Source: Deltaproteobacteria bacterium (lineage in GTDB: Bacteria; Desulfobacterota; Deferrimicrobia; Deferrimicrobiales; Deferrimicrobiaceae). Taken from it: a stretch of DNA of 64,000 bases. This document shows positions 1 to 64,000 of this stretch, piece after piece. The stretch is taken from positions 2,282 to 66,281 of the forward strand of contig JBBIVQ010000002.1 in the NCBI GenBank assembly GCA_037439645.1, written 5' to 3'. Made by a program: the position numbers and the translations under genes. The notes below the pieces were generated by a model that saw only the letters and a program-made list of their open reading frames with translations, had not been told where the DNA came from and searched no databases. The stretch's first letter is position 1. Every line of letters begins with the position of its first letter.

Positions 1-2
1 AT

Positions 3-89
3 CCGTGGGTGACGAATCCCGACGGATCGATCCGGAGCTATTACCTGTACCGAAACAACGGGCAGGGCAAGTCGCTCGTGCTGCCTTGA
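3..89 (+). CDS. 3' end of an unidentified gene truncated by the window edge
   Basis: Open frame PWVTNPDGSIRSYYLYRNNGQGKSLVLP ending at TGA 87-89; too short to identify. Confidence 0.3.
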   Translation, partial: PWVTNPDGSIRSYYLYRNNGQGKSLVLP

Positions 90-229
90 ATTGCGGAGGG
101 AAACTCCGGCCGGGTCGGAAAGGGTCGTGAGGCGGGAAAGGGTTTCATCCGGGTTCCGGGGGTGGGCGGTCGGGGCGCCCGCCCCCGGGCTCGTCCGGGG
201 ACGGCGGCCTTCACGACGCAAGGTTCCCT

Positions 230-1420
230 TCAGGCGATGCCCATCGTCTCCAGGAGGATACGATTGACTTCGCGGACGTCGAACTTCCGCTCCGCGATTT
301 CCCGGCTCTTCCGCCCCATCGGTTCGATCCGTTCCGGCTCGAGGGCGAACCGCTCCATGGCTTCCGCCAAACGGGCCGGATCCCGGGGCGGAACGAGAAA
401 GCCGTTCTCGCCGGGCGCGACGGTTTCCCGGCAACCGCGCCAGTTCGTGGTGATGACGGGGCGTCCCATCGCCATCGCTTCGAGGATCGACCGGGGGATC
501 CCCTCGCCGTAACAGGAAGGGAGAACGTACACCCCCGCACGTGCGAGGAACGGGCGGACGTCCCCGGTTTCCCCGGCGTACTCGATCACCCCTTCCTCCA
601 CCCATTCCCGGACGACGCTTCCCGGCAGGGAATCGGGAGAGTCGTCGAGCGGGCCTACCAGCCGGAAAACGGCGGACGGGTGTTTATTTTTCACGATACG
701 CGCCGCATCCACGTATTCCCCGATCCCCTTCTGCCGGATCAGCCGGGCGATCAGCAGGAAAGAGGGGTGCTCCAGGAAAGGGGGCGTCATGGAAAACCGC
801 TCGAGGTCCACGCCGGATCCGTTGACGAGGATGCACTTTTCGGCGGCGACGATCCCGCGTTCCGCGGTGAAGAGACGCAAGTCGTCGGGGTTCTGGAAGA
901 AGACGGCGCGGTTGTACGACAGCGCGAACCGGTAGAGACGAGTGAGTGTGTCGGCGAGGAGCCGGTGGTCGCCCGACGGATCGACGAAGGAGAAACCCGC
1001 GCCCGTGATGATGGAGAAGATCGCGGGGATTTGTGCGAGGCGGCCGGCCATCGATCCGTAGATGACCGGTTTCGCCGTGTAGCACAGGAGCAGGTCGGGC
1101 CGGATGCGGCGGAACAGGCGACATGCCTCGTAGGTGGTATCGAGATCCTGGAGGGGGTTGCGGCCGGTCCGGGCCATTCGCAGCGGCTCGTATCGCACCC
1201 CGATCCCCGCAAGGGCGTGCCGGGCGGAATCGTCCTCGCCGCCGGCCGTTGCGGTTACATCCCAGCCCCGGCGTGCCATCTCCGCGATCAGGGGGCCGCG
1301 GAAGTTGACGAGGGACATCGGCAGGGACCCGAAGACCGCGGCAACCGGGTTTTTTTTCGCCGGGGTCAGGTCCTGCTCCTCTCCGATTCGAGCCACGACT
1401 GGAGCATCAGGATATTCCAT
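230..1420 (-). CDS. Glycosyltransferase family 4 (GT-B fold)
   Basis: SLVNFRGPL N-terminus, KPVIYG, FFQNPDD, GEGIPRSILEAMAMGRPVITT GT4 motif. Start uncertain: ATG 1420 or CTG 1369 overlapping the asnB stop. Confidence 0.9.
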   Translation of the reverse strand: MEYPDAPVVARIGEEQDLTPAKKNPVAAVFGSLPMSLVNFRGPLIAEMARRGWDVTATAGGEDDSARHALAGIGVRYEPLRMARTGRNPLQDLDTTYEACRLFRRIRPDLLLCYTAKPVIYGSMAGRLAQIPAIFSIITGAGFSFVDPSGDHRLLADTLTRLYRFALSYNRAVFFQNPDDLRLFTAERGIVAAEKCILVNGSGVDLERFSMTPPFLEHPSFLLIARLIRQKGIGEYVDAARIVKNKHPSAVFRLVGPLDDSPDSLPGSVVREWVEEGVIEYAGETGDVRPFLARAGVYVLPSCYGEGIPRSILEAMAMGRPVITTNWRGCRETVAPGENGFLVPPRDPARLAEAMERFALEPERIEPMGRKSREIAERKFDVREVNRILLETMGIA

Positions 1421-3351
1421 ATATCGTACTGCCGGTTTTCTTTTCCGGAAAGGTGGGCGGACCACGCGGCCCGGACGGGAGCGGGACGCAGGATTCCTTC
1501 GCGTCGGAGGCGGGACGCGTCGAGGAGCGATTCGGCCCATTCTCGCAGCGGCCCCCGGAGCCAGGAGTCGATCGGCATCCCGAACCCCATCTTCTTCCGG
1601 TCCGTCCACCGCTCCGGCACGTAGCGACGAAGCAACTCCTTTAGGATGCGCTTCCCATCGTGGCCGCGGATCTTGAAGGAGAGCGGAAGGCGCCAGGAGA
1701 ATTCCGCCACCCGGTGGTCGAGAAACGGCATCCGTGTCTCCAGGCTTGCGCCCATCGCGGCACGGTCCGCCTTCACGAGGATGTCATCGGGCAGGTACGT
1801 TACCTGGTCCACGAAGAGCATCCCTTCGAGGAAGCCGAGTGCGGGGGGCCACTCTTCCGGGTGGGTGAGCAGGGACCGCGGCTCCACCCCTCCGGCCGCG
1901 ACCAGGGACGGATCCCGCCAGTGGGAAAGGAGGCGCAGATACATTTCCTGTGGGGAACCCGCGTCGAGAATCCCGGACAACTTCCAGAACCTGTCTCCGG
2001 GGACCCTCTGGCGTTTTCGTTCCGGGAGAACCGCGTAGATCCTCCCGAGGAGACGGTCCCATGATGCAGGCGGTATGCGGCGGATCGCCCCCGCGGCGAG
2101 CGTCCGCAGACCCGGGGGGACCCTTCGTAAAAGTTCCCAGAGGGCGGGAAGGCGGAAATGGCGGTTGTATCCGGCGAACAGTTCGTCCCCGCCGTCACCC
2201 GTAAGGCAAACGGTGACATGTTTGCGCGCAAGACACGCCACCAGGTGCGTCGGGATCTGGGAGCAATCCGCGAAAGGTTCGTCGTAGAGCGTCGCGATCT
2301 TCGGAACGGATTCCAAAGCCTCGCGGGAAGACAGCAGGAATTCCGTGTGGACCGTCCCGAGTCGTCCCGCGACCCCCGCCGCCTGCTTCGCCTCGGAGTA
2401 GTCGTCCTCCTCGAAACCGACGGTGAACGTCCGCACGGGACGGTCGCTTTCGGCCTGGAGCAACGAGACCACCAGGGAGGAGTCGACTCCGCCGGACAGG
2501 AACGCACCGAGGGGAACGTCCGCCGCCTTTTGACCCCGGACCGAACGCCGAAGCAGCCGGTCCAGTTCCTCGATGCCCTCGGTCTCATCCCCGCGAAACG
2601 GGTCCGCCTTCCCGGCCAAGGCGGCATCGAGGGCGCTCCAGTACGGCACGGGCTCGTTCGCTTCGAAGAAGGGGGATCCGCCCTTGAGGCCGACAGCCAG
2701 GAAGGTCCCCGGGGGGAGCTTACGGACTCCCCGGAAGATCGAATGGGGCGCGGGGACGTAGTTGCGCCGGAGGTACATGGCCAGGGCGTCCCGGTCGACC
2801 TCCGGCGCGAAAGTGGGGTGGGCGTGGAACGCCTTGAGCTCGGAGGCGAACAGGAAGGTCCCTCCGGCCGTTCCGTAATACAGGGGCTTCTCCCCGAACC
2901 GGTCCCTCGCGAGAAGGAGAACGGGGCCGGACCGATCGAGCAGGGCGAAGGCGAACATGCCGACGAGGCGGCGAAGGGTCGGCTCGAATCCCCATCGCTC
3001 GAACGCCGACAGGAGCACCTCCGTGTCCGATGTTCCGCGCCAGGCGTGCGCGCGCCCCGCATCCCCTTCCATCTCGTCCCGCAGATCCTGGAAGTTGTAG
3101 ATCTCCCCGTTGTAGACGACGACGTACCTCCCCGAGGGGGAGGCCATCGGCTGGTTTCCTTCCGGCGTCAGGTCCAGGATGGACAGGCGCCTGTGGCCCA
3201 GCGCCACCCCGATCCGTTCCTCCAGCAGGATCCCTCCCGAATCCGGCCCGCGGTGGACGAGCGTCTCCGTCATCCGCCGGATCGTCTCCCGGGGGCAGGA
3301 GCGGGCGGCACCGCCGCTCCCGAATCCCGCGAACCCGCAGATTCCGCACAT
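1366..3351 (-). CDS. asnB: Asparagine synthase (glutamine-hydrolysing)-type amidotransferase, probably a polysaccharide uronate amidase
   Basis: N-terminal MCGI Ntn Cys, HRGPD, LGHRRLSILDL, RDRFGEKPLYY, LSGGVDSS, TGDGGDELFAGY, ETRMPFLD; lies in a polysaccharide cluster. Confidence 0.95.
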   Translation of the reverse strand: MCGICGFAGFGSGGAARSCPRETIRRMTETLVHRGPDSGGILLEERIGVALGHRRLSILDLTPEGNQPMASPSGRYVVVYNGEIYNFQDLRDEMEGDAGRAHAWRGTSDTEVLLSAFERWGFEPTLRRLVGMFAFALLDRSGPVLLLARDRFGEKPLYYGTAGGTFLFASELKAFHAHPTFAPEVDRDALAMYLRRNYVPAPHSIFRGVRKLPPGTFLAVGLKGGSPFFEANEPVPYWSALDAALAGKADPFRGDETEGIEELDRLLRRSVRGQKAADVPLGAFLSGGVDSSLVVSLLQAESDRPVRTFTVGFEEDDYSEAKQAAGVAGRLGTVHTEFLLSSREALESVPKIATLYDEPFADCSQIPTHLVACLARKHVTVCLTGDGGDELFAGYNRHFRLPALWELLRRVPPGLRTLAAGAIRRIPPASWDRLLGRIYAVLPERKRQRVPGDRFWKLSGILDAGSPQEMYLRLLSHWRDPSLVAAGGVEPRSLLTHPEEWPPALGFLEGMLFVDQVTYLPDDILVKADRAAMGASLETRMPFLDHRVAEFSWRLPLSFKIRGHDGKRILKELLRRYVPERWTDRKKMGFGMPIDSWLRGPLREWAESLLDASRLRREGILRPAPVRAAWSAHLSGKENRQYDIWNILMLQSWLESERSRT

Positions 3352-4269
3352 TCAGTACCGTCCCGCCAGGATCAGCATCCGCAGGATCAGCGTGTCCATC
3401 GGGCTCTGCCTCCACACGCCCATGCGGGAGAGGCCGTACCGAAAGCGGGAGAGGAAGTTCTCCCTGGAGCGGAGAAAGGCGTCGAGGACGGCCCGGTTCC
3501 CCGGCTCGAGGCGGTCGGCGAACCGCAGGGAAAACTCGCGGGCCTGGTCGGTGACCCGGTAGGCCCTGTCGGCGTTCGACAGGAACCGCCTTGTCCTGCG
3601 GGCGATTTGAAGCAGCCGATTCGAGGTTCCTCCGACCGTGTTCTTCCCGTGCTGGCGATACCGCACCTGCGGCGTATCGTCGCACAGGACCGTACCGAAC
3701 CCGGAAACGACAAGATAACACCACCAATCGTGCATGAGCGCCCGTTCAGGCAAGGAGGAAAGGATCCATTCCCTCGCCGACGCGTTCAACACGAACGTGC
3801 ATCCTGCCGAAACGTTCTCTACGAGGGCGTTCCCGAATCCCGTTTTCCGGGGCGATCTCGAAAAGCCCAACGGGCGGAGGGCCTCGTCCACGAATTCGAC
3901 CCGGGTGCAGCAGAGCGCCGGCACCCCGGGGTCCGCTTCCTCGAACCGCCGCACCGCATCCGCCAGCTTTTCGGGTTTCCAGACATCGTCCTGGTCGCAG
4001 AAGGCGAAGTAAGCGCTTTTTGAATCGGCCTCCCGGAGCAGCGTGAAGAAACTGCCCACGACGCCGATGTTCTCCCCCTCCGAAAGGCGCATGCCCGGAA
4101 ACGACGGTCGGCAAGATTCCAGGATCTCGAGGGTCCGGTCCGAGGAGCCGTCGTCCCGCACGGAAAGCTTCCAATCGTCGTGGGATTGGAGCCGAAGGCT
4201 GTCGAGCAGGTCCGGCAGGAACCTTTCGCCGTTGAACGTGGAGAGCAGAACGTCAACGGTTCGGTTCAT
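3352..4269 (-). CDS. Glycosyltransferase family 2, rhamnosyltransferase-like
   Basis: VLLSTFNGERFL, RDDGSSD, FCDQDDVW (DxD), MHDWW, YRQHGKN. Confidence 0.9.
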   Translation of the reverse strand: MNRTVDVLLSTFNGERFLPDLLDSLRLQSHDDWKLSVRDDGSSDRTLEILESCRPSFPGMRLSEGENIGVVGSFFTLLREADSKSAYFAFCDQDDVWKPEKLADAVRRFEEADPGVPALCCTRVEFVDEALRPLGFSRSPRKTGFGNALVENVSAGCTFVLNASAREWILSSLPERALMHDWWCYLVVSGFGTVLCDDTPQVRYRQHGKNTVGGTSNRLLQIARRTRRFLSNADRAYRVTDQAREFSLRFADRLEPGNRAVLDAFLRSRENFLSRFRYGLSRMGVWRQSPMDTLILRMLILAGRY

Positions 4270-5446
4270 CGGCCGGTCCGGAGGCGTGCAGTGCCGCCAC
4301 GAAGGCGAGAAAGAAAAGCGGGTTTACGAAGACCGGGTTCGTCCCCGCCGCGAGGAACAAGAGGACCAGCGAGATCCCGATGGCGCGCTTTTCCGGGGAT
4401 CCTCCGCCGATCAGGTTCGCGGTCGTCCGGAGGAAGAGGAACAGGAACGGGAGGAACCAGGCCAGTCCGAATTTCCGGATCGCGTTGAAATGGTCGATCT
4501 CGATGTTCGACACGTCGGCGCCGGCGCCGGTGGAGAAGAACTCCACCCCTGCGCCTTGTCCGAAAAGGAGAGCCGGCGGATTCCGGTCGAACAGTGTCTG
4601 GAGGGAATCGAGGTGGCGGAGTCGAACACGGGTGGTTTCACCCTCCATCGTGATCCCCGATAAGGCCTCGCGCGTGGCGTCGGGAAGGAAACAATACAAT
4701 GCTGCCGCCCCCGCCGCCAAAACGAGGATGGGGAGGACCTTCCTGCTTCTCAGCGCTTCGATCACGTACAGTCCGATGCAAAGCAGGGTCCCCGCCCGGG
4801 ATAAGGAGAGGACCAGGCCGATGAAGGAGACCCGGGCGGCGAATCGCCTCCCGGTCAGGTGAAAGTACGCGAATGCCGGGACCAGGAAGAGCGTGGCCCG
4901 GAAGTACGTGTTCGGCAGGTCGAGGTCGCCTGCTTTCCTGGTCCCGAAGTAACCGAATCCGGGCGAAGAGAGCGTCTCCAGCAGATTCGCGACCGGCGCG
5001 CGGTCCGGGATCCAAAGAAAGAGCGGGAAGAGCACGATCACCGCGACCGCAAGGGGAAGCGTGCTCCAGCAGAAGATCCGGTAGGGGATCGGGTTCCCGG
5101 GATCGAGTCTCCTGAGCAGCAGGAACAGAATGGCGGGAGGCAGGAACGGGGTGACCTGGCTGACGGCGAGCATGGGATCCGCACCTGCCGCGAGGCCGGT
5201 ACAAAGCGCGAGGGAAGGGTACGCAAGGAACAGGAACATCAGGAAGTTCGAAACGGGGAGTTCGAGGCGGACCTTTCCAAGACCCGTTCCGGCGAGGATC
5301 GCCGCCGGGAGATACGACGCGTATTTCAGGCCGATCGTTCCACCCATATCGAGGGTGTTGGCGGCGAACAGGAAGAAAAGCGTTGCAGACACGAGGGACG
5401 GAAGGGAGAAGTCCGCGGATTCGGAGAACATGGGATGGGAACGCAT
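4253..5446 (-). CDS. O-antigen polymerase/ligase (Wzy/WaaL-like) polytopic membrane protein
   Basis: About 10 hydrophobic segments, SLSRAG motif, periplasmic loop with R..H..S and GQGAG, IDHFN; position in the cluster; start taken at ATG 5446. Confidence 0.7.
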   Translation of the reverse strand: MRSHPMFSESADFSLPSLVSATLFFLFAANTLDMGGTIGLKYASYLPAAILAGTGLGKVRLELPVSNFLMFLFLAYPSLALCTGLAAGADPMLAVSQVTPFLPPAILFLLLRRLDPGNPIPYRIFCWSTLPLAVAVIVLFPLFLWIPDRAPVANLLETLSSPGFGYFGTRKAGDLDLPNTYFRATLFLVPAFAYFHLTGRRFAARVSFIGLVLSLSRAGTLLCIGLYVIEALRSRKVLPILVLAAGAAALYCFLPDATREALSGITMEGETTRVRLRHLDSLQTLFDRNPPALLFGQGAGVEFFSTGAGADVSNIEIDHFNAIRKFGLAWFLPFLFLFLRTTANLIGGGSPEKRAIGISLVLLFLAAGTNPVFVNPLFFLAFVAALHASGPADEPNR

Positions 5447-5492
5447 ATTCACGATCTTGAAGATGGGAAACGGCTCGATGTTTTTTTCGACA

Positions 5493-5501
5493 ACTATACC
5501 A
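5493..5501 (-). promoter_or_regulatory. Candidate extended -10 promoter (TGgTATAGT) for the wzy-like gene
   Basis: TG-n-TATAGT on the minus strand about 46 nt upstream of ATG 5446, in the divergent intergenic region. Confidence 0.4.
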
Positions 5502-5620
5502 TCCCCGTTGCAAGAACTGAAACATTCCCTCGAAGGCAGCTGGATGTTTCCGCCTTTGCGGTCGGAGGGTTTTCGGGTATTCTCTACCCGACAACATATC
5601 GGATTCCGCGAGGTTTCGGA

Positions 5621-7054
5621 ATGAACGTGGCGATCGTGGGAACGGGGTACGTGGGGCTGGTGACCGGGGTGTGCCTCGCAGAGCGGGGGAACGCGGTGCA
5701 CTGTGTCGACACGAACCCGTCGATTCTCGAAAAGCTGAACGCGGGGCAGGTGACCATCTACGAGCCGGGGCTCGACGACATCTACCTGCGCAACCTGAAG
5801 AAAGGGAGGATCTCCTTCTCCGCGGATCTCGAAAAAGCGGTCGTTCCGGCCGAGATCGTCTTCCTGTGCCTGCCCACGCCACCGGGGGAGGACGGCTCCG
5901 CGGACCTCAGGTACATCCTCAAGGTGGCCGAGGACCTCGGGAAGATCTTCGCGAACCGGCCGGACGCCGGGTACAAGGTGGTCGTCGACAAATCGACCGT
6001 GCCGGTGGGGACGAGCGAAAAAGTCCGGTCGGCGATCCGGAAGAACGCGGGGCCGACGTTCGGATTCGACGTCGTGTCGAACCCGGAATTTTTACGCGAG
6101 GGATTCGCGGTCGAAGATTTCCTGCGGCCGGAGCGCGTGGTGATCGGGTCGGGTGCGGAGCGGGCGATCGTGGTGTTGAAAGACCTGTACGAGCCGTTTC
6201 TCCAGCCGGGGAGCAAAGTCATCGTGATGGACGAGAAGAGCGCCGAGGTGACCAAGTACGCGGCGAACGCCTTCCTCGCGTTGAAGATCTCCTACATGAA
6301 CGACCTGTCCAACTTCTGCGACGCGGTGGGGGCCGACATCGACCGGATCCGGGACGGGATCGGCTCCGACTCGCGGATCGGGCACCGGTTCCTCTTCCCC
6401 GGGTTGGGGTACGGCGGGTCGTGCCTCCCCAAGGACGTGAAGGCCCTGCTGAAAAGCGCGTCCGATGCGGGAGCGCCGCTCTCCGTCCTGCAGGCGGTGG
6501 AGGACATCAACCAGGAGCAGCGGAAGCGGTTCTTCCGGAAAATGGCGAGCCACTTCGGAGGCAAGGTCGAGGCGCGGCGGTTCGCCGTCTGGGGGATCGC
6601 GTTCAAGCCGAACACGGACGACACGCGGGAGGCGCCGGTGTTTTACATCATCGACGCGTTGCTGGAGGGGAAGGCGACGGTGGCGGTGTACGACCCCGAG
6701 GCGATGGAAGGGGCGCGGGCCCGGTACGGGGACCGGGTCGAATACGCGGAGTCGTCGTACGGGGCGTTGCAGGGGGCCGACGCGCTGGTGATCGCGACGG
6801 AGTGGAACGAGTTCCGCAAGCCCGACTTCGGGCTGATGAAGACCCTGATGCGGCAGCCGGTTCTCTTCGACGGACGCAACATCTTCGACCCGCGGAAGAT
6901 GCGGGAGCGCGGCTTCCTCTACCATTCGATCGGCCGCAAGGCCCACGAAATCCACGAGGCCCTCGGGGCCGGCGCCCCAATAACCCCCCCAGACCCCCCC
7001 CAGACCCAGAACCGGGACGTTGCTAAAACTACCCCGGAAGTGGGACATAGATGA
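5621..7054 (+). CDS. ugd: UDP-glucose 6-dehydrogenase with a C-terminal extension running through a repeat arm
   Basis: GTGYVG, VDKSTVPVGT, SNPEFLREG, KYAANAFLA, GYGGSCLPKD (catalytic Cys), AFKPNTDDTREAP. Confidence 0.95.
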   Translation: MNVAIVGTGYVGLVTGVCLAERGNAVHCVDTNPSILEKLNAGQVTIYEPGLDDIYLRNLKKGRISFSADLEKAVVPAEIVFLCLPTPPGEDGSADLRYILKVAEDLGKIFANRPDAGYKVVVDKSTVPVGTSEKVRSAIRKNAGPTFGFDVVSNPEFLREGFAVEDFLRPERVVIGSGAERAIVVLKDLYEPFLQPGSKVIVMDEKSAEVTKYAANAFLALKISYMNDLSNFCDAVGADIDRIRDGIGSDSRIGHRFLFPGLGYGGSCLPKDVKALLKSASDAGAPLSVLQAVEDINQEQRKRFFRKMASHFGGKVEARRFAVWGIAFKPNTDDTREAPVFYIIDALLEGKATVAVYDPEAMEGARARYGDRVEYAESSYGALQGADALVIATEWNEFRKPDFGLMKTLMRQPVLFDGRNIFDPRKMRERGFLYHSIGRKAHEIHEALGAGAPITPPDPPQTQNRDVAKTTPEVGHR

Positions 7055-7169
7055 CTGCATAACAACAACTTATCTGCGTATCTACGGAAGCGACATATTG
7101 TGATGGGAAATGGTTTGGATTGATGTCTGTCCCGGTTCTACCGTAGTTTTAGCAACGTCCCGGTTCTGG
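7006..7169. repeat. REPIN-like element A: inverted pair of ~45-bp arms around an 80-bp unique spacer
   Basis: CCAGAACCGGGACGTTGCTAAAACTACCCCGGAAGTGGGACA (+, from 7006) and CCAGAACCGGGACGTTGCTAAAACTACGGTAGAACCGGGACA (-, from 7169). Confidence 0.9.
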
Positions 7170-7210
7170 GGTTCCGGTTCCGGGTGGGTTTGAGAGGTGA
7201 GGAGGGGGAG

Positions 7211-7666
7211 ATGATCGACGGCGTGGTGGTGAAACAGTTGCGGGTGATCCCGGACGAACGCGGGCGGCTGATGGAGATCCTGCGGGAGGACGACGAGATC
7301 TACATGCGGTTCGGCCAGGTGTACCTGACCACCGGGTACCCGGGCGTGGTCAAGGCGTGGCACTACCACAAGGTCCAGTTCGACCACTTCTGCGTGGTGA
7401 AGGGGATGATGAAGGTGGTGCTCTTCGATTCGCGGGACGGCTCCCCGACGAAGGGCGAGGTGAACGAATTCTTCCTTGGAGAGCACCGGCCGATCGTCCT
7501 TCGGATCCCGCCGCTCGTCTACCACGGGTTCAAGACGGTAAGCAGCGAGGAGGCGTTTCTCATCAACGTCTCGACGCAGACGTACAAGTACGACGCGCCG
7601 GACGAGTTCCGCCTTCCCCCGCACGACAACGACATCCCCTACGATTGGGCGAGGAAGGACGGGTGA
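7211..7666 (+). CDS. rmlC: dTDP-4-dehydrorhamnose 3,5-epimerase family cupin
   Basis: DERGRLME, VVKAWHYH, V..G...VV.FD.R..SPT, IPPLVYHGF; upstream of rmlD-rmlB. Confidence 0.9.
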   Translation: MIDGVVVKQLRVIPDERGRLMEILREDDEIYMRFGQVYLTTGYPGVVKAWHYHKVQFDHFCVVKGMMKVVLFDSRDGSPTKGEVNEFFLGEHRPIVLRIPPLVYHGFKTVSSEEAFLINVSTQTYKYDAPDEFRLPPHDNDIPYDWARKDG

Positions 7667-7697
7667 CCGCCTCGGGCGGAGATTCGGTGCCTGCAAC

Positions 7698-8558
7698 ATG
7701 AGGATATCGATCACCGGCGGTCTCGGGCTGCTCGGGACGGAGATCGCGCGGGTATTCGAAGGATCCGCCGGGATCCGGGCGACCGACAGGGAGCAGTGGG
7801 ACGTGACCGACCCCGCGGCGTGCCGGCGCGAGGTCGGCGAATTCCGGCCGGACGTGGTGATCCATTGCGCGGCCTGGACGGCCGTGGACCGGGCGGAGAG
7901 CGAACCGGAGGGGGCCCGGCTCCTCAACGTCGAGGGAACGCGCAACGTCGCGCGCGCCTGCCGGGAGCGCGGGGTCTTGATGGTCACGTTCGGGACCGAC
8001 TACATTTTCGACGGGACGTCGCGCCGGCCGTATCGGGAAGAGGATCCGGCGAACCCGCTCTCCGTGTATGGGAAAACGAAGTGGGCAGCCGAGCAGGCGC
8101 TTCGGGAGGAGGGGGGCGACCACCTGCTGGTGCGCACGCAGTGGATGTTCGGCCCCGCGGGGAGGAATTTCATCCGAACGATTCTCGAGAAGGCGCAACG
8201 GGGAGAAACGCTTCGGGTCGCGTCGGACCAGGTCGGGTGCCCGACGTTTTCGAGGGATCTTGCGGTTGCCGTCCGGAACCTGATCGGTGCGGGCGCCCGG
8301 GGGACGGTCCATTTTTCCGGCGAAGGGAAGACGAGCTGGTTCGGCCTCGCGCGGCATGTGCTGGAGCGTTGCGGGATCCCGACGACGTCGCTGTTGGCCG
8401 CGAAGACCCGGGAGCTGCCGTACCCGGCGCCGAGACCGGCGTACGGCGTGTTGAGCAAGGAGAGGTATCGGAAGATCACCGGGAGCTCTCCGAGACCGTG
8501 GGAGGAGGCGGTCGGGGAGTACCTCGCCATGATCGATCCGGAAAGGGAGGCGCGCTGA
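7698..8558 (+). CDS. rmlD: dTDP-4-dehydrorhamnose reductase
   Basis: TGGLGLLG, HCAAWTAVDRAESE, TDYIFDG, PLSVYGKTK (YxxxK), DQVGCPT, APRPAY. Confidence 0.95.
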   Translation: MRISITGGLGLLGTEIARVFEGSAGIRATDREQWDVTDPAACRREVGEFRPDVVIHCAAWTAVDRAESEPEGARLLNVEGTRNVARACRERGVLMVTFGTDYIFDGTSRRPYREEDPANPLSVYGKTKWAAEQALREEGGDHLLVRTQWMFGPAGRNFIRTILEKAQRGETLRVASDQVGCPTFSRDLAVAVRNLIGAGARGTVHFSGEGKTSWFGLARHVLERCGIPTTSLLAAKTRELPYPAPRPAYGVLSKERYRKITGSSPRPWEEAVGEYLAMIDPEREAR

Positions 8559-9577
8559 TGCGGATTCTCGTCGCCGGGGGGGCCGGATTCATCGGCTCGA
8601 ACTTCGTCCGGTACATCCTCGGGGCCCACAACGACTGGTCCGTGGCGAACGTGGACAAGCTGACCTACGCGGGGAACCTGGCGAACCTGGCGGACGTGGC
8701 AGGGGACCCGCGGTACCGTTTCCACCGGGCGGACATCTGCGACGCGGCCGAGGTGACGAGGATTTTCGCGGAGGAGAAGCCCGATGCGGTCGTCAACTTC
8801 GCCGCCGAGACGCACGTGGACCGCAGCATCGACGACCCGGCCCTCTTCCTGCGAACGAACATCCTTGGGACGCAGGTTCTGCTCGACGCGGTGCGAAAGG
8901 CGAAGGTCTCCCGGTACCTTCAGATTTCGACCGACGAGGTGTACGGCTCGCTGGGGGCCGTCGGGAGGTTCTCCGAGGAGTCGCCGCTGTCGCCCAACTC
9001 GCCTTACGCCGCCAGCAAGACGTCGGCGGACCTGCTGGTGCGGGCGTACGGGAAAACGTTCGGCCTGCCGGTGCTCGTCACCCGCTGTTCGAACAACTAC
9101 GGGCCGTACCAGTTCCCCGAGAAGATCATCCCGTTCTTCGTGACGCTGCTGCACGCGGGGAAGCAGGTCCCCGTGTACGGCGACGGGATGAACGTGCGCG
9201 ACTGGATCCACGTGGAGGACCATTCGCGGGCCGTGGAGGCGGTGCTGCAGCGCGGTCGTCCCGGCGAGATCTACAACGTGGGCGGGGGAAACGAGCGGAC
9301 GAACATCGAGATCACGAAGATGCTGATCGCCGCGATGGGGAAGGACGAACGGGCGATGAAGTTCGTCCCCGACCGGCCGGGCCACGACCGCCGGTACGCG
9401 ATCGACGATTCGAAGATCCGGGCGGAATTGGGTGTCGCCCCTCGGGTCCCGTTCGATGAGGGTCTGCGCGCCACGGTGCGCTGGTACATCGACAACGAAC
9501 CGTGGTGGCGGGCGGTCCAGTCCGGAGAATACCAGTCGTTCTACGACCGTTGGTATGTGAAGAAGTCCCGCACCTGA
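8558..9577 (+). CDS. rmlB: dTDP-glucose 4,6-dehydratase
   Basis: GGAGFIGSNF, DKLTYAGN, FAAETHVDRSI, STDEVYG, SPYAASK, RCSNNYGPYQFPEK, DRPGHDRRYA; TGATG coupling to rmlD. Confidence 0.97.
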   Translation: MRILVAGGAGFIGSNFVRYILGAHNDWSVANVDKLTYAGNLANLADVAGDPRYRFHRADICDAAEVTRIFAEEKPDAVVNFAAETHVDRSIDDPALFLRTNILGTQVLLDAVRKAKVSRYLQISTDEVYGSLGAVGRFSEESPLSPNSPYAASKTSADLLVRAYGKTFGLPVLVTRCSNNYGPYQFPEKIIPFFVTLLHAGKQVPVYGDGMNVRDWIHVEDHSRAVEAVLQRGRPGEIYNVGGGNERTNIEITKMLIAAMGKDERAMKFVPDRPGHDRRYAIDDSKIRAELGVAPRVPFDEGLRATVRWYIDNEPWWRAVQSGEYQSFYDRWYVKKSRT

Positions 9578-9587
9578 TCACGAAACC

Positions 9588-10618
9588 CCAGAACCGGGAC
9601 GTTGCAAAAACTCCCCCGGAAATGGGACAGACATGCACGTTATTTTCCCGCGACCTTTCTTTCTGACCTCAAGAGATACGCCGCTGCCTTCTCCGTGATT
9701 CCGACCCATTGGGCCAATTGGACGACGGATACCGTGAGCTCCGACTTGCATGCCTTCAAGACCTCTCTCCGGACCTGGACTGCGTGGTAGTTTCTCTTGC
9801 CGCCGACGACATCTTCCACCGGCACACCATGCGATGCGGCAAGTCGATGGAGAGTCCTGGTAAAAATATCGCGGGGCCCCGCCATAACACCCCCGGAATC
9901 CTCCCCCACCTCGGAAGCGTTTTGCATTGAAACAATAACGCCCTCCCCGGGATGATCGGGGGATGGAAATTGAATGTGATCGCGGTAGGCGGATACCCAG
10001 CGGGATCCACCATCGATATCATGAAACTCGGTCTGTAGCAGTTCGATATCCTGCCATTCCGGGGGGCCGCCATGAAGGATTTTCCGGTGCCCGGTCCACG
10101 GATACTCCTCCAGTTCGGCGATCGATCGTACGATTTTCGCACGGAGGGGGTTGAGATGGATGTACTTAACGACATCGAATAAATATCGGGGTTTGTCTAC
10201 GATCGGCGACTTGTAACGGTTTTGGAAGAGATGTCCTACCCGGTTGTGTCGTTCATTGAAAAATTTGGAATATCCCGTCAACAGACACTGCATGAAAGAA
10301 ACGAGCGAACCTCGATCGCTTTGTAATAACAAGTGAAAATGGTTTGGCATGAGAGACCAGGCAGCGCATTTCATCCCCCACTTTGGCAGGTTCGTGCCGA
10401 CCCGGTGCAGGAAGGAATCGCGGTCGATATCGTCGAAAAAGATGTTTCGCTTTTCGATCCCTCGCGCGTAAACGTGATGGATCGCGCCCACAAAGTCTAT
10501 CCTTGGTCCTCTTGGCACGCCGGGGAAAATTCAAATATCGGGCCAAGGGCAATTGCAGCAGCCGGTGGGCCAAGACTGTCCCGGTTCCGGGGGAGTTTTA
10601 GGAACGTCCCGGTTCTGG
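9588..10618. mobile_element. Element B: RAYT gene enclosed by an inverted pair of the same ~45-bp arms
   Basis: Left arm CCAGAACCGGGACGTTGCAAAAACTCCCCCGGAAATGGGACA (+, 9588) and right arm CCAGAACCGGGACGTTCCTAAAACTCCCCCGGAACCGGGACA (-, 10618); interior visibly AT-richer than host genes. Confidence 0.85.
9640..10518 (-). CDS. REP-associated tyrosine transposase (RAYT, HUH/Y1 family) with an extra C-terminal helical/HTH-like domain
   Basis: HHVYARG..K..IF, LMPNHFHLL (HUH), GHLFQNRYKS, YIHLNP (catalytic Tyr), YPWTG; 292 aa, about twice IS200 TnpA; no tnpB adjacent; GTG start. Confidence 0.9.
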   Translation of the reverse strand: MPRGPRIDFVGAIHHVYARGIEKRNIFFDDIDRDSFLHRVGTNLPKWGMKCAAWSLMPNHFHLLLQSDRGSLVSFMQCLLTGYSKFFNERHNRVGHLFQNRYKSPIVDKPRYLFDVVKYIHLNPLRAKIVRSIAELEEYPWTGHRKILHGGPPEWQDIELLQTEFHDIDGGSRWVSAYRDHIQFPSPDHPGEGVIVSMQNASEVGEDSGGVMAGPRDIFTRTLHRLAASHGVPVEDVVGGKRNYHAVQVRREVLKACKSELTVSVVQLAQWVGITEKAAAYLLRSERKVAGK

Positions 10619-11584
10619 GGTCGGTGGTGGGGCTGGTTGAGGGGTGGATCGAAACCAGTCGAACGTTTGCGCGAGGCCCTCGGAGAAGGAGACCTTCGGA
10701 TCGTAGCCGATGAGGTCCCTGGCGAGGCAGATGTCGGCCAGCGAGTCGCGCACGTCTCCCAAGCGGGCCGGCTCGAACTTCGGAGGTACGCGCTTCTCGG
10801 CAAGCCGGTAAACGACGTCGAGGATGTCGAGGAGCGATACCCGCTCGCCGCAGGCGATGTTGACGACCTTTCCGCATGCGGTCTTCGGGGCGAAGCAGGC
10901 CGCGAGGTTGGCCTGGATCACATTGTCGATGAAGGTGAAGTCGCGCGTCTGGCCGCCGTCGCCGTAGACGGTGGGCGGCACCCCTTGCAGCACCGTTGTG
11001 ATGAACCGGGGGATGACCGCTGCATACGTCGACTTAGGGTCCTGCCGCGGCCCGAACACGTTGAAGTAGCGAAGACAGACGGTCTCCAGTCCATAAATCT
11101 CGTGAAAGACCCGCATGTAATGCTCGCCAGCGAGCTTCTGCAATGCGTACGGCGATTTCGGGTTCGGGGGCATCGACTCCCGCTTGGGGAGCTGGGGGGT
11201 GTCGCCGTAGGCGGAAGAGGAAGCGGCGAAGACGACGCGCCGGACGCCGGCGTCACGGGCGGCGACGAGCAGATTCACCGTTCCCGACACGTTGATCTCG
11301 TTGGAGAGAACCGGGTCGGCTACGGAGCGCGGAACCGAGGGGAGCGCCCCCTCATGGAAGATATACTCGACGCCCGCCGTCGCCCTGCGGACGGTTTCGG
11401 GGTTCCTCAGGTCGCCCTCGATCAGCTCGAACCCGCCGCCGTACCGCTGTGCCAGTCCGTCGAGGTTTTCCCGTTTCCCCGTGAGGAAGTTGTCGAGGAC
11501 ACGAACAGTCCCGCCCGCGGCCAACAGCGCCCGCGTCAGGTTCGACCCGATGAACCCCGCCCCCCCGGTCACCAGATATTTCAT
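10598..11584 (-). CDS. NAD-dependent UDP-GlcNAc/GlcNAcA 4-epimerase (WbpP/TviC-like extended SDR)
   Basis: TGGAGFIGS, HEGALPSVPRSVADP, SSSAYG, SPYALQK, LRYFNVFGPRQDP, GDGGQTRDFT; stop lies inside the right arm of element B. Confidence 0.92.
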   Translation of the reverse strand: MKYLVTGGAGFIGSNLTRALLAAGGTVRVLDNFLTGKRENLDGLAQRYGGGFELIEGDLRNPETVRRATAGVEYIFHEGALPSVPRSVADPVLSNEINVSGTVNLLVAARDAGVRRVVFAASSSAYGDTPQLPKRESMPPNPKSPYALQKLAGEHYMRVFHEIYGLETVCLRYFNVFGPRQDPKSTYAAVIPRFITTVLQGVPPTVYGDGGQTRDFTFIDNVIQANLAACFAPKTACGKVVNIACGERVSLLDILDVVYRLAEKRVPPKFEPARLGDVRDSLADICLARDLIGYDPKVSFSEGLAQTFDWFRSTPQPAPPPTPEPGRS

Positions 11585-11627
11585 CGTTCCCGCCATCCAC
11601 CCAGGATTATTCACCCGGAACCGTACC

Positions 11628-11768
11628 CCAGAACCGGGACGTTGCTAAAACTCCCCCAAAAACGGGACAGAGATGAACAATCTGTTCATCGTATTGTTGC
11701 TCGTTCAACAAGGGAACCGGTATCTCTGACCCACTTCCGGGGGAGTTTTAGCAACGTCCCGGTTCTGG
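11628..11768. repeat. REPIN-like element C: inverted arms around a 57-bp unique spacer
   Basis: CCAGAACCGGGACGTTGCTAAAACTCCCCCAAAAACGGGACA (+, 11628) and CCAGAACCGGGACGTTGCTAAAACTCCCCCGGAAGTGGGTCA (-, 11768). Confidence 0.9.
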
Positions 11769-11771
11769 GGG

Positions 11772-13088
11772 TCAGAGTTTTACGATCTTCTTCCCGTTTT
11801 GCCCCTTCAGCGCGTTGCGTGTGTCGACGATCATTCTCGACTCGCGGATGACCATTTTATAGTCGAAGGCGGCGTGGTTCGTCACGATCACCACGCAGTC
11901 GGCTTTCCGCAGCGTCGCGGCGGAAAACGGCGTCGCGGCAAGAGACATCCCCGCCTCCCGCACCTCGGAAACGTACGGGTCGCAGTACGACAGGCGCGCC
12001 CCCTTGTCCGCCAGGAGCTTCAGGATGTCGAGCGCGGGCGACTCCCGCACATCGCTGATGTCCTTCTTGTACGCTACTCCCAGCACCAGCACCTTCGCCC
12101 CGTTGACCGCCTTCCGATCCCGGTTGAGCGCCTCGGCCACCTTTTCGACCGTGTAGTGCGGCATCTGACCGTTCACCACGCCCGCCAGCTCGATGAAGCG
12201 CGACTCGAACCCGAACTGTTTCGCCTTCCACGACAGGTAGAACGGGTCCAGCGGGATGCAGTGCCCGCCGATCCCCGGCCCGGGGTAGAAAGGCATGAAT
12301 CCGAACGGCTTCGTCCCGGCCGCGTCGATCACCTCCCACACGTCGATCCCCATCCGGTTCGCCATGAGCGCGATCTCGTTCACCAGCGCGATGTTCACCG
12401 ACCGGAACGTGTTCTCGAGCAGCTTCACCATCTCTGCCACCGCCGCCGTCGACACCGGATGGACGTGCTCCAGCACGCCGCCGTAGAGCGCCACCGCCAC
12501 CTTCGTGCACGCGGGCGTCACGCCGCCGACCACTTTCGGGATATTCTTCGTTGTGAATTTTGCGTTCCCCGGATCGACCCGCTCCGGCGAGAAGGCGAGG
12601 AAGATGTCCTTCCCCACCTTGAACCCCTTCTCTTCCACCATCGGTCCGAGAACTTCCCGCGTCGTCCCGGGGTACGTCGTGCTCTCGAGGACGATCAACA
12701 TGTCCTTGTGGAGATACTCCAGCAGGTGCTCCATCGCTCCGACGATGTAGGAGAGGTCCGGATCTTTCGTCTTGCGCAGCGGCGTGGGGACGCAGATGTT
12801 GACCGTGTCCGCCATTCCGGCCGCCGAGTAGTCGGTGGTCGGGGTGAAGAGCCCCGCGTCGATCGCACTTCTCACCGCCCCGGACGGGACGTCCCCGATG
12901 TACGACTTCCCGGACCGCAACGCGCGGACCTTGGAACCGTCGATGTCGATGCCGACGACCGGGATCCCCGCGTCGGCGTACTCCATCGCCAGCGGAAGCC
13001 CGACATACCCCATCCCCACGATCGCCGCGGTGAACTCTTTCCGCTTGATGCGGGACAGCAGATCCTTCTCGCTCCGGGTGCCTGCCAT
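11772..13088 (-). CDS. UDP-N-acetyl-D-glucosamine 6-dehydrogenase (WbpA/WbpO/TviB-like)
   Basis: GMGYVGLP, ICVPTP, ESTTYPGTT, FSPERVDPGN, KLLENTFRSVNIAL, GIGGHCIPLDP, GVAYKKDISDVRESP; AGGAGG upstream of ATG 13088. Confidence 0.92.
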   Translation of the reverse strand: MAGTRSEKDLLSRIKRKEFTAAIVGMGYVGLPLAMEYADAGIPVVGIDIDGSKVRALRSGKSYIGDVPSGAVRSAIDAGLFTPTTDYSAAGMADTVNICVPTPLRKTKDPDLSYIVGAMEHLLEYLHKDMLIVLESTTYPGTTREVLGPMVEEKGFKVGKDIFLAFSPERVDPGNAKFTTKNIPKVVGGVTPACTKVAVALYGGVLEHVHPVSTAAVAEMVKLLENTFRSVNIALVNEIALMANRMGIDVWEVIDAAGTKPFGFMPFYPGPGIGGHCIPLDPFYLSWKAKQFGFESRFIELAGVVNGQMPHYTVEKVAEALNRDRKAVNGAKVLVLGVAYKKDISDVRESPALDILKLLADKGARLSYCDPYVSEVREAGMSLAATPFSAATLRKADCVVIVTNHAAFDYKMVIRESRMIVDTRNALKGQNGKKIVKL

Positions 13089-13171
13089 CTTCCTCACGTC
13101 CTCCTTCGCGCGGAACTCCAAACCGGCCGGGCGTCGCCTCGTATTCCTATCGGAACGGACCCGGAGAATGA

Positions 13172-14149
13172 TCAGGCCGATTTCAGCTTTTTCAACTCTG
13201 CGACCATTTCCGGTACCGCCTTGAAGAGATCGGCCACCAGGCCGTAATCCGCCACCTGGAAGATGGGGGCCTCCTCGTCCTTGTTGATCGCCACGATCAC
13301 CTTGCTGTCCTTCATCCCCGCAAGGTGCTGGATCGCCCCGCTGATCCCCAGCGCAATGTAGAGCTCCGGCGCGACGATTTTTCCTGTCTGCCCCACCTGC
13401 CAGTCGTTCGGAGCCCACCCCGCGTCCACCGCCGCACGGGACGCGCCGATCGCCGCGTTCAGGAGGTCCGCAAGTTCCTCGACCAGTTTGAAGTTCTCCC
13501 GTGCCTTGATCCCGCGCCCCGCGGAGACGATCGCCCGCGCCTCGGTCAATTCCGGCCGCTCGGATTTCGTCTCCTGCCGGGAAACGAACACCGTGCCCAC
13601 CGCATCGGCCGTAACCGCCACCTTTTCCACGGGGGCCTTCGCACCGGTCGCGAGCGCCGCGTCGAACGCCGTCTGGCGCACCGTGAAGAGGAGCGGGCCG
13701 CCGACGAGCTCGACCGTCCCGATCGCGTTCCCCGCGTACATCGGGCGCTTCACCCGCAGCGCGTCCCCGTCCTTCTCCAACCCGACGATGTCGCTCGCCA
13801 GAGGGGCGTCGAGCAGCCCGGACAGCCGCGGCATGAAATCCTTCCCGAACGTGGAGGCTGGCGCCAACACGGCGCCGTACCCTTGGGCCTTCACCATCTG
13901 CGCCACCGCGCCTGCGCAAGTCACCGCGAGGTATTTTGCGAACGCCGCCCCCTCGCCCAGCAGGACCTTGCGCACGCCCGTGCCTGCGGCGACATCGGCG
14001 ACCGCCGCGGCGCCCTCCGCTCCGAGAACCAGCGCGTCGACCGCGCCACCGAACAGCCCCGCCAGCGCCTTGGCCGCCGATACGACCGACAGCGTGTTCT
14101 TCTTGAAGACCCCTTCCTGATGCTCGACGACTACCAGTATGTCCGCCAT
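13172..14149 (-). CDS. etfA: Electron transfer flavoprotein alpha subunit
   Basis: [70 protein letters not shown]. Confidence 0.97.
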
Positions 14150-14269
14150 GAAATCCTCCGTATCGTTCGTCATGCTTCCGATCGGGACAGATGCGTCAAC
14201 CTGCCCCGCTGTGCCGCCTGCGTATCTCCCTGTTCAGCGCGAGTTCGCAGGAACGTCCCTGTTCAACGA

Positions 14270-15022
14270 TTACAAAACCTTTGCTTCGTTTTTCAGTTTC
14301 GACACCAGCTCCGCGACGTCGGCCACTCGTCCTCCTCCCGCGCGCTGCTTCGGGGCGGCGAACGAGAGCACCTTCACCTTCGGCGCCGTGTCCACGCCCA
14401 GGGACGACACCGGCACGACCTTCAGTTCCTTCTTCTTCGCCTTCATGATGCCGGGGAGCGACGCGTAGCGCGGCTCGTTCAACCGGAGGTCGGTCGTCAC
14501 CACCGCCGGGAGCGCCACCTCGATCGTCTCCAGTCCCCCGTCGACCTCGCGCGTCACGTTCGCCTTCCCGTTGTCCGCCGCGAATTCGATCTTCGATGCG
14601 AAGGTCGCCTGCGGCCAACCGAGCACCGCGGCGAGGATCTGGCCCACCTGGTTGTTGTCGTCGTCCACCGACTGTTTCCCCATCAGCACCAGTTCGGCCT
14701 TCTCGTCGGCGACCACCTTCGCCAACACCTTCGCTACCGCCAGCGAGTCCAGGTCCGTCCCCGCCTCGACCAGCACCGCGCGGTCCGCCCCCATCGCCAG
14801 CGCGGTGCGCACCTGCTGGTCGCCCACTTTCGGACCGACGGTCACGACGACCACTTCGCCGCCCTGTTTCTCCTTGATCCGGAGCGCTTCCTCCACTGCG
14901 ATCTCGCAGAACGGGTTCACCACCATCTTGATGTTCTCGAGGACGATACCGCTCCCGTCTCCCTTGATCTTGACCTTCTCGTCGGGGTTGGGGACCGGCT
15001 TGATGGCGACCAGGATCTTCAC
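14270..15022 (-). CDS. etfB: Electron transfer flavoprotein beta subunit
   Basis: [62 protein letters not shown]; GTG start with GGAGG. Confidence 0.97.
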
Positions 15023-15060
15023 GTTGCACCTCCCATGAAAGTCAACGGTTCAAACGCCAC

Positions 15061-15089
15061 AACATAGCGGAAACGAATGTCAAAGGCAA
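15061..15089 (-). promoter_or_regulatory. Candidate sigma70 promoter for etfBA
   Basis: TTGCCT-N17-TATGTT on the minus strand about 38 nt upstream of the etfB start. Confidence 0.4.
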
Positions 15090-15103
15090 GAATGAACGAT
15101 GGT

Positions 15104-15514
15104 TCAGTTCGAGGCCGTGCGAGGAGCCGGCGAATGTTCGCTTGTGAGAAGAAACGGGAACAGATTCACCGCCACGTTCGAGCAGAGGGCCCCGGCCGCC
15201 CCCCCGGCAAGGTCCGCCATCCAATCGAGGAGTTCCATCGACCGGCCCGGGATCCACTGCTGGTGAAATTCATCGACCGCTCCAAGGAGAGCGATGAAGG
15301 CGACCGCGCAGATCACGGACGCCAGCCGCTCCTTCCCCAACTCCAGCCGCCACAGGGCGCAGAGGAAGCCGGCCACTCCGTAGAAGCCGAAGTGGGCGAC
15401 CTTGTCCACCCCCGGGAACGACGGTCCGAACTCCGGGTTCGGGATCGACGTCAGAGTAAAGGTGAGCGCCACCCACCCCACCAGCAACACAAGGTACAAC
15501 CGTTCCCGCGTCAC
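15104..15514 (-). CDS. VanZ-family membrane protein
   Basis: DKVAHFGFYG, DEFHQQWIPGRS...DWMADLAG; GTG 15514 with GGAGGG. Confidence 0.85.
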   Translation of the reverse strand: MTRERLYLVLLVGWVALTFTLTSIPNPEFGPSFPGVDKVAHFGFYGVAGFLCALWRLELGKERLASVICAVAFIALLGAVDEFHQQWIPGRSMELLDWMADLAGGAAGALCSNVAVNLFPFLLTSEHSPAPRTASN

Positions 15515-15582
15515 TTCCCCCTCCGCCGCAAGACGCCCCGGAACTCCGGGGCGGAACTCCAGACAGCCCCCCGGGACCAGAA

Positions 15583-15726
15583 CCAGAACCGGGACGTTGC
15601 TAAAACTAACCAAGAACCGGGACAGAGATGACAGTTTTTAACCAACGTCGGCGGAAAACCCCCCATGCTTCCGAGTCCTATCTCTGTCCCAGTTCCACCG
15701 TAGTTTTAGCAACGTCCCGGTTCTGG
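15583..15726. repeat. REPIN-like element D: inverted arms around a 60-bp unique spacer
   Basis: CCAGAACCGGGACGTTGCTAAAACTAACCAAGAACCGGGACA (+, 15583) and CCAGAACCGGGACGTTGCTAAAACTACGGTGGAACTGGGACA (-, 15726), flanked by CCAGAA-type tandem units. Confidence 0.9.
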
Positions 15727-15756
15727 TTCGGTTCTGGTTTCGGTTCTGGTCCGGGG

Positions 15757-16557
15757 TCAAGTGGTGATTTTCCGCGCGACGACCAGGAAGGCGGAGTGGG
15801 AGAACATCCACTGTACGGGGCGCACCGAGTTCCCCTTCACGTGCCAGGGGCGCAGGATCACCTCGAACGTCTCCGGCTCCGCGAAGCCGCCCACTTCGAG
15901 GTACCGGTCGCACAGCTGTTTCACCTGGATCGTGGAGGGGAGGTACGACAGGACGATCCCCCCCGGTGCGAGCGCTTCCCGCGCGTGGGGAACCGCCCGC
16001 CACGGCTCGGGCAGATCGAGGACGATCCGGTCCACCTCCCGCTCGTCGATCCCGAGATGGATGTCGCGCACCTTCACCTCGTGGTTGTCGCATTCGCCGA
16101 GATACCGCCTGACCGTGTCCGCGCCGCTCACCGCGAAATCTTCCCGGATCTCGTACGAGACGACCTTCCCCGTCGGACCGACGGCCTCCAGCAGCTTGAT
16201 GGTGAGAGCCCCCCAGCCGATCCCCGCCTCGACGACGGTTGCCCCGGGAAAGATGTCCGCCCACATCAGGATCGTCCCGGTGTCCTTCGGGTAGATGATC
16301 TGCGCGTGGCGCTTCTGGTTCATGATGAACTGCATGTAGGTGGGGCGAAAGACGCGGTATTCGCTCCCCATCGCGGTCCACGCGCGGCCGCCGTCCTCCT
16401 TGCCGATCAGGTCGTCGTGCGGCAGGTTCCCCTTGTGGGTTCCGAACGCCTTCCCCGGCGTGAGCGTGACGAGATGTTCCTCTCCCTTGGGGGAGATGAG
16501 CAGGATGTCCTCCCCCGCCCGGAACGGCCCGCGGTGAACGCGCTTCCCCCCGGTCAT
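15757..16557 (-). CDS. trmI: tRNA (adenine58-N1)-methyltransferase
   Basis: THKG.LPHDDLIG, RP....F.....R.AQIIYPKD, VEAGIGWGALT SAM motif, LDLPEPW; ATGA-coupled to ttuA. Confidence 0.9.
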   Translation of the reverse strand: MTGGKRVHRGPFRAGEDILLISPKGEEHLVTLTPGKAFGTHKGNLPHDDLIGKEDGGRAWTAMGSEYRVFRPTYMQFIMNQKRHAQIIYPKDTGTILMWADIFPGATVVEAGIGWGALTIKLLEAVGPTGKVVSYEIREDFAVSGADTVRRYLGECDNHEVKVRDIHLGIDEREVDRIVLDLPEPWRAVPHAREALAPGGIVLSYLPSTIQVKQLCDRYLEVGGFAEPETFEVILRPWHVKGNSVRPVQWMFSHSAFLVVARKITT

Positions 16558-17534
16558 CGCGCTCCCCTCGCCGCCCGCCGCTCCCGCGCTTCCCGGACGC
16601 GCGACCTCATCCGGCAGAAGGCGCACGTCGACGCGTACGTCGGGGCGCCGCACGATGCGCATGCGCGCGACGCTCCGGCCTCTTCCTCCGCGTCCTCTTC
16701 CGCCCCGCGAGCAACGAACGGCGCCGCCGCCACCGCCCGCTCCCGCAGCGGGTTCGACGGGTCGAGGAACCCCTTGTAGAAGACGATTCGCGTCCCCGGC
16801 ATCCGGTCCTCGATCCGCGACAGCGCTTCCTTGTACGCGAGGGAGGTGGCGTCCTCGCTCATCGGGCACTCTTCGGTCACGTAATCGATCCCCTTCAGGA
16901 AGCCGTACGCCGCCGTCTCGACCTCGCTCACGCGCCAAAGCGGCTTCACCTTGCGCACGAGCCCTCCGTCGCCGCCGGGAAGCGACGGATGCTGCCGCGC
17001 GAGGTGGTCGCGTTGCCAGTGGAGCAGGTTCCCCAACAGCCGCGCCGTCTCGTCGTCGAGGTTGTGCCCGGTGGCCACCACGGAGAACTTCCCCTCCGCG
17101 GCGATCCGGTTGAAGAAGTACCGCTTCACCGTGCCGCAGATGGCGCACTCCTGCATCTTCACGCATCGCGCCGCCTCGGGGATCGGGATCCCCTCCTTCG
17201 CGAGCTCCACGACGATCGGGGTCTTCCCGCGGGACGCCGCGAAGGCGAGGACCTTCTCCCTGGACCGGTCGGAGTACCCGTCGATCCCGAGGTCGATGTG
17301 AAGCCCCTCGGTCTCGTATCCTTCGTCCATCAGGACGTCCCAAAGGACGAGGCTGTCCTTGCCGCCCGACACGCAGACGAGGACGCGGTCCCCCGGGGAG
17401 AGGAGCCGGAGCTTCCGGATCCCCTCCGCCACCTGGCGCCGGAAGAAGACGAAGAAGCAGTCGGGGCAGAAAGCGGAGTGGTGGCTCGGCAGGTCGACCG
17501 CGGCCTCGGCCTTCCGGCAGCGCTTGCATTTCAA
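16554..17534 (-). CDS. ttuA: tRNA 2-thiouridylase, TtuA/Ncs6 family (PP-loop, Fe-S)
   Basis: N-terminal CxxC...H..FCxxC finger, SGGKDS PP-loop, CAIC, GHNLDD, KVKPL, EECP, C-terminal CxxC..CxxC finger; TTG start inferred. Confidence 0.85.
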   Translation of the reverse strand: MKCKRCRKAEAAVDLPSHHSAFCPDCFFVFFRRQVAEGIRKLRLLSPGDRVLVCVSGGKDSLVLWDVLMDEGYETEGLHIDLGIDGYSDRSREKVLAFAASRGKTPIVVELAKEGIPIPEAARCVKMQECAICGTVKRYFFNRIAAEGKFSVVATGHNLDDETARLLGNLLHWQRDHLARQHPSLPGGDGGLVRKVKPLWRVSEVETAAYGFLKGIDYVTEECPMSEDATSLAYKEALSRIEDRMPGTRIVFYKGFLDPSNPLRERAVAAAPFVARGAEEDAEEEAGASRACASCGAPTYASTCAFCRMRSRVREARERRAARGAR

Positions 17535-17542
17535 GGGAGCGG

Positions 17543-17740
17543 TTACCCCCCGGAGACGACGGAGAGGACGTCGATCGTCGCCCCGTCCTCCACACGTTGG
17601 TCCTTCGTGAGGAGGTTCTTCCCCTGGGTGACGATCACGGTCGTGGGGCGCACTCCCGCCTCGGCGAGGATGTCCATTACCCGCCTCGGGCCCCGGACAT
17701 CGATCTCCTTCTTCTTCTGCGGAATGCGGACGCGGATCAT
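17543..17740 (-). CDS. ttuB: Ubiquitin-like sulfur carrier (ThiS/MoaD/TtuB-like)
   Basis: 65 aa, ends VVSGG, immediately upstream of ttuA. Confidence 0.8.
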   Translation of the reverse strand: MIRVRIPQKKKEIDVRGPRRVMDILAEAGVRPTTVIVTQGKNLLTKDQRVEDGATIDVLSVVSGG

Positions 17741-17880
17741 CGGATGCATTATACACAAAACGACCACGCTTCTCCCGGCGGCGGGATGGCGGTCGACGGG
17801 CCATCGATCCGGCGCGGAAGATGTCCCGATTCCCCGTGAATTCGGGCGTGTCCTCCGGTAAGATGGTGAAAACGGGGGCG

Positions 17881-19575
17881 ATGCCCATGAACCGAAGAGG
17901 TTTCAACGAACGGCTTCTCTCCACCCTCTCCGTCCCGGCGTCGGAGGCCGGGACGCTTCTCGATCTCGCGCGCGCGGAGGGGGGGGCTTTCCCGCGTCTC
18001 CTCGTGACCCGGGGGCACCTGAACGGCGAGACGTTGAGGGACGCCTACGAGTCCATCTGCGGAATCCCCCCGTTCCGGGCGGACGCCGATCCCGCGCGCC
18101 CCCTGCCGGGAGAACTCCTCCCGCTGCCGTTCCTCCGCGCGAAGCTGGTATACCCGGTGTCGGTTTCCGACGGGGCCGTTACCGTCGCGATGTCCGATCC
18201 GCTCGACGCGGAAGCGCGGGAGGCGATCGCCAAGGCCACCGGGAAGCGCGTCGAGGTCGTCGCCGCCACCGAGGAGCAGATCCGGGAGGCGATCGAGAAG
18301 ACGTTCGGCGGCGCGGCCGGTTCGATGGAGCGTTTCGTGGAGCAGGTCGGGGACGAAGGCGTGGAGGCGGCCCCCGGTGACGAGCGGGTGGAACAGTTGA
18401 TCGGCGTCGCCTCCGAAGCGCCCATCATCCGGCTGGTCAATTTCGTCCTGGCCCGGGCGATCGAGCGCGGTGCGAGCGATATCCATCTCGAGCCGTACGA
18501 GAAGGCGTTGCGCGTCCGCTACCGGATCGACGGGGTCCTCGAAGACGTGGAATCGCCGCCGCGGCGCCTCCAGACCGCGATCATCTCCCGCATCAAGATC
18601 ATGTCCCGGCTGAACATCGCGGAGAGCCGCCTTCCCCAGGACGGCAGGGTGAGGCTCCGGATCGGCGGCAAGGAGATCGATTTCCGCGTCTCGACGATCC
18701 CCACCCTGTACGGCGAGAGCGTCGTGATCCGGATTCTCGACCAGGCGTCGGTCCCGCTCGACATGGGGACGCTCGGCTTCTTCCCGGACACGCTTTCGAC
18801 ATTCCGCCCGATGGTGTCGGCGCCGTACGGGATGATCCTGGTGACCGGCCCCACCGGAAGCGGGAAGACGACCACGCTGTACGCGGCCCTCCAGGAGATC
18901 CGGTCGCCCGGGCGCAAGATCATCACCATCGAGGATCCGGTGGAGTACCAGATCCCCGGCGTCATCCAGATCCAGGTGAAGCCGCAGATCGGCTTGACGT
19001 TCGCCTCCGGGCTGCGGTCGATCGTCCGCCAGGACCCCGACGTCATCCTGGTCGGCGAGATCCGCGACCGCGAAACGGCGGAGATCGCCATCCACTCGGC
19101 GCTCACCGGGCACATGGTCCTCTCCACCCTCCACACCAACGACGCCCCCGGGGCGGTCACGCGCCTCCTCGAAATGGGGGTCGAGGAGTACCTCCTTCCG
19201 TCGGTCCTGATCGGCGTGCTCGCGCAGCGGCTCGTGCGGACGGTCTGCACCGGGTGCTCCGCCCCGCGGGAGATCTCCGGCGCGCTCCGGGAGGATCTCC
19301 TCCGCGAGGCGGGATTCGTCCCGGAGGGGGACCTGCGGATCGGCCGCGGGTGCGAGGCGTGCGGCGGGACCGGATACCGCGGGCGGTCGGGGATCTTCGA
19401 GCTGCTTCCCGTCACCGGGGAGATCAAGGAACTGATCCTGTCGCGGGCCGATGCCGGAACGCTCCGGACGCGGGCGGCCGCCGCGGGGATGCGGCCGCTG
19501 CGCGACGACGGGTGGGAGAAGGTGCGGCGGGGGACCACGACCGTGGAGGAAGTCCTCCGGGTCACACGGGCGTAG
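17881..19575 (+). CDS. gspE: Type II secretion ATPase
   Basis: ASDIHLEP, DIAE-like NIAESRLPQDGR, TGPTGSGKTTTLY, TIEDPVEY, RQDPDVILVGEIRD, LSTLHTND; exact start uncertain. Confidence 0.93.
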   Translation: MPMNRRGFNERLLSTLSVPASEAGTLLDLARAEGGAFPRLLVTRGHLNGETLRDAYESICGIPPFRADADPARPLPGELLPLPFLRAKLVYPVSVSDGAVTVAMSDPLDAEAREAIAKATGKRVEVVAATEEQIREAIEKTFGGAAGSMERFVEQVGDEGVEAAPGDERVEQLIGVASEAPIIRLVNFVLARAIERGASDIHLEPYEKALRVRYRIDGVLEDVESPPRRLQTAIISRIKIMSRLNIAESRLPQDGRVRLRIGGKEIDFRVSTIPTLYGESVVIRILDQASVPLDMGTLGFFPDTLSTFRPMVSAPYGMILVTGPTGSGKTTTLYAALQEIRSPGRKIITIEDPVEYQIPGVIQIQVKPQIGLTFASGLRSIVRQDPDVILVGEIRDRETAEIAIHSALTGHMVLSTLHTNDAPGAVTRLLEMGVEEYLLPSVLIGVLAQRLVRTVCTGCSAPREISGALREDLLREAGFVPEGDLRIGRGCEACGGTGYRGRSGIFELLPVTGEIKELILSRADAGTLRTRAAAAGMRPLRDDGWEKVRRGTTTVEEVLRVTRA

Positions 19576-19578
19576 CCG

Positions 19579-20802
19579 ATGGCGGTCTTCGGGTACCGGG
19601 TCACCGACGCGTCCGGCCGGGTCACCGAAGGGGTGATCGAGGCGGCGGAGGAGGGGGCGGCGAGAGACCGTCTGCGCGAGCAGGAGCTGACCCCCATCCG
19701 CGTGTGGGCCGCGTCGGCCGGCGTCGGTCCGATCGCTCCGGAAGGGTCGCACGGGACGGGGGTCCGCGCCGCGCGGAGGGACCTTCTGCCGTTCCTCCAG
19801 GGGTTCCGGACGCTCCTGGCGGCCGGCGTCCCGATCGACCGGGCGCTCGAGATGATGGCCGACCTGTTCCGCGGCGGGCCGATGGGGGCGGTGGCGGTGT
19901 CCCTGCTGCGCGAGATCCGGGCGGGGAGCTCCCTCTCCGACGCCATGCGAAAATCCCCCGGCTCCCCCTTCAGCCGGTTTCTCGTCCAGATGGTACAGGC
20001 GGGGCAGGCGACCGGCCGGCTCGAGGAGGCACTGGACCAGGCGTACCGGTTCCTCGACCGGTCGAAGGCGTTTCGTTCGAACCTGCTCGGGTCTCTCATC
20101 TACCCCGTCATCCTCCTCGTCGCCTCCATCGTGTCGGTGGTCCTCCTCGTCGTGTTCGTCGTTCCGCGATTCGCGGGAGTGTTCGCCTCCTCGGGGGTGC
20201 TCCTCCCGCTTCCGACCCGGATCCTCCTGTCGGTCAGTTCCTTCCTCTCCGGGAACTTCCTCTATCTTCTCGCCGCACTGGCCGCCGCCGTCGCCCTGTT
20301 CCGCGCCGCCCTCTCCCGGCCCGGGGCGAGACGGGAATGGGACCGTGGAAAGATGGCGTGGCCCGTCGTGGGGCGGGCCGTCACCGCGATGGAGACGTCC
20401 CGCGTGATGCGCTCCCTGTCGTCCCTTCTCTCCGGCGGGGTCCCGATCCTGTCCGCCTTCGTCATCGCGCGGGAGGTCAGCGGGAACGTGGCGGTGCGGG
20501 AAGGGATGGAGGCGGCGCGGCTGAAGGTGCAGGGAGGCTCCAAGGTGGCGCGCGCCCTCGCGGAGACGACGCCGTTCCCCGCGATGGCGCTCCAGATGAT
20601 CGCGGTGGGCGAGGAGACGGGGCGGCTCGAAGAGATGCTTGCGTCCGTGGCCGACGCGTTCGAGGACCAGGCGAACCGGAGCATGAAGAATTTCCTGACG
20701 ATCCTCGAGCCGGCCGTGATCCTCGCGATGGGCCTGCTGGTCGGGTTCATCGTCTTCTCGATGTTCCTTGCCGTGTTCCGTCTCAACGAGGTGCCGTTCT
20801 GA
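19579..20802 (+). CDS. gspF: Type II secretion inner-membrane platform protein
   Basis: Two T2SSF repeats (AGQATGRL, AVGEETGRL), LIYPVIL, ILEP. Confidence 0.93.
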   Translation: MAVFGYRVTDASGRVTEGVIEAAEEGAARDRLREQELTPIRVWAASAGVGPIAPEGSHGTGVRAARRDLLPFLQGFRTLLAAGVPIDRALEMMADLFRGGPMGAVAVSLLREIRAGSSLSDAMRKSPGSPFSRFLVQMVQAGQATGRLEEALDQAYRFLDRSKAFRSNLLGSLIYPVILLVASIVSVVLLVVFVVPRFAGVFASSGVLLPLPTRILLSVSSFLSGNFLYLLAALAAAVALFRAALSRPGARREWDRGKMAWPVVGRAVTAMETSRVMRSLSSLLSGGVPILSAFVIAREVSGNVAVREGMEAARLKVQGGSKVARALAETTPFPAMALQMIAVGEETGRLEEMLASVADAFEDQANRSMKNFLTILEPAVILAMGLLVGFIVFSMFLAVFRLNEVPF

Positions 20803-21242
20803 TGCGGCGGCGCGGGGCGTTCACCCTGGTCGAGCTGATCGTCGTGCTGGCGCTCGTCGGGCTGCTGGCGGCCCTGATCGCGCCCTCCTTCACCCGCACG
20901 ATCGTTTCCGCGAGACTTCGGTCCGCCGCATCGGACGTCCGGGGGGTCCTTGCCCGCGCGCGCGCGCTGGCGGTCGCCGGGGCGCGGGACCGCGTCGTCA
21001 CGTTCGATCCCGGCAACGGCACGTTCGGCATCGACAACGATACGGTGCACCGCCTTCCGGAGACGATCCGGCTCGGCGGCGCGGGCGATCCGGAGGAAGG
21101 GCGAAACGGCGGGGAGTTCCGGGTCCGGTTCTTCGTCGACGGCAGCGCGCAGGAAGCGGAGATCTTCGTGACGGCGGAGGACGGCGGGAGGCTCCGGGTG
21201 ACGGTCGAGCCGTTGACGGGGATCGCGGAGGCCGGGACGTGA
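20802..21242 (+). CDS. gspH: Minor pseudopilin, GspH/FimT-like
   Basis: RRRGA-FTLVELIVV N-methylation motif (Ala at -1), ARARALA; TGATG coupled to gspF. Confidence 0.8.
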   Translation: MRRRGAFTLVELIVVLALVGLLAALIAPSFTRTIVSARLRSAASDVRGVLARARALAVAGARDRVVTFDPGNGTFGIDNDTVHRLPETIRLGGAGDPEEGRNGGEFRVRFFVDGSAQEAEIFVTAEDGGRLRVTVEPLTGIAEAGT

Positions 21243-21640
21243 TCTCCGGGAAAGCCCGCGAGAAAGGGTTCACGCTCCTCGAAGTCATCGTGGCGATGGC
21301 GCTCTTCGCCGCGGGGATCGTCGCGATCAGCCGGCTCTTCACGGGGGCGCTTCGGCTTTCCGGCGGCGCGCGCGACGCCTCCTCCGCGGTGGTCTACGCC
21401 CGGCAGCGGATGGAGGAGGCGCTCCTTTTGCCCGATCCCTCGGAGGGGATCGAGCGGGGGACCTTCGGGGACTCTTTCCGCTGGAAAGTGGCCACGACGT
21501 TCGTCCCGCAGGAAGAGCCGGAGCCGTACGACGAGATCCGGGTCCTCGTGACGGTCACCTGGGACGATGGCGGGCACGAGCGTTCGATGGATCTGTCGGC
21601 GACGCGCTGGCGGTGGAAGGACCGGGATGAGGGCGCCTGA
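21239..21640 (+). CDS. gspI: Minor pseudopilin
   Basis: EKG-FTLLEVIVAM; GTGA overlap; position in operon. Confidence 0.8.
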   Translation: MISGKAREKGFTLLEVIVAMALFAAGIVAISRLFTGALRLSGGARDASSAVVYARQRMEEALLLPDPSEGIERGTFGDSFRWKVATTFVPQEEPEPYDEIRVLVTVTWDDGGHERSMDLSATRWRWKDRDEGA

Positions 21641-22277
21641 CGCGCGGGGAGGGCGAGGCTTCACGCTCCTCGAGCTGGTCGTCGCGATGACGATCCTCTC
21701 GCTGATCGCGGGGAGCGTGGCGGTGGGGATCCGACTCGCCGCCGGGTCGATCGAGCGCGGGGAGGCGGTGACGCGGGAAGCCTCCCGGCTGCGGGCGGCG
21801 ATCGGGGTCGTCGAACGGTCCCTCCGGTCGGCGGACCCCCTGCCTGTCGCGGTGGAGGACAACACGACGGCGTTCTTCATCGGCGAGGAGAAGCGTGTCC
21901 GGTTCCTGTGCGGCGCGGTCCCTCCCGCGTTGCGCGGCGGCGGCCCGCGGCTCGTCTCGTTTTTCGAGTTGCGGGATCCGGCGGCCGGCGGGCTCGCCGT
22001 GGCGACCGCCTCGCCTTTCCTTCCGGGCGGGGCGGGGAGCTGGGAAGGGACGGGAGGCGCGCGGGTCCTTCTCCCACGGGGGCGGGATCTGCTCTTTTCC
22101 TACTCGGGCGGTCCGACGAAGGAGGGGGCATGGGAATGGCTTCCGTCGTGGGACGTGAAGGAGGCGGGGAGGCTGCCCGCCGCGGTCCGGATCGAGTTCG
22201 TCGTCCCCTCGGAAGGGGGGGGGCGAAAGACCGCCTTCGTGGTCCCGATTCCCGCGGGAGGAGGGATCGGCGGATGA
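21627..22277 (+). CDS. gspJ: Minor pseudopilin
   Basis: GRG-FTLLELVVAM, C-terminal LPAAVRI. Confidence 0.8.
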   Translation: MRAPDARGGRGFTLLELVVAMTILSLIAGSVAVGIRLAAGSIERGEAVTREASRLRAAIGVVERSLRSADPLPVAVEDNTTAFFIGEEKRVRFLCGAVPPALRGGGPRLVSFFELRDPAAGGLAVATASPFLPGGAGSWEGTGGARVLLPRGRDLLFSYSGGPTKEGAWEWLPSWDVKEAGRLPAAVRIEFVVPSEGGGRKTAFVVPIPAGGGIGG

Positions 22278-23185
22278 GGCGGAACCGCGGGATCGCGCAG
22301 ATTCTCGTCTTGTGGGCACTGGCGCTGCTGGGAACGCTCGCCCTCGGGTTCTCCTGGTCGATGCGCACCGAGGCGATGGCCGCCCGGAACGGGATCGACG
22401 AGACGCGCGCCTACTTCCAGGCGCGGACCGGCGTGGACCGGGTCTTGAAACTCCTCGCCACCCTGCCGCCGGACAATGTCCTGCGGATGGCGATCGCCGA
22501 GTCCGACGGGGACGCGTCCTACGAGGTTCGCGTGGAGAGCGAGAGCGGGAAGGTGGACATCAACCTCGTGTCCGAAGGGGTCCTCCTCGAGATCCTCAAG
22601 AAAGGGGGGCTTCCGGCCGATGAGGCGGAAAGCGTCCGCGACGCGATTCTCGACTGGAAAGACGCGGACGATACCCCGAGAGCGCGGGGGGCGGAAGAAC
22701 CGGAGTACGCGCTGTCGCCGGAGCCGGCCCGGCCGCGGAACGGGAAGATCCTCGCGATCGGGGAACTGATGTACGTGAAAGGCGTCACCCCGGAGTTCTT
22801 CCGGGGGTTCCTGGCCCGGGTGTTCACGGCAAACGGGAACTCTCCCCATGTGAATTTCCTCCGGGCACCGGAGGCGGTCCTGCGTTCCCTCCCCGGTGTC
22901 TCCCCCGAAGCGGCCGCGCGGATCGTGGCGCGCCGCGCCGACGACCCGCCGATGACCGCCGCGGAACTCGCCGCGATGGTCGGGGAGGGGATTCTGACGG
23001 CAGAGGGCCTTGCGCTGGTCTCCGGGGCGAGCGCATCGAACGTGTACTCGATCACCGCGATCGGCAAGGCGGGGGGAAACGTGACGCAAGCGGTGCGATG
23101 CCTGGCGGAACTATCCGGGATCGGGGGGAAAGGGGTTAAAATACGGGGTTGGCAGGAGAACGTTTCGCCGGAGGAGGGCGGTTGA
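22274..23185 (+). CDS. gspK: Minor pseudopilin
   Basis: NRG-IAQILVLW (no Glu5), ESGKVDIN, AILDWKD, RPRNG, ELMYVKG, A..AVL..LPG. Confidence 0.85.
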   Translation: MRRNRGIAQILVLWALALLGTLALGFSWSMRTEAMAARNGIDETRAYFQARTGVDRVLKLLATLPPDNVLRMAIAESDGDASYEVRVESESGKVDINLVSEGVLLEILKKGGLPADEAESVRDAILDWKDADDTPRARGAEEPEYALSPEPARPRNGKILAIGELMYVKGVTPEFFRGFLARVFTANGNSPHVNFLRAPEAVLRSLPGVSPEAAARIVARRADDPPMTAAELAAMVGEGILTAEGLALVSGASASNVYSITAIGKAGGNVTQAVRCLAELSGIGGKGVKIRGWQENVSPEEGG

Positions 23186-24630
23186 ATCTGTTCCGGACGA
23201 CCGTGGGGATCGACCCGTCCGGCGGGGGGCTGGCGATCGTGTCGGTCCGCGCCGGGGTCGGCCGTCCTGCCGTCGTGTTTCCGCCTGCGTACCACGAGCC
23301 GAAACCGGAGAAGGAGCCGCTTCGCATCGAGGAGGCGGAGGAGATCCTTTGCGAATACGTCGCACGGCACGGGCTGGTCGGCGCGGAGGCCGTCCTGGTC
23401 GCGCCCGCGGAGCGGGTGTACCTCGCGCGGACCGCCTTTCCCCCGATGAAGGACAAGGACTTTCGGGAAGCCGCCGGACTCGAGTTGGAGCGGCTCTTCC
23501 CGGTTTCTCCCGATACTCTCCGGTTTGTGGCGCGCCGCCTGCAGGCACCGCGGGCAGGCGGAAGGACGGGGGTCGTCGCCGCCGTTCCCGCGCAATTCCT
23601 CGACCGGTGGGGAGAAACGGTCGGACGCAGCGGGTTGGCGCTGTCCGCCGCCGTTCCCGCCCCCTGGGCGGCCGGGGCGGCGATCCGCCGGGTTGGAGCG
23701 GCGGCCGATCCCTCCCGCCCCTTCGTCTTCCTGAGGGGAACCGGGAGGAGCGTGGAGTGCGCCGTGATCGAAGGTGGCGAGCCCGCCTTCTGCGCGTCCC
23801 GTCCCTGTCCTCCGGGGGAAGCGCCCTCGGAAGCGCTCTCCCTCGGGCTTTCCGGGCTCGTCGACTTGCCGGCGCCCGCCGGGGACGCCACGGTGGATCT
23901 GTTCGCGCCCCCTTCCTGGTACCCGGGGGGCGCCCACGGGGTGGAGGCGGGTGGAATCCGGTTCCGCCTGCGCGACGATTTCGCCGGAGCCGCCGCCGCG
24001 CTTTTCCCCGGTACGGCCGGGGGGGAGGCGGGAAGCGCGTTCCGGTTGCTCTGTGCCTTCGGGGCGGCACTCCCCGGGGACCGGGTGGACCTGCTCTCGA
24101 CGCAACGGAACGGGGGCTCTCCGGGGATCGCCCGGGCGGTCCTCGGTGTCTCCGCCGCCGCCGCGATCGCCCTCGGCGTCGCATGGCCGGCGACGGTCGC
24201 GAGGAAGACGAAGGATGAACTGCGGAGCCTGAGCGCACGGGTCGAGGAACTCCGGCCGGCCGTGCGACAGTACGAGGAAACGGTCGCGGAACTCGACGAC
24301 GCCCAGGGTCGGATCGCCACGCTTCGTGAGGAAGGGGCTGCGTCCGGCGAGACGCTCCGGATCCTGAAAGAGTTGACCGACCGGCTTCCGAACGGGACCT
24401 GGCTCCTCTCGTTTCGCGTCGAGGGGAGGAAGGTGGACCTGGAGGGTCTCTCCCCCTCCGCCAGCGAGATCTTTCCCGCGCTGACGCGGGACGGGCGGTT
24501 TCGGGGCGTCGAGTTCGGGGCGCCGATCACGCGCCAGGCGGACAACATCGAGCGGTTCAAGATCCGGGGAGAGTTCATTCCGCCGTCACAATCCGCCGGG
24601 TCCCCTCCCGGGGAGAAGGAGGGGAAATGA
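23182..24630 (+). CDS. gspL: GspL/PilMN-like assembly-platform protein
   Basis: Actin-like N-terminus (VGIDP), single TM, coiled coil, LP.GTWL.SF.....VDLEG PilN-type C-terminus; TTGA overlap. Confidence 0.75.
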   Translation: MNLFRTTVGIDPSGGGLAIVSVRAGVGRPAVVFPPAYHEPKPEKEPLRIEEAEEILCEYVARHGLVGAEAVLVAPAERVYLARTAFPPMKDKDFREAAGLELERLFPVSPDTLRFVARRLQAPRAGGRTGVVAAVPAQFLDRWGETVGRSGLALSAAVPAPWAAGAAIRRVGAAADPSRPFVFLRGTGRSVECAVIEGGEPAFCASRPCPPGEAPSEALSLGLSGLVDLPAPAGDATVDLFAPPSWYPGGAHGVEAGGIRFRLRDDFAGAAAALFPGTAGGEAGSAFRLLCAFGAALPGDRVDLLSTQRNGGSPGIARAVLGVSAAAAIALGVAWPATVARKTKDELRSLSARVEELRPAVRQYEETVAELDDAQGRIATLREEGAASGETLRILKELTDRLPNGTWLLSFRVEGRKVDLEGLSPSASEIFPALTRDGRFRGVEFGAPITRQADNIERFKIRGEFIPPSQSAGSPPGEKEGK

Positions 24631-25259
24631 GTCTCGCTTCCGCTCTTGCCGCGCGCGTTTCCTCGCTCTCCTCCCGGGAGAAGGCGCTGGTGTCGGCGTG
24701 CCTCCTGTGCGTCGTTCTCTTCGGCTCGGTGAAATGGGTGCTCCTGCCGGCGCAAGCGGAACACGCGAGGAACCGGGCCGCGATCTTCGAGCGCAGGGCC
24801 GCGATCGCCCGGTACGAGGCGATCGGCCGGTGGCAGGACCGCCTCGACGAGGAACTGTCGTTGCAGGCCGGGAGGGTGGAAGCATGGGAGGAAGGCCTGC
24901 TCGTCGGGGAGACTCCTTCCGCGGCGGGGGTCTTCCTCCAGGGTTTGCTGAAGCCTCTGACGCAACGTGCGGACACCCGCGTGACGTCGATCAGGGCGCT
25001 TCCTCCCGTGAAGCGCGGCGCATACACGGAAGTGGCGGTCCAGATGGAGATCCAGACGTCGACGGAGGGGCTCGCGCTCCTCCTTGCCGACGTATCCCGG
25101 CAGCAGAAGATCCTCCGGATCCGGAAACTGTCCGCCACAACGGGGGCGTACTTCGCGGGGCAGACGCCGCGGAAGGAAGTGGTCTCCGTGTCCATGGTGG
25201 TGGCGGGACTTTCGGCGGCGGCCGTGGACGACAAATCGCCGGGAGGGGTGGAAGAGTGA
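24627..25259 (+). CDS. gspM: GspM/PilO-like assembly protein
   Basis: SREKALV followed by a TM and coiled coil; position between gspL and the gspC-like gene. Confidence 0.7.
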   Translation: MSLASALAARVSSLSSREKALVSACLLCVVLFGSVKWVLLPAQAEHARNRAAIFERRAAIARYEAIGRWQDRLDEELSLQAGRVEAWEEGLLVGETPSAAGVFLQGLLKPLTQRADTRVTSIRALPPVKRGAYTEVAVQMEIQTSTEGLALLLADVSRQQKILRIRKLSATTGAYFAGQTPRKEVVSVSMVVAGLSAAAVDDKSPGGVEE

Positions 25260-25978
25260 AGCGTCCGGTCTTCATCGCGTCGATCCTTCTCCTGCTGGCG
25301 TTTCTCTTCGGTTGGGAAACGCGGCAGGCGTGGCTGGCGGTCCCCGGCGGAACGGACAACACGGCGGCGGCCCCGCGGGACCTCTGGCAACCCGGGGCCG
25401 CGACCCCCGATCCCGCGCCTCCGGCGGACACGGGACCGATCGTGGCGGCGATCGCGGCGCGGCCCCTCTTCCGGGCGGACCGGCAACCGTACCGCGAATC
25501 CGCCGTCGCGGCCGCCGCCGCGAGGAATTACGAATCGGAACTCGCCCGCTTCACGCTCCTCGGCGTGCTCGGGATCGGGGATACGCTCACCGGGCTCGTG
25601 GTGAGCAAGTCCGGGACGCGGACGGACCGATGGGAGCTGAAGGCTGGGGACGCGCTTCCCGGCTTTACCGTGAAAGCGGTCCGCGCGGACGGCATGGCGG
25701 TGATGGCCGACGGCCGGGAATTCCTCCTTCCCCTCTACGCCGGGGCGCCGACGGCCGCCGCCGGGGCCCTTCGCACGGAAACCCATCGCCGTGATGCTCC
25801 GCCGCCCGCCTCCCCGGTCGCGCATCCGGCCCCTTCGGTGCCGTCCCCGGCGCCTTCCGCACCTGCGGTTTCGGGGCAGGCCACCGTACTTCCCTCCCGG
25901 GTGGCGCCGCCGCCCAGGAATGTTCCGTACCGGTCCGCCCCGATGGGGAACCCGAGGTTCCTCCCGGCAAGACGATGA
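25256..25978 (+). CDS. GspC/GspN-like periplasmic T2SS protein
   Basis: N-terminal TM, RPLF..DRQP, LLGVL, GD.LPGFTV..V...HR-like domain, Pro-rich tail; GTGA overlap. Confidence 0.6.
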   Translation: MKRPVFIASILLLLAFLFGWETRQAWLAVPGGTDNTAAAPRDLWQPGAATPDPAPPADTGPIVAAIAARPLFRADRQPYRESAVAAAAARNYESELARFTLLGVLGIGDTLTGLVVSKSGTRTDRWELKAGDALPGFTVKAVRADGMAVMADGREFLLPLYAGAPTAAAGALRTETHRRDAPPPASPVAHPAPSVPSPAPSAPAVSGQATVLPSRVAPPPRNVPYRSAPMGNPRFLPARR

Positions 25979-28449
25979 AGCGGCACAGGACGATCACGAA
26001 GGGACAGGAGACGAAACGAATGAAACGCATGGGCTGGTTGCTGTGCGCGGCGCTTCTGCCGGCCGCCAACGTCTTCGGCGTGGAAGCGCCCCCTCCCGCC
26101 GTTCCGGCGCCGCCCGCGGTGGTCGAGCCGGCGGAGATTCCGCCGCTCCCGCCGGCCCCCGCCGCTCCGGCGCTTCCCACGGCTCCCGTCCCCGCGGCCG
26201 CTACGCCTGCGCTTCCCGCGGCTCCCGTCCCTGCGGCCGCTACGCCTGCGCTTCCCACGGCTCCCGTCCCCGCGGCCGCTACGCCTGCGCTTCCCGCGGC
26301 TCCCGTCCCCCCGTTTCCGGTTCCTCCTCGCGTCCCGGGACCGGCCGCACCGGCGGCGGCCGTGCCGGCCGGGGTCCCCACGCCGGCGGGCGGGCCCGTT
26401 CCCTTCCCCCGCGCCGTCGCCCCCGCTCCGGCCCCCGCGGTTTCCCACCGGGTTCCCGCCGTGACCGTTTCTTCCCCGCCCCCCGGGCGGCAGGAGGGAG
26501 GTGCCGGTTTCTTCGTGAAGTTCAACAACGCGGACATCTACGAAGTGATCCACACCCTGGGCCGCACGGCGGGGATCAACTACCTGATCGACCCGCGCGT
26601 CCGCGGCGTTGTGAACGTCCACACGCAGGGAGTGGTGCGCAAGGACGGCGCACTCGACCTCCTGTTCGCGATCCTCCGGATCAACGGGGCGACGGCGATC
26701 CGGGAGGGGGAGACGTACCACATCGTCCCGATGGCCGAGGCGAAGATGGAGCCGCTGTTCCCCTCGTTCGCCGGGGACAACGCGGCGAAGTCTCCATCCA
26801 ACCAGGTGGTCATGCGGGCGTTCCCGCTCCAGTACATCGGCGTGGCGGAGATGGGAAAGGTGATCAAGCCGTTCCTGTCGGCCGGAGGGGAGGCGGTGGA
26901 GGTCGCCCGGGCCAACATCCTTCTCGTGATCGACACGGCCGGGAACCTCGAGAAAACGTCGCGCCTTGTGGACCTCTTCGACTCCGAGGTGTTCCGATCC
27001 GCGGGGATGAAGCTGTTCAGGCTCCGGCACATCGATCCGGAGGAGATGGCGAGGAACCTCGACAACATCTTCGGAGCGCTCGATTTTTCCTCCACGCGGG
27101 CGGCCAGGCCGGCGGGGATCAACTTCGTCGCCGTCCCCCGGCTGAACTCGCTTCTGGTGGTCAGCGCGTCCCCGAAAACGATGGAGGACGTCGAGAAATG
27201 GATCGGGGAACTGGACCGGGAGGGGTCCGGAGCGTCCCGGGCGATCCACCGGTACCGGGTCAAGTACGGAAAGGTCAAGGACATCATCGCGGTGCTCGAG
27301 AAGCTGTACCCGAAGCGGACCGCGGCGATCGCCGACCGGACCACGGAGTTCAAGCCGGCGGTGGCCCAGGCGCCCGGGTCCGCGATCTCCCCGGCGTCGC
27401 CGCAGTCGCCGCCCCGCCCGGCTCCCGGGCCCGCCGCGTCCCCGGCGGCCGCATCGAAGGACGGGAAGGACGGGAAAGAGGGCGAGGGTTTCGACATCAT
27501 CCCCGACGAGCCGACGAACTCGCTGATCCTCCGCGCCAGCCTGTCGGAGTACACGGACATCCTCGAGAACCTGAAGGCGATCGACGTCTACCCCCAGCAG
27601 GTGCTGCTCGAGGTGCTGGTGGGAGAGGTGAACCTGAAGGACGACCTGAAGCTCGGGATCGACTGGAAGTGGCAGGGGACGAGGGGGGACGGGTACAGCC
27701 AGACCGCGACCCTGGCCACCGCCCCCGGCCTCGCGGTCAGCAACTTCAGCTACCTGGTCGAGAAGACGGGGCGGCTCACGGCGGCGTTCCGGTCGCTCGC
27801 GGAGAACGGGAGGGCGTCGGTCCTCTCTTCGCCGAGCGTCATCGCGACGAACGGCAAGAAGTCCCGCATCAACGTGGCCGACCAGGTCCCCGTGGTGACA
27901 TCGACGCTGCTGAGCAACACGAACCCGCCGGTGACCACGACCACCGTGGAATACCGGGACGTGGGGGTGATCCTCTCCTTCACCCCGTTCATCAACGACT
28001 TCGGACTGGTCACGCTCGAGATCGAACAGGAGGTGAGCGAGGTCAGCTCCACCTCGTCCGGATCGAACCCGACCTTTTTCAAGCGGAGCATCTCCACGAA
28101 CCTGATCGCCTCCCAGGACCAGAGCATCGTTCTCGGGGGGCTGGTCAAGGAGCGCAAATCCCTCGACCGCTCCGGGTTGCCGTGGATCTACAAGATCCCC
28201 CTCATCGGGTGGCTCTTCGGTTCGCGGGAGGACAGCGTCAGCCGGAACGAGCTGCTGATCTTCATCACGCCCCGGGTGATCCGCAACGTGGAGGAAGGGA
28301 TCCAGCTGAGCCGCGACTTCGAGGAGCGGGTCCAGCAGTTGAAAGGGAGGCTGGTGGAGACGCAGGGTATCCGGCTCAAGGGGCGCGCGGCTCCGCGGGC
28401 GCCGGAGCCGGCTTCGGGCCCTCCGCCGGGGAGCGCGCACCCGCAGTGA
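25975..28449 (+). CDS. gspD: Type II secretion secretin with a Pro/Ala-rich N-terminus
   Basis: KFNNADIYEVI, YLIDPRVRGVVN N0 domain, repeated N domains, QVLLEVLVGEV, SSPSVIATNG, YRDVGVIL, LGGL, PLIGWLF, RNELLIFITPRVI; real start may be 26020. Confidence 0.93.
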   Translation: MKRHRTITKGQETKRMKRMGWLLCAALLPAANVFGVEAPPPAVPAPPAVVEPAEIPPLPPAPAAPALPTAPVPAAATPALPAAPVPAAATPALPTAPVPAAATPALPAAPVPPFPVPPRVPGPAAPAAAVPAGVPTPAGGPVPFPRAVAPAPAPAVSHRVPAVTVSSPPPGRQEGGAGFFVKFNNADIYEVIHTLGRTAGINYLIDPRVRGVVNVHTQGVVRKDGALDLLFAILRINGATAIREGETYHIVPMAEAKMEPLFPSFAGDNAAKSPSNQVVMRAFPLQYIGVAEMGKVIKPFLSAGGEAVEVARANILLVIDTAGNLEKTSRLVDLFDSEVFRSAGMKLFRLRHIDPEEMARNLDNIFGALDFSSTRAARPAGINFVAVPRLNSLLVVSASPKTMEDVEKWIGELDREGSGASRAIHRYRVKYGKVKDIIAVLEKLYPKRTAAIADRTTEFKPAVAQAPGSAISPASPQSPPRPAPGPAASPAAASKDGKDGKEGEGFDIIPDEPTNSLILRASLSEYTDILENLKAIDVYPQQVLLEVLVGEVNLKDDLKLGIDWKWQGTRGDGYSQTATLATAPGLAVSNFSYLVEKTGRLTAAFRSLAENGRASVLSSPSVIATNGKKSRINVADQVPVVTSTLLSNTNPPVTTTTVEYRDVGVILSFTPFINDFGLVTLEIEQEVSEVSSTSSGSNPTFFKRSISTNLIASQDQSIVLGGLVKERKSLDRSGLPWIYKIPLIGWLFGSREDSVSRNELLIFITPRVIRNVEEGIQLSRDFEERVQQLKGRLVETQGIRLKGRAAPRAPEPASGPPPGSAHPQ
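26170..26310 (+). repeat. Coding tandem repeat of 39 bp, about 3.6 copies (ALP[T/A]APVPAAATP)
   Basis: Units start at 26170, 26209, 26248 and 26287, alternating ACG/GCG at the fourth codon. Confidence 0.9.
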
Positions 28450-28494
28450 GGCGGCCGGCCGCGGCGGTTTCCGGCGCCGCCGGAGGCGGCTTCG

Positions 28495-29013
28495 TCACGA
28501 AGCCGTGCGCCGGAGGAGCGTGGACAGATTCGCAGGGAGCGTGTGCTGCCGGAAGACGATCTTCCCGTCCCGGCCGATCAGGACGTAGGTCGGGATGCCG
28601 ACGACGCCGTATGCGCGCGCAACCGACCCGTGCTCGTCGAGGAGCACCGGGTAGCGGATGCCGCGGGATTTCACCGCCGCCGCCACCTTTTCGCCGGACT
28701 CGCGGAAGTCGAGGGCGAGCACCTGTAACGATCCCGAAAGCGGACCTCCGTTCAGCGCGTTGAGGCCGGGGATGGCCGCCTTGCACTCGGGGCACCATGT
28801 GGCCCAGAAAACAAGAAGCACCGGTTTCTTCCCCGAATAATCGGACAGCGTCACCGGGTTGCCGTCGAGGGAGAGAAGCGTGAAGTCGGCGATTCCCGAG
28901 CCCGCGAGGCCTCCCGGATCCGCCGCCGCGGCGACACGGACGGGATCGGATGGGACGAACCCGATAAAAAGGAAAAGCAGGGCCGTGGCAGCACGTATCG
29001 TCCGCATCCGCAT
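28495..29013 (-). CDS. TlpA/ResA-like periplasmic thiol-disulfide oxidoreductase
   Basis: Signal/TM segment, DFTLLSLDG, FWATWCPEC (CxxC), YGVVGIPT. Confidence 0.9.
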   Translation of the reverse strand: MRMRTIRAATALLFLFIGFVPSDPVRVAAAADPGGLAGSGIADFTLLSLDGNPVTLSDYSGKKPVLLVFWATWCPECKAAIPGLNALNGGPLSGSLQVLALDFRESGEKVAAAVKSRGIRYPVLLDEHGSVARAYGVVGIPTYVLIGRDGKIVFRQHTLPANLSTLLRRTAS

Positions 29014-29082
29014 CCGCTCCTTTCGACCGGTAAGATGCCGGGAACCCGCCGTTGCGTTTCGCCCGGACACGGCGTCGGGACG

Positions 29083-29814
29083 CTACACGAGCCGCTTTCC
29101 GGCCTCGAGGAGCAGGTACTCCCCGGCGAGAAGAAGCACGACCGCGAACCCTTTCTTGACCCGGACGAGCCATTCACCGGAACGGGGGAGACGTGCGAGC
29201 AGCCCGGTGCAGGCGCCGAGCGCCACGACCGGGAGCCCCATTCCCAGTGCGAAGGTGAACAGCAGGGTCGCGCCGAAGAACGGGTTCCCGCTCGAACCGA
29301 CGTAGAGAAGGACGCCTCCGAGCACCGGCGCCGTGCACGGTCCGACGATGCATCCCGAGAGGACTCCCACGAGGAAGGCCCCGCCGGCGCTCCCCGGCCC
29401 TCCTTCCGGGCCCGCCGGCCGGGAAAGGAAGGCCGGGGTCGGCAACCGGAGGACGTCGAAGAGCGCGAGCGACAGAAGAATGCAGACGTTCCCGGCGAAA
29501 AGGTAGGAGAGCGGGTGGGCCGTCACCTCGCCGAAGACCCGGCCGGTCATCCCGGCGGCCATCCCGAGGGCCGCGTAGGTCGACGCCATTCCGACCACGT
29601 ACGCCCCGGAAAAGAGGAAGACACTGCCCCTCGAACCCGCGGACCGGCTGCCGAGATACCCGAGCGTGATCGGCAGGACAGGGTAGACGCACGGTGTGAA
29701 GCTGGTGAGGAGCCCCCCGAGAAACGCGGCCGCGTACGCCAGGGGAGAACCGGCCTGGAGGTATCCGTGGATCGACGACAGGAACGTCGGGGCCAGCGAC
29801 GCGTCCGGAGTCAT
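29083..29814 (-). CDS. ccdA: CcdA/DsbD-beta cytochrome c biogenesis membrane protein
   Basis: GGLLTSFTPCVYP and GPCTAPVL conserved Cys-Pro motifs; six TMs; LPRSGEW. Confidence 0.88.
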   Translation of the reverse strand: MTPDASLAPTFLSSIHGYLQAGSPLAYAAAFLGGLLTSFTPCVYPVLPITLGYLGSRSAGSRGSVFLFSGAYVVGMASTYAALGMAAGMTGRVFGEVTAHPLSYLFAGNVCILLSLALFDVLRLPTPAFLSRPAGPEGGPGSAGGAFLVGVLSGCIVGPCTAPVLGGVLLYVGSSGNPFFGATLLFTFALGMGLPVVALGACTGLLARLPRSGEWLVRVKKGFAVVLLLAGEYLLLEAGKRLV

Positions 29815-29840
29815 CGGCGTTCCCGGTCTGGCATGGGAAT

Positions 29841-29869
29841 AGTGTACTTCCCGGAAACCGGCGAATCAA
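29841..29869 (-). promoter_or_regulatory. Sigma70-type promoter for ccdA-tlpA
   Basis: TTGATT-N17-TACACT on the minus strand. Confidence 0.6.
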
Positions 29870-29947
29870 TTCGCCGATCCAAGTGAGTACGGGGGGACGA
29901 ATGCTGCGACCGGGAAAATCGCGTCCAGGACGCCCGGGAGGCCTTCG

Positions 29948-32197
29948 ATGAGCCGTCTGGGGTTGCGGGGTCCGCGGAAACCGGCGGAAAAGGGCGGGTG
30001 GCTGGGGGGTGAGAACCTCCCCGGGAAGTTCACGGCCGTCTATCTCTTGTTCGGCGCCCTCTGGCTGGGCTTGATGACGTGGCTGGTGCCGCACGGCAAG
30101 GTGTATTTCATCGAGGACAGCATCACCTTCCTCGGGACGTCCGCCATCGTATTCGTACTCATCCGGACCGGGGTGCGGACGCTGCGCGCGAAGGAGTCCG
30201 ACCTGCGGGAGAGCGAGGACCGTCTTGCCCGGATCATCGAGACGAACGTGGGGGGGATCGTCGTCTTCGACGGGAACGGGACGATCACGTTCGCGAACAA
30301 CGCGGCGGGCGAGATCCTCGGCGTCGGCCGTGAAGCGTTGATCGGCCTTCGCCACGACGACCCGGCGTTGGACCTGGCCGGCGTCGACGGCGCCCCGATG
30401 CGGGATGGGGACCGCCCTCTCGACAAGGTACGGACCACCCGGCTGCCGGCGTACGACGTCGAGGTATCGGTGCGGCACCGGGACGGCGGCCGCATCCTCC
30501 TCACGTTGAACGCCGCCCCCCTTCTCGACGCGCAGAAGAAGATCGTCGGGACGGTCGTCTCTTTCAGCGACATCACCGAACGGAAAAAGGTCGAGGATCT
30601 CAAGATCCGCAAGCTCCTCCTCGCGGTGGAGCAGAGCCCGTCCGCCATCGTCATCACAGACCTCGAGGGGAACGTGGAGTACGCGAATCCCCGGTACGTC
30701 TCCATGTCCGGCTGCACCGTGAAGGAGGCGTTGTGCGGGTATATTCCCCACCACTGCATGATTCCGGAAGAAAAACTCGAGGAGATGCGGGCGTCCGTCC
30801 TTTCCGGGATTTCCTGGAAAGGGGAGTTCCGCTGCCTTCGGCAAGGGGGGGAACCGTACTGGGAGTCTACGTCCCTCACGCCGGTCCGCACGGCGGAGGG
30901 GGAGACGACCAACATCCTTTGGGTGCGCGAAGACATCACCGCCCGCAAGGAGGCGGAAGAAGCGAGGAGGCTGGCGGAGGAGAAGCTGCGGGTGACCGAG
31001 GGACGGTTCCGCCAGATCTTCGAACAGAACGAGGAGCCGCTGCTCCTCTTCCGGGGGGGGAGCGCGGAGGTCGTCGACGTGAACCCGGCGGCGGCCCGCA
31101 TGTACGGTCATCCGAGGGATACGCTGGTGCGGGAAGGGATCTCCCTGTTCGTCCCGGAAAGCGAGCGGGAAAAATTCTCGCGCGGGATCGCCGGCATCCG
31201 GGAAGGCGCCGCCCTCGGCATCGAACGGATGAATCACCTCCGTAGCGACGGGCAACGGATCGTCGTATCGATCCGGGGCAACCAGGTCAACACGGAGAGC
31301 GGGACCGTGTCGCTCTGTTCGGTCCGCGACATCACGGCGCGGATCCGGATGGAGGAGGAGGCGAAGCACCACCAGGCCCAGCTGATCCACGCGAACCGGA
31401 TGACCGCCCTCGGGACGATCGTCTCCGGAGTGGCGCACGAAGTGAACAACCCGAACAACCTCATCATGTTCAACGCCCCGCTGGTCCTTTCGGCATGGGA
31501 GGACGCCAGGCCGATCCTCGACGGCTACCACCGGGAAAGCGGCGACTTCCTCCTGGCGGGGCTTCCGTACTCCGAAATGCGGGAGACGGTTCCGACGCTC
31601 GTGGCGGGAGTGTCCGACGCCTCCCGGAGGATCAAGGCGATCGTCGCGAGTTTGAAGGATTTCGCGCGCCAGGACCGCGGGAAGGAGCACGCACCGGTCG
31701 ACGTGAACGACGTGGTCCGCACCGCGATCGCCATCCTCAACCACGAGATCCTGCGGGGCACGCACCGGTTCGCCGCGTCGTACGGCGAGAACCTCCCCCC
31801 GGTCATGGGATCAGCCCGGCAGCTCGAGCAGATCGTCATCAACCTCGTGAACAACGCCCTCCAGTCCCTCCCTTCGAATCGGCACGGGATCAGGGTGGGC
31901 ACCCGGGCGGACGACGGGGCCGGGCAGGTCGAGATCTTCGTGGAGGACGAAGGCGCGGGGATGTCCTCCGAGGTGCTCGAGAGGATCAAGGAACCGTTTT
32001 TTTCGACCCGCCTGGACAGCGGCGGGCTCGGACTCGGGGTGTCGATCTGCAAGTCGATCGCCGAGGAGCACGGAGGAACGCTGGAGTACGAGTCGCGGGA
32101 GGGGGCGGGGACCCGGGCATCGGTACGGTTACCGGCCATCGGTGGTACGATGGGCGGCGCGGAGATGCATCCGCCGAAGATATTCTCCGGGAGGTAG
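29948..32197 (+). CDS. Multi-PAS sensor histidine kinase
   Basis: Two N-terminal TMs, three PAS/PAC domains, VAHEVNNP H-box, NLVNNA N-box, EDEGAG, PFFST, GLGLG. Confidence 0.93.
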   Translation: MSRLGLRGPRKPAEKGGWLGGENLPGKFTAVYLLFGALWLGLMTWLVPHGKVYFIEDSITFLGTSAIVFVLIRTGVRTLRAKESDLRESEDRLARIIETNVGGIVVFDGNGTITFANNAAGEILGVGREALIGLRHDDPALDLAGVDGAPMRDGDRPLDKVRTTRLPAYDVEVSVRHRDGGRILLTLNAAPLLDAQKKIVGTVVSFSDITERKKVEDLKIRKLLLAVEQSPSAIVITDLEGNVEYANPRYVSMSGCTVKEALCGYIPHHCMIPEEKLEEMRASVLSGISWKGEFRCLRQGGEPYWESTSLTPVRTAEGETTNILWVREDITARKEAEEARRLAEEKLRVTEGRFRQIFEQNEEPLLLFRGGSAEVVDVNPAAARMYGHPRDTLVREGISLFVPESEREKFSRGIAGIREGAALGIERMNHLRSDGQRIVVSIRGNQVNTESGTVSLCSVRDITARIRMEEEAKHHQAQLIHANRMTALGTIVSGVAHEVNNPNNLIMFNAPLVLSAWEDARPILDGYHRESGDFLLAGLPYSEMRETVPTLVAGVSDASRRIKAIVASLKDFARQDRGKEHAPVDVNDVVRTAIAILNHEILRGTHRFAASYGENLPPVMGSARQLEQIVINLVNNALQSLPSNRHGIRVGTRADDGAGQVEIFVEDEGAGMSSEVLERIKEPFFSTRLDSGGLGLGVSICKSIAEEHGGTLEYESREGAGTRASVRLPAIGGTMGGAEMHPPKIFSGR

Positions 32198-32201
32198 CGC
32201 G

Positions 32202-33656
32202 GTGGAACCGGCGCGGGGCGGGCACCCGGTCGTGCTCGTGGACGACGACACCCAGTTTCTCCTCTCCTCGGGCATCACCCTTCGGGCCTCGGGGATCTCC
32301 CCGGTCGTGACGATCGAGGACAGCCGCAAGGTGATGGAGTTCCTCGAGGACCGGGATGCCGATGCGGTCGTCATCGATCTCTCCATGCCGCACCTCGCCG
32401 GAAAGGATCTCCTGCTGCGGATGAAGGAACGGTACCCGGAACTTCCGGTCATCGTGATGACCGGCCACAACGAGGTGGAGGTGGCCGTCGATTGCATGAA
32501 GGCAGGCGCGTTCGACTACCTCGTGAAGCCGGTCGAACGCTCCCGCTTCGTCTCCTCGATCCGGCGGGCGCTGGAGGTGCGCGCGCTCCGCGAGGAGGTC
32601 GATTCCCTCAAGTCCCACTTCCTGTCGGGCCGGGTCCGCAACGAGGCCGCGTTCTCGGGAATCGTCACGGAGCACCGGAAGATGCTGGCCGCCTTCCAGT
32701 ACGTCGAGGCGATCGCCCCATCGCGCAACCCGGTTCTCCTCACCGGGGAGACGGGGACCGGCAAGGAACTCGTTGCGAGGGCGCTCCACGCGCTGAGCGG
32801 CACCGCGGGCGAGCTCGTCCCGGTGAACGTCGCCGGTCTCGAGGACGCCATGTTCTCCGACACCCTCTTCGGCCACCGAAGGGGGGCGTTCACGGGGGCC
32901 GATCACCCTCGCGACGGGCTGGTCGCGCGGGCGTCCGGGGGCACCCTTTTCCTCGACGAGATCGGGGACCTCGGGGAATCGTCCCAGGTGAAACTGCTGC
33001 GCCTTCTCGAAGAGCGGAAATATTACCCGCTGGGGTCGGACGTGCCGAAGGAGAGCGACGCCCGGGTCATCTGCGCCACCCATCACCCGCTCGAGAAACG
33101 GGTGAAGGAAGGGAAGTTCCGCCGTGACCTCTACTATCGCCTGTCGGCGCACCGGGTCCACCTGCCCCCCCTGCGGGAGCGGAAAGAGGACATCCCGCTC
33201 CTGGTGGACGCCTTCCTCGAGGAAGCCTCGCGGGCCGAGGGAAAGAGGAAGCCGACCCCTCCCCCGGAGCTGTACACCCTGCTGTCCGCGTACGATTTCC
33301 CCGGGAACGTCCGGGAACTGCGGATGCTGGTATGCGACGCGGTGCTTCGGCACCCGGGCGGGGTCCTGTCCCTCGAGAGTTTCCGCAACGCGGTCGGAGC
33401 CGTGGGGCCTCCTCCGTCCGGATCGGGAGTTTCCCCCCGCATCGACGGCGAAGGTCCGTCCGCACCTTTCACGGGAGTATCGAGGTTGCCGACGCTCAAG
33501 GAGGCCGAGGAGCAGCTCGTGAGGGAGGCCCTCGCCAGGGCGCGGAACAACCAGGGGATCGCCGCCACTCTCCTCGGGATCACGCGGCAGGCGCTGAACA
33601 AGCGGCTGATCCGGGGGCAGAGGGCGGGGGAAAGCGGCGCGGAACCGGAGGAGTAG
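32202..33656 (+). CDS. NtrC-family sigma54-dependent response regulator
   Basis: REC (VDDD, DLSMP, KP), GETGTGKE, GAFTGA, FLDEIG, FPGNVREL, Fis-type HTH; GTG start. Confidence 0.93.
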   Translation: MEPARGGHPVVLVDDDTQFLLSSGITLRASGISPVVTIEDSRKVMEFLEDRDADAVVIDLSMPHLAGKDLLLRMKERYPELPVIVMTGHNEVEVAVDCMKAGAFDYLVKPVERSRFVSSIRRALEVRALREEVDSLKSHFLSGRVRNEAAFSGIVTEHRKMLAAFQYVEAIAPSRNPVLLTGETGTGKELVARALHALSGTAGELVPVNVAGLEDAMFSDTLFGHRRGAFTGADHPRDGLVARASGGTLFLDEIGDLGESSQVKLLRLLEERKYYPLGSDVPKESDARVICATHHPLEKRVKEGKFRRDLYYRLSAHRVHLPPLRERKEDIPLLVDAFLEEASRAEGKRKPTPPPELYTLLSAYDFPGNVRELRMLVCDAVLRHPGGVLSLESFRNAVGAVGPPPSGSGVSPRIDGEGPSAPFTGVSRLPTLKEAEEQLVREALARARNNQGIAATLLGITRQALNKRLIRGQRAGESGAEPEE

Positions 33657-33660
33657 AGCC

Positions 33661-34053
33661 GTGGCCTCCCCCGACCGGATCCTGTTCGTGGACGACGAGG
33701 CCCCGTTCCGGTTCGCCGCGCTGGTGGCTCTTCGGCAGGCCGGTTACCGGGCCGAGGCGGCCTCGGACGGCAGGGACGCGATGACGAAGCTCCTCCTCGC
33801 GGAGGAGTCCGGAGTTCCGTTCCGTCTCGTGGTCACGGACATCCTCATGCCGGGGATGTCCGGGATCGAACTGATCGACGCGATCAAGGATGCCGGAATC
33901 ACCCCGACCGTGTGCGCCATCACCTGTTTCCGGGACCGGGGCCTGATCGACGTGCTCGCCGGGAAAGGGTGCACCGAACACCTGGAGAAGCCGTTCCCGC
34001 CCGAGGAACTCGTCCGCTGGATCTCCCGCGTCCTTTCCTCTCCCTGCGCATGA
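33661..34053 (+). CDS. Single-domain response regulator (REC)
   Basis: FVDDE, TDILMPGMSG, EKPF. Confidence 0.88.
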   Translation: MASPDRILFVDDEAPFRFAALVALRQAGYRAEAASDGRDAMTKLLLAEESGVPFRLVVTDILMPGMSGIELIDAIKDAGITPTVCAITCFRDRGLIDVLAGKGCTEHLEKPFPPEELVRWISRVLSSPCA

Positions 34054-34514
34054 TCCGCTTGGTACACCCCTTCATCATTTCGGTAGCCATTAACGGATGT
34101 CCATGGGACTCCGGGCTCGCGGGGGGCTGTAACGAAGCTACGGCTCGTCGACCGTCCGTGGTCTCCTCGCCTGCGCCTCCGCGAGGCGAACGACGTCCCT
34201 GTCTCCGCTGCGCTCCAGACGCCGCTGCGTGGAACCCCCCGCTGCGCCCTGCGTCCGGATACGTTACCGTAATGAAACGCAGCACTTAGCCGGAACAGAC
34301 GCCCGATGACCGCTTCCGGTCCTGCGGATCGGTGCGACACCGGTTGCTCGGGGATGATCTGTCGCTCATATGGAATTCCATTGTTTTTCGAAAGGTTACT
34401 CATTGCCATCCCTCCGTGTGCCTCCGGATGCGGGAAAATTCCGTCCCTCGTCGCCCCCGGTGTCGGATCTTGTCAAACAGATGATTTCCATAGGGAAACG
34501 ACATTGTCGTCGAT

Positions 34515-34530
34515 TGGCACTTCTCTTGAA
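34515..34530 (+). promoter_or_regulatory. Candidate sigma54 (-24/-12) promoter
   Basis: TGGCAC-TTCTC-TTGAA (GA instead of GC at -12), 44 nt upstream of the GTG at 34575. Confidence 0.4.
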
Positions 34531-34574
34531 ATACTCCCGCCAGACGGAAGGGGGACACCCGGGGGGGGGAGACG

Positions 34575-34964
34575 GTGAGCGACGGGAAGCACATTCTGGT
34601 CGCGGACGACGAGGCGGGGTTCCGGTTTTCGATTTCGGTCGCCCTTCGCGGCGCGGGGTATCGCGTTACCGAAGCGGTCGACGGCATGGACGCGTTGGGC
34701 CGGGCGGTCCGTGAATTCGAGGCGGGAACCCCCGTGGATCTGCTGGTGACCGACATCTGCATGCCGAACCTGTCGGGGGAGGAACTGATCCGCGAACTTC
34801 GACGGCGCGCGGTTCCGATCCAGGTCTTCGTGGTCACGGGCTCCTTCGATCCGATGCTTCCGCTCGAGTTGGACGCCGGGGATCGGACGGCATATATCGA
34901 GAAACCGTTCCGCCCGGAAGATCTGGTGCGGCGGATCGGGAACCTCCTTGAGAGCACGGTGTAG
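34575..34964 (+). CDS. Single-domain response regulator (REC)
   Basis: VADDE, TDICMPNLSG, EKPF. Confidence 0.88.
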   Translation: MSDGKHILVADDEAGFRFSISVALRGAGYRVTEAVDGMDALGRAVREFEAGTPVDLLVTDICMPNLSGEELIRELRRRAVPIQVFVVTGSFDPMLPLELDAGDRTAYIEKPFRPEDLVRRIGNLLESTV

Positions 34965-35103
34965 GGGGGTGTGGTAGCGGCGGCTGCCGCCGTTCCGGAA
35001 CGGATCGGTTCCCATGCTTCGATGCGGCTTCCCCGAAGGGTTGAGTCTCCTCCATGTGCGGAGTAAGATGGTCGCAAATCGCTCCCGAAGGAGGAATTCC
35101 GAA

Positions 35104-35433
35104 ATGCGCGTTCGTTCCATGGTGTTGGGTATCATATGCGTGGTGGCTCTCGCCGTCGCCGTCGGTTGCGCCAAGCAGGAACCCCCGCCGCCCGCCGCTC
35201 CGGCCGCTCCCGCGGCTCCCGCGGCGGCCGCTCCGGCGGCGGACGGCAAAGCCCTCTTCGAGGCGAAGTGCAGCGTCTGCCACGGGCTGGACCGGGCGAC
35301 GGCCCGCCACGAGACGAAGGAGAAGTGGGCGAGCATCGTCAAGGAGATGCAGGGGAAGAAAGCCGACTGGATCTCCGACGCCGACGCGTCGAAGATCGTC
35401 GAGTACCTCGCCCTGGACCACGGCAAGAAGTAA
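35104..35433 (+). CDS. Small monoheme c-type cytochrome lipoprotein
   Basis: Lipobox AVGC, Pro/Ala linker, CSVCH heme motif, distal Met (KEMQ); AGGAGG RBS. Confidence 0.85.
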   Translation: MRVRSMVLGIICVVALAVAVGCAKQEPPPPAAPAAPAAPAAAAPAADGKALFEAKCSVCHGLDRATARHETKEKWASIVKEMQGKKADWISDADASKIVEYLALDHGKK

Positions 35434-35486
35434 TCCACGGCCGGGAGGGGCGGGCGGTCGATCGCCCATCCCCGGGTAGAGCGAAC

Positions 35487-35525
35487 GGGCGGTCCCAGGC
35501 GCAGGGGACCGCCCGGTTTTTCTTT
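35487..35525 (+). terminator. Intrinsic terminator
   Basis: GGGCGGTCCC-N8-GGGACCGCCC 10-bp stem followed by a T-tract. Confidence 0.8.
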
Positions 35526-35593
35526 CGGGGGCGCCCCGGCATGGGCTTCGCGCCGCCGGGGCACCCCCTCATCCGGAAGATCGGAGAGCGCGT

Positions 35594-36535
35594 CTGGACA
35601 TCCTGCAATCCGTCATCCCGGTCTTTCTCGTCGTTGCGCTCGGGGTCGTCCTGCGCCGCTACCGCTTCCTCGACGCGGGGTTCATCGACGCGGCGAACTC
35701 CCTCGTCTACTACGTCCTTCTCCCCGCGCTCCTCTTCCACGAGATCGGCGGGACCGATTTCCGGCAGTCGTTCAGCGGCCCTCTCGTCGCGGGTGGGTAC
35801 GTCGCCACGCTCGCGACCTTCCTGCTCGCCTTCCTCGCCTCCCGGGCCCTCGGGCTCGGTCCTTCCGAAACCGGGGTGTTCGTCCAGGGATCGTTCCGCG
35901 CGAACCTCGCCTACGTGGGGCTTCCGATCGTCTTCAACGCCGTGGGGCCGCCGGGCCTGCGGAAGGCGGGGATCTTCCTCGGCCTGATCGTGCCGCTGCT
36001 GAACGGTCTGTCGATCGTCGCGCTGATGGCGCCCCACGGGGCGGACAAAGGGGAGGGGATCGCGACCACGGCGTCGCGCATCGCCCGGCAGATCGCGACG
36101 AACCCCATCATCCTTGCGTGCGTCGCGGGGATCGCCTGGAGCGTGCTGAAACTTCCGCTACCGGGGATGGTCGAACGGACGTTCCGGTTGCTCACGCCGG
36201 CCACCTTGCCGTTGTCGCTGCTCTGCCTCGGGGGTTCTTTTTCGTTCGAACGCGCGCGGAAAGGGTTCGCGGTCGCGTCGCTCGCGGCGTTCTTCAAGGG
36301 AGGGGTCCTGACGGGGATGGGGGTCGCGCTTTTCCGGTGGATGGGGCTGTCGGGGGACGACCTGCGGATCGGGACGATCATGCTCGGGTGCCCCACCGCG
36401 GTGGTCACCTATGTGATGGCATCCCGCCTGCGCGGCGACACCGACCTGGCGGGGACGATCGTGATCGTGTCCACGGCCGTCTCCGCCGTCACGATCACCG
36501 GGTGGCTGTTCCTCCTCCGGTTCCTCGGGTGGTGA
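35594..36535 (+). CDS. AEC (auxin efflux carrier)-family transporter with a probable CTG start
   Basis: ILQSVIPVFLVVALG, YYVLLPALLF, NLAYVGLPI, NPIILA, PLSLLCLG, CPTAVVTY; no in-frame ATG/GTG/TTG from the upstream TAG (35477) to 35876; GGAG 7 nt before the CTG. Confidence 0.85.
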   Translation: MDILQSVIPVFLVVALGVVLRRYRFLDAGFIDAANSLVYYVLLPALLFHEIGGTDFRQSFSGPLVAGGYVATLATFLLAFLASRALGLGPSETGVFVQGSFRANLAYVGLPIVFNAVGPPGLRKAGIFLGLIVPLLNGLSIVALMAPHGADKGEGIATTASRIARQIATNPIILACVAGIAWSVLKLPLPGMVERTFRLLTPATLPLSLLCLGGSFSFERARKGFAVASLAAFFKGGVLTGMGVALFRWMGLSGDDLRIGTIMLGCPTAVVTYVMASRLRGDTDLAGTIVIVSTAVSAVTITGWLFLLRFLGW

Positions 36536-37160
36536 GCAGCAGCGCGATCGCCTTCTTCGGGCCGTGGGCGCCGACGGTCAGGGTCTGTTCGATGTCGCCG
36601 GTCTTGCTGGGGCCGGAGAGGAACGAGATGTTGCGCGGGGGATCGGCCGCGTGGAGGGCCAGCGCCTCGTCCATGGAATCGACCACGCGGGACGCGGGGA
36701 CGATCGACACGTGGACGTCCGCGATCAGCCCCGGGAGTAGCGTTCTTCCCCCCCCGCTCGTCTCGACGATCGTACCGGTTTCGGCGATCGCGGCCTCGGC
36801 CGAGCGGATCCCCGCGGTGACCGCATCGCTTCCCCCGCGGACCTCCGCTCCCGTCGTGAGGTGGAACGGCCCGAACGGGACCAACGCCTCCGCGATCTCC
36901 CGGGCCGCCGGGTCGTCTTCCTGGAAGAAGAGGGCGGCCACCCCCTCCGATCGCAGCATCTCCCCCAGGTCGGACAGCGCCGTCTCCGCCGGGCCGCGGA
37001 GGAGAACCCCTCCGGCGGCGGTGAAGGTTTCCGCGAACCGCGCGGCGGGGTCGCCTTCCGGCGCCACGGCCGCCGCCGGGGAAAGCGGCACCTCCGCCGC
37101 GGGACCGTGCCCGGCGCACGCCGCGGAGAGGCGGCGCAACAGCGACTCCCGCTCGTTCAT
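36495..37160 (-). CDS. lutC: Lactate utilization protein C (LUD domain)
   Basis: AIAETGTIV, FLSGPSKTGDIEQTLTVGAHGP. Confidence 0.9.
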   Translation of the reverse strand: MNERESLLRRLSAACAGHGPAAEVPLSPAAAVAPEGDPAARFAETFTAAGGVLLRGPAETALSDLGEMLRSEGVAALFFQEDDPAAREIAEALVPFGPFHLTTGAEVRGGSDAVTAGIRSAEAAIAETGTIVETSGGGRTLLPGLIADVHVSIVPASRVVDSMDEALALHAADPPRNISFLSGPSKTGDIEQTLTVGAHGPKKAIALLLTTRGTGGGTATR

Positions 37161-38578
37161 CGCGTCTCCTCCCTCGCCCCCCGGCGGATCTTCCACATCT
37201 TGCGGAACGGCCGCTCGGCCGGCGCGGGGAAGTCGCGGCGCTCCGTCCACCCCGAGAAGGGGTACGGAAGCCCGCCGATCCCCTTCCCCTTCGTGAAGAA
37301 CCGCCCCAGCACCCCGGCGATCCGCTCGATCGCTTCGAGCAGCCCGGCCCGCCGCATAACCCCGGCGTACCCTTTCATCGCGGCGATCTCCCCGGGGGTC
37401 TTCAGTCCCTGCTCCCGCGCGTCGGAGCGCAGTTCGAGCAGGTAGTCCGGCAGCGGGATCTTCACCGGGCATACCTCCGCGCACGCGCCGCACAGCGTGC
37501 TTGCGTCGGGCAGGGCGGCCGCCTCGGGCAGGCCGACCAGGAGCGGGGTCAGGACCGCTCCGATCGGGCCGGAGTAGACCCAGCCGTAGGCGTGCCCCCC
37601 CACGCTCTGGTAGACGGGGCAGGCGTTCAGGCACGCGGCGCAGCGGACGCATTTGAGGACCTCCCGGTACTTCCCCTCGAGGATCGCGCTGCGGCCGCAA
37701 TCGAGGAGGAGGATGTGCATCCGCTCCGGCCCCTCGAGGTCCCCCGCGCGCCTCGTTCCCGTCACGATCGACACGTACGAGGAGATCGTCTGTCCGGAGG
37801 CGCTGCGCGGCAGCAGGCGGAGGAAGGTCGGCAGGTCCCCCATGCGCGGGATGACCTTCTCGATCCCGACGACGGCGAGGTGGACGCGCGGGAGAACCGT
37901 TCCCATTCGCCCGTTTCCCTCGTTCGTGACGATCACCACGGAGCCGGTGTCGGCCACCAGGAAGTTCCCCCCTGAAACGCCCATTCCCGCGGAGAGGAAC
38001 TTCCCCCGCAGGTGCTTGCGGGCCATCCCGACCAGCTCGGGGATGCTGTCGGTCCGGGGGGTGCCGAGATGGCGTTCGAAGAGACGGGAGACCTGTTCGC
38101 GGGTTTTGTGGACCGCGGGGGCGATGATGTGGGAAGGGGCCTCCCCGGCGAGCTGGATGATGAACTCCCCGAGATCGGATTCGACGACCGTGACGCCCAC
38201 CCCCTGCAGGGCTTCGTTGAACGAGATCTCCTCGGACGCCATCGATTTCGACTTTACGGCGAGGGTCACCCCCTCGTCCCTTGCGATCCGGGCCGCGATC
38301 TCCCGCGCCTGGGCCGCGTCCCGGGCTACGTGGACGATCGCGCCCCGTTTTTCCGCCTCGGCGATGAACCGCGCGAGGTAGGTGTCCAGGTGGTCCAGGA
38401 CGTCGCGCTTGATCCGGGAGGCGCGCTCGCGGGTCTCCTCGAACCCGGAAAAGTCGGCGACCGCCGCGTTGCGGTGGGCGAGGAATCGCTCCGTGGTCCG
38501 CCCGAGGGCTTCCTGCAGCGTCTTGTCGAGAAGGGCTTTTCTCGCGTTTCTCGCGAACGCGTTCGCCTTGACCTCCAT
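37157..38578 (-). CDS. lutB: Lactate utilization protein B (LUD plus 2x[4Fe-4S])
   Basis: KSKSMASEEI, ESDLGEFIIQL, PSHIIAPAVH, TNEGNGR, CVRCAACLNACP, STLCGACAEVCPVKI. Confidence 0.95.
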   Translation of the reverse strand: MEVKANAFARNARKALLDKTLQEALGRTTERFLAHRNAAVADFSGFEETRERASRIKRDVLDHLDTYLARFIAEAEKRGAIVHVARDAAQAREIAARIARDEGVTLAVKSKSMASEEISFNEALQGVGVTVVESDLGEFIIQLAGEAPSHIIAPAVHKTREQVSRLFERHLGTPRTDSIPELVGMARKHLRGKFLSAGMGVSGGNFLVADTGSVVIVTNEGNGRMGTVLPRVHLAVVGIEKVIPRMGDLPTFLRLLPRSASGQTISSYVSIVTGTRRAGDLEGPERMHILLLDCGRSAILEGKYREVLKCVRCAACLNACPVYQSVGGHAYGWVYSGPIGAVLTPLLVGLPEAAALPDASTLCGACAEVCPVKIPLPDYLLELRSDAREQGLKTPGEIAAMKGYAGVMRRAGLLEAIERIAGVLGRFFTKGKGIGGLPYPFSGWTERRDFPAPAERPFRKMWKIRRGAREETR

Positions 38579-39366
38579 CAGCGGCCGCCCTCTTTCGCAC
38601 CCGGCGGCACTTCGGCGGGCACGCCCGGGTGTTTCCCCGCGAGGATTTCGGCGAGGTGGATCGCCTTCACCGGGTAACCGATCCGCGAGATCAACCCGCC
38701 GATGTTCAGCAGGCACCCGAGGTCCCCGGAGGTGACGTACGACGCGCCCGTCGCCAGGATCCGTTCGACCTTGTGCTCCGTCATCTTGCAGGAGATCTGC
38801 GGGTGTTTGACGGAGAAGACCCCCCCGAAACCGCAGCACCGGTCGCTCTCCTCCATCTCGACGAACTCGACCCCGGGGATGGCGCGCAGCAATTTCCGGG
38901 GGGCCGAGGCGACCCCGAGCCCCCGCCGCAGGTGGCACGAGTCGTGGTACGTCACCTTCCCGGAAAAATCCGATTTCGGATCGGTCACGCCGAGGACGTC
39001 GACGAGGAACTGGGAGAGTTCGAACACGCGCTCGCCGACCGCCCGGGCGCGGGCGAGCGTGGCGGGCTCGTCCCGGAACAGGACGGGGTAACCGTGCTTC
39101 ACCATCGTCGCGCACGACCCCGACGGGGTGACGATGTACCCGTCGTCGGGAAAGGAGAGGAGGAACTTCCGCGCCATCGCCCGGGCTTCCTTCCGGTTCC
39201 CCGAGTTGAACGCGGGCTGCCCGCAGCACGTCTGGGAGAGGGGGACGCGCACCGCCGCCCCGAACCGTTCCAACACCGCCACGGTCGCGCTGCAGACCCC
39301 GGGGGAGAAGGCGTCGGCGAGGCAGGTGAAAAAAAGGGAAACGGGGATGGGCTCCTTCGGCTCCAT
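38578..39366 (-). CDS. lutA: Lactate utilization protein A (CCG domains)
   Basis: LFFTCLAD, QTCCGQPAFNSG, PSGSC, TYHDSCH, CCGFGGVFSVK, DLGCLLNI. Confidence 0.93.
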   Translation of the reverse strand: MEPKEPIPVSLFFTCLADAFSPGVCSATVAVLERFGAAVRVPLSQTCCGQPAFNSGNRKEARAMARKFLLSFPDDGYIVTPSGSCATMVKHGYPVLFRDEPATLARARAVGERVFELSQFLVDVLGVTDPKSDFSGKVTYHDSCHLRRGLGVASAPRKLLRAIPGVEFVEMEESDRCCGFGGVFSVKHPQISCKMTEHKVERILATGASYVTSGDLGCLLNIGGLISRIGYPVKAIHLAEILAGKHPGVPAEVPPGAKEGGR

Positions 39367-39493
39367 CCGCGTAGTATACGTCATGCGCCGCGTCGCGGAG
39401 GCGGGATCCTCCCGGGGGAGATCCCCGGCGCGGAAGGAGGGGTGACATTCCACGCCGCTCCCCCGGGAGGGTGCCGCCGGGCCCGCGGAGCGG

Positions 39494-41450
<1,957 letters not shown>

Positions 41451-41491
41451 TGCCTTCTCCTTTATTGTGTCAGGCCTGCCCGTTGAGGGGA

Positions 41492-41518
41492 GGGCGGGGC
41501 CGGAGTTCGGCCCCGCTC
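41492..41518 (-). terminator. GC hairpin between the porin-like gene and amtB
   Basis: GGGCGGGGCCG-GAGTT-CGGCCCCGCTC stem; no clear U-tract on the minus strand. Confidence 0.4.
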
Positions 41519-41550
41519 TCCGGCGGAATTCGTTTTTGGTTATCCGTCGA

Positions 41551-42372
41551 TCACGGGAAGTTGATGTCGAGCTGGACGGTGGCGGTGTTCTGTCCCGCGC
41601 GGGCCTTGTTGTTGTAGACGTCGTAGCCGAAGATCACGCTCACGTTCCTGGCGAAGGCCCACGAGAAGGCGAAGCTGGTGGCGCCGAAGGCGTTCTTGCC
41701 GCCCTGGTGATCCACGGCCACCCAAAGCTTGTCGGAGATTTCGCTCAGGGTCCGATCCCAGGAGGCCAGCAGGCCGCCGTCGTCCCCCTTCACCCCGTTG
41801 GAGTCGTAGACGGTGGCCACGGATGACTTCTTGTTCAGGCCGTAGTAGCCGACCGAGAACCGCCCCACGACGGGAAGGGTCTTGGCGACCAGGCCGTACC
41901 AGATGTTCGCGTCCGTGCCGGCCTTGGTGTAGACGCCGTTTGTGACCTCGCCCTTCTTCGTCCCGATGTTGTACATCCCGACCGCGATCGCCGGGATGAA
42001 AGTGTTGTCCTCGGGCATCCCGATCTTGAAGTTGCCGTAAACGGGATACTTGTCCAGTCCGCTGGAGGTGTTGAAGCCGCCGTAGATCAGATCGAACCCG
42101 ACCTCCGCCTGGATCTTCTCGAACGGCAGCACGCCGACGGTCAGGCCGAGGTCGACGACGGGGGGAGCGTTCTGGCCGCCCGTGCTCGGCTCCGGCTTGG
42201 TGCGTACATAGGTGTCGAACCCGAAGTGCGCCGTCTTGAACGCCTGGATGTCCGTCGACGGGATCCAGATCTGCGTGGACGGCGTGGCCGAGGCGATGCT
42301 CGCCGACAGGCCGCACAACGCGAACGCCGCGAGGGCGACCCCGACCCGATGGATGCTTCGCTTGTTCTTCAT
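41551..42372 (-). CDS. Secreted, probable outer-membrane beta-barrel protein (putative porin)
   Basis: Signal peptide ending ASA, alternating amphipathic beta strands, terminal VQLDINFP resembling an OMP beta-signal. Confidence 0.6.
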   Translation of the reverse strand: MKNKRSIHRVGVALAAFALCGLSASIASATPSTQIWIPSTDIQAFKTAHFGFDTYVRTKPEPSTGGQNAPPVVDLGLTVGVLPFEKIQAEVGFDLIYGGFNTSSGLDKYPVYGNFKIGMPEDNTFIPAIAVGMYNIGTKKGEVTNGVYTKAGTDANIWYGLVAKTLPVVGRFSVGYYGLNKKSSVATVYDSNGVKGDDGGLLASWDRTLSEISDKLWVAVDHQGGKNAFGATSFAFSWAFARNVSVIFGYDVYNNKARAGQNTATVQLDINFP

Positions 42373-42416
42373 GGTGCCCCCCTGGGAGGATGGAATGTTG
42401 ACTCGTCCCGGGGGAG

Positions 42417-42432
42417 AGCATCGGCCGTGCCA
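42417..42432 (-). promoter_or_regulatory. Sigma54 (-24/-12) promoter for porin-amtB-glnK
   Basis: TGGCAC-GGCCG-ATGCT with correct GG-N10-GC spacing, 44 nt upstream of ATG 42372. Confidence 0.75.
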
Positions 42433-42813
42433 TCGGCGGAATACCGCCGTTTGAGGACGGGCAACGGATCGGAAGGTATCGGGAATACGGAGATCGCCGG
42501 CGGCGGGGAACGAGGGGGCGTGCCTTCCCGGGATACTACAAAATTGTCCGATTATCTACGTCTGTGGGGGTATTCCCCCCGTTCTTCCTGTCTGGTTGAC
42601 GGATCGGAAAGAGCAAGCGACAGGAAGGTCCGGCGCCTCACTCCCGCATGAAATACGCTCCCTGGGGTACCCTCGCGTAGAAATATCGGAGGGCGGAGTC
42701 GCCGCAGGAGGGGGGGGCGCAGTGAGGTAAAGCGCAGCCGTGCAGGTTCATCGCACGGCGAGCCACGAACGGAGCCCCGCCCTCCGAGGCGACGCGGCCG
42801 ATTCAGCCCGGCG

Positions 42814-44436
42814 TCACTTCTTCCACGGAGAGGCGAGCCCGTGCTTCTTCATCTTGTACGCCACCTGGCGGGGCGTCCACCCGAGGATCTTCGCGGCCCG
42901 CGCGATCACCCAGCCGGCGGACGAAAGCGCCGTCTGCAGTTCCTCGCGCTCCATCGCCTTGAGATATTCGGCGCGCGGCCGTCCTTCCCGCGGCGCGGCC
43001 GGGTGGACAGGTTCCGCCGCGGACCCCGCGCCGGACGCCTGCGGCGCGGGGGGCTGCCCGTACGATCCCGTTGCCGGGACCGACGCTGCGACCCGGATCG
43101 CCCGGGGGAGGTCCTGCGCCTTCACGATCGTCGCCTTGGCCATCACCACCGCCCGCTCGACGAGGTTCTCGAGCTCCCGCACGTTCCCGGTCCACCGGTA
43201 GTCGAGGAGCAGGTCGAGGGCGTCCTTCGAGAACGCGACGCTCTTCCCGTGCTCCCGGTTGAACCGCTCGAGGAAATGCTCCGTCAGCGGGAGGATATCC
43301 TCCTTCCGGTCCCGCAGGGGGGGGAGGAAGACGGGGATCACGTTGAGCCGGTAGTAGAGGTCCTCCCGGAACGTGCCCCCCGCGACCATCTTTTCGAGGT
43401 CGGCGTTCGTCGCCGCGATGATCCGGACGTCCACGGAGACGGGCCGGTTCTCTCCGAGCCGCTCGAACGTGCGTTCCTGGAGAACGCGCAGCAGCTTCAC
43501 CTGCGTGGGCAGCGGGATGTCGCCGATTTCATCGAGGAAGATCGTGCCTCCGGACGCCTCTTCGAACCGGCCTTTCCGCTCCTCGACCGCGCCGGTGAAG
43601 GCGCCCCGCTTGTGGCCGAACAGCTCCGACTCGAGCAGCGTCTCCGGGAGGGCGGCGCAGTTGACGGCGACGAAGGGGCGGTCCGCGCGGCTCCCCCCCT
43701 GGTGGATCGCGCGGGCGATCATCTCCTTGCCGGTCCCGCTCTCTCCGCGCAGCAGCACCGTGGCGCGCGACGGCGCGACGCTCGTCACCGCGGCGAAGAC
43801 CTCCTGCATCCGCTTGCTCTGCCCGACGATGTTCTCGATCCGGTACGTCTTCCGGATCGTCTTCTCGAATTCCCTGCGCTGCCGCCGGAACTCGTCCTGC
43901 AGGCGTTCGATCGCCTTGTGCAGTTTGAGCGCCTGCCCGATGAGGCACCCGATCACGGTGAGGGTCCGCGCGTCCGATTCGAGCGCCCGGGTCCCCTCGC
44001 GCCCGATCCGCTCCGCGCTCAACACCCCGAGCGTCTCCGCGCCGATCTTGATGGGGACGCAGATCCAGGAAAGCGGGCCGCCCCCGGACGCCTTTCCGTG
44101 CGCGCGCGTCTTGTCCAGGAACGTGGGCTCCACCCGGACGTCGGGGAGGGCGATGGGGCTTCCCGTCTTCATCGTCTTCCCGATGATCCCCTCCCCCCAG
44201 ACGTACCGTGCCCGTCCCCGCTGCTCCGCGGTGTATCCGGCGGCGATCTCCATCCGGATCTCGCGGGTCGTCTCGTCGGGGCGGAAGACGGCGGTGCGGT
44301 CGAACCCGAGAAAACTCTGGAGCGTGCGCAGGGCGGTCCCCAGCGCGCGGTCGAGGTTCTGGGTCGAGGTGAGGATCTTGGCCACCTCGTGGATGGCCGC
44401 GATCTCGGCCTTTTCGGGGGATCGGGGGTCGGTCAC
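42814..44436 (-). CDS. NifA-like GAF/sigma54 AAA+/HTH enhancer-binding protein
   Basis: GAF (GEGIIGK, ICVPI), [48 protein letters not shown] NifA-type HTH; GTG start. Confidence 0.88.
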
Positions 44437-44442
44437 GGGCAG

Positions 44443-44457
44443 ATTATAGCGTATAAT
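44443..44457. promoter_or_regulatory. Back-to-back -10 boxes (ATTATA-GCG-TATAAT) of a divergent promoter
   Basis: Perfect TATAAT on both strands within a 50-bp intergenic gap. Confidence 0.65.
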
Positions 44458-44486
44458 GCGGACAATCTTCCTCCCTGGAGGTGCGC

Positions 44487-45536
44487 ATGCGCCGATCATC
44501 CGTGATCCGTTTTCACGCCCTGCCGGCCGTTGCCGTCCTGTCCATCCTCCTGATCGCAGGCGGGTGTTCGATGAACCGTGGGTCCGTCACGACGACTTCG
44601 ACCGGCGGGCCGGCGTCCGCCGGGAATACGGAAAGCCCGCACTCCAGGGCCTCGCTCCCGAAGGAGATCGACGTCGCCCTTCGGCTGTCCCCGGGGGATG
44701 AGTGGAAGAGCCGCTTCGTGTCGACCAGCGAGACGAAACGGATCCTCACGGACAAGGCCGGGAAGGAAACCGCGAAGAGCCGTACCGTCGGGCTCGAGAT
44801 CGTCGCGACGCAGAAGATCGTCGACGTGTCGGGTTCCGTGGCGCGGATCGAGATCACCGAGCTCGAATCCCGGATCCTTCAGGACGGGAAGTTCATCCCG
44901 GCCCCGTACAAACAGTTTTCCCCTCCCAATCCCGTATCGTTCACGATCGACTCCGCCACGGGGAAAGTCGATTTCTCGTCCGTGCGGCAGGCGTACGGGA
45001 AGTGGATGGCGGACCTGAAAGAGGGGCCCGCGGGGGACATCCTCGGGAAGACGTTCCGGCTTTCCGCCTACCTCTCCGTGATCGAGGACATGTACGGCAA
45101 ACCGTTCACACGGATCGCGGGAAGGAAGCTGTCCGCCGAATCGGCGACGTCCGGGAAAGACGTCCTGTTCCCCTTCTTCGGGCCGGGCGCGGCCGTCTCC
45201 TCCGTTCCCGTCGAGAGTTCGATGCGCTACACGGGCTTCGAGGCGAAGGGGCGCAAGCACCTGTTGAACGTCTCCGGGGCCTACTCCGGGAGGCCCGAAC
45301 TCTCCTCCGCGGACGAACTCGCGTTCCGGCTGTCGGATTTCGGAGGGGCGGCGTTCCCGAAGGGGTTCACCGGCACCGGCTCGGCCTCCGGGCGGTTCCA
45401 GTCGTCGGTCGATATCCTTTCCGGACGCGAGGAACGGTTCACGGGGCAACTCTCCTATTCCGCGAAATGGACGTCGGAGGGCGCGACGCTGACCGAGGAG
45501 GTCGCCGGCAAGTCGATCCTCGAGCCGGTGGAATGA
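44487..45536 (+). CDS. Hypothetical lipoprotein
   Basis: Lipobox IAGGC after a hydrophobic core, GGAGG RBS, host-like codon usage, ATGA coupling to the next gene; no domain recognised. Confidence 0.7.
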
Positions 45537-46669
45537 AGAAGCGGTCGAGGTATCTGTCCGGCGCGCGCATCCTCCCCCCGCACATCGGGAAGGGGATGAG
45601 GGTCCCGGAGGTGATCGAGAAGACTTTCCTCGCCTACAACGCCGGGAGGCTGCGGGAGGGGGCGCGCCTTCTATCCGAGCGGATGCTTGCGCCCGACGTG
45701 ACGGTGGGGCTGTCGCTCACCGGGGCGCTCACCCCCGCGGGGCTCGGGGTGTCCTGCGTCGTGCCGCTTCTCAAGGCCGGGTTCGTCGACTGGGTCGTCT
45801 CGACGGGCGCGAACCTGTACCATGACGCGCATTTCGGGCTGGGCCTGTCGATGCATGCCGGTTCCCCGTTCCTCGACGACCGCGTCCTGCGGGACGAGGG
45901 GGTCGTGCGGATCTACGACGTCCTGTTCGACTACGAGGTGCTTCTCGACACGGACGCCTTCTTCCGCCAGGTGCTCGACCTGCCCGAATTCCAGGCGCAG
46001 ATGGGGACGGCGGAGTTCCACTACCGGCTGGGGCGGTACCTGGCGCGGCGCGAGAAGGCCCTCGGGCGTGGGGAGGTGAGCGTGCTCGCGGCCGCATGGC
46101 GGTACGGAGTTCCCGTCTACACCTCTTCTCCCGGGGACTCTTCCATCGGGATGAACGTCGCCGCGATGCGCCTGGGCGGCCGCGGGGTGACGTTCGACGT
46201 CTCCCTCGACGTGAACGAGACGGCGGCGATCGTCCACGACGCGAAACGGCGCGGTGGAAAGAGCGCGGTCTGGATCCTCGGAGGCGGGTCGCCGAAGAAC
46301 TTCATGCTCCAGACCGAGCCGCAGATCCAGGAAGTGCTCGGCCTCGACGAGAAGGGGCACGACTACTTCCTGCAGGTCACCGACGCCCGGCCCGACACGG
46401 GCGGGCTCTCCGGCGCGACGCCCTCCGAGGCGGTCTCGTGGGGGAAGGTGGACCCGGACAAGCTCCCCGACACGGTGGTCTGCTACCTCGACTCGACCGT
46501 CGCGCTGCCGCTGCTGTGCGCCTTCGCGTTCGACCGGGCGGGGAAGCGCACGCGCAAGCGGCTTTACGACCGCCGGGAGGAGATGCTGGAGGCGTTGTCG
46601 AAGGCGTATCGCAAGGCGGTCGGCGCCGCCGCGGTAACGAAGAAGCGGACGGTCGCGAGGAAGAAGTAG
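45533..46669 (+). CDS. Deoxyhypusine synthase-like protein (probable homospermidine synthase)
   Basis: [69 protein letters not shown]. Confidence 0.88.
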
Positions 46670-46671
46670 AA

Positions 46672-46702
46672 ACGGCCGGGAGTGGGTGTTCCTCCCGGCC
46701 GT
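46672..46702. terminator. Hairpin between convergent genes
   Basis: ACGGCCGGGAG-N9-CTCCCGGCCGT perfect 11-bp stem. Confidence 0.7.
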
Positions 46703-46749
46703 AGCGAAACATCATGCCGGCGCGGAATCGCGCCCGTTCGATTTCTCTA

Positions 46750-49629
46750 TTACCGGAAGACGGCGTCTACGCGGCGGTTCTGCTGCCGCCCGTCGGGGGT
46801 CTTGTTGTCGGCGATCGGCTTGTCCATCCCGTAGCCGACCGAGGAGATCTTCGAGGGGTCGACGCCGAGCTTTTCCACCAGGTACTTCTTGACGCTCTCG
46901 GCGCGGCGCTCGGAGAGTTTCCGGTTGTACTTCTTCCCCCCGACGTTGTCGGTGTTCCCCTCGATGGTGACGGTGGTCTCGGGGTACTTCTTCAGGTAGT
47001 CGGCGACGCGCTTGAGGTCGGCGTCATACTTCGGTTTCACGTCGGCCTTCGCCGTGTCGAACTGGACGTTGAGGTGGATGACCTCCTTGACCGGCTTGAC
47101 CGCCGGGGGCGGCGGGGGCGGGGGAGGCGGATTGACGGTTACGGTCGTCGACGCGGTCTGCGAGCCGCCCGCTCCCGTGGCGGTGATGGTGAACCGCCTC
47201 GTGGCGTCGGGACACACCTGCTTCGACCCGGCCGGGTCGACGGACCCGATCCCCTGGTCGATCGAGGCGCCGGAGGCGTTTTCCGAGGACCAGGTCAAGG
47301 TGGAGCACTTCCCCGCGTCGACCGCCGGAGGGTTCGCCGAGAGGGAAACGGCCGGCGCCGCGGGTGGCGGCGGCGGAGGCGGCGGCGGTGCGACCGGCGC
47401 CGGCGGCGGCGGAGGAGGCGGAGCGACCACCGGTTTGGGCTGGGGCGCCGGCGGGGGAGGCGGAGGCGGGGGGGGTGCCTTGGCCAGGTCGAAGAGCCCG
47501 GCGATCCCGAGGAACGCCCTCCACTGCGGGGCCCCCATCCCCTTGTTGAGGCCGGCCCCGGCGCCCGCGGTCAGCGCCAGGCCGGGTTTCAATTCACGGC
47601 GGTAGGCGCCCAGCACCTCGAACGGCGAGGTGACCGTCCGCCCGTACGGGTACGCCATCGGCGTCTCCCCGTTGATCTCCGCCACCAGCTGGTCCTTCCG
47701 GTTCCCCGGCAGGCGGTAGGCGCCGCCCACCCCGTACTGCCACCACGGGGTGTAGTACTTGTCGTTGGTCCGGGCATACCCCGGGTTGCCGACGTGCTCG
47801 GCCCCCAGGTTCGCGTAGAGCGTCGCGGCCTTCGTCACGTCGTAGTGCCCGACCATCCTTGCGCCGATGCCGAACTTCTTCTCCGAGAGGAGGAAGTCGT
47901 CGTTCCCGGTGGGGAAGTTGGCGAACGGTACGACCGCGAGACCGTATCCCGCCTTCCCGAGCAGCCGGAGCTTCGCGTAGGCGCGGATGTCCCCGATGTC
48001 GGAGTCGGAGGTGTACCGGTCGGTGATGACGTTCAGGCTGCGGGAGGCGTAGTTGTACGGGATGTCCACCCCCAGTTCGAGGTACTGCGTCAACCCGTAC
48101 GCCGCGGTCAGGTCGGCGGTGTACAGCTCGTCGACCGCCGTCTTCTCCACCTTCAGCGCCTGGATGTCGCCGAAGTTCATCGGTTTCTTCACGAAGTTGA
48201 CCGTCGCCCCCACGGCGAGCTTGTCCTGCCCGATCGTCTCGTCGGAATCGACCGTGAGCGCGCCCAGGCCGTCGAAGGTGGGGTGGAAGCGCTGCGCCTT
48301 CGGAGCCAGCAGGTGCGTGGCGTGCGCGGACGTCCCGGCCAGGAAGACCGCCGCCACGAGGAACGCGGTCAGCCCGGCTTTGTTAAAAAGCCCCCGCTTC
48401 CTCCGGTGGAAGAATTTCAGGAACGCGACCGGAGCCAGGAGGATGCCGAAGTAGAGGGCGATCATCCCCGCGCTCTCCGCGCCCGACATCGGCCCCTTCC
48501 CGTCCCGGCCCACCACCATCCCGCAGACCACGCCGTTCCCCAGGCCGTCGTCCTGGATCGTGAAGACGGCCGGGGGACTCCCGGCGCCGACCGCGGCGAT
48601 GGCCCTCGGCGTAAAGAGGTCCGGGTCCGATATCGGCAAGCCGGTCCCGGTGATCTGGGTGTCGGTGGACGTATCGAAAACGTATACCACTTCATCGAAT
48701 TCATCCGTGACGAACCCGAGGTTCGTGCCGGGGACCACCGCGACGCCGTACAGGGAGGATGCGCCCGTGAAAACGATCCAATCCACGCTGTCGTCCGACG
48801 TATTGATGACCCAAACGTAGTCCGATTGAGACGCAACGTAGACCTTCGAACCGTCGTTCGATACGGCCATGTTCCTGCCGCCGATGGTCCCTTCACCGGT
48901 GGGGGTCGTGGTGGAGAAATCCGAGGTGTCGATCCGGGTCACGGGGAATCCGGAGGTGTAGACCGCGCTTCCGTCCGGGGTCACCACCGCGTACCGCGGC
49001 TCGCTTCCGACAATGACGGTATCCGTCACCGACCTTGTGGACGTGTCGACGACGCAGACCGTGCCGTTTCCACGATTGACGACGTACGCCTGCCCGAGGA
49101 CCGGGTTCATCGCGATCCCCTCGGGGGAGCTGAAGCATTCGTCGAAGATCGTCCCGGTGACGGCGTTCGAGGCCGTGTCGATGATGGTGACGCTTCCCGT
49201 CGAGCTTCCGCCACCCTGCTTGTTCGCGACCCACGCCTCCGCCCCGTCCGGCGTGACGGCGACGGCGTACGGCTCGTCGAAGTCCGTGTCCTCGACCGTC
49301 GCGACGACCGTGTTGGTGGCCGTGTCGATGACGCTCACGCTGCCGTTTCCGACGCCGATAACCCGAACTCCGACGCCTTGCCGGGACGGGGCTTCCAAGA
49401 TGCTTCCGAACCGGTTCGGGACGTACACCCGGGTGCCAGCGGGGTTCGCCGCAAGGTTCCTCGGTTCGTTTCCGACGGGGATCGAAACGAGCGTGCGGGA
49501 CCCGGTATCGATCGCGGAGACCGTATCCCCGTCGACGTTCGACACGTAGACCGTGCCGGCATGGACCGGCACCGACAGGACGACGGTCGCCACGAGGAAC
49601 GCCAGCGCGGCGGCAACCGTTTTCGCCAT
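46750..49629 (-). CDS. Multidomain protein: YVTN beta-propeller, internal TM plus second signal peptide, beta-barrel, Pro linker, Ig-like domain, OmpA C-terminal domain
   Basis: Repeated G.VSVIDTATNTV/V.VG.EP..A.TPDG units, aromatic-rich beta strands, poly-Pro, VQFDTAK.., IEGNTDNVG...YNRKLSERRAESV, NRRV; alternative start ATG 49671. Confidence 0.85.
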   Translation of the reverse strand: MAKTVAAALAFLVATVVLSVPVHAGTVYVSNVDGDTVSAIDTGSRTLVSIPVGNEPRNLAANPAGTRVYVPNRFGSILEAPSRQGVGVRVIGVGNGSVSVIDTATNTVVATVEDTDFDEPYAVAVTPDGAEAWVANKQGGGSSTGSVTIIDTASNAVTGTIFDECFSSPEGIAMNPVLGQAYVVNRGNGTVCVVDTSTRSVTDTVIVGSEPRYAVVTPDGSAVYTSGFPVTRIDTSDFSTTTPTGEGTIGGRNMAVSNDGSKVYVASQSDYVWVINTSDDSVDWIVFTGASSLYGVAVVPGTNLGFVTDEFDEVVYVFDTSTDTQITGTGLPISDPDLFTPRAIAAVGAGSPPAVFTIQDDGLGNGVVCGMVVGRDGKGPMSGAESAGMIALYFGILLAPVAFLKFFHRRKRGLFNKAGLTAFLVAAVFLAGTSAHATHLLAPKAQRFHPTFDGLGALTVDSDETIGQDKLAVGATVNFVKKPMNFGDIQALKVEKTAVDELYTADLTAAYGLTQYLELGVDIPYNYASRSLNVITDRYTSDSDIGDIRAYAKLRLLGKAGYGLAVVPFANFPTGNDDFLLSEKKFGIGARMVGHYDVTKAATLYANLGAEHVGNPGYARTNDKYYTPWWQYGVGGAYRLPGNRKDQLVAEINGETPMAYPYGRTVTSPFEVLGAYRRELKPGLALTAGAGAGLNKGMGAPQWRAFLGIAGLFDLAKAPPPPPPPPPAPQPKPVVAPPPPPPPAPVAPPPPPPPPPAAPAVSLSANPPAVDAGKCSTLTWSSENASGASIDQGIGSVDPAGSKQVCPDATRRFTITATGAGGSQTASTTVTVNPPPPPPPPPAVKPVKEVIHLNVQFDTAKADVKPKYDADLKRVADYLKKYPETTVTIEGNTDNVGGKKYNRKLSERRAESVKKYLVEKLGVDPSKISSVGYGMDKPIADNKTPDGRQQNRRVDAVFR

Positions 49630-49980
49630 GCGACCTCTTTCTCTTCGGGACCCTTCCGATCCGGATTTCATTATTTCCCCTCCCCCCTTCTCCGGTAGTG
49701 CTGGACGCACAAGCCCCCGGAGGATATTTTGTACGACCGGTGGAAAACGGGTTCCCCGGGCAAACGGTATGCCCGGAAATTGATCGTCTTGAGCGCCGAT
49801 TGGATAAACATATTCACCTGCTTGTATGACTGCAACATTTTTTTCGACCCGCGAATTTCCCGTCTCTTCCAAATGCCGGGGAACGCGGTTTTCCGTTCGG
49901 GTTGGGTGTTCGGAAAGCCGTCCCGAAAGGGGAGGGCGGGGTAAGGACGCGCCCGGCGTTCGAGCCGTTATTGGCGCCGT

Positions 49981-50334
49981 CTACCGCAGGCACACCTTCG
50001 TCGCGGGGATCGCGCAGAGGAAGGAGAACGTCTCGCTCCCCGCGTTGGCGAACGCGTGTTCTTCATCCGGGGGGACGAAGATGTAGCTCCCGGGGCCGAC
50101 CTCGGTCTCCCCGTCCTTCCGCCGGACCTTCCCTTTTCCGGAGAGGACGAACACCTCGTGCTCCCACGCATGGGCATGGAACGGCGTGTGGCCGCCGGGG
50201 GCCACCTCGAAGTGGCGCGTGGTGAAGTTCGGAGCGCCGACGTTCTCCCCCATCAGGACGCGGATCGTGATGCCGCCGGCGCCCTGCTCCGTGACCGCCT
50301 TCCCCTCGACGTCCTTCCATCTCCCCACGTGCAT
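49981..50334 (-). CDS. Cupin_2 domain protein
   Basis: PGGHTPFHAHAWEHEVFVLSG and G....VPPDEEHAF cupin motifs. Confidence 0.88.
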   Translation of the reverse strand: MHVGRWKDVEGKAVTEQGAGGITIRVLMGENVGAPNFTTRHFEVAPGGHTPFHAHAWEHEVFVLSGKGKVRRKDGETEVGPGSYIFVPPDEEHAFANAGSETFSFLCAIPATKVCLR

Positions 50335-50407
50335 CGCGTTCTCCCTTCCAGGGGGGCAATCCCGGTTCAAACCCCGGATCCCGGGAAGGAGTGTCCCCCG
50401 CCAGGCA

Positions 50408-50803
50408 TTATACGTACTGTTTGCACTTTTCGATGTTGACGACGTGCACCTGGCGCATGTCTTCGAAGAACGTCTTCTCCCCGGCGGTCATCTCCGCGGC
50501 GGGGATCTCGTCGATCTTGCGGACGACCCACGCCTGCCCCTTGATGAGCAGGGCGATCCGTTCGGCTTCCGTCGACAGGGCGATCACCTTGTCGGCGAAG
50601 GCGCCGACGTTCTTCGTGGGTTCGGCGCCGCGCGCCTGGACCAGGCCGAACAGCCCGGCGCAGAACTTCCCCTCGTCGTTCCGGAAGAGGGTGAACAGCT
50701 CCTTCTTCCCCATGTCCGCGGCCTGGTCCGCCATCACGTCGAGGCACTTCACCCCCGCGCGCTCCGCCTCCAGCAGCTCCTGCATCCGGTCGACCGGCGT
50801 CAT
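50408..50803 (-). CDS. Ferritin-like DUF6306-type protein
   Basis: ELLEAERAG, DEGKFCAGL, LLIKGQAWVVRK, H..NI four-helix pattern. Confidence 0.6.
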   Translation of the reverse strand: MTPVDRMQELLEAERAGVKCLDVMADQAADMGKKELFTLFRNDEGKFCAGLFGLVQARGAEPTKNVGAFADKVIALSTEAERIALLIKGQAWVVRKIDEIPAAEMTAGEKTFFEDMRQVHVVNIEKCKQYV

Positions 50804-50924
50804 TACGCTCTCCTTTCAGGGGGACACTCTTCGATTTTTGTTTACCGTCCGGGCCGAAGGGGAAGATTGTCCCCCGCCATCTTCCATCCGCGTCATGGGG
50901 AAGAGTGTCCCCTGCCGGTTCGTG

Positions 50925-52001
50925 TCAGAATCCCGCGGCGCGGTTGAGTTCCGTCAGCAGCTGCTTCTCGCTCACATTATGCATCATCGCGCTCTGCTTC
51001 ACCGACTCCGTCGCCTGCCCGGGGCAGGAGAAGCAGCCCGCCCCGTAATATTTCCGGAACACCTTCTCCGTCTCGGGGTACGCCGCGAGAATCTCCCCGA
51101 GGATGTGATCCGCACCGATCGATTCGCCCTTGGAGAGCTTCCCCTTCGGGCCCTTTGCCTTGGCCGCGGGCCCGCCCGCCGACTTGTCCGCCGAAGCGCC
51201 GGCAGGCGCGGAGGCGGAAGCGGCGGAAGCTGCTTTCGCCGCGGAGGGTGGAGCGATCGCCTCGTCCAGTTCGGACACCATGTACGCGAGGTCCACGTTA
51301 TGCCGCTGGCACGCCATCCGAAGCGTGATGGGGATCTGCTTCACCTGCTCGCGGTGCCCCGGGTCCGCGAGGGATGCGAAGCCGTGCCCCACGAAGACGT
51401 CCACCGCCTGAGGCCACCGGGTGAGGATCTCGCCCACCCGCATATCCGGGTCGATCCGCGGCGCAACGGGTAGTGGTGCGGAAGGCACCGCGGCCGGGGC
51501 ATGCCCCGCCGCCTTGTCCGACGTTGCGCCGGAAGGCGCGGAGGCGGGAGCTGCGGAAGCGACTCCGGGTGTGGCGACTTCCGCAGCGGAGGCGGGTTCC
51601 TCTTCTTCATCCGCCGTCCCTTCCGGCTCGATCAGCATCGTCGCCCCGAGGTTCACGGCGAACATCCCCGCCGAGAGGACCGACAGGGCCGAGAAGAGGA
51701 TGAAGCCGTTGGAGGGGCGCTCCGGCGCGGTGGCGACCATCCCGATCAGCCCGATGTTGGCCAGGAAGAAGTGGATGGGGATCCAGGACGGCCAGCGCAA
51801 CGTGCGCCCGTTGAACCGCGGCAGGATGAAGTATCCGACGCCGTAGATCATCATGCACATGAAGCCGAGCAGGTTGAAGTGGACGTGGGCGAACCGCACC
51901 CATCCCGCCGTGTCCGCTCCCCCCATCAGGATCCCGAGAAGGGCGGCCAGGAAGAAGTAGACGAGCGACGCGACCACGAATCCTTTTGTGTACCGGTCCA
52001 T
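50925..52001 (-). CDS. Membrane protein (heme-copper-oxidase-like His helix) fused to two DUF1858-type domains
   Basis: Four TMs with HVHFNLLGF; IDPDMRVGEILTRWP and HILGEILAAYPET...GCFSCP repeats separated by Ala/Pro linkers. Confidence 0.7.
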   Translation of the reverse strand: MDRYTKGFVVASLVYFFLAALLGILMGGADTAGWVRFAHVHFNLLGFMCMMIYGVGYFILPRFNGRTLRWPSWIPIHFFLANIGLIGMVATAPERPSNGFILFSALSVLSAGMFAVNLGATMLIEPEGTADEEEEPASAAEVATPGVASAAPASAPSGATSDKAAGHAPAAVPSAPLPVAPRIDPDMRVGEILTRWPQAVDVFVGHGFASLADPGHREQVKQIPITLRMACQRHNVDLAYMVSELDEAIAPPSAAKAASAASASAPAGASADKSAGGPAAKAKGPKGKLSKGESIGADHILGEILAAYPETEKVFRKYYGAGCFSCPGQATESVKQSAMMHNVSEKQLLTELNRAAGF

Positions 52002-52069
52002 CGATCCCCTCGCTGATGCGCTGATTCCCGGGCCGTGCATCCCCGGGTACCGTAGATGATGCGGGAAAA

Positions 52070-52112
52070 CGGGGCCGGGTTCCTTGACGGGCGTCAAGGG
52101 GACCCGGCCCCG
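52070..52112 (-). terminator. norCB terminator hairpin whose apex is a TTGAC-N4-GTCAA palindrome
   Basis: About 19-bp stem with one bulge and one G-T pair, followed by TTTT on the minus strand; apex at 52084-52097. Confidence 0.75.
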
Positions 52113-52125
52113 GAACGTTCGGAGA

Positions 52126-53457
52126 TTACGCCTGTTGCGCCTTGACGGGCCGCAGCGTGAAGAGGTCCACGACGGTGGTGAGCAGTCCCGCGAGGAAGAA
52201 GACGCCCGCCCCCATGGTCACCCCCATCCAGAGCCGCATGTACCCCTGTGCGACCATGTACCCCATGCCGAGCACCCGCTCGATGTAGCTCTGAAGGACC
52301 CCCGCCACGCCGAAGGTCAGCCCCATGATCAACATGGCGGAGCACATCGTCCAGAAGCCGATCTTTCCCATGCGGCCGTCGTATTCCGCGATCCCCTTCA
52401 ACTTCGGCATCGCGTAGTAGAACGTCGTCAGGTTCAGCAGCGCGTAGGCGCCGAAGAACGCGAGGTGGCCGTGCGACACGGTGACCTGCGAGCCGTGGGT
52501 GTAGTAGTTGATCTGCGGCAAGGTGTGCAGGAATCCCCAGATGCCTGCGCCGATGAAGTGCATCACCGCGCAGCCGATGGCGTACGTCCAGGTGAGCGGG
52601 TTGACGATCTTCGCCTTCCGCTCCTTGACGTGGTTCATCGTGTCGAAGACCATCAGGAGGATCGGAAGCGGCTCGAGGGCCGAGAAGATCCCCCCGATCC
52701 ACAGCCAGTACTTCGGAGCGCCGATCCAGTAGTAATGGTGCCCGGTTCCGGCCAGGCCGGTGAAGAGGAACAACCCGATCTCGACGTAGACCCACTTCTC
52801 CACCACCTCGCGCTCCACGCCGGTGATCTTCATCAGGACGAAGGCGAAGATCGAGGCGGTGACCAGCTCCCACGCCCCTTCGACCCAAAGATGGATCACC
52901 CACCACCAGTAGTACCAGTCGATGACGAGGTTCCGGTAGAAGGGGATGCCGAAGAGGTAGAGCAGGGCGAGGAAGACGAGCCCGCCGAGGAGCGTCCCCT
53001 GGATCGCCGTCCAGTTCCGGGCCTTGAGCATCGTCATGCCGACGTTGAACAGGAAGACGAGCGCGCCGACGACGACGACGAAGTCGAGCGCCATCGGGAT
53101 CTCCAGGAGCGGGCGCCCCTGCGTCCACCCGAAGAGGAACCCGACGAGCGCCGTCACGCCCGTGACGAGCAGGGCGATCAGCTGGAACCAGGCGAGTTTT
53201 TCGGAGTAGATTTCCGATTTCGTCTCCTCCGGGATGATGTAGTACGTGCCGCCCATGAAACCGAGGAGCAGCCAGAGGACGAGGAGGTTCGTGTGGAACG
53301 CGCGCGCGGTGGCGAACGGGAAGACGTTCACGATCGACTGCGGGATGGTGAAGGTGTAATTCGCGGCCAGCCAGAGGCCCATGACGACCTGGAGCACGAA
53401 GAGCGGGAGCGCGGCGGCGAAGTACCAGTAGGCGATCTTCTGGGAGCGGTATTCCAT
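52126..53457 (-). CDS. norB: Nitric oxide reductase large subunit (cNOR)
   Basis: ARAFHTNL, WWWVIHLWVEGAWE, GTGHHYYWIG, SALEPLP, HGSQVTVSHGHLAFFG. Confidence 0.93.
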   Translation of the reverse strand: MEYRSQKIAYWYFAAALPLFVLQVVMGLWLAANYTFTIPQSIVNVFPFATARAFHTNLLVLWLLLGFMGGTYYIIPEETKSEIYSEKLAWFQLIALLVTGVTALVGFLFGWTQGRPLLEIPMALDFVVVVGALVFLFNVGMTMLKARNWTAIQGTLLGGLVFLALLYLFGIPFYRNLVIDWYYWWWVIHLWVEGAWELVTASIFAFVLMKITGVEREVVEKWVYVEIGLFLFTGLAGTGHHYYWIGAPKYWLWIGGIFSALEPLPILLMVFDTMNHVKERKAKIVNPLTWTYAIGCAVMHFIGAGIWGFLHTLPQINYYTHGSQVTVSHGHLAFFGAYALLNLTTFYYAMPKLKGIAEYDGRMGKIGFWTMCSAMLIMGLTFGVAGVLQSYIERVLGMGYMVAQGYMRLWMGVTMGAGVFFLAGLLTTVVDLFTLRPVKAQQA

Positions 53458-53467
53458 CGGTGTCTCC

Positions 53468-54172
53468 TTATTTCATGGTGGCGAGGAACCGGGCGACTTC
53501 TTCCAGTTCCCGCTCGGAGAGGTTGTCCTTCTGCGGCGGCATCTTCGCGTTCGGGTCGACGGCCTTGGGATTCCGGATATATTTCCCGATCTCCTCCGCC
53601 GACATCCCCGCCCCGATCTTGTCCAGCGCCGGTCCGAACGTCCCCCCCGTGCCGTTCATCGAGTGGCAGTTCATGCACCCCTTCGTTTGGAAGACCGCCG
53701 CGCCCGGGGAAACCCCGACCTTGGCCACCATCATCTGCTCGCCCCGGGACAGGCGCTTCCGGCTGTCCTGCGGCGGCCAGTCGTTGTTGTTGATCTCGCC
53801 GACCCAGGAGAAGAACGCCACGAGGTCGCCGATCTCCTGCTCCGAGAGGTGCTGCTGCGGCATCTTCCGGGGGGAGTTCGCGAACGCCAGCTCGGGCGAT
53901 TTCAGCCGGTATCGGATCCCGTCCTCGCCGACCCGCCGGACGACTTTCGTCAGGTCCGGGGCGTAGTATCCGCCGAATCCGAGGATCGTGTGGCAGTCGT
54001 TGCAGTTGTACTTCTCGAACACCCGTTTCCCGGCCACCACCCGGTCGGACAGCTTGTCCACGTTCGCCAACGCTCCCACCTGCCGGTGGGTGTCGTAGGT
54101 GGCCCCGAGGAACACGGCTGCCGAGGAGAGCGTTCCGATCAGGAATATCCAGAAGGCGGTCTTCTTCGTCAT
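53468..54172 (-). CDS. norC: Nitric oxide reductase cytochrome c subunit, diheme
   Basis: N-terminal TM, GKRVFEKYNCNDCHTILG.G.YYAPDLTKV, KMP; second domain CMNCH...FGPAL...KMPP. Confidence 0.9.
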   Translation of the reverse strand: MTKKTAFWIFLIGTLSSAAVFLGATYDTHRQVGALANVDKLSDRVVAGKRVFEKYNCNDCHTILGFGGYYAPDLTKVVRRVGEDGIRYRLKSPELAFANSPRKMPQQHLSEQEIGDLVAFFSWVGEINNNDWPPQDSRKRLSRGEQMMVAKVGVSPGAAVFQTKGCMNCHSMNGTGGTFGPALDKIGAGMSAEEIGKYIRNPKAVDPNAKMPPQKDNLSERELEEVARFLATMK

Positions 54173-54262
54173 CCTTCCCCTCCCGAAGGTCCCCGGCGAA
54201 CGGATCGCCGGTCGAATCGTTGATGGACGCACGCCACGCCGCGAGTTCAAACCTGGGAGAGC

Positions 54263-54304
54263 ATGCTATGGGCGAATCATCCACCCCGCATTGATGCAGG
54301 TCAA
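54263..54304 (-). promoter_or_regulatory. Class II FNR/DNR-type promoter for norCB
   Basis: TTGAT-GCAG-GTCAA at 54291-54304 and -10 TAGCAT at 54268-54263; box centre falls at -41.5 for a start near 54256. Confidence 0.75.
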
Positions 54305-54381
54305 GAAGGGAAAATTCGGGGTTCCGGATCCCTGGAAGCGTGTATCATCGGGGGAAATCGGCGGTGGCGGGGGCCTTCGTC

Positions 54382-55020
54382 ATGCGGAAGCTGATTCACG
54401 GGATCCACCGGTTCCGGAGGCAGTACTGGAGCGAGAACCGCGAGCTGTACCGCCGCCTGGCGGAGCACGGGCAGTTTCCCGAAGCCCTCTTCATCACCTG
54501 CTGCGACTCCCGGGTCGACCCGCTGGTGATGACGCACGGGCAGCCCGGGGACCTGTTCATCCATCGGAACATGGGAAACTTCGTCCCCCCGTACTCCGCA
54601 AGCCCGCTGGACGGGACCGGGGTCGCCGCGGCGGTCGAATACGCGGTGGAGCACCTCGAGGTCCGGGACATCATCGTCTGCGGGCACTCCGACTGCGGTG
54701 CGCTGAAAAGCCTCTACATGGACCGGTCGAAGTTCGCGGGGACCCCGCACATCGCGGAATGGCTGTCGCACGGCAACCGGACCATGGCGGTGGTCGCGGC
54801 GAACTACCCGGAGTTGTCCCGCGAGGAACGGTACGCGATCACTTCCGAGGAGAACGTCCTCCTCCAGATGGAGAACCTGCGGACGTACCCGGTGGTCATG
54901 AAGGCGGCGCGGGAAGGGCGGCTCCACGTCCACGCCTGGTATTACGTGATCGGCACCGGGACGATTTTCCGGTACTCCCCGGAAAAGGAGGAGTTCGAGC
55001 CGATCCCGGAGGAGGAGTAG
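54382..55020 (+). CDS. Beta-class carbonic anhydrase
   Basis: ITCCDSRV, RNMGNFVPP, AVEYAV..L, VCGHSDCGA, HAWYY.I.TG. Confidence 0.93.
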   Translation: MRKLIHGIHRFRRQYWSENRELYRRLAEHGQFPEALFITCCDSRVDPLVMTHGQPGDLFIHRNMGNFVPPYSASPLDGTGVAAAVEYAVEHLEVRDIIVCGHSDCGALKSLYMDRSKFAGTPHIAEWLSHGNRTMAVVAANYPELSREERYAITSEENVLLQMENLRTYPVVMKAAREGRLHVHAWYYVIGTGTIFRYSPEKEEFEPIPEEE

Positions 55021-55162
55021 GCACGCGGGCCGGAACCCGGTTCTCTCCCGGGGAATCCTACGGGTTACGGTCCATGAATCCGGGAATGATCCCGGTACGT
55101 CGCGGGGGAATCGCGGGCGCGGGGCGGGCCCGAAGTCCCCGGCGGCCGGGGCGGGAGGGGCG

Positions 55163-56551
55163 GTGACGACATACCGGGTCGAGAAGGATTCGATGGGGGA
55201 GGTCCGGGTCCCGTCGAAGGCGTACTACGGGGCCCAGTCGCAGCGGGCGTTCGAGAATTTCCCCGTGAGCGGGCAGGGGATGCCGCTCCCGGTGGTGCAC
55301 GCGGTCGCGCTGGTGAAAAGGATCGCGGCCGAGGTCAACGCCGGGCTTGGACTTCTCCCCGCGGCGTCGGCCGAGGCGATTTCCCGCGCCGCCCGCGAGG
55401 TGCTCGAGGGGAAGTTCGACGACCAGTTCGTGGTGGACGTCTTCCAGACCGGCTCAGGCACCTCGACGAACATGAACGTGAACGAGGTGCTGGCGAACCG
55501 GGCGAACGAGCTGCTGGGGATGCCGCTGGGCGGGAACGCGCCGGTCCACCCGAACGACCACGTGAACCGGTGCCAGTCGAGCAACGACGTGATCCCGTCC
55601 GCGATCCGGATCGCGGCGCGGCGGGAGCTGTCGGACCGCCTGCTGCCGGCCCTCGGGGGCTTGCGGGACGCGCTGGCGTCGAAAGCGGCGGAGTTTTCCG
55701 ACGTCCTCAAGATCGGGCGGACTCACCTGCAGGACGCCGTGCCGATCACGCTGGGGCAGGAGTTCTCCGGGTACGCCTCCCAGGTCGATCACGGGATCCG
55801 TCGCCTCCGGGGGACGTTCGCGGATCTCGAAGAGCTGCCGCTGGGAGGCACGGCCGTCGGTACGGGGTTGAACGCTCACCCGGAGTTCGCATCGCGAACG
55901 ATCGCGGAGATCGCCCGCGCCACCGGGATCCCGTTCCGCCCGGCGGAGAACCGGTTCGAGGCGATGGGGGCGCAGGACCCGCTCGTGGCGGCCAGCGGCG
56001 CGTTGAAAGGCGTCGCCGCCTCCCAGATGAAGATCGCCCACGACCTTCGGATCCTCTCGTCCGGACCCCGGTGCGGGATCGGCGAAATCGCCCTGCCGTC
56101 GTTGCAGCCGGGCTCCTCCATCATGCCGGGGAAGGTGAACCCGGTGATCCTCGAGGTGGCGATCCAGGTGGCGGCGCAGGTGATCGGAAACGACGCGGCG
56201 GTGACCCTCGGCGGCGGACTCGGGGTTCTCGAGCTGAACGTGATGCTGCCGGTGATGGCGCGCAACCTGCTCGAATCGATCGCGCTCCTTTCCTCCGCTT
56301 CCTCCCTGCTCGCGGACAAGTGCGTCGCGGGGATCGCGCCGAACCGGGCGCGGTGCGCGGAGATGATCGGGCAGAGCCTCGCGATGGTCACGCCGCTCGC
56401 GGTGCGGATCGGGTACGACAAGGCGGCCGGGCTTGCCCACGAGGCGTTCCATACCGGGAAGACGATCCGCGAATTGCTCGAGGGGGAAGGGATCCTCCCC
56501 GCCGACGAGATCGACCGGATCCTCGACCCGCGGACGATGACCGGGGGGTAA
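55163..56551 (+). CDS. fumC: Fumarate hydratase class II
   Basis: RVEKDSMG, YYGAQSQR, FQTGSGTSTNMNVNEV, HPNDHVN..QSSND, GRTHLQDA, GSSIMPGKVNP; aspartase cannot be fully excluded. Confidence 0.88.
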   Translation: MTTYRVEKDSMGEVRVPSKAYYGAQSQRAFENFPVSGQGMPLPVVHAVALVKRIAAEVNAGLGLLPAASAEAISRAAREVLEGKFDDQFVVDVFQTGSGTSTNMNVNEVLANRANELLGMPLGGNAPVHPNDHVNRCQSSNDVIPSAIRIAARRELSDRLLPALGGLRDALASKAAEFSDVLKIGRTHLQDAVPITLGQEFSGYASQVDHGIRRLRGTFADLEELPLGGTAVGTGLNAHPEFASRTIAEIARATGIPFRPAENRFEAMGAQDPLVAASGALKGVAASQMKIAHDLRILSSGPRCGIGEIALPSLQPGSSIMPGKVNPVILEVAIQVAAQVIGNDAAVTLGGGLGVLELNVMLPVMARNLLESIALLSSASSLLADKCVAGIAPNRARCAEMIGQSLAMVTPLAVRIGYDKAAGLAHEAFHTGKTIRELLEGEGILPADEIDRILDPRTMTGG

Positions 56552-56571
56552 TCCCGGTTCGGCAGGCGGCG

Positions 56572-57372
56572 TTATCGGATCGCCAGCCGATAGACGACCG
56601 GGGTGATGATCTCCGCCTCGACGCCGGTCCGCGGGAACGGGGAGGCGGTTCGGACCGCGACGATCGCGCCCCGGTCGAGAGCGGAGTATCCCGAGCTTTC
56701 CACGATCCGGACATCCCTGACCGATCCGTCCGGGAGAAGATGAAAACCCACCACGACCTTCCCTTCCCATCCCATCCTGCGCGCCGTCGGCGGGTAAGCG
56801 ATCGCGTTCTGGATGGCGTCGCGGATCCAGGTGTAGCCCCCCGCCGCCGTTTCCGCGCCTCCGGTTCCCGCACCCGCCGTTCCGACGCCCGCCGTTCGCG
56901 GCGGAATCCCCCGGGGGGCGCCGGCCGGACCCGTGCCCGTCGAGGCGGCGGTGGCGGCAGGGCCATGGGAAGATCCCCGGACGGAAGCGCTCGTCGTCTC
57001 CGCGGGAGGAGACGGCTTCGCGTGGACGGTCCCGCCGGGAGGATTCGGGGCGGCCGGCGTGGACGGCGCCGCCGGGAGAACCGGAACGATCGGCGATTCA
57101 CCGGAGGGGGGCGGCCCCGGGGCGGGGGTCGGATCGGGGCGATCGGCCGTTCCGGAGATCCCGGTCGTTTCCTCCGTGGCGAGGAAGGCGGTCGGGGAAG
57201 GACGCCGGCCGGTTTCGGCGGGAGGCAGGAGCGTGAGGTCGATCACCTGCGGAGGCGCTTTCGGCGGGCCGGAGAGTGCGGCGATCACCGCCACCCCGGC
57301 GAACAGATGAAGGAGAAGGGACGCGCCCGCTCCTTGCCAGGCGGCGCCCCCCGTTCCGCTATCCGAGGTCAC
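56572..57372 (-). CDS. TonB-family energy transducer
   Basis: N-terminal TM with SLLLH, Pro-rich linker, C-terminal YP..ARRMGWEGKVVV.F....DG.V..V.I..SSG...LD. Confidence 0.85.
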   Translation of the reverse strand: MTSDSGTGGAAWQGAGASLLLHLFAGVAVIAALSGPPKAPPQVIDLTLLPPAETGRRPSPTAFLATEETTGISGTADRPDPTPAPGPPPSGESPIVPVLPAAPSTPAAPNPPGGTVHAKPSPPAETTSASVRGSSHGPAATAASTGTGPAGAPRGIPPRTAGVGTAGAGTGGAETAAGGYTWIRDAIQNAIAYPPTARRMGWEGKVVVGFHLLPDGSVRDVRIVESSGYSALDRGAIVAVRTASPFPRTGVEAEIITPVVYRLAIR

Positions 57373-57381
57373 GGGATCGCC

Positions 57382-58158
57382 TCATCCTTTTCTCGCGACG
57401 AAGATCGATTTCTCGTCGGAGTAGGAGACGACCCTCCCCCCTTCCGTGCGGATGCGGAACGTCTCCCTTGCGAGCGGAAAAGCGGAGAGAAAGATCGTCT
57501 CGACCTCCTCCCGTACCGGCCCGGGACGTCCCGTCCGTGCCACCCATTCCGGGAACGAGTGGGTTTTCCACAGGGAGGCGGTCTGCAGAAGGGATAATCC
57601 CGTACCCGCGAGGAACTCTATCCACTCCTCTACGCGGTAACTTCGCACGTGCGACGGGTCCCGGATCTTCTCGACGCCGTTCAGGAAGGCGTCGAGGGAC
57701 GGCTCCGCGGGGACGACGCTGTCGATGATGCCGATCCGCCCGCCCGGACGGATGACCCGGGCCATTTCCGCGAGCGCGGTCCGAACGTCGGGGAAATGGT
57801 GCGGCGCGATGCGGCACGTCAGCCGGTCGAAGACTTCGCCCGGGAACGGCAGCGCCTCGGCGTCGGCGGCGGTGAAACCGACGTTGCCGGCCCGGTGCTC
57901 CGTGGCCAGGACCCGCGCCTCCCGCAGCATGGAGGGTGTCAGGTCCGACGCCACCACGTATCCGCAACGCCCCGCGAGGGCGGCCGCGGTGTGCCCGCCG
58001 CCGGTGGCCACGTCGAGCACCCGGTGCCCGGGGTCGAGGGCGAGCCCCGTGAAGAGGAGGTCCAGGTCGTCGACGTCCGTATGGTCGGCGCTGCACCGGT
58101 ATTTCGACGCCACCCGGCCGAATTGCGCGCGCGTCAGTTCCTTCGGGGACAACGGCAT
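57382..58158 (-). CDS. Class I SAM-dependent methyltransferase
   Basis: VLDVATGGGHT, DAEALPF, CRIAPHHF, HVRSY; GGAGGG before ATG 58158. Confidence 0.88.
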   Translation of the reverse strand: MPLSPKELTRAQFGRVASKYRCSADHTDVDDLDLLFTGLALDPGHRVLDVATGGGHTAAALAGRCGYVVASDLTPSMLREARVLATEHRAGNVGFTAADAEALPFPGEVFDRLTCRIAPHHFPDVRTALAEMARVIRPGGRIGIIDSVVPAEPSLDAFLNGVEKIRDPSHVRSYRVEEWIEFLAGTGLSLLQTASLWKTHSFPEWVARTGRPGPVREEVETIFLSAFPLARETFRIRTEGGRVVSYSDEKSIFVARKG

Positions 58159-58233
58159 CCGCGTTCCCTCCGACCCCATTTTCACCCGCGGGCTTTTCAA
58201 TGACAAGATCGGGTGCGGGATTAAAATGAAAAG

Positions 58234-61200
58234 GTGCCCGACAGGATCCCATCGATCTCCCGCCTGTACGCCGGGCCGTTCCCCGCGATCGAGGAGCGGC
58301 TGATCGAGCGATATTTCGGCCGCGCCGGGCGGGACCCTTCGCTGGAGCACGTTCTCCTGGTTCCGTCCAACGAACTCCGGGAGCACCTCCTGAAACGCCT
58401 GGGGGCGGTCGGCGGCGTCTCCACCTCCTTCGCCGGCGCTTCCGTGATGACGCTGTATGACTTCGCCGTACGCCTCCTCAAGCATCGCGGGATCTTCCCG
58501 GCGGAGCTCCCGCCGGCGAGGATGGCCGCGGCGATCCTCGCGGCGGTGCGGGAAACGTACGCCGCGGGGGGAGGCGATTTCGGGGGGATCTCCTCGACGT
58601 CCGGGTTCGTCCCCGCCCTCGCCCGAACGCTCTCCGACTTCGAGGAGGGGTGCGTTGGGGACGCGGAGCTCGCGTCGGCCGAGCGGGCGGCGAAGGACCG
58701 GGGAGACGCCCGGAAGGCGGCGCGGTTCGCGGAGTGGCGGCGGCTGCGCGCGTCGGTCTCCCGGAAAATCCGGGCGATGGGGGGGGAGACGCGCCGCGGG
58801 ATCTTCCGGGAGGCGGTGGCGGGTTTCGAGCAGCCAGGCTACCCCTTCCGCGCGACCCTGTACGGGTTCTACGACTTCACCCGGCTCCAGTGGATGCTGG
58901 TCGACCGGCTTCTCTCATCCGGCCTGCTGGACGAGGTCTACTTCCCCGGGCTCTTCGACGGGGACGGGAACCTTCGCCCTTCGTTCCTGTACGCCGCGAA
59001 AGCGTGGGATCGCCTGCGCGCCGCCTTCGAGGGGAACGTCGAGTTCGCGGTTGACGACCCTTCCCCCGGGATCGCGTCCGTGCGGGAGCGGATCTTCTCC
59101 CCGGTGCCGCCCTCCGCGCCGGCCCCGGTTCCGTTCGGAATTCTCTCCGCTCCCCACGCGGAGGGGGAGATGCGGCTCGCCGCCCGGCGGGCCCGGTCCT
59201 GGCTCGACGCCGATCCCGCCTCCTCCATCCTCCTCGTCTCGAGGAAGGTGACCCCGGAAACGGCGGCCGACTGGGAACGGATCGCCGCGGAGTACGGCAT
59301 CGCGACGGCGGGGCGCCTCGACGTCCCCCTCTCTTCCGTCCCGCTGGTGCGCCTCCTCCTGCGGATGATCGCGGTCGCCCGGGACGACTTCCCGCGGAGG
59401 GAGGTGATCGACGTCCTCGCGTCCCCCTATCGCCGCTTCGCCGGGGGGGAGGCCGGCGCCACGGCGCGGCCCGACGTGTGGGATCTCCTCTCGAAGGAGC
59501 TCCTGATCGTTTCCGGGTCCGACTGGGAAACCCGGCTGGCCCGGCCCCCGCGGAGTCGCCGTCCGGCGGAGGGGGAGGAAACCGGTGGAGACGATCGCGC
59601 GGCGCAGCTCGCCCTCCTCCGGTCCGAGGTGCGCGCATTGCGGACCTCCCTGCGTCCCCTCCGGGAGGCGCAGGGATACGCCGCCTTCGCCCGGGCGGTG
59701 CGGGCTCTCCTTCTGCGGGAGTTCCGGGCCGTCCAGGACGACGCCCCCGAGTGGGAACGCGACCGGCGGGCGGTGGAGGCGCTCTTCGCGATCCTCGACG
59801 ACCTCGAGGCGGTCCCCGACCGCGAAGCGCCGTGGCCGGGGGCGCGGGAGGGAGCCGAGGGCTTTTCCGCTCTCCTCTCCGCGCAACGGCTCTTCGTCGG
59901 GGAGCGTGGAGGGATGCGCAAGCCCGGCGCGGTGGTCCTCGGAGATTCCGTCGTCCTGCGGGGCGTCACGACCGACCGGGCGATCGTCCTGTCGGTGAAC
60001 GAGGACGCCGTCCCGGCCCAGCTCGAGGAGGACCCGCTTCTCCCCGACGACGACAGGGAGGAGATCGATCGCGCGACGCGGCAGGCGGACTTGCCGGACG
60101 CCTTGTCGCTGCGACGCCGCAACGCGGCGGAGGAGAAGCTTCTCTTCGCCCTGCCGGCCGCTTCCGCGCGGGAGGGGATCGCCTTCTCGGTCCTGCGCGC
60201 CGATGCGGCGGGCTCGGCCCGTCGCCCTTCCCGGTACCTGCTCCACCTGCTGTCGCGCTTCGCGGGCCCCGCGGTCTTCTCCGAGGAGTGGGAGGCCGCT
60301 TCCGGCGCTCTCGTCGAACGGCTCCCCCGGTCCCCCTTCGCCGCGCTCGATGGCGAGGGCCCGAGGAGTCCTCGAGAGCGCGCCTTGCGCGCGTGGCGCG
60401 CGGGAGGGGAACCGGTGGCCGACGGTGCGGGCGTCCCGTGGGGGAGGGTGCGCGGGATCCTTGCCGCGTGGGCCGCGCGGTCCGCCGGGGACGGAATCTT
60501 CCCCGGGCCGGGTCTCCGCGCCCGACTCCCGGCCTGGCACAGCGCCTCCGCGCTCGAGGAGCTGGCCCGCTGCCCGTACCGGTACTTCCTCCGGCGCATC
60601 GTCCTTCTCGACCCGCCGGAGGAGCCCGAAGAGACGCTCGCGCTCTCCCCCGCCGGGCTCGGGGAGATCGCCCACGACATCCTGCGCCGCCTCGGCGCGG
60701 ACGCGGCCGCGGGGAAGGGGTGGGGGAACATCGAAGCCGCCGTCCGGGGTTCCGTCGACCGCTTCGCCCGGGAGAACCCGACCGGCCTCCCCGGCCTCTT
60801 CCGCATCCGGTGCCGCGGCGTGGAGCGCGACGTGGCGCGCCTGGCGGCGTGGGAGCGGGCGGCGGAGGCGGAGCGCCCCGGATGGCGGGTCGACAAGGTC
60901 GAAGAGGCGTTTTCCCTCCCCGCAGCGCCCCCCCTTCCGGCGCTTCGCGGGCGGGTCGACCGGATCGACCGGGGCCCCGGGGGGGAAGCCCGGGTGATCG
61001 ATTACAAGTATCGCGACCCCGCCCGCGGGGAGATCTTGCCGGACTGGATCCGTCACGGCCTCTCCCACCAGGTCCCGGTCTACCTCGCGTTCGCGGCGTC
61101 GCTCTCTCCCGCTCCGCCCGCCGTCTCGGCGGCGCTCTTCTTCCTGCGAGGCGGGCTCGGGGTCGAGGAGGCGCCGAATTGGGGCGGGATCCGCGGGGAG

Positions 61201-61449
61201 TGGGCCGCCTCCCTCGCCGACTGGCTCTCCATCGTGGCCGCCGGTGCGTTTCCGCCGCTGCCGCACCATCGGTTCACCAGCGCGGGGAGGTCGTCGCCCC
61301 GGTATTGCGTTTCCTGCCCGTTCCGGGATCATTGCCGCGTCTCACCGGTCTACGACGGTTCCGAGATCGACTCCGGCGCGCTCGGGGCGCGGATCTCAAG
61401 GGAACCGGCGCTGCGTCCCGTGGCCGACCACCGGCCCGGGAAGGAGTAG
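58234..61449 (+). CDS. addB: AddB-like inactive helicase plus PD-(D/E)XK nuclease subunit
   Basis: YGFYDFT, CPYRYF, GRVDRID, IDYK, YCVSCPFRDHC (Fe-S staple Cys); paired with addA. Confidence 0.8.
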   Translation: MPDRIPSISRLYAGPFPAIEERLIERYFGRAGRDPSLEHVLLVPSNELREHLLKRLGAVGGVSTSFAGASVMTLYDFAVRLLKHRGIFPAELPPARMAAAILAAVRETYAAGGGDFGGISSTSGFVPALARTLSDFEEGCVGDAELASAERAAKDRGDARKAARFAEWRRLRASVSRKIRAMGGETRRGIFREAVAGFEQPGYPFRATLYGFYDFTRLQWMLVDRLLSSGLLDEVYFPGLFDGDGNLRPSFLYAAKAWDRLRAAFEGNVEFAVDDPSPGIASVRERIFSPVPPSAPAPVPFGILSAPHAEGEMRLAARRARSWLDADPASSILLVSRKVTPETAADWERIAAEYGIATAGRLDVPLSSVPLVRLLLRMIAVARDDFPRREVIDVLASPYRRFAGGEAGATARPDVWDLLSKELLIVSGSDWETRLARPPRSRRPAEGEETGGDDRAAQLALLRSEVRALRTSLRPLREAQGYAAFARAVRALLLREFRAVQDDAPEWERDRRAVEALFAILDDLEAVPDREAPWPGAREGAEGFSALLSAQRLFVGERGGMRKPGAVVLGDSVVLRGVTTDRAIVLSVNEDAVPAQLEEDPLLPDDDREEIDRATRQADLPDALSLRRRNAAEEKLLFALPAASAREGIAFSVLRADAAGSARRPSRYLLHLLSRFAGPAVFSEEWEAASGALVERLPRSPFAALDGEGPRSPRERALRAWRAGGEPVADGAGVPWGRVRGILAAWAARSAGDGIFPGPGLRARLPAWHSASALEELARCPYRYFLRRIVLLDPPEEPEETLALSPAGLGEIAHDILRRLGADAAAGKGWGNIEAAVRGSVDRFARENPTGLPGLFRIRCRGVERDVARLAAWERAAEAERPGWRVDKVEEAFSLPAAPPLPALRGRVDRIDRGPGGEARVIDYKYRDPARGEILPDWIRHGLSHQVPVYLAFAASLSPAPPAVSAALFFLRGGLGVEEAPNWGGIRGEWAASLADWLSIVAAGAFPPLPHHRFTSAGRSSPRYCVSCPFRDHCRVSPVYDGSEIDSGALGARISREPALRPVADHRPGKE

Positions 61450-61453
61450 GGGG

Positions 61454-64000
61454 GTGCGGGAGAACCGGGAAAAGGCGGCCGGCGAGTTCCGGCGCGACCT
61501 CGCCGTCGACGCCTCCGCGGGAACGGGAAAGACGTCCACCCTGGTGGCGCGGGTCACCAACCTGTTCCTCGCCCGCCCGGACCTTTCCACCGACCAGGTC
61601 CTCCTGCTGACCTTCACCGACAAGGCGGCGGCGGAGATGAAGGCGCGGGTGACGGAGGGGTGGGAGCGGATCTTCGCGGCGACCCAGGAGACCGACTCGA
61701 TCGACGAGGTCGGCCGGCGCGCTGCGTCGTGGAACCCGCTCGCCCGCGTTCCCGCACCGGTCTATCCCGGGTTCGCCGCGCTGCGGCGACGGGTCGAGGA
61801 GATGGTCGACGGCGTGGGTCGGCTCTCCGTGACGACGTTCCACTCGTTCTGCGCCCGCGTTCTCCGCTCCTTCCCGGCGGAGGCCGGGGTCGATCCCCTC
61901 TTCGAGGTGCTTCCGGAGGCCGCGTCGGCGGACGCGTGGGACGCCGCGTTCCGGGGATTTCTCGAGGGGGAGTTCGGGAGGGAGGAGGTCCACCCGGAGT
62001 GGGAGCGGATCCTCTCCCGCCTTCCCGACCCTTCGAAGGCGTGGCGGCTGATCCGCCGCCTCTGCCTCTTCCAGCGCGACCTGCTGCGCGGCCCGGCGCC
62101 GGATTTCGGGTCCCCGGGGGACTTCCTCGCATTCCTCGTCCGCGAGCACGGTCCCGGCGTGGACTATTTCCGCGACTTCGTCGCCGGGTTCCGTGTTCCC
62201 GCCGACGATCCGGTCGCGGAGGGGTTCCGCGAGGCGCTCCGCCTCCTCGATTCCGCGTGGATGGCTGTCTCCCGTGGAGACCTCGAAGCCGCGGGCAAGA
62301 TCGCGGCCGCGGGCGCGGCGGCTTTTTCGATGGATCTTCGCAAGTCGACGAGCAGGAAAAAGTACCCGCGCCCCGAGGGGCCGAAGCTTGCCGAGGTGCG
62401 CGACTCCCTCCTCCGGTTCTGGAATCGGCTGACCGAGGTCCCCGAGGGGGACGCGGCGGCGCGCTTTCTCGTGGAGCGGGCCGGTGCCGCCCTCTCCGCC
62501 TACGAGGCGGCGAAGGGGAGCGGGCTCGACTTCATGGACCTGCTGCTTCGGACGAGCGATCTTCTCTCGGGGAACCCCGCGCTCGCGCGGCGGCTCGGGG
62601 ACCGGTTCCGTCACATCTTCGTGGACGAGTTCCAGGACACGGACCCGTTGCAGGCGGAGGTCCTCCGTGCGATCGCCGCCGACGCGGTCCCGGGGCGCCT
62701 CTTCGTCGTGGGGGACCCGAAGCAGTCGATCTACGGTTTCCGCCGCGCCGACATCCAGGTGTACCGGAAGTTCCGCGAGGGGATGGTCGGCGCCGGGGGA
62801 GAGGACGTTCCCCTGACCCGCAACTTCCGCAGCCGTCCCGACCTGCTCGCGACGCTCTCCGGCCTCTTCTCCCGCGTACTCTCGGGGGGGGAGGATTTCT
62901 CCCCCTCCTATGCCCGCGTCGAGGCGGACCGGAACGATCCCGGGGAGGGGCATCCAGTCTCCCTCTACCGCCTCGACCCGTCCGTGGACGAATCGGAGTT
63001 CCTCGCGGCGCTGGTCGGGCGGATCGTACGGTCGGTGAAGGTCCGGGACCGCGGCGGCCTCGAGCGCGCCGCGTCGTTCCGGGACGTCGCCGTCCTTTAC
63101 CGGTCGGACGCCTCGGGCGAAGTGCTGTCGGGGTATCGCTCCGCGCTCGCCGCCGCCGGGATCCCCCACGTCGTCCCTTCGCGCAAGGGGTTCTTCCTCC
63201 GGCAGGAGATCCAGGACGTTCGGATGGTGCTCTCCGCCGTCGATGTCCCCGCCGACCGGTCGGCGCGGCACGCCGCCCTGAAGACGATCTTCTTCGGCCT
63301 GTCGGACGAGGAGATCCTTCCGCTCGGCGGGGAGGATCCGGCCGCGGCGTCACCCCGCGCGCGCGACGCCGTCGCGCTCCTCTCCCGCCTCTCCGCGCGG
63401 CGCGGGCGGTCGTCCCTTCCGGATCTTCTCGCGGCCCTGTACGGGGAGGCGGGGGTCGATTTCGTCGCGGCGCGGATCCCCGACGGAGAGCGGGTCCTGC
63501 GGAACCTGTCGAAGGCCGCGGAGATGGCGCGGGCCTTCGAATGGGCCGGCGAAGGTTCCTTGAAACTCTTTCTCGCGGAGATCCGGCGGAAGGCCGCCGA
63601 GGGGAGGGAGGAGGACGAGGTCCCCGACTTCGAGGAGGGGGAGGACGCCGTGCGTCTCTCCACCATCCACGGGGCGAAGGGGCTCGAGTTTCCGATCGTG
63701 ATCCTCGGGGGGATCTCCCGCGGCGGCCGGAGGGGTCCGGAAGGGCTGCGGGCGGACCGTGTGCGCGGCCTCTCCGCCGTGATCTTCCCCGGGTTCCGCA
63801 CCTATTCGGCGTTCCGGCAGGTGCCGGGGGCCGGGCGCCCGGTGACGTTCGAGGAATGGGAGACGGAGAAGTTGGCGGCGGAGGAGCGCCGCCTCCTCTA
63901 CGTCGCGGCCACCCGCGCGAAAGACCGGCTCTACCTCGTCGACGGAGGAAAGGGGAACGGATCGACCCTGCGGGACGCGCTGTGGAAGGGGCTCGAGGGG
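61454..64000 (+). CDS. addA: AddA-like UvrD/REP helicase subunit, truncated by the window end (absent from the ORF track)
   Basis: DASAGTGKT Walker A, LTFTDKAAAEM, TTFHSFC, FVDEFQDTDPLQ, VGDPKQSIYGFRRAD, NFRS, STIHGAKGLEF, LLYVAATRAKD all in one frame from GTG 61454. Confidence 0.9.
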   Translation, partial: MRENREKAAGEFRRDLAVDASAGTGKTSTLVARVTNLFLARPDLSTDQVLLLTFTDKAAAEMKARVTEGWERIFAATQETDSIDEVGRRAASWNPLARVPAPVYPGFAALRRRVEEMVDGVGRLSVTTFHSFCARVLRSFPAEAGVDPLFEVLPEAASADAWDAAFRGFLEGEFGREEVHPEWERILSRLPDPSKAWRLIRRLCLFQRDLLRGPAPDFGSPGDFLAFLVREHGPGVDYFRDFVAGFRVPADDPVAEGFREALRLLDSAWMAVSRGDLEAAGKIAAAGAAAFSMDLRKSTSRKKYPRPEGPKLAEVRDSLLRFWNRLTEVPEGDAAARFLVERAGAALSAYEAAKGSGLDFMDLLLRTSDLLSGNPALARRLGDRFRHIFVDEFQDTDPLQAEVLRAIAADAVPGRLFVVGDPKQSIYGFRRADIQVYRKFREGMVGAGGEDVPLTRNFRSRPDLLATLSGLFSRVLSGGEDFSPSYARVEADRNDPGEGHPVSLYRLDPSVDESEFLAALVGRIVRSVKVRDRGGLERAASFRDVAVLYRSDASGEVLSGYRSALAAAGIPHVVPSRKGFFLRQEIQDVRMVLSAVDVPADRSARHAALKTIFFGLSDEEILPLGGEDPAAASPRARDAVALLSRLSARRGRSSLPDLLAALYGEAGVDFVAARIPDGERVLRNLSKAAEMARAFEWAGEGSLKLFLAEIRRKAAEGREEDEVPDFEEGEDAVRLSTIHGAKGLEFPIVILGGISRGGRRGPEGLRADRVRGLSAVIFPGFRTYSAFRQVPGAGRPVTFEEWETEKLAAEERRLLYVAATRAKDRLYLVDGGKGNGSTLRDALWKGLEG

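Follow-up and report, generated by a model that had tools for sequence, protein, structure and literature searches.

A likely TIRtron with a family of gene-less arm doublets in a genome labelled Deltaproteobacteria

TIRtrons were described as RAYT-like genes (the TIRYTs) flanked by long non-palindromic inverted repeats, copies of which occur singly, as dimers or in groups, in moderate numbers (Di Nocera et al., 2013, PMC3733652). TIRYTs were later equated with TnpA_REP subclass 2.1, whose proteins carry a C-terminal HTH or DnaA-like domain, the HTH types being Bac_DnaA_C, HTH_23 or HTH_28 (Quentin et al., 2018, PMC6006769). In that survey subclass 2.1 was present in 14.9% of strains, and no REP-like repeats were found beside subclass 2.1 genes. 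A survey of 2017 found repeats at REPIN-level abundance only for RAYT Groups 2 and 3 (Bertels et al., 2017, PMC5581495).

The locus analysed here lies in a 64-kb stretch of DNA, referred to as the window, and has relatives labelled as Deltaproteobacteria MAGs. Like a TIRtron, it holds an HUH/Y1 RAYT-like gene between long inverted non-REP repeats, dispersed copies of these repeats, and a long protein with a C-terminal extension. When the protein was compared by blastp with five published TIRYTs (supplementary file 5 of PMC3733652), some of them deltaproteobacterial, identities of 33-41% were obtained over residues 1-150, with E values of 1e-20 to 1e-30. The repeats also carry a motif close to the TIRtron motif GGGGWSAS; the full 8-mer is found in 12 of 142 arms and in no arm of the window, while the 7-mer GGGWSAS is found in 134 of the 142. 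A preliminary description of this DNA had proposed a distinct new system, a claim that fails because the locus matches the TIRtrons and TIRYTs of 2013 and their 2018 equation with subclass 2.1. The setting, first described as a deltaproteobacterial O-antigen locus, is accurate as to the labels of the relatives and the nucleotide-sugar and glycosyltransferase genes, but ETF, VanZ and TrmI genes are mixed in.

Arms and transposase in the window

A search with a 44-nt arm consensus, allowing up to three mismatches, returned exactly eight matches (7006+, 7169-, 9588+, 10618-, 11628+, 11768-, 15583+ and 15726-), each with 0-2 mismatches; 0 were expected by chance, and 100 shuffled sequences gave none. 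These are the eight arms recognised in the preliminary description, and all of them are arranged, as it said, in inward-facing pairs. Relaxed patterns and a profile search of the 64-kb window found no further copies apart from a ninth arm, a divergent singlet missed earlier that lies between the ETF-beta and ETF-alpha genes (nhmmer E 7e-5; Table 1). Besides the gene-bearing element, the window holds three doublets and this singlet. The elements lie within about 9 kb of the transposase gene, and the other 55 kb of the window is without arms.

Two measurements had to be revised. The arm, at first put at 44-45 nt, is a conserved unit of about 50 nt with AC at its outer end and ..GGGACAGAGAT at its inner end, and the spacers of the gene-less pairs, at first put at 57-80 bp, are 76, 53 and 56 nt between the 44-nt arms. 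Each arm is built of two direct copies of a box close to CCCAGAACCGGGAC, about 28 nt apart, with GGGACA at the end; counts of direct box copies per arm are two or three. The halves of a doublet are not identical, and A-type and B-type arms make the doublets asymmetric. The terminal arms of the transposase gene (9585-9635 and 10571-10621) are 88% complementary.

All four pairs sit in intergenic gaps adjoining a gene 3' end, in agreement with the first reading, and two arms overlap stop codons, those of the UDP-glucose dehydrogenase gene (7052-7054) and of the NAD-dependent epimerase gene (10598-10600). The first of these arms covers the last codons of the dehydrogenase gene as well as its stop, and the A-type arm of doublet 3 begins right after the stop of a second UDP-glucose dehydrogenase gene.

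Table 1. Arms and transposase gene in the window.
Feature	Position	Strand	Evidence
Arm, left half of doublet 1, A-type inner part	7004..7053	+	nhmmer 7005-7053, E 1.6e-14
Arm, right half of doublet 1	7122..7172	-	consensus and profile match
Arm downstream of transposase gene, terminal inverted repeat	9585..9635	+	consensus and profile match
TIRYT/RAYT-like gene, 292 aa, GTG start	9640..10518	-	Y1_Tnp domain
Arm upstream of transposase gene, overlapping epimerase stop	10571..10621	-	consensus and profile match
Arm, B-type half of doublet 3	11625..11675	+	consensus and profile match
Arm, A-type half of doublet 3	11722..11770	-	consensus and profile match
Ninth arm, divergent singlet, GAACAGGGACGTTCCTGCGAACT subtype as in locus L142	14225..14264	-	nhmmer
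Arm, left half of doublet 4	15583..15630	+	consensus and profile match
Arm, right half of doublet 4	15680..15726	-	consensus and profile match

The product of the bracketed gene matches Pfam Y1_Tnp (E 1e-9). Its N-terminal domain, residues 1-185, contains the HUH motif (H60-F-H62) and Y119, and H60, F61, H62 and Y119-I-H-x-N-P are invariant in 50 homologues. The best structural match of the AF2 model (pLDDT 81) is 4er8, E. coli TnpA_REP (E 9e-7, TMt 0.72), followed by the TnpA structures of IS608 and ISDra2. The family match, the HUH and Y119 residues and the fold all bear out the original identification of a RAYT-like HUH/Y1 enzyme. Judged by its sequence, the transposase is under purifying selection (dN/dS = 0.23) with its HUH/Tyr catalytic core intact. 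It is closer in sequence to the published TIRYTs than to a classical RAYT, with an identity of 21% to the E. coli RAYT b0228 (E 0.006) and a score of 55.5 bits against the NCBIfam RAYT model NF047646, below the cutoff of 80.

Residues 187-212 form a disordered linker, and residues 215-285 are modelled as a helical domain that resembles DnaA domain IV. The model of this C-domain (pLDDT 87) best matches the DnaA DNA-binding domains 3pvp, 1j1v, 1l8q and 8btg, with TM values of 0.67-0.75 and rmsd of 1.2-1.5 Å, at Foldseek E values of only 0.09-0.6 for so small a domain. In a comparison of the C-domain profile with PDB sequences, the top three matches were all DnaA, weak, and in the same register as the fold match. 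Nothing significant was found for Pfam HTH or DnaA_C in the C-terminal 150 aa of 50 homologues, and the assignment therefore relies on the fold and the weak profile matches. The domain is absent from the five published TIRYTs compared, and by its modelled fold only it would fit the DnaA_C-like branch 2.1.2. It differs from DnaA in its setting, since the arm boxes (GAACCGGGAC) are unlike the DnaA box TTWTNCACA and the window protein has no AAA+ module.

Doublet hairpins and the arms in related loci

Doublets have folding energies of -52 to -56 kcal/mol, with z-scores of -13 to -15. Lone arms (z -0.2 and -0.5) fold no better than shuffles and are not palindromes. A small hairpin within a lone arm, TCCC-N8-GGGA around the second box, was also considered and rejected, its predicted energy being no better than that of shuffled sequence. 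In the predicted doublet hairpin, an outer stem of 30 bp is followed by a conserved bubble without pairing and by a 6-bp stem of GGGACA. When 67 doublets were aligned, pairing held in 88% of cells, and both sides had changed in 20 pairs; none of 500 shuffles reached the doublet value, and slid controls gave at most 9 such pairs. Linkers differ by a mean of 0.50 mismatches within a doublet, compared with 1.81 when doublets from one locus are set against each other. Change in one arm of a doublet is accompanied by change in the other. In an inverted DNA repeat, such covariation could also stem from gene conversion instead of selection for a hairpin.

The arm-gene-arm layout of the window recurs in L004, L010, L011, L012, L024, L142, L143 and L144, at protein identities of 55-99%, which upholds the earlier view of the arms as terminal inverted repeats of the transposase gene. 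In the loci compared, this gene is always directly downstream of the same epimerase gene, and such a position, kept over this range of identities, is the pattern of a single-site gene inherited vertically. Arms fill the same gaps around the gene across these lineages. Their linkers are lineage-specific, GAAC[C/A]GGGACGTT and GGGACA are invariant across loci, and the arms diverge along with the protein; the proposed association of the arms with this protein clade was upheld in all lineages examined. In each of these lineages three or four elements lie no more than about 9 kb from the gene, frequently in the same gaps, an arrangement that also fits a fixed, non-mobile role.

Related contigs contain 71 distinct doublets, and 48 of the 60 doublet-bearing loci hold no gene that neighbours the transposase. 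At shared sites the spacers are non-homologous and of differing length. The comparison of orthologous loci suggested at the outset did reveal empty sites: L011 is without the whole of doublet 3 at the same site, and L143 and L144 are without the ETF arm. With their hairpins, their compensatory changes and their presence at other sites in related genomes, the three short pairs deserve the term REPIN-like that was first applied to them. In addition, window positions 9583-15517 have the opposite orientation in L012 and L142, and this inversion has its two breakpoints inside arms, the arm at 9585..9635 at one end and doublet 4 at the other. Both the arm-bounded inversion and the two empty sites show arms to be involved in rearrangements.

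Base-precise cut sites were sought by comparing the empty site in L011 with the filled site in the window and L012, and no exact answer was obtained because extra box-like fragments adjoin the arms. The 144-145-bp doublets with AAGTC linkers in L002, L029 and L134 were considered as occupants of the same site as window doublet 3, an equivalence that was dropped because no neighbouring genes are present there at 60% identity or more.

Alternative readings of the arms

The locus is likely to be a TIRtron, that is, a chromosomally fixed, single-locus TIRYT gene with a dependent family of gene-less arm doublets; the TIRYT would, with the same likelihood, be a RAYT-like HUH/Y1 transposase of the TnpA_REP subclass 2.1 type fused to a DnaA-domain-IV-like domain. 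Alternatively, the system may be fully domesticated and immobile, with the protein binding duplex boxes through its DnaA-like domain and regulating or insulating the nucleotide-sugar, ETF and epimerase genes, or serving them as an architectural factor, and the doublets being operator-like sites held by selection. The occupation of the same gaps at 55-99% protein identity is consistent with this, as are the clustering of three to four elements near the gene with none in the window's other 55 kb, the two or three direct box copies in each arm, the overlap of two arms with stop codons of neighbouring genes, and a C-domain that is, in the model, shaped like a dsDNA-binding domain. We nevertheless consider it unlikely, because 48 of 60 doublet-bearing loci are in unrelated contexts, the spacers at shared sites are neither homologous nor equal in length, and empty sites exist. 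Invariant catalytic HUH and Tyr residues would be needless in a pure DNA binder, and the compensatory changes point to a hairpin instead of independent half-sites.

It is improbable that the main selected role lies in RNA, where transcribed 3'-end hairpins would, as has been reported for REPs, lend mRNAs stability or punctuate them, and the transposase would be relevant only to the historical spread of the doublets. Such a role would account for the very stable hairpins and for the position of every window doublet beside a gene 3' end, inside or between genes that run in the same direction. Orientation is also weakly biased: in 35 cases versus 17, the gene flanking the A arm reads towards the doublet. 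This bias is not relied on because the GC3-based gene calls are noisy and visibly wrong for some known genes. Against it, a terminator and promoter scan at the doublets found nothing and no T-run terminator signature at any of them, and Rfam, at gathering and E-value thresholds, gave no match at the doublets other than far sub-threshold ones to miRNA precursors, which are due to the long hairpin. The conserved sequence of the bubble suggests recognition by a protein, and the tracking of the transposase clade by the arms would be left unexplained. A tRNA search found none present. A role in RNA is compatible with the locus being a TIRtron.

The doublets are without target-site duplication: at four border offsets, no duplication of at least 4 bp was found in any of 71 doublets, and shorter border matches are at chance level (3 bp in at most 1 of 71, 2 bp near chance). 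A conventional cut-and-paste MITE family, mobilised by a DDE transposase not seen here and with the Y1 gene merely lying between copies, would explain short gene-less elements with terminal inverted repeats, but it is close to refuted by these borders, by the arm-gene-arm layout in at least nine loci with arms that diverge with the protein, and by the finding of no DDE gene between arms in any locus.

Putative mechanism and meaning for TIRYTs

In the TIRtron proposed here, the doublet would fold while the DNA is single-stranded, for example during replication, and the Y1 domain would recognise the bubble and the GGGACA region. The same domain would cut at the outer borders via a 5'-phosphotyrosine link and rejoin the strand elsewhere, by peel-and-paste in the style of IS200/IS605 or by a replicative variant of this process. 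By docking on the duplex boxes, the DnaA-like domain may concentrate the enzyme locally, which would fit the surplus of copies close to the gene. Movement of the gene-bearing element itself has probably ceased.

With IS200/IS605 elements (IS608, ISDra2 TnpA), the locus shares the HUH/Y1 fold, the lack of target-site duplication and two non-identical ends, and a single-strand mechanism is expected. However, in those elements the hairpins are subterminal and terminal inverted repeats are absent, whereas here the arms are 50-nt and inverted; they also spread as whole multi-copy elements, while here the gene is at one conserved chromosomal site in all loci. The REPIN-RAYT systems of Gammaproteobacteria (PMC3116915, PMC5581495) and the E. 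coli REPtron are similar in catalytic fold (4er8), in the repeat-flanked, single-locus and vertically inherited gene, and in non-autonomous inverted hairpin doublets whose arms change together. They differ from this locus, where the unit of about 50 nt is not itself palindromic and its consensus lacks a conserved GTAG tag, the protein has an extra DnaA-like domain, and the RAYT model score is below cutoff. Copy number also looks low: two MAGs scanned with an exact pattern gave about 7-9 arms each, compared with tens to hundreds of copies in classical REPIN-RAYT systems.

The advance is incremental, a further TIRtron/TIRYT case and no new class. Beyond the two TIRtron papers (PMC3733652, PMC6006769), it adds the two-box arm, A/B doublets with a conserved bubble, compensatory changes, a gene order kept down to 55% identity, and the arm-bounded inversion. 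TIRYTs make up a large share of RAYT-like enzymes, and this locus and its relatives provide a clean comparative case of a TIRYT with its cognate doublet family, in which hairpin evidence, empty sites, within-genome copying between arms and an arm-bounded inversion come together. With the arm and doublet sequences defined, substrates are directly available for testing a TIRYT biochemically for the first time, and they would equally suit a test of whether the DnaA-like domain reads duplex boxes. More tentatively, REPIN-like populations of hairpin doublets that copy themselves and are linked to a single-copy, vertically inherited enzyme may also exist for the TIRYT/subclass 2.1 branch, beyond RAYT Groups 2 and 3 of Gammaproteobacteria. 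In this branch a DnaA-type duplex-binding domain that recognises the repeated arm boxes might help to guide the enzyme to its substrates, copying from site to site might keep the arms of a genome alike, and the arms might cause neighbouring genes to be inverted.

The transposase and its TIRYT relatives

The transposase gene, bracketed by two arms (repeats of about 50 nt), encodes a Y1_Tnp protein that scores 55.5 bits against the NCBIfam RAYT model, under its cutoff of 80. All 50 aligned homologues keep the motifs H60-F-H62 and Y119-I-H-x-N-P unchanged. An AlphaFold2 model of the whole protein (pLDDT 81) falls into three parts, and its top PDB match is 4er8, E. coli TnpA_REP with a REP hairpin (E 9e-7, target TM 0.72), followed in rank by the IS608 and ISDra2 transposases. 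Modelled separately, the C-domain reached a pLDDT of 87, and its closest folds are the DnaA DNA-binding domains 3pvp, 1j1v, 1l8q and 8btg (TM 0.67-0.75, rmsd 1.2-1.5 A); the top three matches of its profile to PDB sequences were also all DnaA, at E about 0.07. Since Pfam HTH and DnaA_C models match none of the 50 homologues, the assignment as a putative DnaA-like DNA-binding domain is based on fold. Purifying selection acts on the gene (dN/dS 0.23), whose dS against relatives is about twice that of neighbouring genes, despite an unchanged site, and which forms a low-GC island (52-58% vs 64-70% around).

Di Nocera et al. described RAYT-like genes between long inverted repeats unrelated to REPs, and coined the names TIRtron and TIRYT (Di Nocera et al., 2013; PMC3733652). 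TIRtron repeats have a common GGGGWSAS motif and form moderately abundant families of single, dimeric or grouped copies (PMC3733652). TIRYTs were later equated with TnpA_REP subclass 2.1, whose long members end in an HTH or DnaA_C-like domain and whose genes had no REPs nearby (Quentin et al., 2018; PMC6006769). REPIN-level repeat abundance was limited to RAYT Groups 2 and 3 (Bertels et al., 2017; PMC5581495). The literature searched that mentions TIRYT reports no experiments on any of these proteins.

Searched against proteins from the supplement of the 2013 study (PMC3733652), the window protein aligned over residues 1-150 to five TIRYTs, namely Smlt4509 (41% identity, E 2e-30), Daud_2153 (37%, E 3e-28), Gbem_2474 (35%, E 9e-28), Pcar_3049 (33%, E 4e-22) and GSU2396 (34%, E 2e-20); the E. 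coli RAYT b0228 gave 21% identity at E 0.006. GGGWSAS is present in 134 of 142 arms, and the full 8-mer GGGGWSAS in 12. The preliminary description had read the locus as a RAYT with accompanying doublets (inward-facing arm pairs without a gene), and this is supported by the HUH/Y1 gene bracketed by arms and the dispersed hairpin doublets. Its further claim of a distinct new system fails, because the locus is a further member of the TIRYT/TIRtron class.

Positions of features in the window and in related loci
Feature	Position	Strand	Remarks
Transposase ORF	9640-10518	-	292 aa; Pfam Y1_Tnp, E 1e-9
N-terminal domain	residues 1-185		AlphaFold2 model
Disordered linker	residues 187-212		AlphaFold2 model
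Helical C-domain	residues 215-285		AlphaFold2 model
Doublet 1	7004-7172		gap between 44-nt cores 76 nt
Doublet 3	11625-11770		gap 53 nt
Doublet 4	15583-15726		gap 56 nt
Singlet (lone) arm	14225-14264	-	divergent; between ETF-beta and ETF-alpha
UDP-glucose dehydrogenase gene end in arm	7004-7054
Epimerase gene end in arm	10598-10621
Tandem box-like repeats	6983-7005, 15575-15590, 15720-15760		just outside arms
Inverted block	9583-15517		5003-10992 in L012
Type II secretion/type IV pilus set	17632-28446		GspE-like ATPase, GspF-like protein, secretin
Three large ORFs	20786-25271	-	no Pfam match; in pilus/secretion region
L090 doublet	173-317		standard type; upstream of epimerase gene
L090 transposase and arm	1298-2330		58% identical to window protein; L142-type arm upstream
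L011 arm-like remnant	5535-5585		degenerate, 6 mismatches; near TrmI end

Arms, neighbouring genes and dispersal

The window was scanned with the 44-nt consensus of the preliminary description, allowing up to 3 mismatches. As described there, arms start at 7006+, 7169-, 9588+, 10618-, 11628+, 11768-, 15583+ and 15726-; the consensus matches exactly these eight places, with 0-2 mismatches each (0 matches in 100 shuffles), and they form four inward-facing pairs. The repeat thus stands, with a corrected size, the conserved arm being about 50 nt rather than 44-45, with AC at its outer end and GGGACAGAGAT at its inner end. Searches with a relaxed pattern and with a profile constructed from 119 arms recover the eight and add the divergent singlet as a ninth, with no further arms in the 64-kb window. 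The singlet is of the subtype GAACAGGGACGTTCCTGCGAACT, unlike the other window arms and the same as in the related locus L142. Between the ETF genes, L011 and L012 have an arm of the standard type and L143 and L144 have none, so the subtype at one site varies between lineages.

From upstream, the window carries glycosyltransferase and asparagine synthase genes; a UDP-glucose dehydrogenase gene with its stop codon within arm 1; doublet 1; rfbC-, rfbD- and rfbB-like genes; an arm, the transposase gene (-) and an arm; an NAD-dependent epimerase gene (-) with its stop codon within the transposase's upstream arm; doublet 3; a second UDP-glucose dehydrogenase gene; ETF-alpha, the singlet, ETF-beta and VanZ; doublet 4; TrmI; and type II secretion/type IV pilus genes. 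Where the two host genes end inside arms, the arms provide the last codons and the stop, and the epimerase overlap is found again in L012, L142 and L144.

Transposase homologues at 99, 77, 67, 60, 55 and 55% identity occupy the same position, immediately downstream of the epimerase gene (loci L010, the 99%-identical relative, L011, L012-L021, L142, L143 and L144). TrmI is also near in five of six loci, the exception being the short L010 contig. Arms of the same build bracket the transposase in all of these loci and drift by lineage (CGCAGAACAGGGACGTTCCTGAGAACT in L142, CCCAAAACCGGGACGTTCACAGAACT in L143, CCRCARAACCGGGACGTTGATGAGTTCT in L144), with GAAC[C/A]GGGACGTT and GGGACA fixed throughout. 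A GTTGCT variant occurs in seven of the eight main window arms (9588+ is further changed, to GTTGCA), and 10618- retains GTTCCT. Outside the window it is found in L010 only and is absent from the arms of other lineages; its presence across the window arms has to be explained by copying from arm to arm instead of independent mutation. The single metagenome contig L090 combines a standard-type doublet with an L142-type arm, and therefore two arm subtypes within one genome.

A regulatory or architectural role at the locus, without mobility, is the main rival explanation. No transposase-neighbour gene accompanies the doublets in 48 of 60 doublet-bearing loci, several of them on contigs of 88-251 kb. 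Comparison of orthologous loci, proposed in the preliminary description, yielded empty sites in L011, L143 and L144: L011 joins TGACC directly to GCGGGGGAGG where the window and L012 carry doublet 3, and the ETF-gene arm is missing in the other two. Spacers of same-site doublets from different lineages are unalignable and of unequal length, even though neighbouring genes are 82-93% identical.

The block from VanZ through ETF-beta, ETF-alpha, UDP-glucose dehydrogenase and epimerase to the transposase has the opposite orientation in the more distant relatives L012 and L142. Both breakpoints fall inside arms, one at 9588-9634 and one within doublet 4. Since L142, L143 and L144 have the order of L012 in common, it is ancestral; the derived order is common to the window, L010 and L011. 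Compared with window positions 15106-15750, L011 has neither VanZ nor doublet 4, and only an arm-like remnant is left.

Anatomy of arms and doublets

A set of 71 distinct doublets was assembled from the window and related contigs. Arm positions 1-17 (CCCAGAACCGGGACGTT) are nearly invariant, though the search pattern itself fixed these in one arm per locus. They are followed by a linker of about 10 nt, variable between doublets, and by a second box copy ending in invariant GGGACA. This second box is consistently unlike between the two arms of one doublet (A-type, CCCCCAGAAGTGGGACAGA; B-type, CC(C/A)ACAAA(T/A)CAGGGACAC), so the doublet ends are non-identical. In loci with at least two doublets, linkers differ on average at 0.50 positions between partner arms vs 1.81 positions between arms of neighbouring doublets, so the partner match is not merely a genome-wide variant.

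As single strands, doublets fold at -52 to -56 kcal/mol (z -13 to -15). A single arm gains no more from folding than shuffled sequence does, and this is where the arms differ most in structure from REPs. Across 67 aligned doublets, pairing holds in 88% of cells and two-sided changes occur in 20 pairs, values that 0 of 500 shuffles reach (slid controls, 34-50% pairing and at most 9 two-sided pairs). Pairs with clear compensation are 20/87 (CG 62, GC 5), 24/83 (GC 49, AU 16), 27/80 (CG 56, GC 10) and 29/78 (CG 55, UA 6, AU 4, GC 1). A bubble at columns 31-39 is unpaired, yet conserved in sequence. The mobile-doublet reading leaves room for a role of the hairpins at the level of RNA.

None of the 71 doublets has a target duplication of at least 4 bp, and shorter flank matches are at chance level; a MITE of the DDE type is all but excluded. 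Next to the arm on its outer side, the two bases are A (89%) and C (95%). GAACC fragments resembling the box are present in 27 of 142 ten-base flanks across all doublets (19%). In the window, short tandem repeats resembling pieces of the arm boxes lie just outside arms (CCCCCCCAGAC twice, CCAGAAC twice, GGTTCTG/GTTCGG about five times). Such pieces may represent footprints, products of slippage or a favoured target.

A probable TIRtron

These data fit a TIRtron made up of a fixed TIRYT gene and a family of hairpin doublets that depend on it and spread without duplicating the target. HUH/Y1 enzymes act on single-stranded DNA, and such spread is therefore expected. The Y1 domain would recognise the bubble and GGGACA region, and the DnaA-like domain may dock on the duplex boxes of the arms. 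In most lineages the stop codon of the epimerase gene falls within the upstream arm, which suggests that the element carrying the gene is itself held at its site. The locus provides a well-resolved comparative case for the TIRYT/TIRtron class, and also supplies defined substrates with which experiments on the class could begin.

Follow-up and report, generated by a model that had tools for sequence, protein, structure and literature searches.

Can one bacterial open reading frame supply two products to two membranes? The question is raised by a gene in a window of 64,000 nucleotides, the whole stretch of DNA analysed here, from a Deltaproteobacteria bacterium (GenBank assembly GCA_037439645.1, contig JBBIVQ010000002.1, positions 2,282 to 66,281). 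The initial annotation read this gene as a YVTN propeller that ends in a sorting-tag-like, stop-transfer segment and is joined by a true second signal peptide to an outer-membrane beta-barrel, an arrangement that it held to be unusual in bacteria. Relatives of the gene currently carry annotations such as 'hypothetical' or 'PQQ-binding-like propeller, partial'. Our analysis suggests that it is probably a naturally occurring fusion, joining two envelope proteins that are elsewhere translationally coupled, with TraA/TraB of Myxococcus as the prototype, and that it would be processed by the route set out below.

Results

Gene organization

On translation, positions 46750-49872 (-) form a single open frame, and the passage from YVTN to OmpA is uninterrupted, as the initial annotation had it. 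The gene itself spans 46750-49671 (-) and encodes 973 aa plus a stop; its start codon is likely the ATG at 49671, which lies 7 nt downstream of a GGAGG at 49679-49683. In this one frame a signal peptide, the YVTN propeller, a Cys motif (C383), a transmembrane (TM) helix and HRRKR are followed by a second signal peptide ending in AHA451, a barrel of ~12 strands, an Ig-like domain and an OmpA domain (Table 1). The junction elements reported earlier (GNGVVCGMV, a hydrophobic segment, HRRKR, GLFNK, TSAHA and THLLAPK) were all recovered in their places.

Table 1. Features of the fused gene in window coordinates. The N-terminal signal peptide, proline-rich linker 1 and the Ig-like domain were assigned from sequence, the last of these from sequence alone; the arrow marks a predicted cut.
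Feature	Window position	Strand	Residues (aa)	Remarks
N-terminal Sec signal peptide	49558..49671	(-)	1-38	…AALAFLVATVVLSVPVHA↓GT
YVTN-type beta-propeller	48577..49557	(-)	39-365	variable 'passenger' module
Cys signature motif	48484..48549	(-)	375-396	DGLGNGVVC383GMVVGRDGKGPMS
TM1, predicted stop-transfer helix	48409..48474	(-)	400-421	SAGMIALYFGILLAPVAFLKFF; conserved LYF…LLPV.ILK
Basic loop, predicted cytoplasmic	48379..48408	(-)	422-431	HRRKRGLFNK (HRRKR 422-426, GLFNK 427-431)
Second signal peptide	48319..48378	(-)	432-451	h-region AGLTAFLVAAVFLAG, c-region TSAHA
TraB-like outer-membrane beta-barrel	47479..48318	(-)	452-731	predicted mature N-terminus THLLAPKAQRFHPT
Proline-rich linker 1	47353..47478	(-)	732-773	
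Ig-like domain	47131..47352	(-)	774-847	
Proline-rich linker 2 and OmpA peptidoglycan-binding domain	46753..47130	(-)	848-973	

The propeller scored above the cutoff of the NCBIfam model TIGR02276, with five repeats (E 1.6e-26; 92 bits against 27.85). Other domains stand in its place in paralogues and orthologues, and the homologues' counterpart of the N-terminal signal peptide reads MKK…APAHA↓LF.

The barrel and OmpA domain previously placed downstream were both borne out by profile matches: the NCBIfam TraB model NF033763 aligned to aa 458-969 (E 1.1e-24, 86.3 bits, model positions 21-494 of 522), and Pfam PF00691 to aa 871-966 (E 4e-26, 91.6 bits against a gathering cutoff of 27.2). The 86.3 bits lie far under the curated TraB cutoff of 700 bits, and the barrel half is therefore a distant relative of TraB rather than an orthologue. 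It nonetheless has the TraB-type architecture of signal peptide, outer-membrane barrel, linker and C-terminal OmpA, with a linker made up of poly-Pro and the Ig-like domain. The latter had no match in Pfam and is also present in the closest homologue, P0001. Close homologues have Pfam PF13557 on record. AlphaFold2 (AF2) modelled the barrel at pLDDT 70-93, with ~33 residues between AHA and the first strand. The top Foldseek matches of the predicted barrel were FapF and the COG4313 channel (E 3e-10 to 1e-7; target-normalised TM-score 0.6-0.7; sequence identity 13-16%), and the list also includes the autotransporter EstA.

The junction

The segment GNGVVCGMV starts at aa 378 (window 48540) and contains Cys383; the G, C, G, V and G columns of the motif are invariant throughout the clade. 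From Cys383 to TM1 there are ~17 residues, a spacing longer than that of MYXO-CTERM. TM1 is helical in the AF2 model, in which confidence in the hairpin is low. Invariant C383, TM1 and then HRRKR make up the tripartite layout of Cys-type sorting tags; here the tag is internal and not at the extreme C-terminus, with 547 residues coming after it.

HRRKRGLFNK has a double role: it provides the sorting tag with its Arg/Lys cluster and the second signal peptide with its n-region. This signal peptide was judged by the rule for Sec/SPase I signal peptides (a basic n-region, an h-region of 10-16 residues, small residues at -3/-1 and no Pro at +1), to which the series HRRKRGLFNK, AGLTAFLVAAVFLAG and TSAHA↓T conforms. 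The predicted SPase I cut falls after A451, between window positions 48319 and 48318, with THLLAPK following from aa 452 (window 48318).

No ATG, GTG or TTG occurs in frame between K419 and V439 (GTG), in agreement with the earlier remark that neither ATG nor GTG precedes the second signal; V439 is already within the second hydrophobic core. Upstream in-frame ATGs encode M385, M395 and M403, and starts at any of these would take in the TM1 helix. We considered an internal translation start but rejected it: TM1 and the second h-region have no in-frame start codon between them, and the homologues share no conserved Met.

Close homologues

The same junction within one ORF recurs in ~25 close homologues from independent metagenomes or metagenome-assembled genomes (MAGs) in NCBI, JGI, ENA and Logan, where it is kept residue by residue behind at least four unrelated types of N-terminal domain. 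Sixteen columns are invariant in an alignment of nine junction sequences, and the junction is far beyond what chance would give. An exact-sequence query with the window protein matched no record; in P0001, 79% identical, the junction has changed by conservative substitutions. Of the close homologues spanning the AxA-type site, all but P0019 (ADA) retain it, and the small-x-small site before the barrel survives substitution, occurring as AHA, AQA, ARA, VHA, ANA, AAA and ASA. The labels of the source MAGs (Deltaproteobacteria, Desulfobacteria or Deferrimonas) place them outside Myxococcota. Tandem paralogues have 3' ends that are 100% identical, a pattern that may stem from gene conversion or from assembly collapse. 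Where contigs are error-prone, some database relatives are broken up (L002).

Fused and stand-alone forms in the wider barrel family

Whether homologues share this junction or occur as split genes had been proposed as a check, and both outcomes were found: next to the close homologues and 62 distant fused proteins, split and stand-alone forms also exist. A profile search of 1.84 billion proteins returned 2948 relatives. Among the full-barrel sequences examined (n=163), 61 were fused and 78 stand-alone, a fused share of 61/139 classifiable representatives. Two hydrophobic segments lie ahead of the barrel in 62/62 fused proteins examined; an upstream Cys is present in 56 of these, a basic loop (at least two K/R) in 59 and a small-x-small site in 61.

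The internal signal peptide is equivalent in position to an N-terminal one. Stand-alone relatives have an ordinary N-terminal Sec signal peptide (AxA) at profile positions ~55-88, which is the position of the internal signal peptide, and in fused relatives the profile alignment starts at TM1. The string AxA↓LN(V/I)Q.F.P is common to stand-alone (P0051, P0119) and fused (P0064, P0078, P0122, P0157) proteins, and in homologues the internal signal peptide is matched by TraB model positions 2-25. These alignments uphold the reading of the junction as a stop-transfer segment that leads into a genuine signal peptide.

In P0074, P0133 and P0167 the TraA and TraB models both matched a single ORF. On a rough tree the fused or split state switched at least 16 times, as would be expected if both forms work equally well. 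Aligned stand-alone barrels were too divergent to seed a search for loci, and a single-protein search yielded one full-length stand-alone locus, L013; no TraA-like gene was found upstream of it, and a partner is thus not universal among these barrels.

Searches for sorting tags and a sorting protease

At a threshold as loose as E<=10, the junction of the window gene still matched no CTERM model, MYXO-CTERM included, and its tag is a variant missed by the MYXO-CTERM models. Distant fused junctions scored at or near cutoff (20 bits for TIGR03901, 15.85 bits for TIGR03382) on the MYXO-CTERM and GC_trans_RRR HMMs. The distant fused relatives matching MYXO-CTERM include P0072 (26.7 bits), P0135 (19.0 bits, TIGR03382) and P0044 (19.8 bits), the last of which also has a weak match to the NCBIfam model 'midcut-by-XrtH'. 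These scores, together with the split form in Myxococcus traA/traB, lend weight to the sorting-tag-like reading.

Other proteins ending in C-G-M-V, which the initial annotation had suggested looking for, did not turn up: in species-representative genomes the DNA pattern CGMVVGxDGKG matched only within known fused loci. The pattern is strict and divergent free tags could escape it; its confinement to fused genes means that a general, many-substrate sorting enzyme is not indicated in this lineage. A tag-only profile (A3) run against 5.8 billion proteins found just P0174, a 45-aa fragment on a contig that, at 26,067 nt, equals in length that of fragment P0022, and missed the known fused proteins too; this search is uninformative and says nothing against free-standing tags. 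A six-frame scan of the window gave no CPBP active-site motif, and the flanks of homologous loci, as annotated with Pfam, likewise showed no CPBP-type protease. The window contains a T2SS cluster.

Discussion

Proposed processing and its alternatives

Taken together, the comparative data give good support to the predicted cleavage of the precursor into two products. We propose that the N-terminal signal peptide would begin Sec export of the YVTN propeller, that TM1 would halt transfer while the HRRKR loop remains cytoplasmic, and that the second hydrophobic segment (aa 432-446) would re-enter SecYEG as an internal signal peptide. A cut by SPase I after AHA451 would then free the TraB-like 12-stranded barrel with its Ig-like and OmpA domains; the barrel would be inserted into the outer membrane by BAM and tethered to peptidoglycan through the OmpA domain. 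The propeller would stay in the inner membrane by way of the hairpin formed by TM1, the loop and the signal peptide. There the Cys383 motif may act like a tag of the MYXO-CTERM class, in which case the Cys would be lipidated, an intramembrane protease would cut the chain, and the propeller would go to the outer membrane or cell surface, presumably working with the barrel from the same precursor.

It may be instead that SPase I cuts as predicted and the propeller simply remains anchored in the inner membrane by the hairpin, facing the periplasm, with the Cys motif serving a structural purpose or contacting the barrel and not acting as a sorting tag. We regard this as unlikely, though worth serious consideration: the window tag fails every CTERM HMM, no sorting protease was seen nearby in the window or at homologous loci, the motif is never free-standing and its distance from the TM helix is unusually long. 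It sits less well with the invariance of the Cys and flanking Gly across the clade, with bona fide MYXO-CTERM at the same place in more distant fused relatives, and with a motif/TM/basic-cluster layout that is typical of sorting tags (PMC11980579).

An uncleaved chain spanning the envelope, made up of a periplasmic propeller, an inner-membrane hairpin, an outer-membrane barrel and an OmpA domain on the cell wall, would agree with a single ORF that has no internal start codon. We consider it improbable, given the canonical c-region and a conserved small-x-small site that is positionally homologous to the cleaved N-terminal signal peptides of stand-alone relatives. Moreover, the stretch of just ~33 residues from AHA to the first barrel strand is too short to span the periplasm, and BAM substrates arrive as free periplasmic chains.

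The order of passenger, linker and 12-strand barrel also recalls type V secretion, in which the hydrophobic junction would be a linker threading the propeller through the C-terminal barrel; EstA is in the Foldseek list and the top match, FapF, is a polypeptide transporter. Such an autotransporter-like route is very improbable. The junction consists of two TM-grade hydrophobic segments flanking an Arg/Lys cluster, which would stall in SecYEG, whereas autotransporter linkers are amphipathic. Furthermore, homologues also occur as two separate genes and as stand-alone barrels, the best folds are FapF and COG4313 and not autotransporter barrels, and the window protein has no match to the Pfam autotransporter domain that marks type Va.

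Finally, the assembly or sequencing artefact against which the initial annotation had warned, or a recent pseudogene-type fusion of neighbouring genes, has a negligible probability in spite of the G5 and T5 homopolymer runs in the junction DNA and fragmented relatives such as L002, because the uninterrupted junction recurs, identical in frame, in ~25 independent assemblies of close homologues and its layout is common to 62/62 distant fused proteins.

Implications

Should the predicted cut take place, a single bacterial ORF would give rise to an outer-membrane beta-barrel and to a partner that is sorted separately and probably anchored by lipid, and two back-to-back topogenic signals would constitute a compact and testable polyprotein logic in envelope biogenesis. 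The fused state has arisen or disappeared repeatedly, and it reaches beyond Myxococcota with a new tag variant. Our survey supplies an annotation rule for such genes, which are natural constructs to ask whether Cys-type sorting tags work internally, and a lead on how TraB-type barrels serve their partners.

A more speculative extension of the favoured fusion reading, and one that we think rather doubtful, is that the cassette is a self-contained surface display device or 'split autotransporter': SPase I would divide the precursor, and the FapF/COG4313-like barrel would receive, translocate or anchor its own propeller and would recognise the CGMVVG tag. In species-representative genomes this tag was never seen apart from such barrels, which is in keeping with such a device. 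Were it true, swaps of N-terminal domains on a conserved, putatively gene-converted cassette would yield a repertoire of displayed binding modules from one syntenic locus.

Comparison with known systems

The traA gene of M. xanthus has a Cys sorting tag at its end, and its ORF overlaps that of traB by 4 bases (PMC3325183). Tag and signal peptide are therefore adjacent in Myxococcus DNA too, and the window gene can be seen as the fused form of this pair. In its C-terminal half, the match to the TraB model takes in signal peptide, barrel and OmpA; its N-terminal half resembles TraA in being a variable binding-type domain with a Cys motif, TM helix and basic cluster at its end, so that a Cys-tagged module lies directly upstream of the barrel signal peptide, here fused in frame. 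Variable N-terminal domains on a conserved barrel among its relatives recall TraA polymorphism. The window gene differs in being one ORF and not two, in having a YVTN propeller where TraA has PA14 and Cys-rich repeats, in a CGMVVG… tag with a ~17-residue spacer that is not MYXO-CTERM by HMM, and in being without the TSP3 repeats of TraB; its likeness to TraB does not imply a role in membrane exchange.

The nearest published parallel is MXAN_5598 of M. xanthus, in which an internal MYXO-CTERM is followed by an outer-membrane barrel and OmpA (Guo, Haft and Wall, mBio 2025; PMC11980579). Its authors read it as a TraA+TraB-like fusion with a processed, surface-anchored N-terminal part, and called it rare or atypical and untested; their account omits a second signal peptide and release of the barrel by SPase I (PMC11980579). 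From this published description the two proteins share the same overall architecture, although the window tag differs and is HMM-negative. The arrangement is thus less unprecedented than the initial annotation claimed: MXAN_5598 had already been remarked upon (PMC11980579), fusions are common in the barrel family, and its 'atypical' internal tag represents a recurrent state among TraB-like barrels.

Sorting tags consist of a motif, a TM segment and a basic cluster, and MYXO-CTERM is cut by the CPBP protease MrtX, with display requiring the T2SS (PMC11980579). The window tag has this tripartite layout and an invariant Cys in common with MYXO-CTERM and related tags processed by CPBP-family myxosortases such as MrtX, and departs from them in its internal position, its motif and spacing and its lack of an HMM match. 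The likeness of the window barrel to FapF and COG4313 channels, which are 12-stranded barrels, is at the level of fold and says nothing of shared function.

A limited literature search gave no usable account of bacterial polyproteins with internal signal peptides. The Bradyrhizobium cytochrome b/c1 precursor FbcH is one ORF that is cut by envelope proteases at an internal signal. FbcH and 'midcut-by-XrtH' proteins, which are unrelated to the window gene, likewise represent one ORF split at a signal peptide or sorting signal lying inside it, but the window gene has both kinds of signal back to back, and its products are predicted to reside in different membranes.

Results

ORF listing and translation of the window gave an uninterrupted minus-strand frame, open from 49872 to the stop at 46750, whose plausible start is an ATG at 49671 with GGAGG 7 nt 5' of it, yielding a product of 973 aa. 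Every string quoted in the initial annotation was found where it had been placed, and the claim that no in-frame ATG or GTG precedes the second signal peptide holds: none of these codons, nor TTG, lies in frame between K419 and V439. Codons R423-R424-K425 (window 48390-48410, minus strand) read GGAGGAAG, a strong Shine-Dalgarno-like string that could be the relic of a once-separate barrel gene or mere codon usage; no start codon follows it within 20 nt.

Features of the fused protein (residues) and of other genes in the window (nucleotides)
Feature	Position	Strand	Remarks
Sec signal peptide	aa 1-38		…SVPVHA/GT
YVTN beta-propeller	about aa 39-365		NCBIfam TIGR02276, 5 repeats, E 1.6e-26
Conserved Cys motif	aa 375-396		DGLGNGVVC383GMVVGRDGKGPMS
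Hydrophobic helix (TM1)	aa 400-421		SAGMIALYFGILLAPVAFLKFF
Basic loop	aa 422-431		HRRKRGLFNK
Second hydrophobic core	aa 432-446		AGLTAFLVAAVFLAG
TSAHA	aa 447-451		then THLLAPKAQRFHPT…
Beta-barrel	up to about aa 731		
Poly-Pro linker, Ig-like domain, second poly-Pro linker	aa 774-847 (Ig-like domain)		between barrel and OmpA
OmpA domain	aa 871-966		Pfam PF00691, 91.6 bits
273-aa secreted protein	41551-42372	-	upstream of Amt/P-II; conserved in synteny; no Pfam match; porin-like by sequence
351-aa predicted lipoprotein	44481-45536	+	…AGGCSMN…; adjoins deoxyhypusine-synthase-like gene; conserved in synteny; no Pfam match
T2SS gene cluster	17821-28449	+	GspE-like ATPase (T2SSE, E 5e-138), GspF, GspK, PilN/GspL-like, GspM, GspD secretin

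The C-terminal half (aa 458-969) matches NF033763, the NCBIfam model of Myxococcus TraB, over model positions 21-494 of 522 (E 1.1e-24); because the score lies far below the curated cutoff, we regard it as a distant TraB homologue. In homologues the matching region opens at model positions 2-25, so that TraB's own signal peptide falls on the internal hydrophobic segment. An AlphaFold2 model of aa 366-735 gave TM1 and the second hydrophobic segment as two helices of low confidence and, confidently (pLDDT 70-93), a barrel of about 12 strands. In the PDB its fold comes closest to those of the FapF polypeptide transporter, likewise 12-stranded, and of the COG4313 channel (Foldseek E 3e-10 to 1e-7).

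Searching 5.8 billion proteins with aa 340-732 retrieved 29 relatives, which were lined up on an invariant PKAQR[FY]HP anchor. They come from MAGs labelled Deltaproteobacteria, Desulfobacteria or Deferrimonas, and not from Myxococcota. The junction is uninterrupted in all 20 that reach far enough upstream, sharing the pattern …G.G(W.)G(S)CGMVVGRDGKGPMS..E.AGMIALYFALLLLPVGILKL.HGRKR.P.EKAGIVALF.VASMLVASSAHA.RLIAPKAQRFHPT…; shorter matches are truncated fragments (P0016 from an error-prone contig whose ORFs are fragmented, P0020 from a contig of 1.1 kb), and further copies are present in MAG contigs. The initial annotation had named a stop or frameshift at the junction as the sign of an artefact. 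An assembly error or private frameshift fusion is excluded, because homologues were drawn from independent NCBI, JGI, ENA and Logan assemblies, the closest relative (P0001, 79% identical) differs at the junction by conservative substitutions, and a nine-sequence alignment has invariant columns (G, C383, G, V, two G, A, LYF, L, PV, LK, R).

At least four N-terminal domains, unrelated to one another, precede the conserved cassette: YVTN propellers (window protein, P0013, P0019, L004 and the second gene of L001), an uncharacterised 'ALFTNGGFEDGTF…LDGFRSQAS' domain (P0003, P0004, P0005, P0009-12, P0026), PQQ_2/BamB-like propellers identified with Pfam (P0014, P0033, L003, L007) and others (P0002/P0015; Ig-like in P0017). 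P0002 and P0004 differ in N-terminal domain while their cassettes are identical. Tandem fused genes at locus L001 (10001-11956 and 12161-14449) and locus L003 (245-2215, 2305-4911 and 5000-7303) likewise carry unrelated N-terminal domains. The L001 pair is 100% identical over its final ~800 nt, identity falling through the junction (0.98, 0.86, 0.79, 0.71, then unrelated), and the first and third L003 genes share their final ~450 nt; for these identical 3' ends, either the barrel cassette has undergone gene conversion or repeats were collapsed in the assembly. Relatives share a gene order of RNase T, one to three fused genes, a convergent deoxyhypusine-synthase-like gene, a 350-aa protein, a sigma-54 activator, a 262-282-aa protein without Pfam match, then Amt and P-II, and the window shares the downstream half.

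A search of 1.84 billion representative proteins with the junction-plus-barrel profile yielded 2948 relatives at E<=1e-3, of which 1057 passed E<=1e-10. Among the best 150 of the 2948, two classes can be told apart. Stand-alone proteins (about 290-650 aa) match from profile positions ~55-88, the second signal peptide, at their own residues ~2-30, and have ordinary N-terminal signal peptides with an AxA end directly followed by the conserved barrel start (P0051, …SKAEA/LDVQRFHP; P0119, …GSALA/LNIQSFKP). Long fused proteins (800-2583 aa) match internally, starting at TM1, and follow the same junction grammar with different residues: GSGCGCSAGAGN-AAGLAPLMLLGLLGLVTW-RRRSFKGVSGK-AGALLVVLLGGASTGAAQ in P0072, FFGCGL…-TM-RKKIVSFKK-ISILFLAVLVFATVNCKDAKA/LNVQLFKP in P0078 and, behind a YVTN propeller as in the window protein, GGGGCSAAPGG…-TM-RLARGRGGR-ILPFFLLLTVAAPWVSHA/FDAHIFRP in P0116. 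All 62 proteins whose barrel starts past residue 150 were checked by script: each has two hydrophobic segments, 56 have a Cys no more than 30 residues ahead of the first segment, 59 have two or more K/R in the loop, and in 61 the second segment ends in a small-x-small site. Five members of the family (P0112, P0113, P0172, P0082, P0104) have a further junction type, in which the TM helix, basic loop, signal peptide and barrel come after a 'GGGGCFIATAA(F/Y)GS…HV.VLR.FRD..L' box, unlike both MYXO-CTERM and the window's tag, and a domain of ~60 residues.

Among 163 full-barrel sequences, 61 were fused, 78 clean stand-alone and 24 unclassifiable fragments. A rough NJ tree requires at least 16 changes of state, compared with about 46 for shuffled labels; crude as the tree is, this indicates that fusion or fission has occurred repeatedly. 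The family is not always partnered, since one stand-alone TraB-like protein (L013, about 3450-5285; signal peptide, barrel, TSP3-like repeats, OmpA) is not preceded by any TraA-like or tagged gene.

No CTERM model, MYXO-CTERM or other, matched the window's tag even at E<=10. C383 lies about 17 residues before TM1, with a conserved RDGKGPMS spacer, and a separate conserved pattern, LYF…LLPV.ILK, marks the helix. Other C-G-M-V…TM-basic termini, for which the initial annotation had suggested a search, did not emerge from a strict DNA pattern: CGMVVGxDGKG occurred on only four contigs in 185,579 species-representative genomes, all known fused loci. Judged from these matches, the tag appears in this lineage only in front of such barrels.

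Discussion

Our comparisons demonstrate the architecture, its conservation and the homology of both halves. They also show, at the level of sequence, that the internal hydrophobic segment with its AxA site corresponds to the cleaved signal peptides at the N-termini of stand-alone relatives. This comparative evidence supports the export, stop-transfer, re-export and cleavage proposed in the initial annotation, each step being a prediction. Sec would export the propeller, TM1 would stop transfer with HRRKR kept cytoplasmic by the positive-inside rule, the second signal peptide would re-initiate export and SPase I would cut after A451, delivering a barrel-Ig-OmpA product to BAM. The propeller would remain on a hairpin of TM1, loop and signal peptide and, by analogy with MYXO-CTERM, would then be processed at its Cys tag and reach the outer membrane or surface, working with its own barrel. 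We think it likely that two proteins arise from the precursor by SPase I cleavage; the whole scheme, including Cys-tag processing, we favour with less assurance.

In the main rival, which we think rather improbable, SPase I still cleaves, but the propeller stays in the inner membrane and is not sorted onward. No CPBP-like protease was found by a motif scan of the 64-kb window or in the Pfam-annotated flanks of homologous loci; the T2SS cluster lies 18 kb from the fused gene, a speculative link that may be no link at all. An uncleaved envelope-spanning protein or an autotransporter is unlikely, as, given the shared junction, is an artefact. If the full scheme is true, the protein should yield two fragments, one with THLLAPK as its neo-N-terminus, and mutations at A449/A451 and C383 should have an effect; so sharp a prediction makes the gene worth an experiment, whose outcome would bear on how TraB-type barrels serve partners.

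In Myxococcus xanthus, TraA consists of a variable PA14-like domain, Cys-rich repeats and a MYXO-CTERM tag (invariant Cys, TM helix, Arg cluster), and TraB of a signal peptide, an outer-membrane barrel and OmpA, their ORFs overlapping by four bases (PMC3325183; PMC6372800). At the DNA level, then, the tag already adjoins the signal peptide of the next protein, and a single mutational step would be enough to join the two. MrtX, an intramembrane protease of the CPBP family, cleaves MYXO-CTERM, whose Cys is thought to be lipidated; T2SS is required for surface display in Myxococcus (PMC11980579). MYXO-CTERM HMMs score distant fused junctions at 26.7 bits (P0072, cutoff 20) and 19.8 bits (P0044), and P0135 reaches 19.0 bits on TIGR03382 (cutoff 15.85). 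Published traAB surveys report overlapping separate genes only (PMC6372800). Three single ORFs (P0074, P0133, P0167) look like TraA-TraB fusions, their N-terminal halves matching the TraA model and their C-terminal halves the TraB model. For fusions of the MXAN_5598 type, Guo, Haft and Wall 2025 proposed that the N-terminal part is processed and surface-anchored, calling such cases, untested there, rare (PMC11980579). The view that two products in two membranes from one ORF would be unusual in bacteria thus has to be tempered, with one case in the literature and the fused state common in our survey of the barrel family. The kind of architecture is already on record, but not how frequent and widespread it is, nor the proposed part played by the second signal peptide, and the novelty of the window gene is best described as its Cys-tag type, lineage, N-terminal domain and explicit 'sorting tag plus signal peptide' junction.
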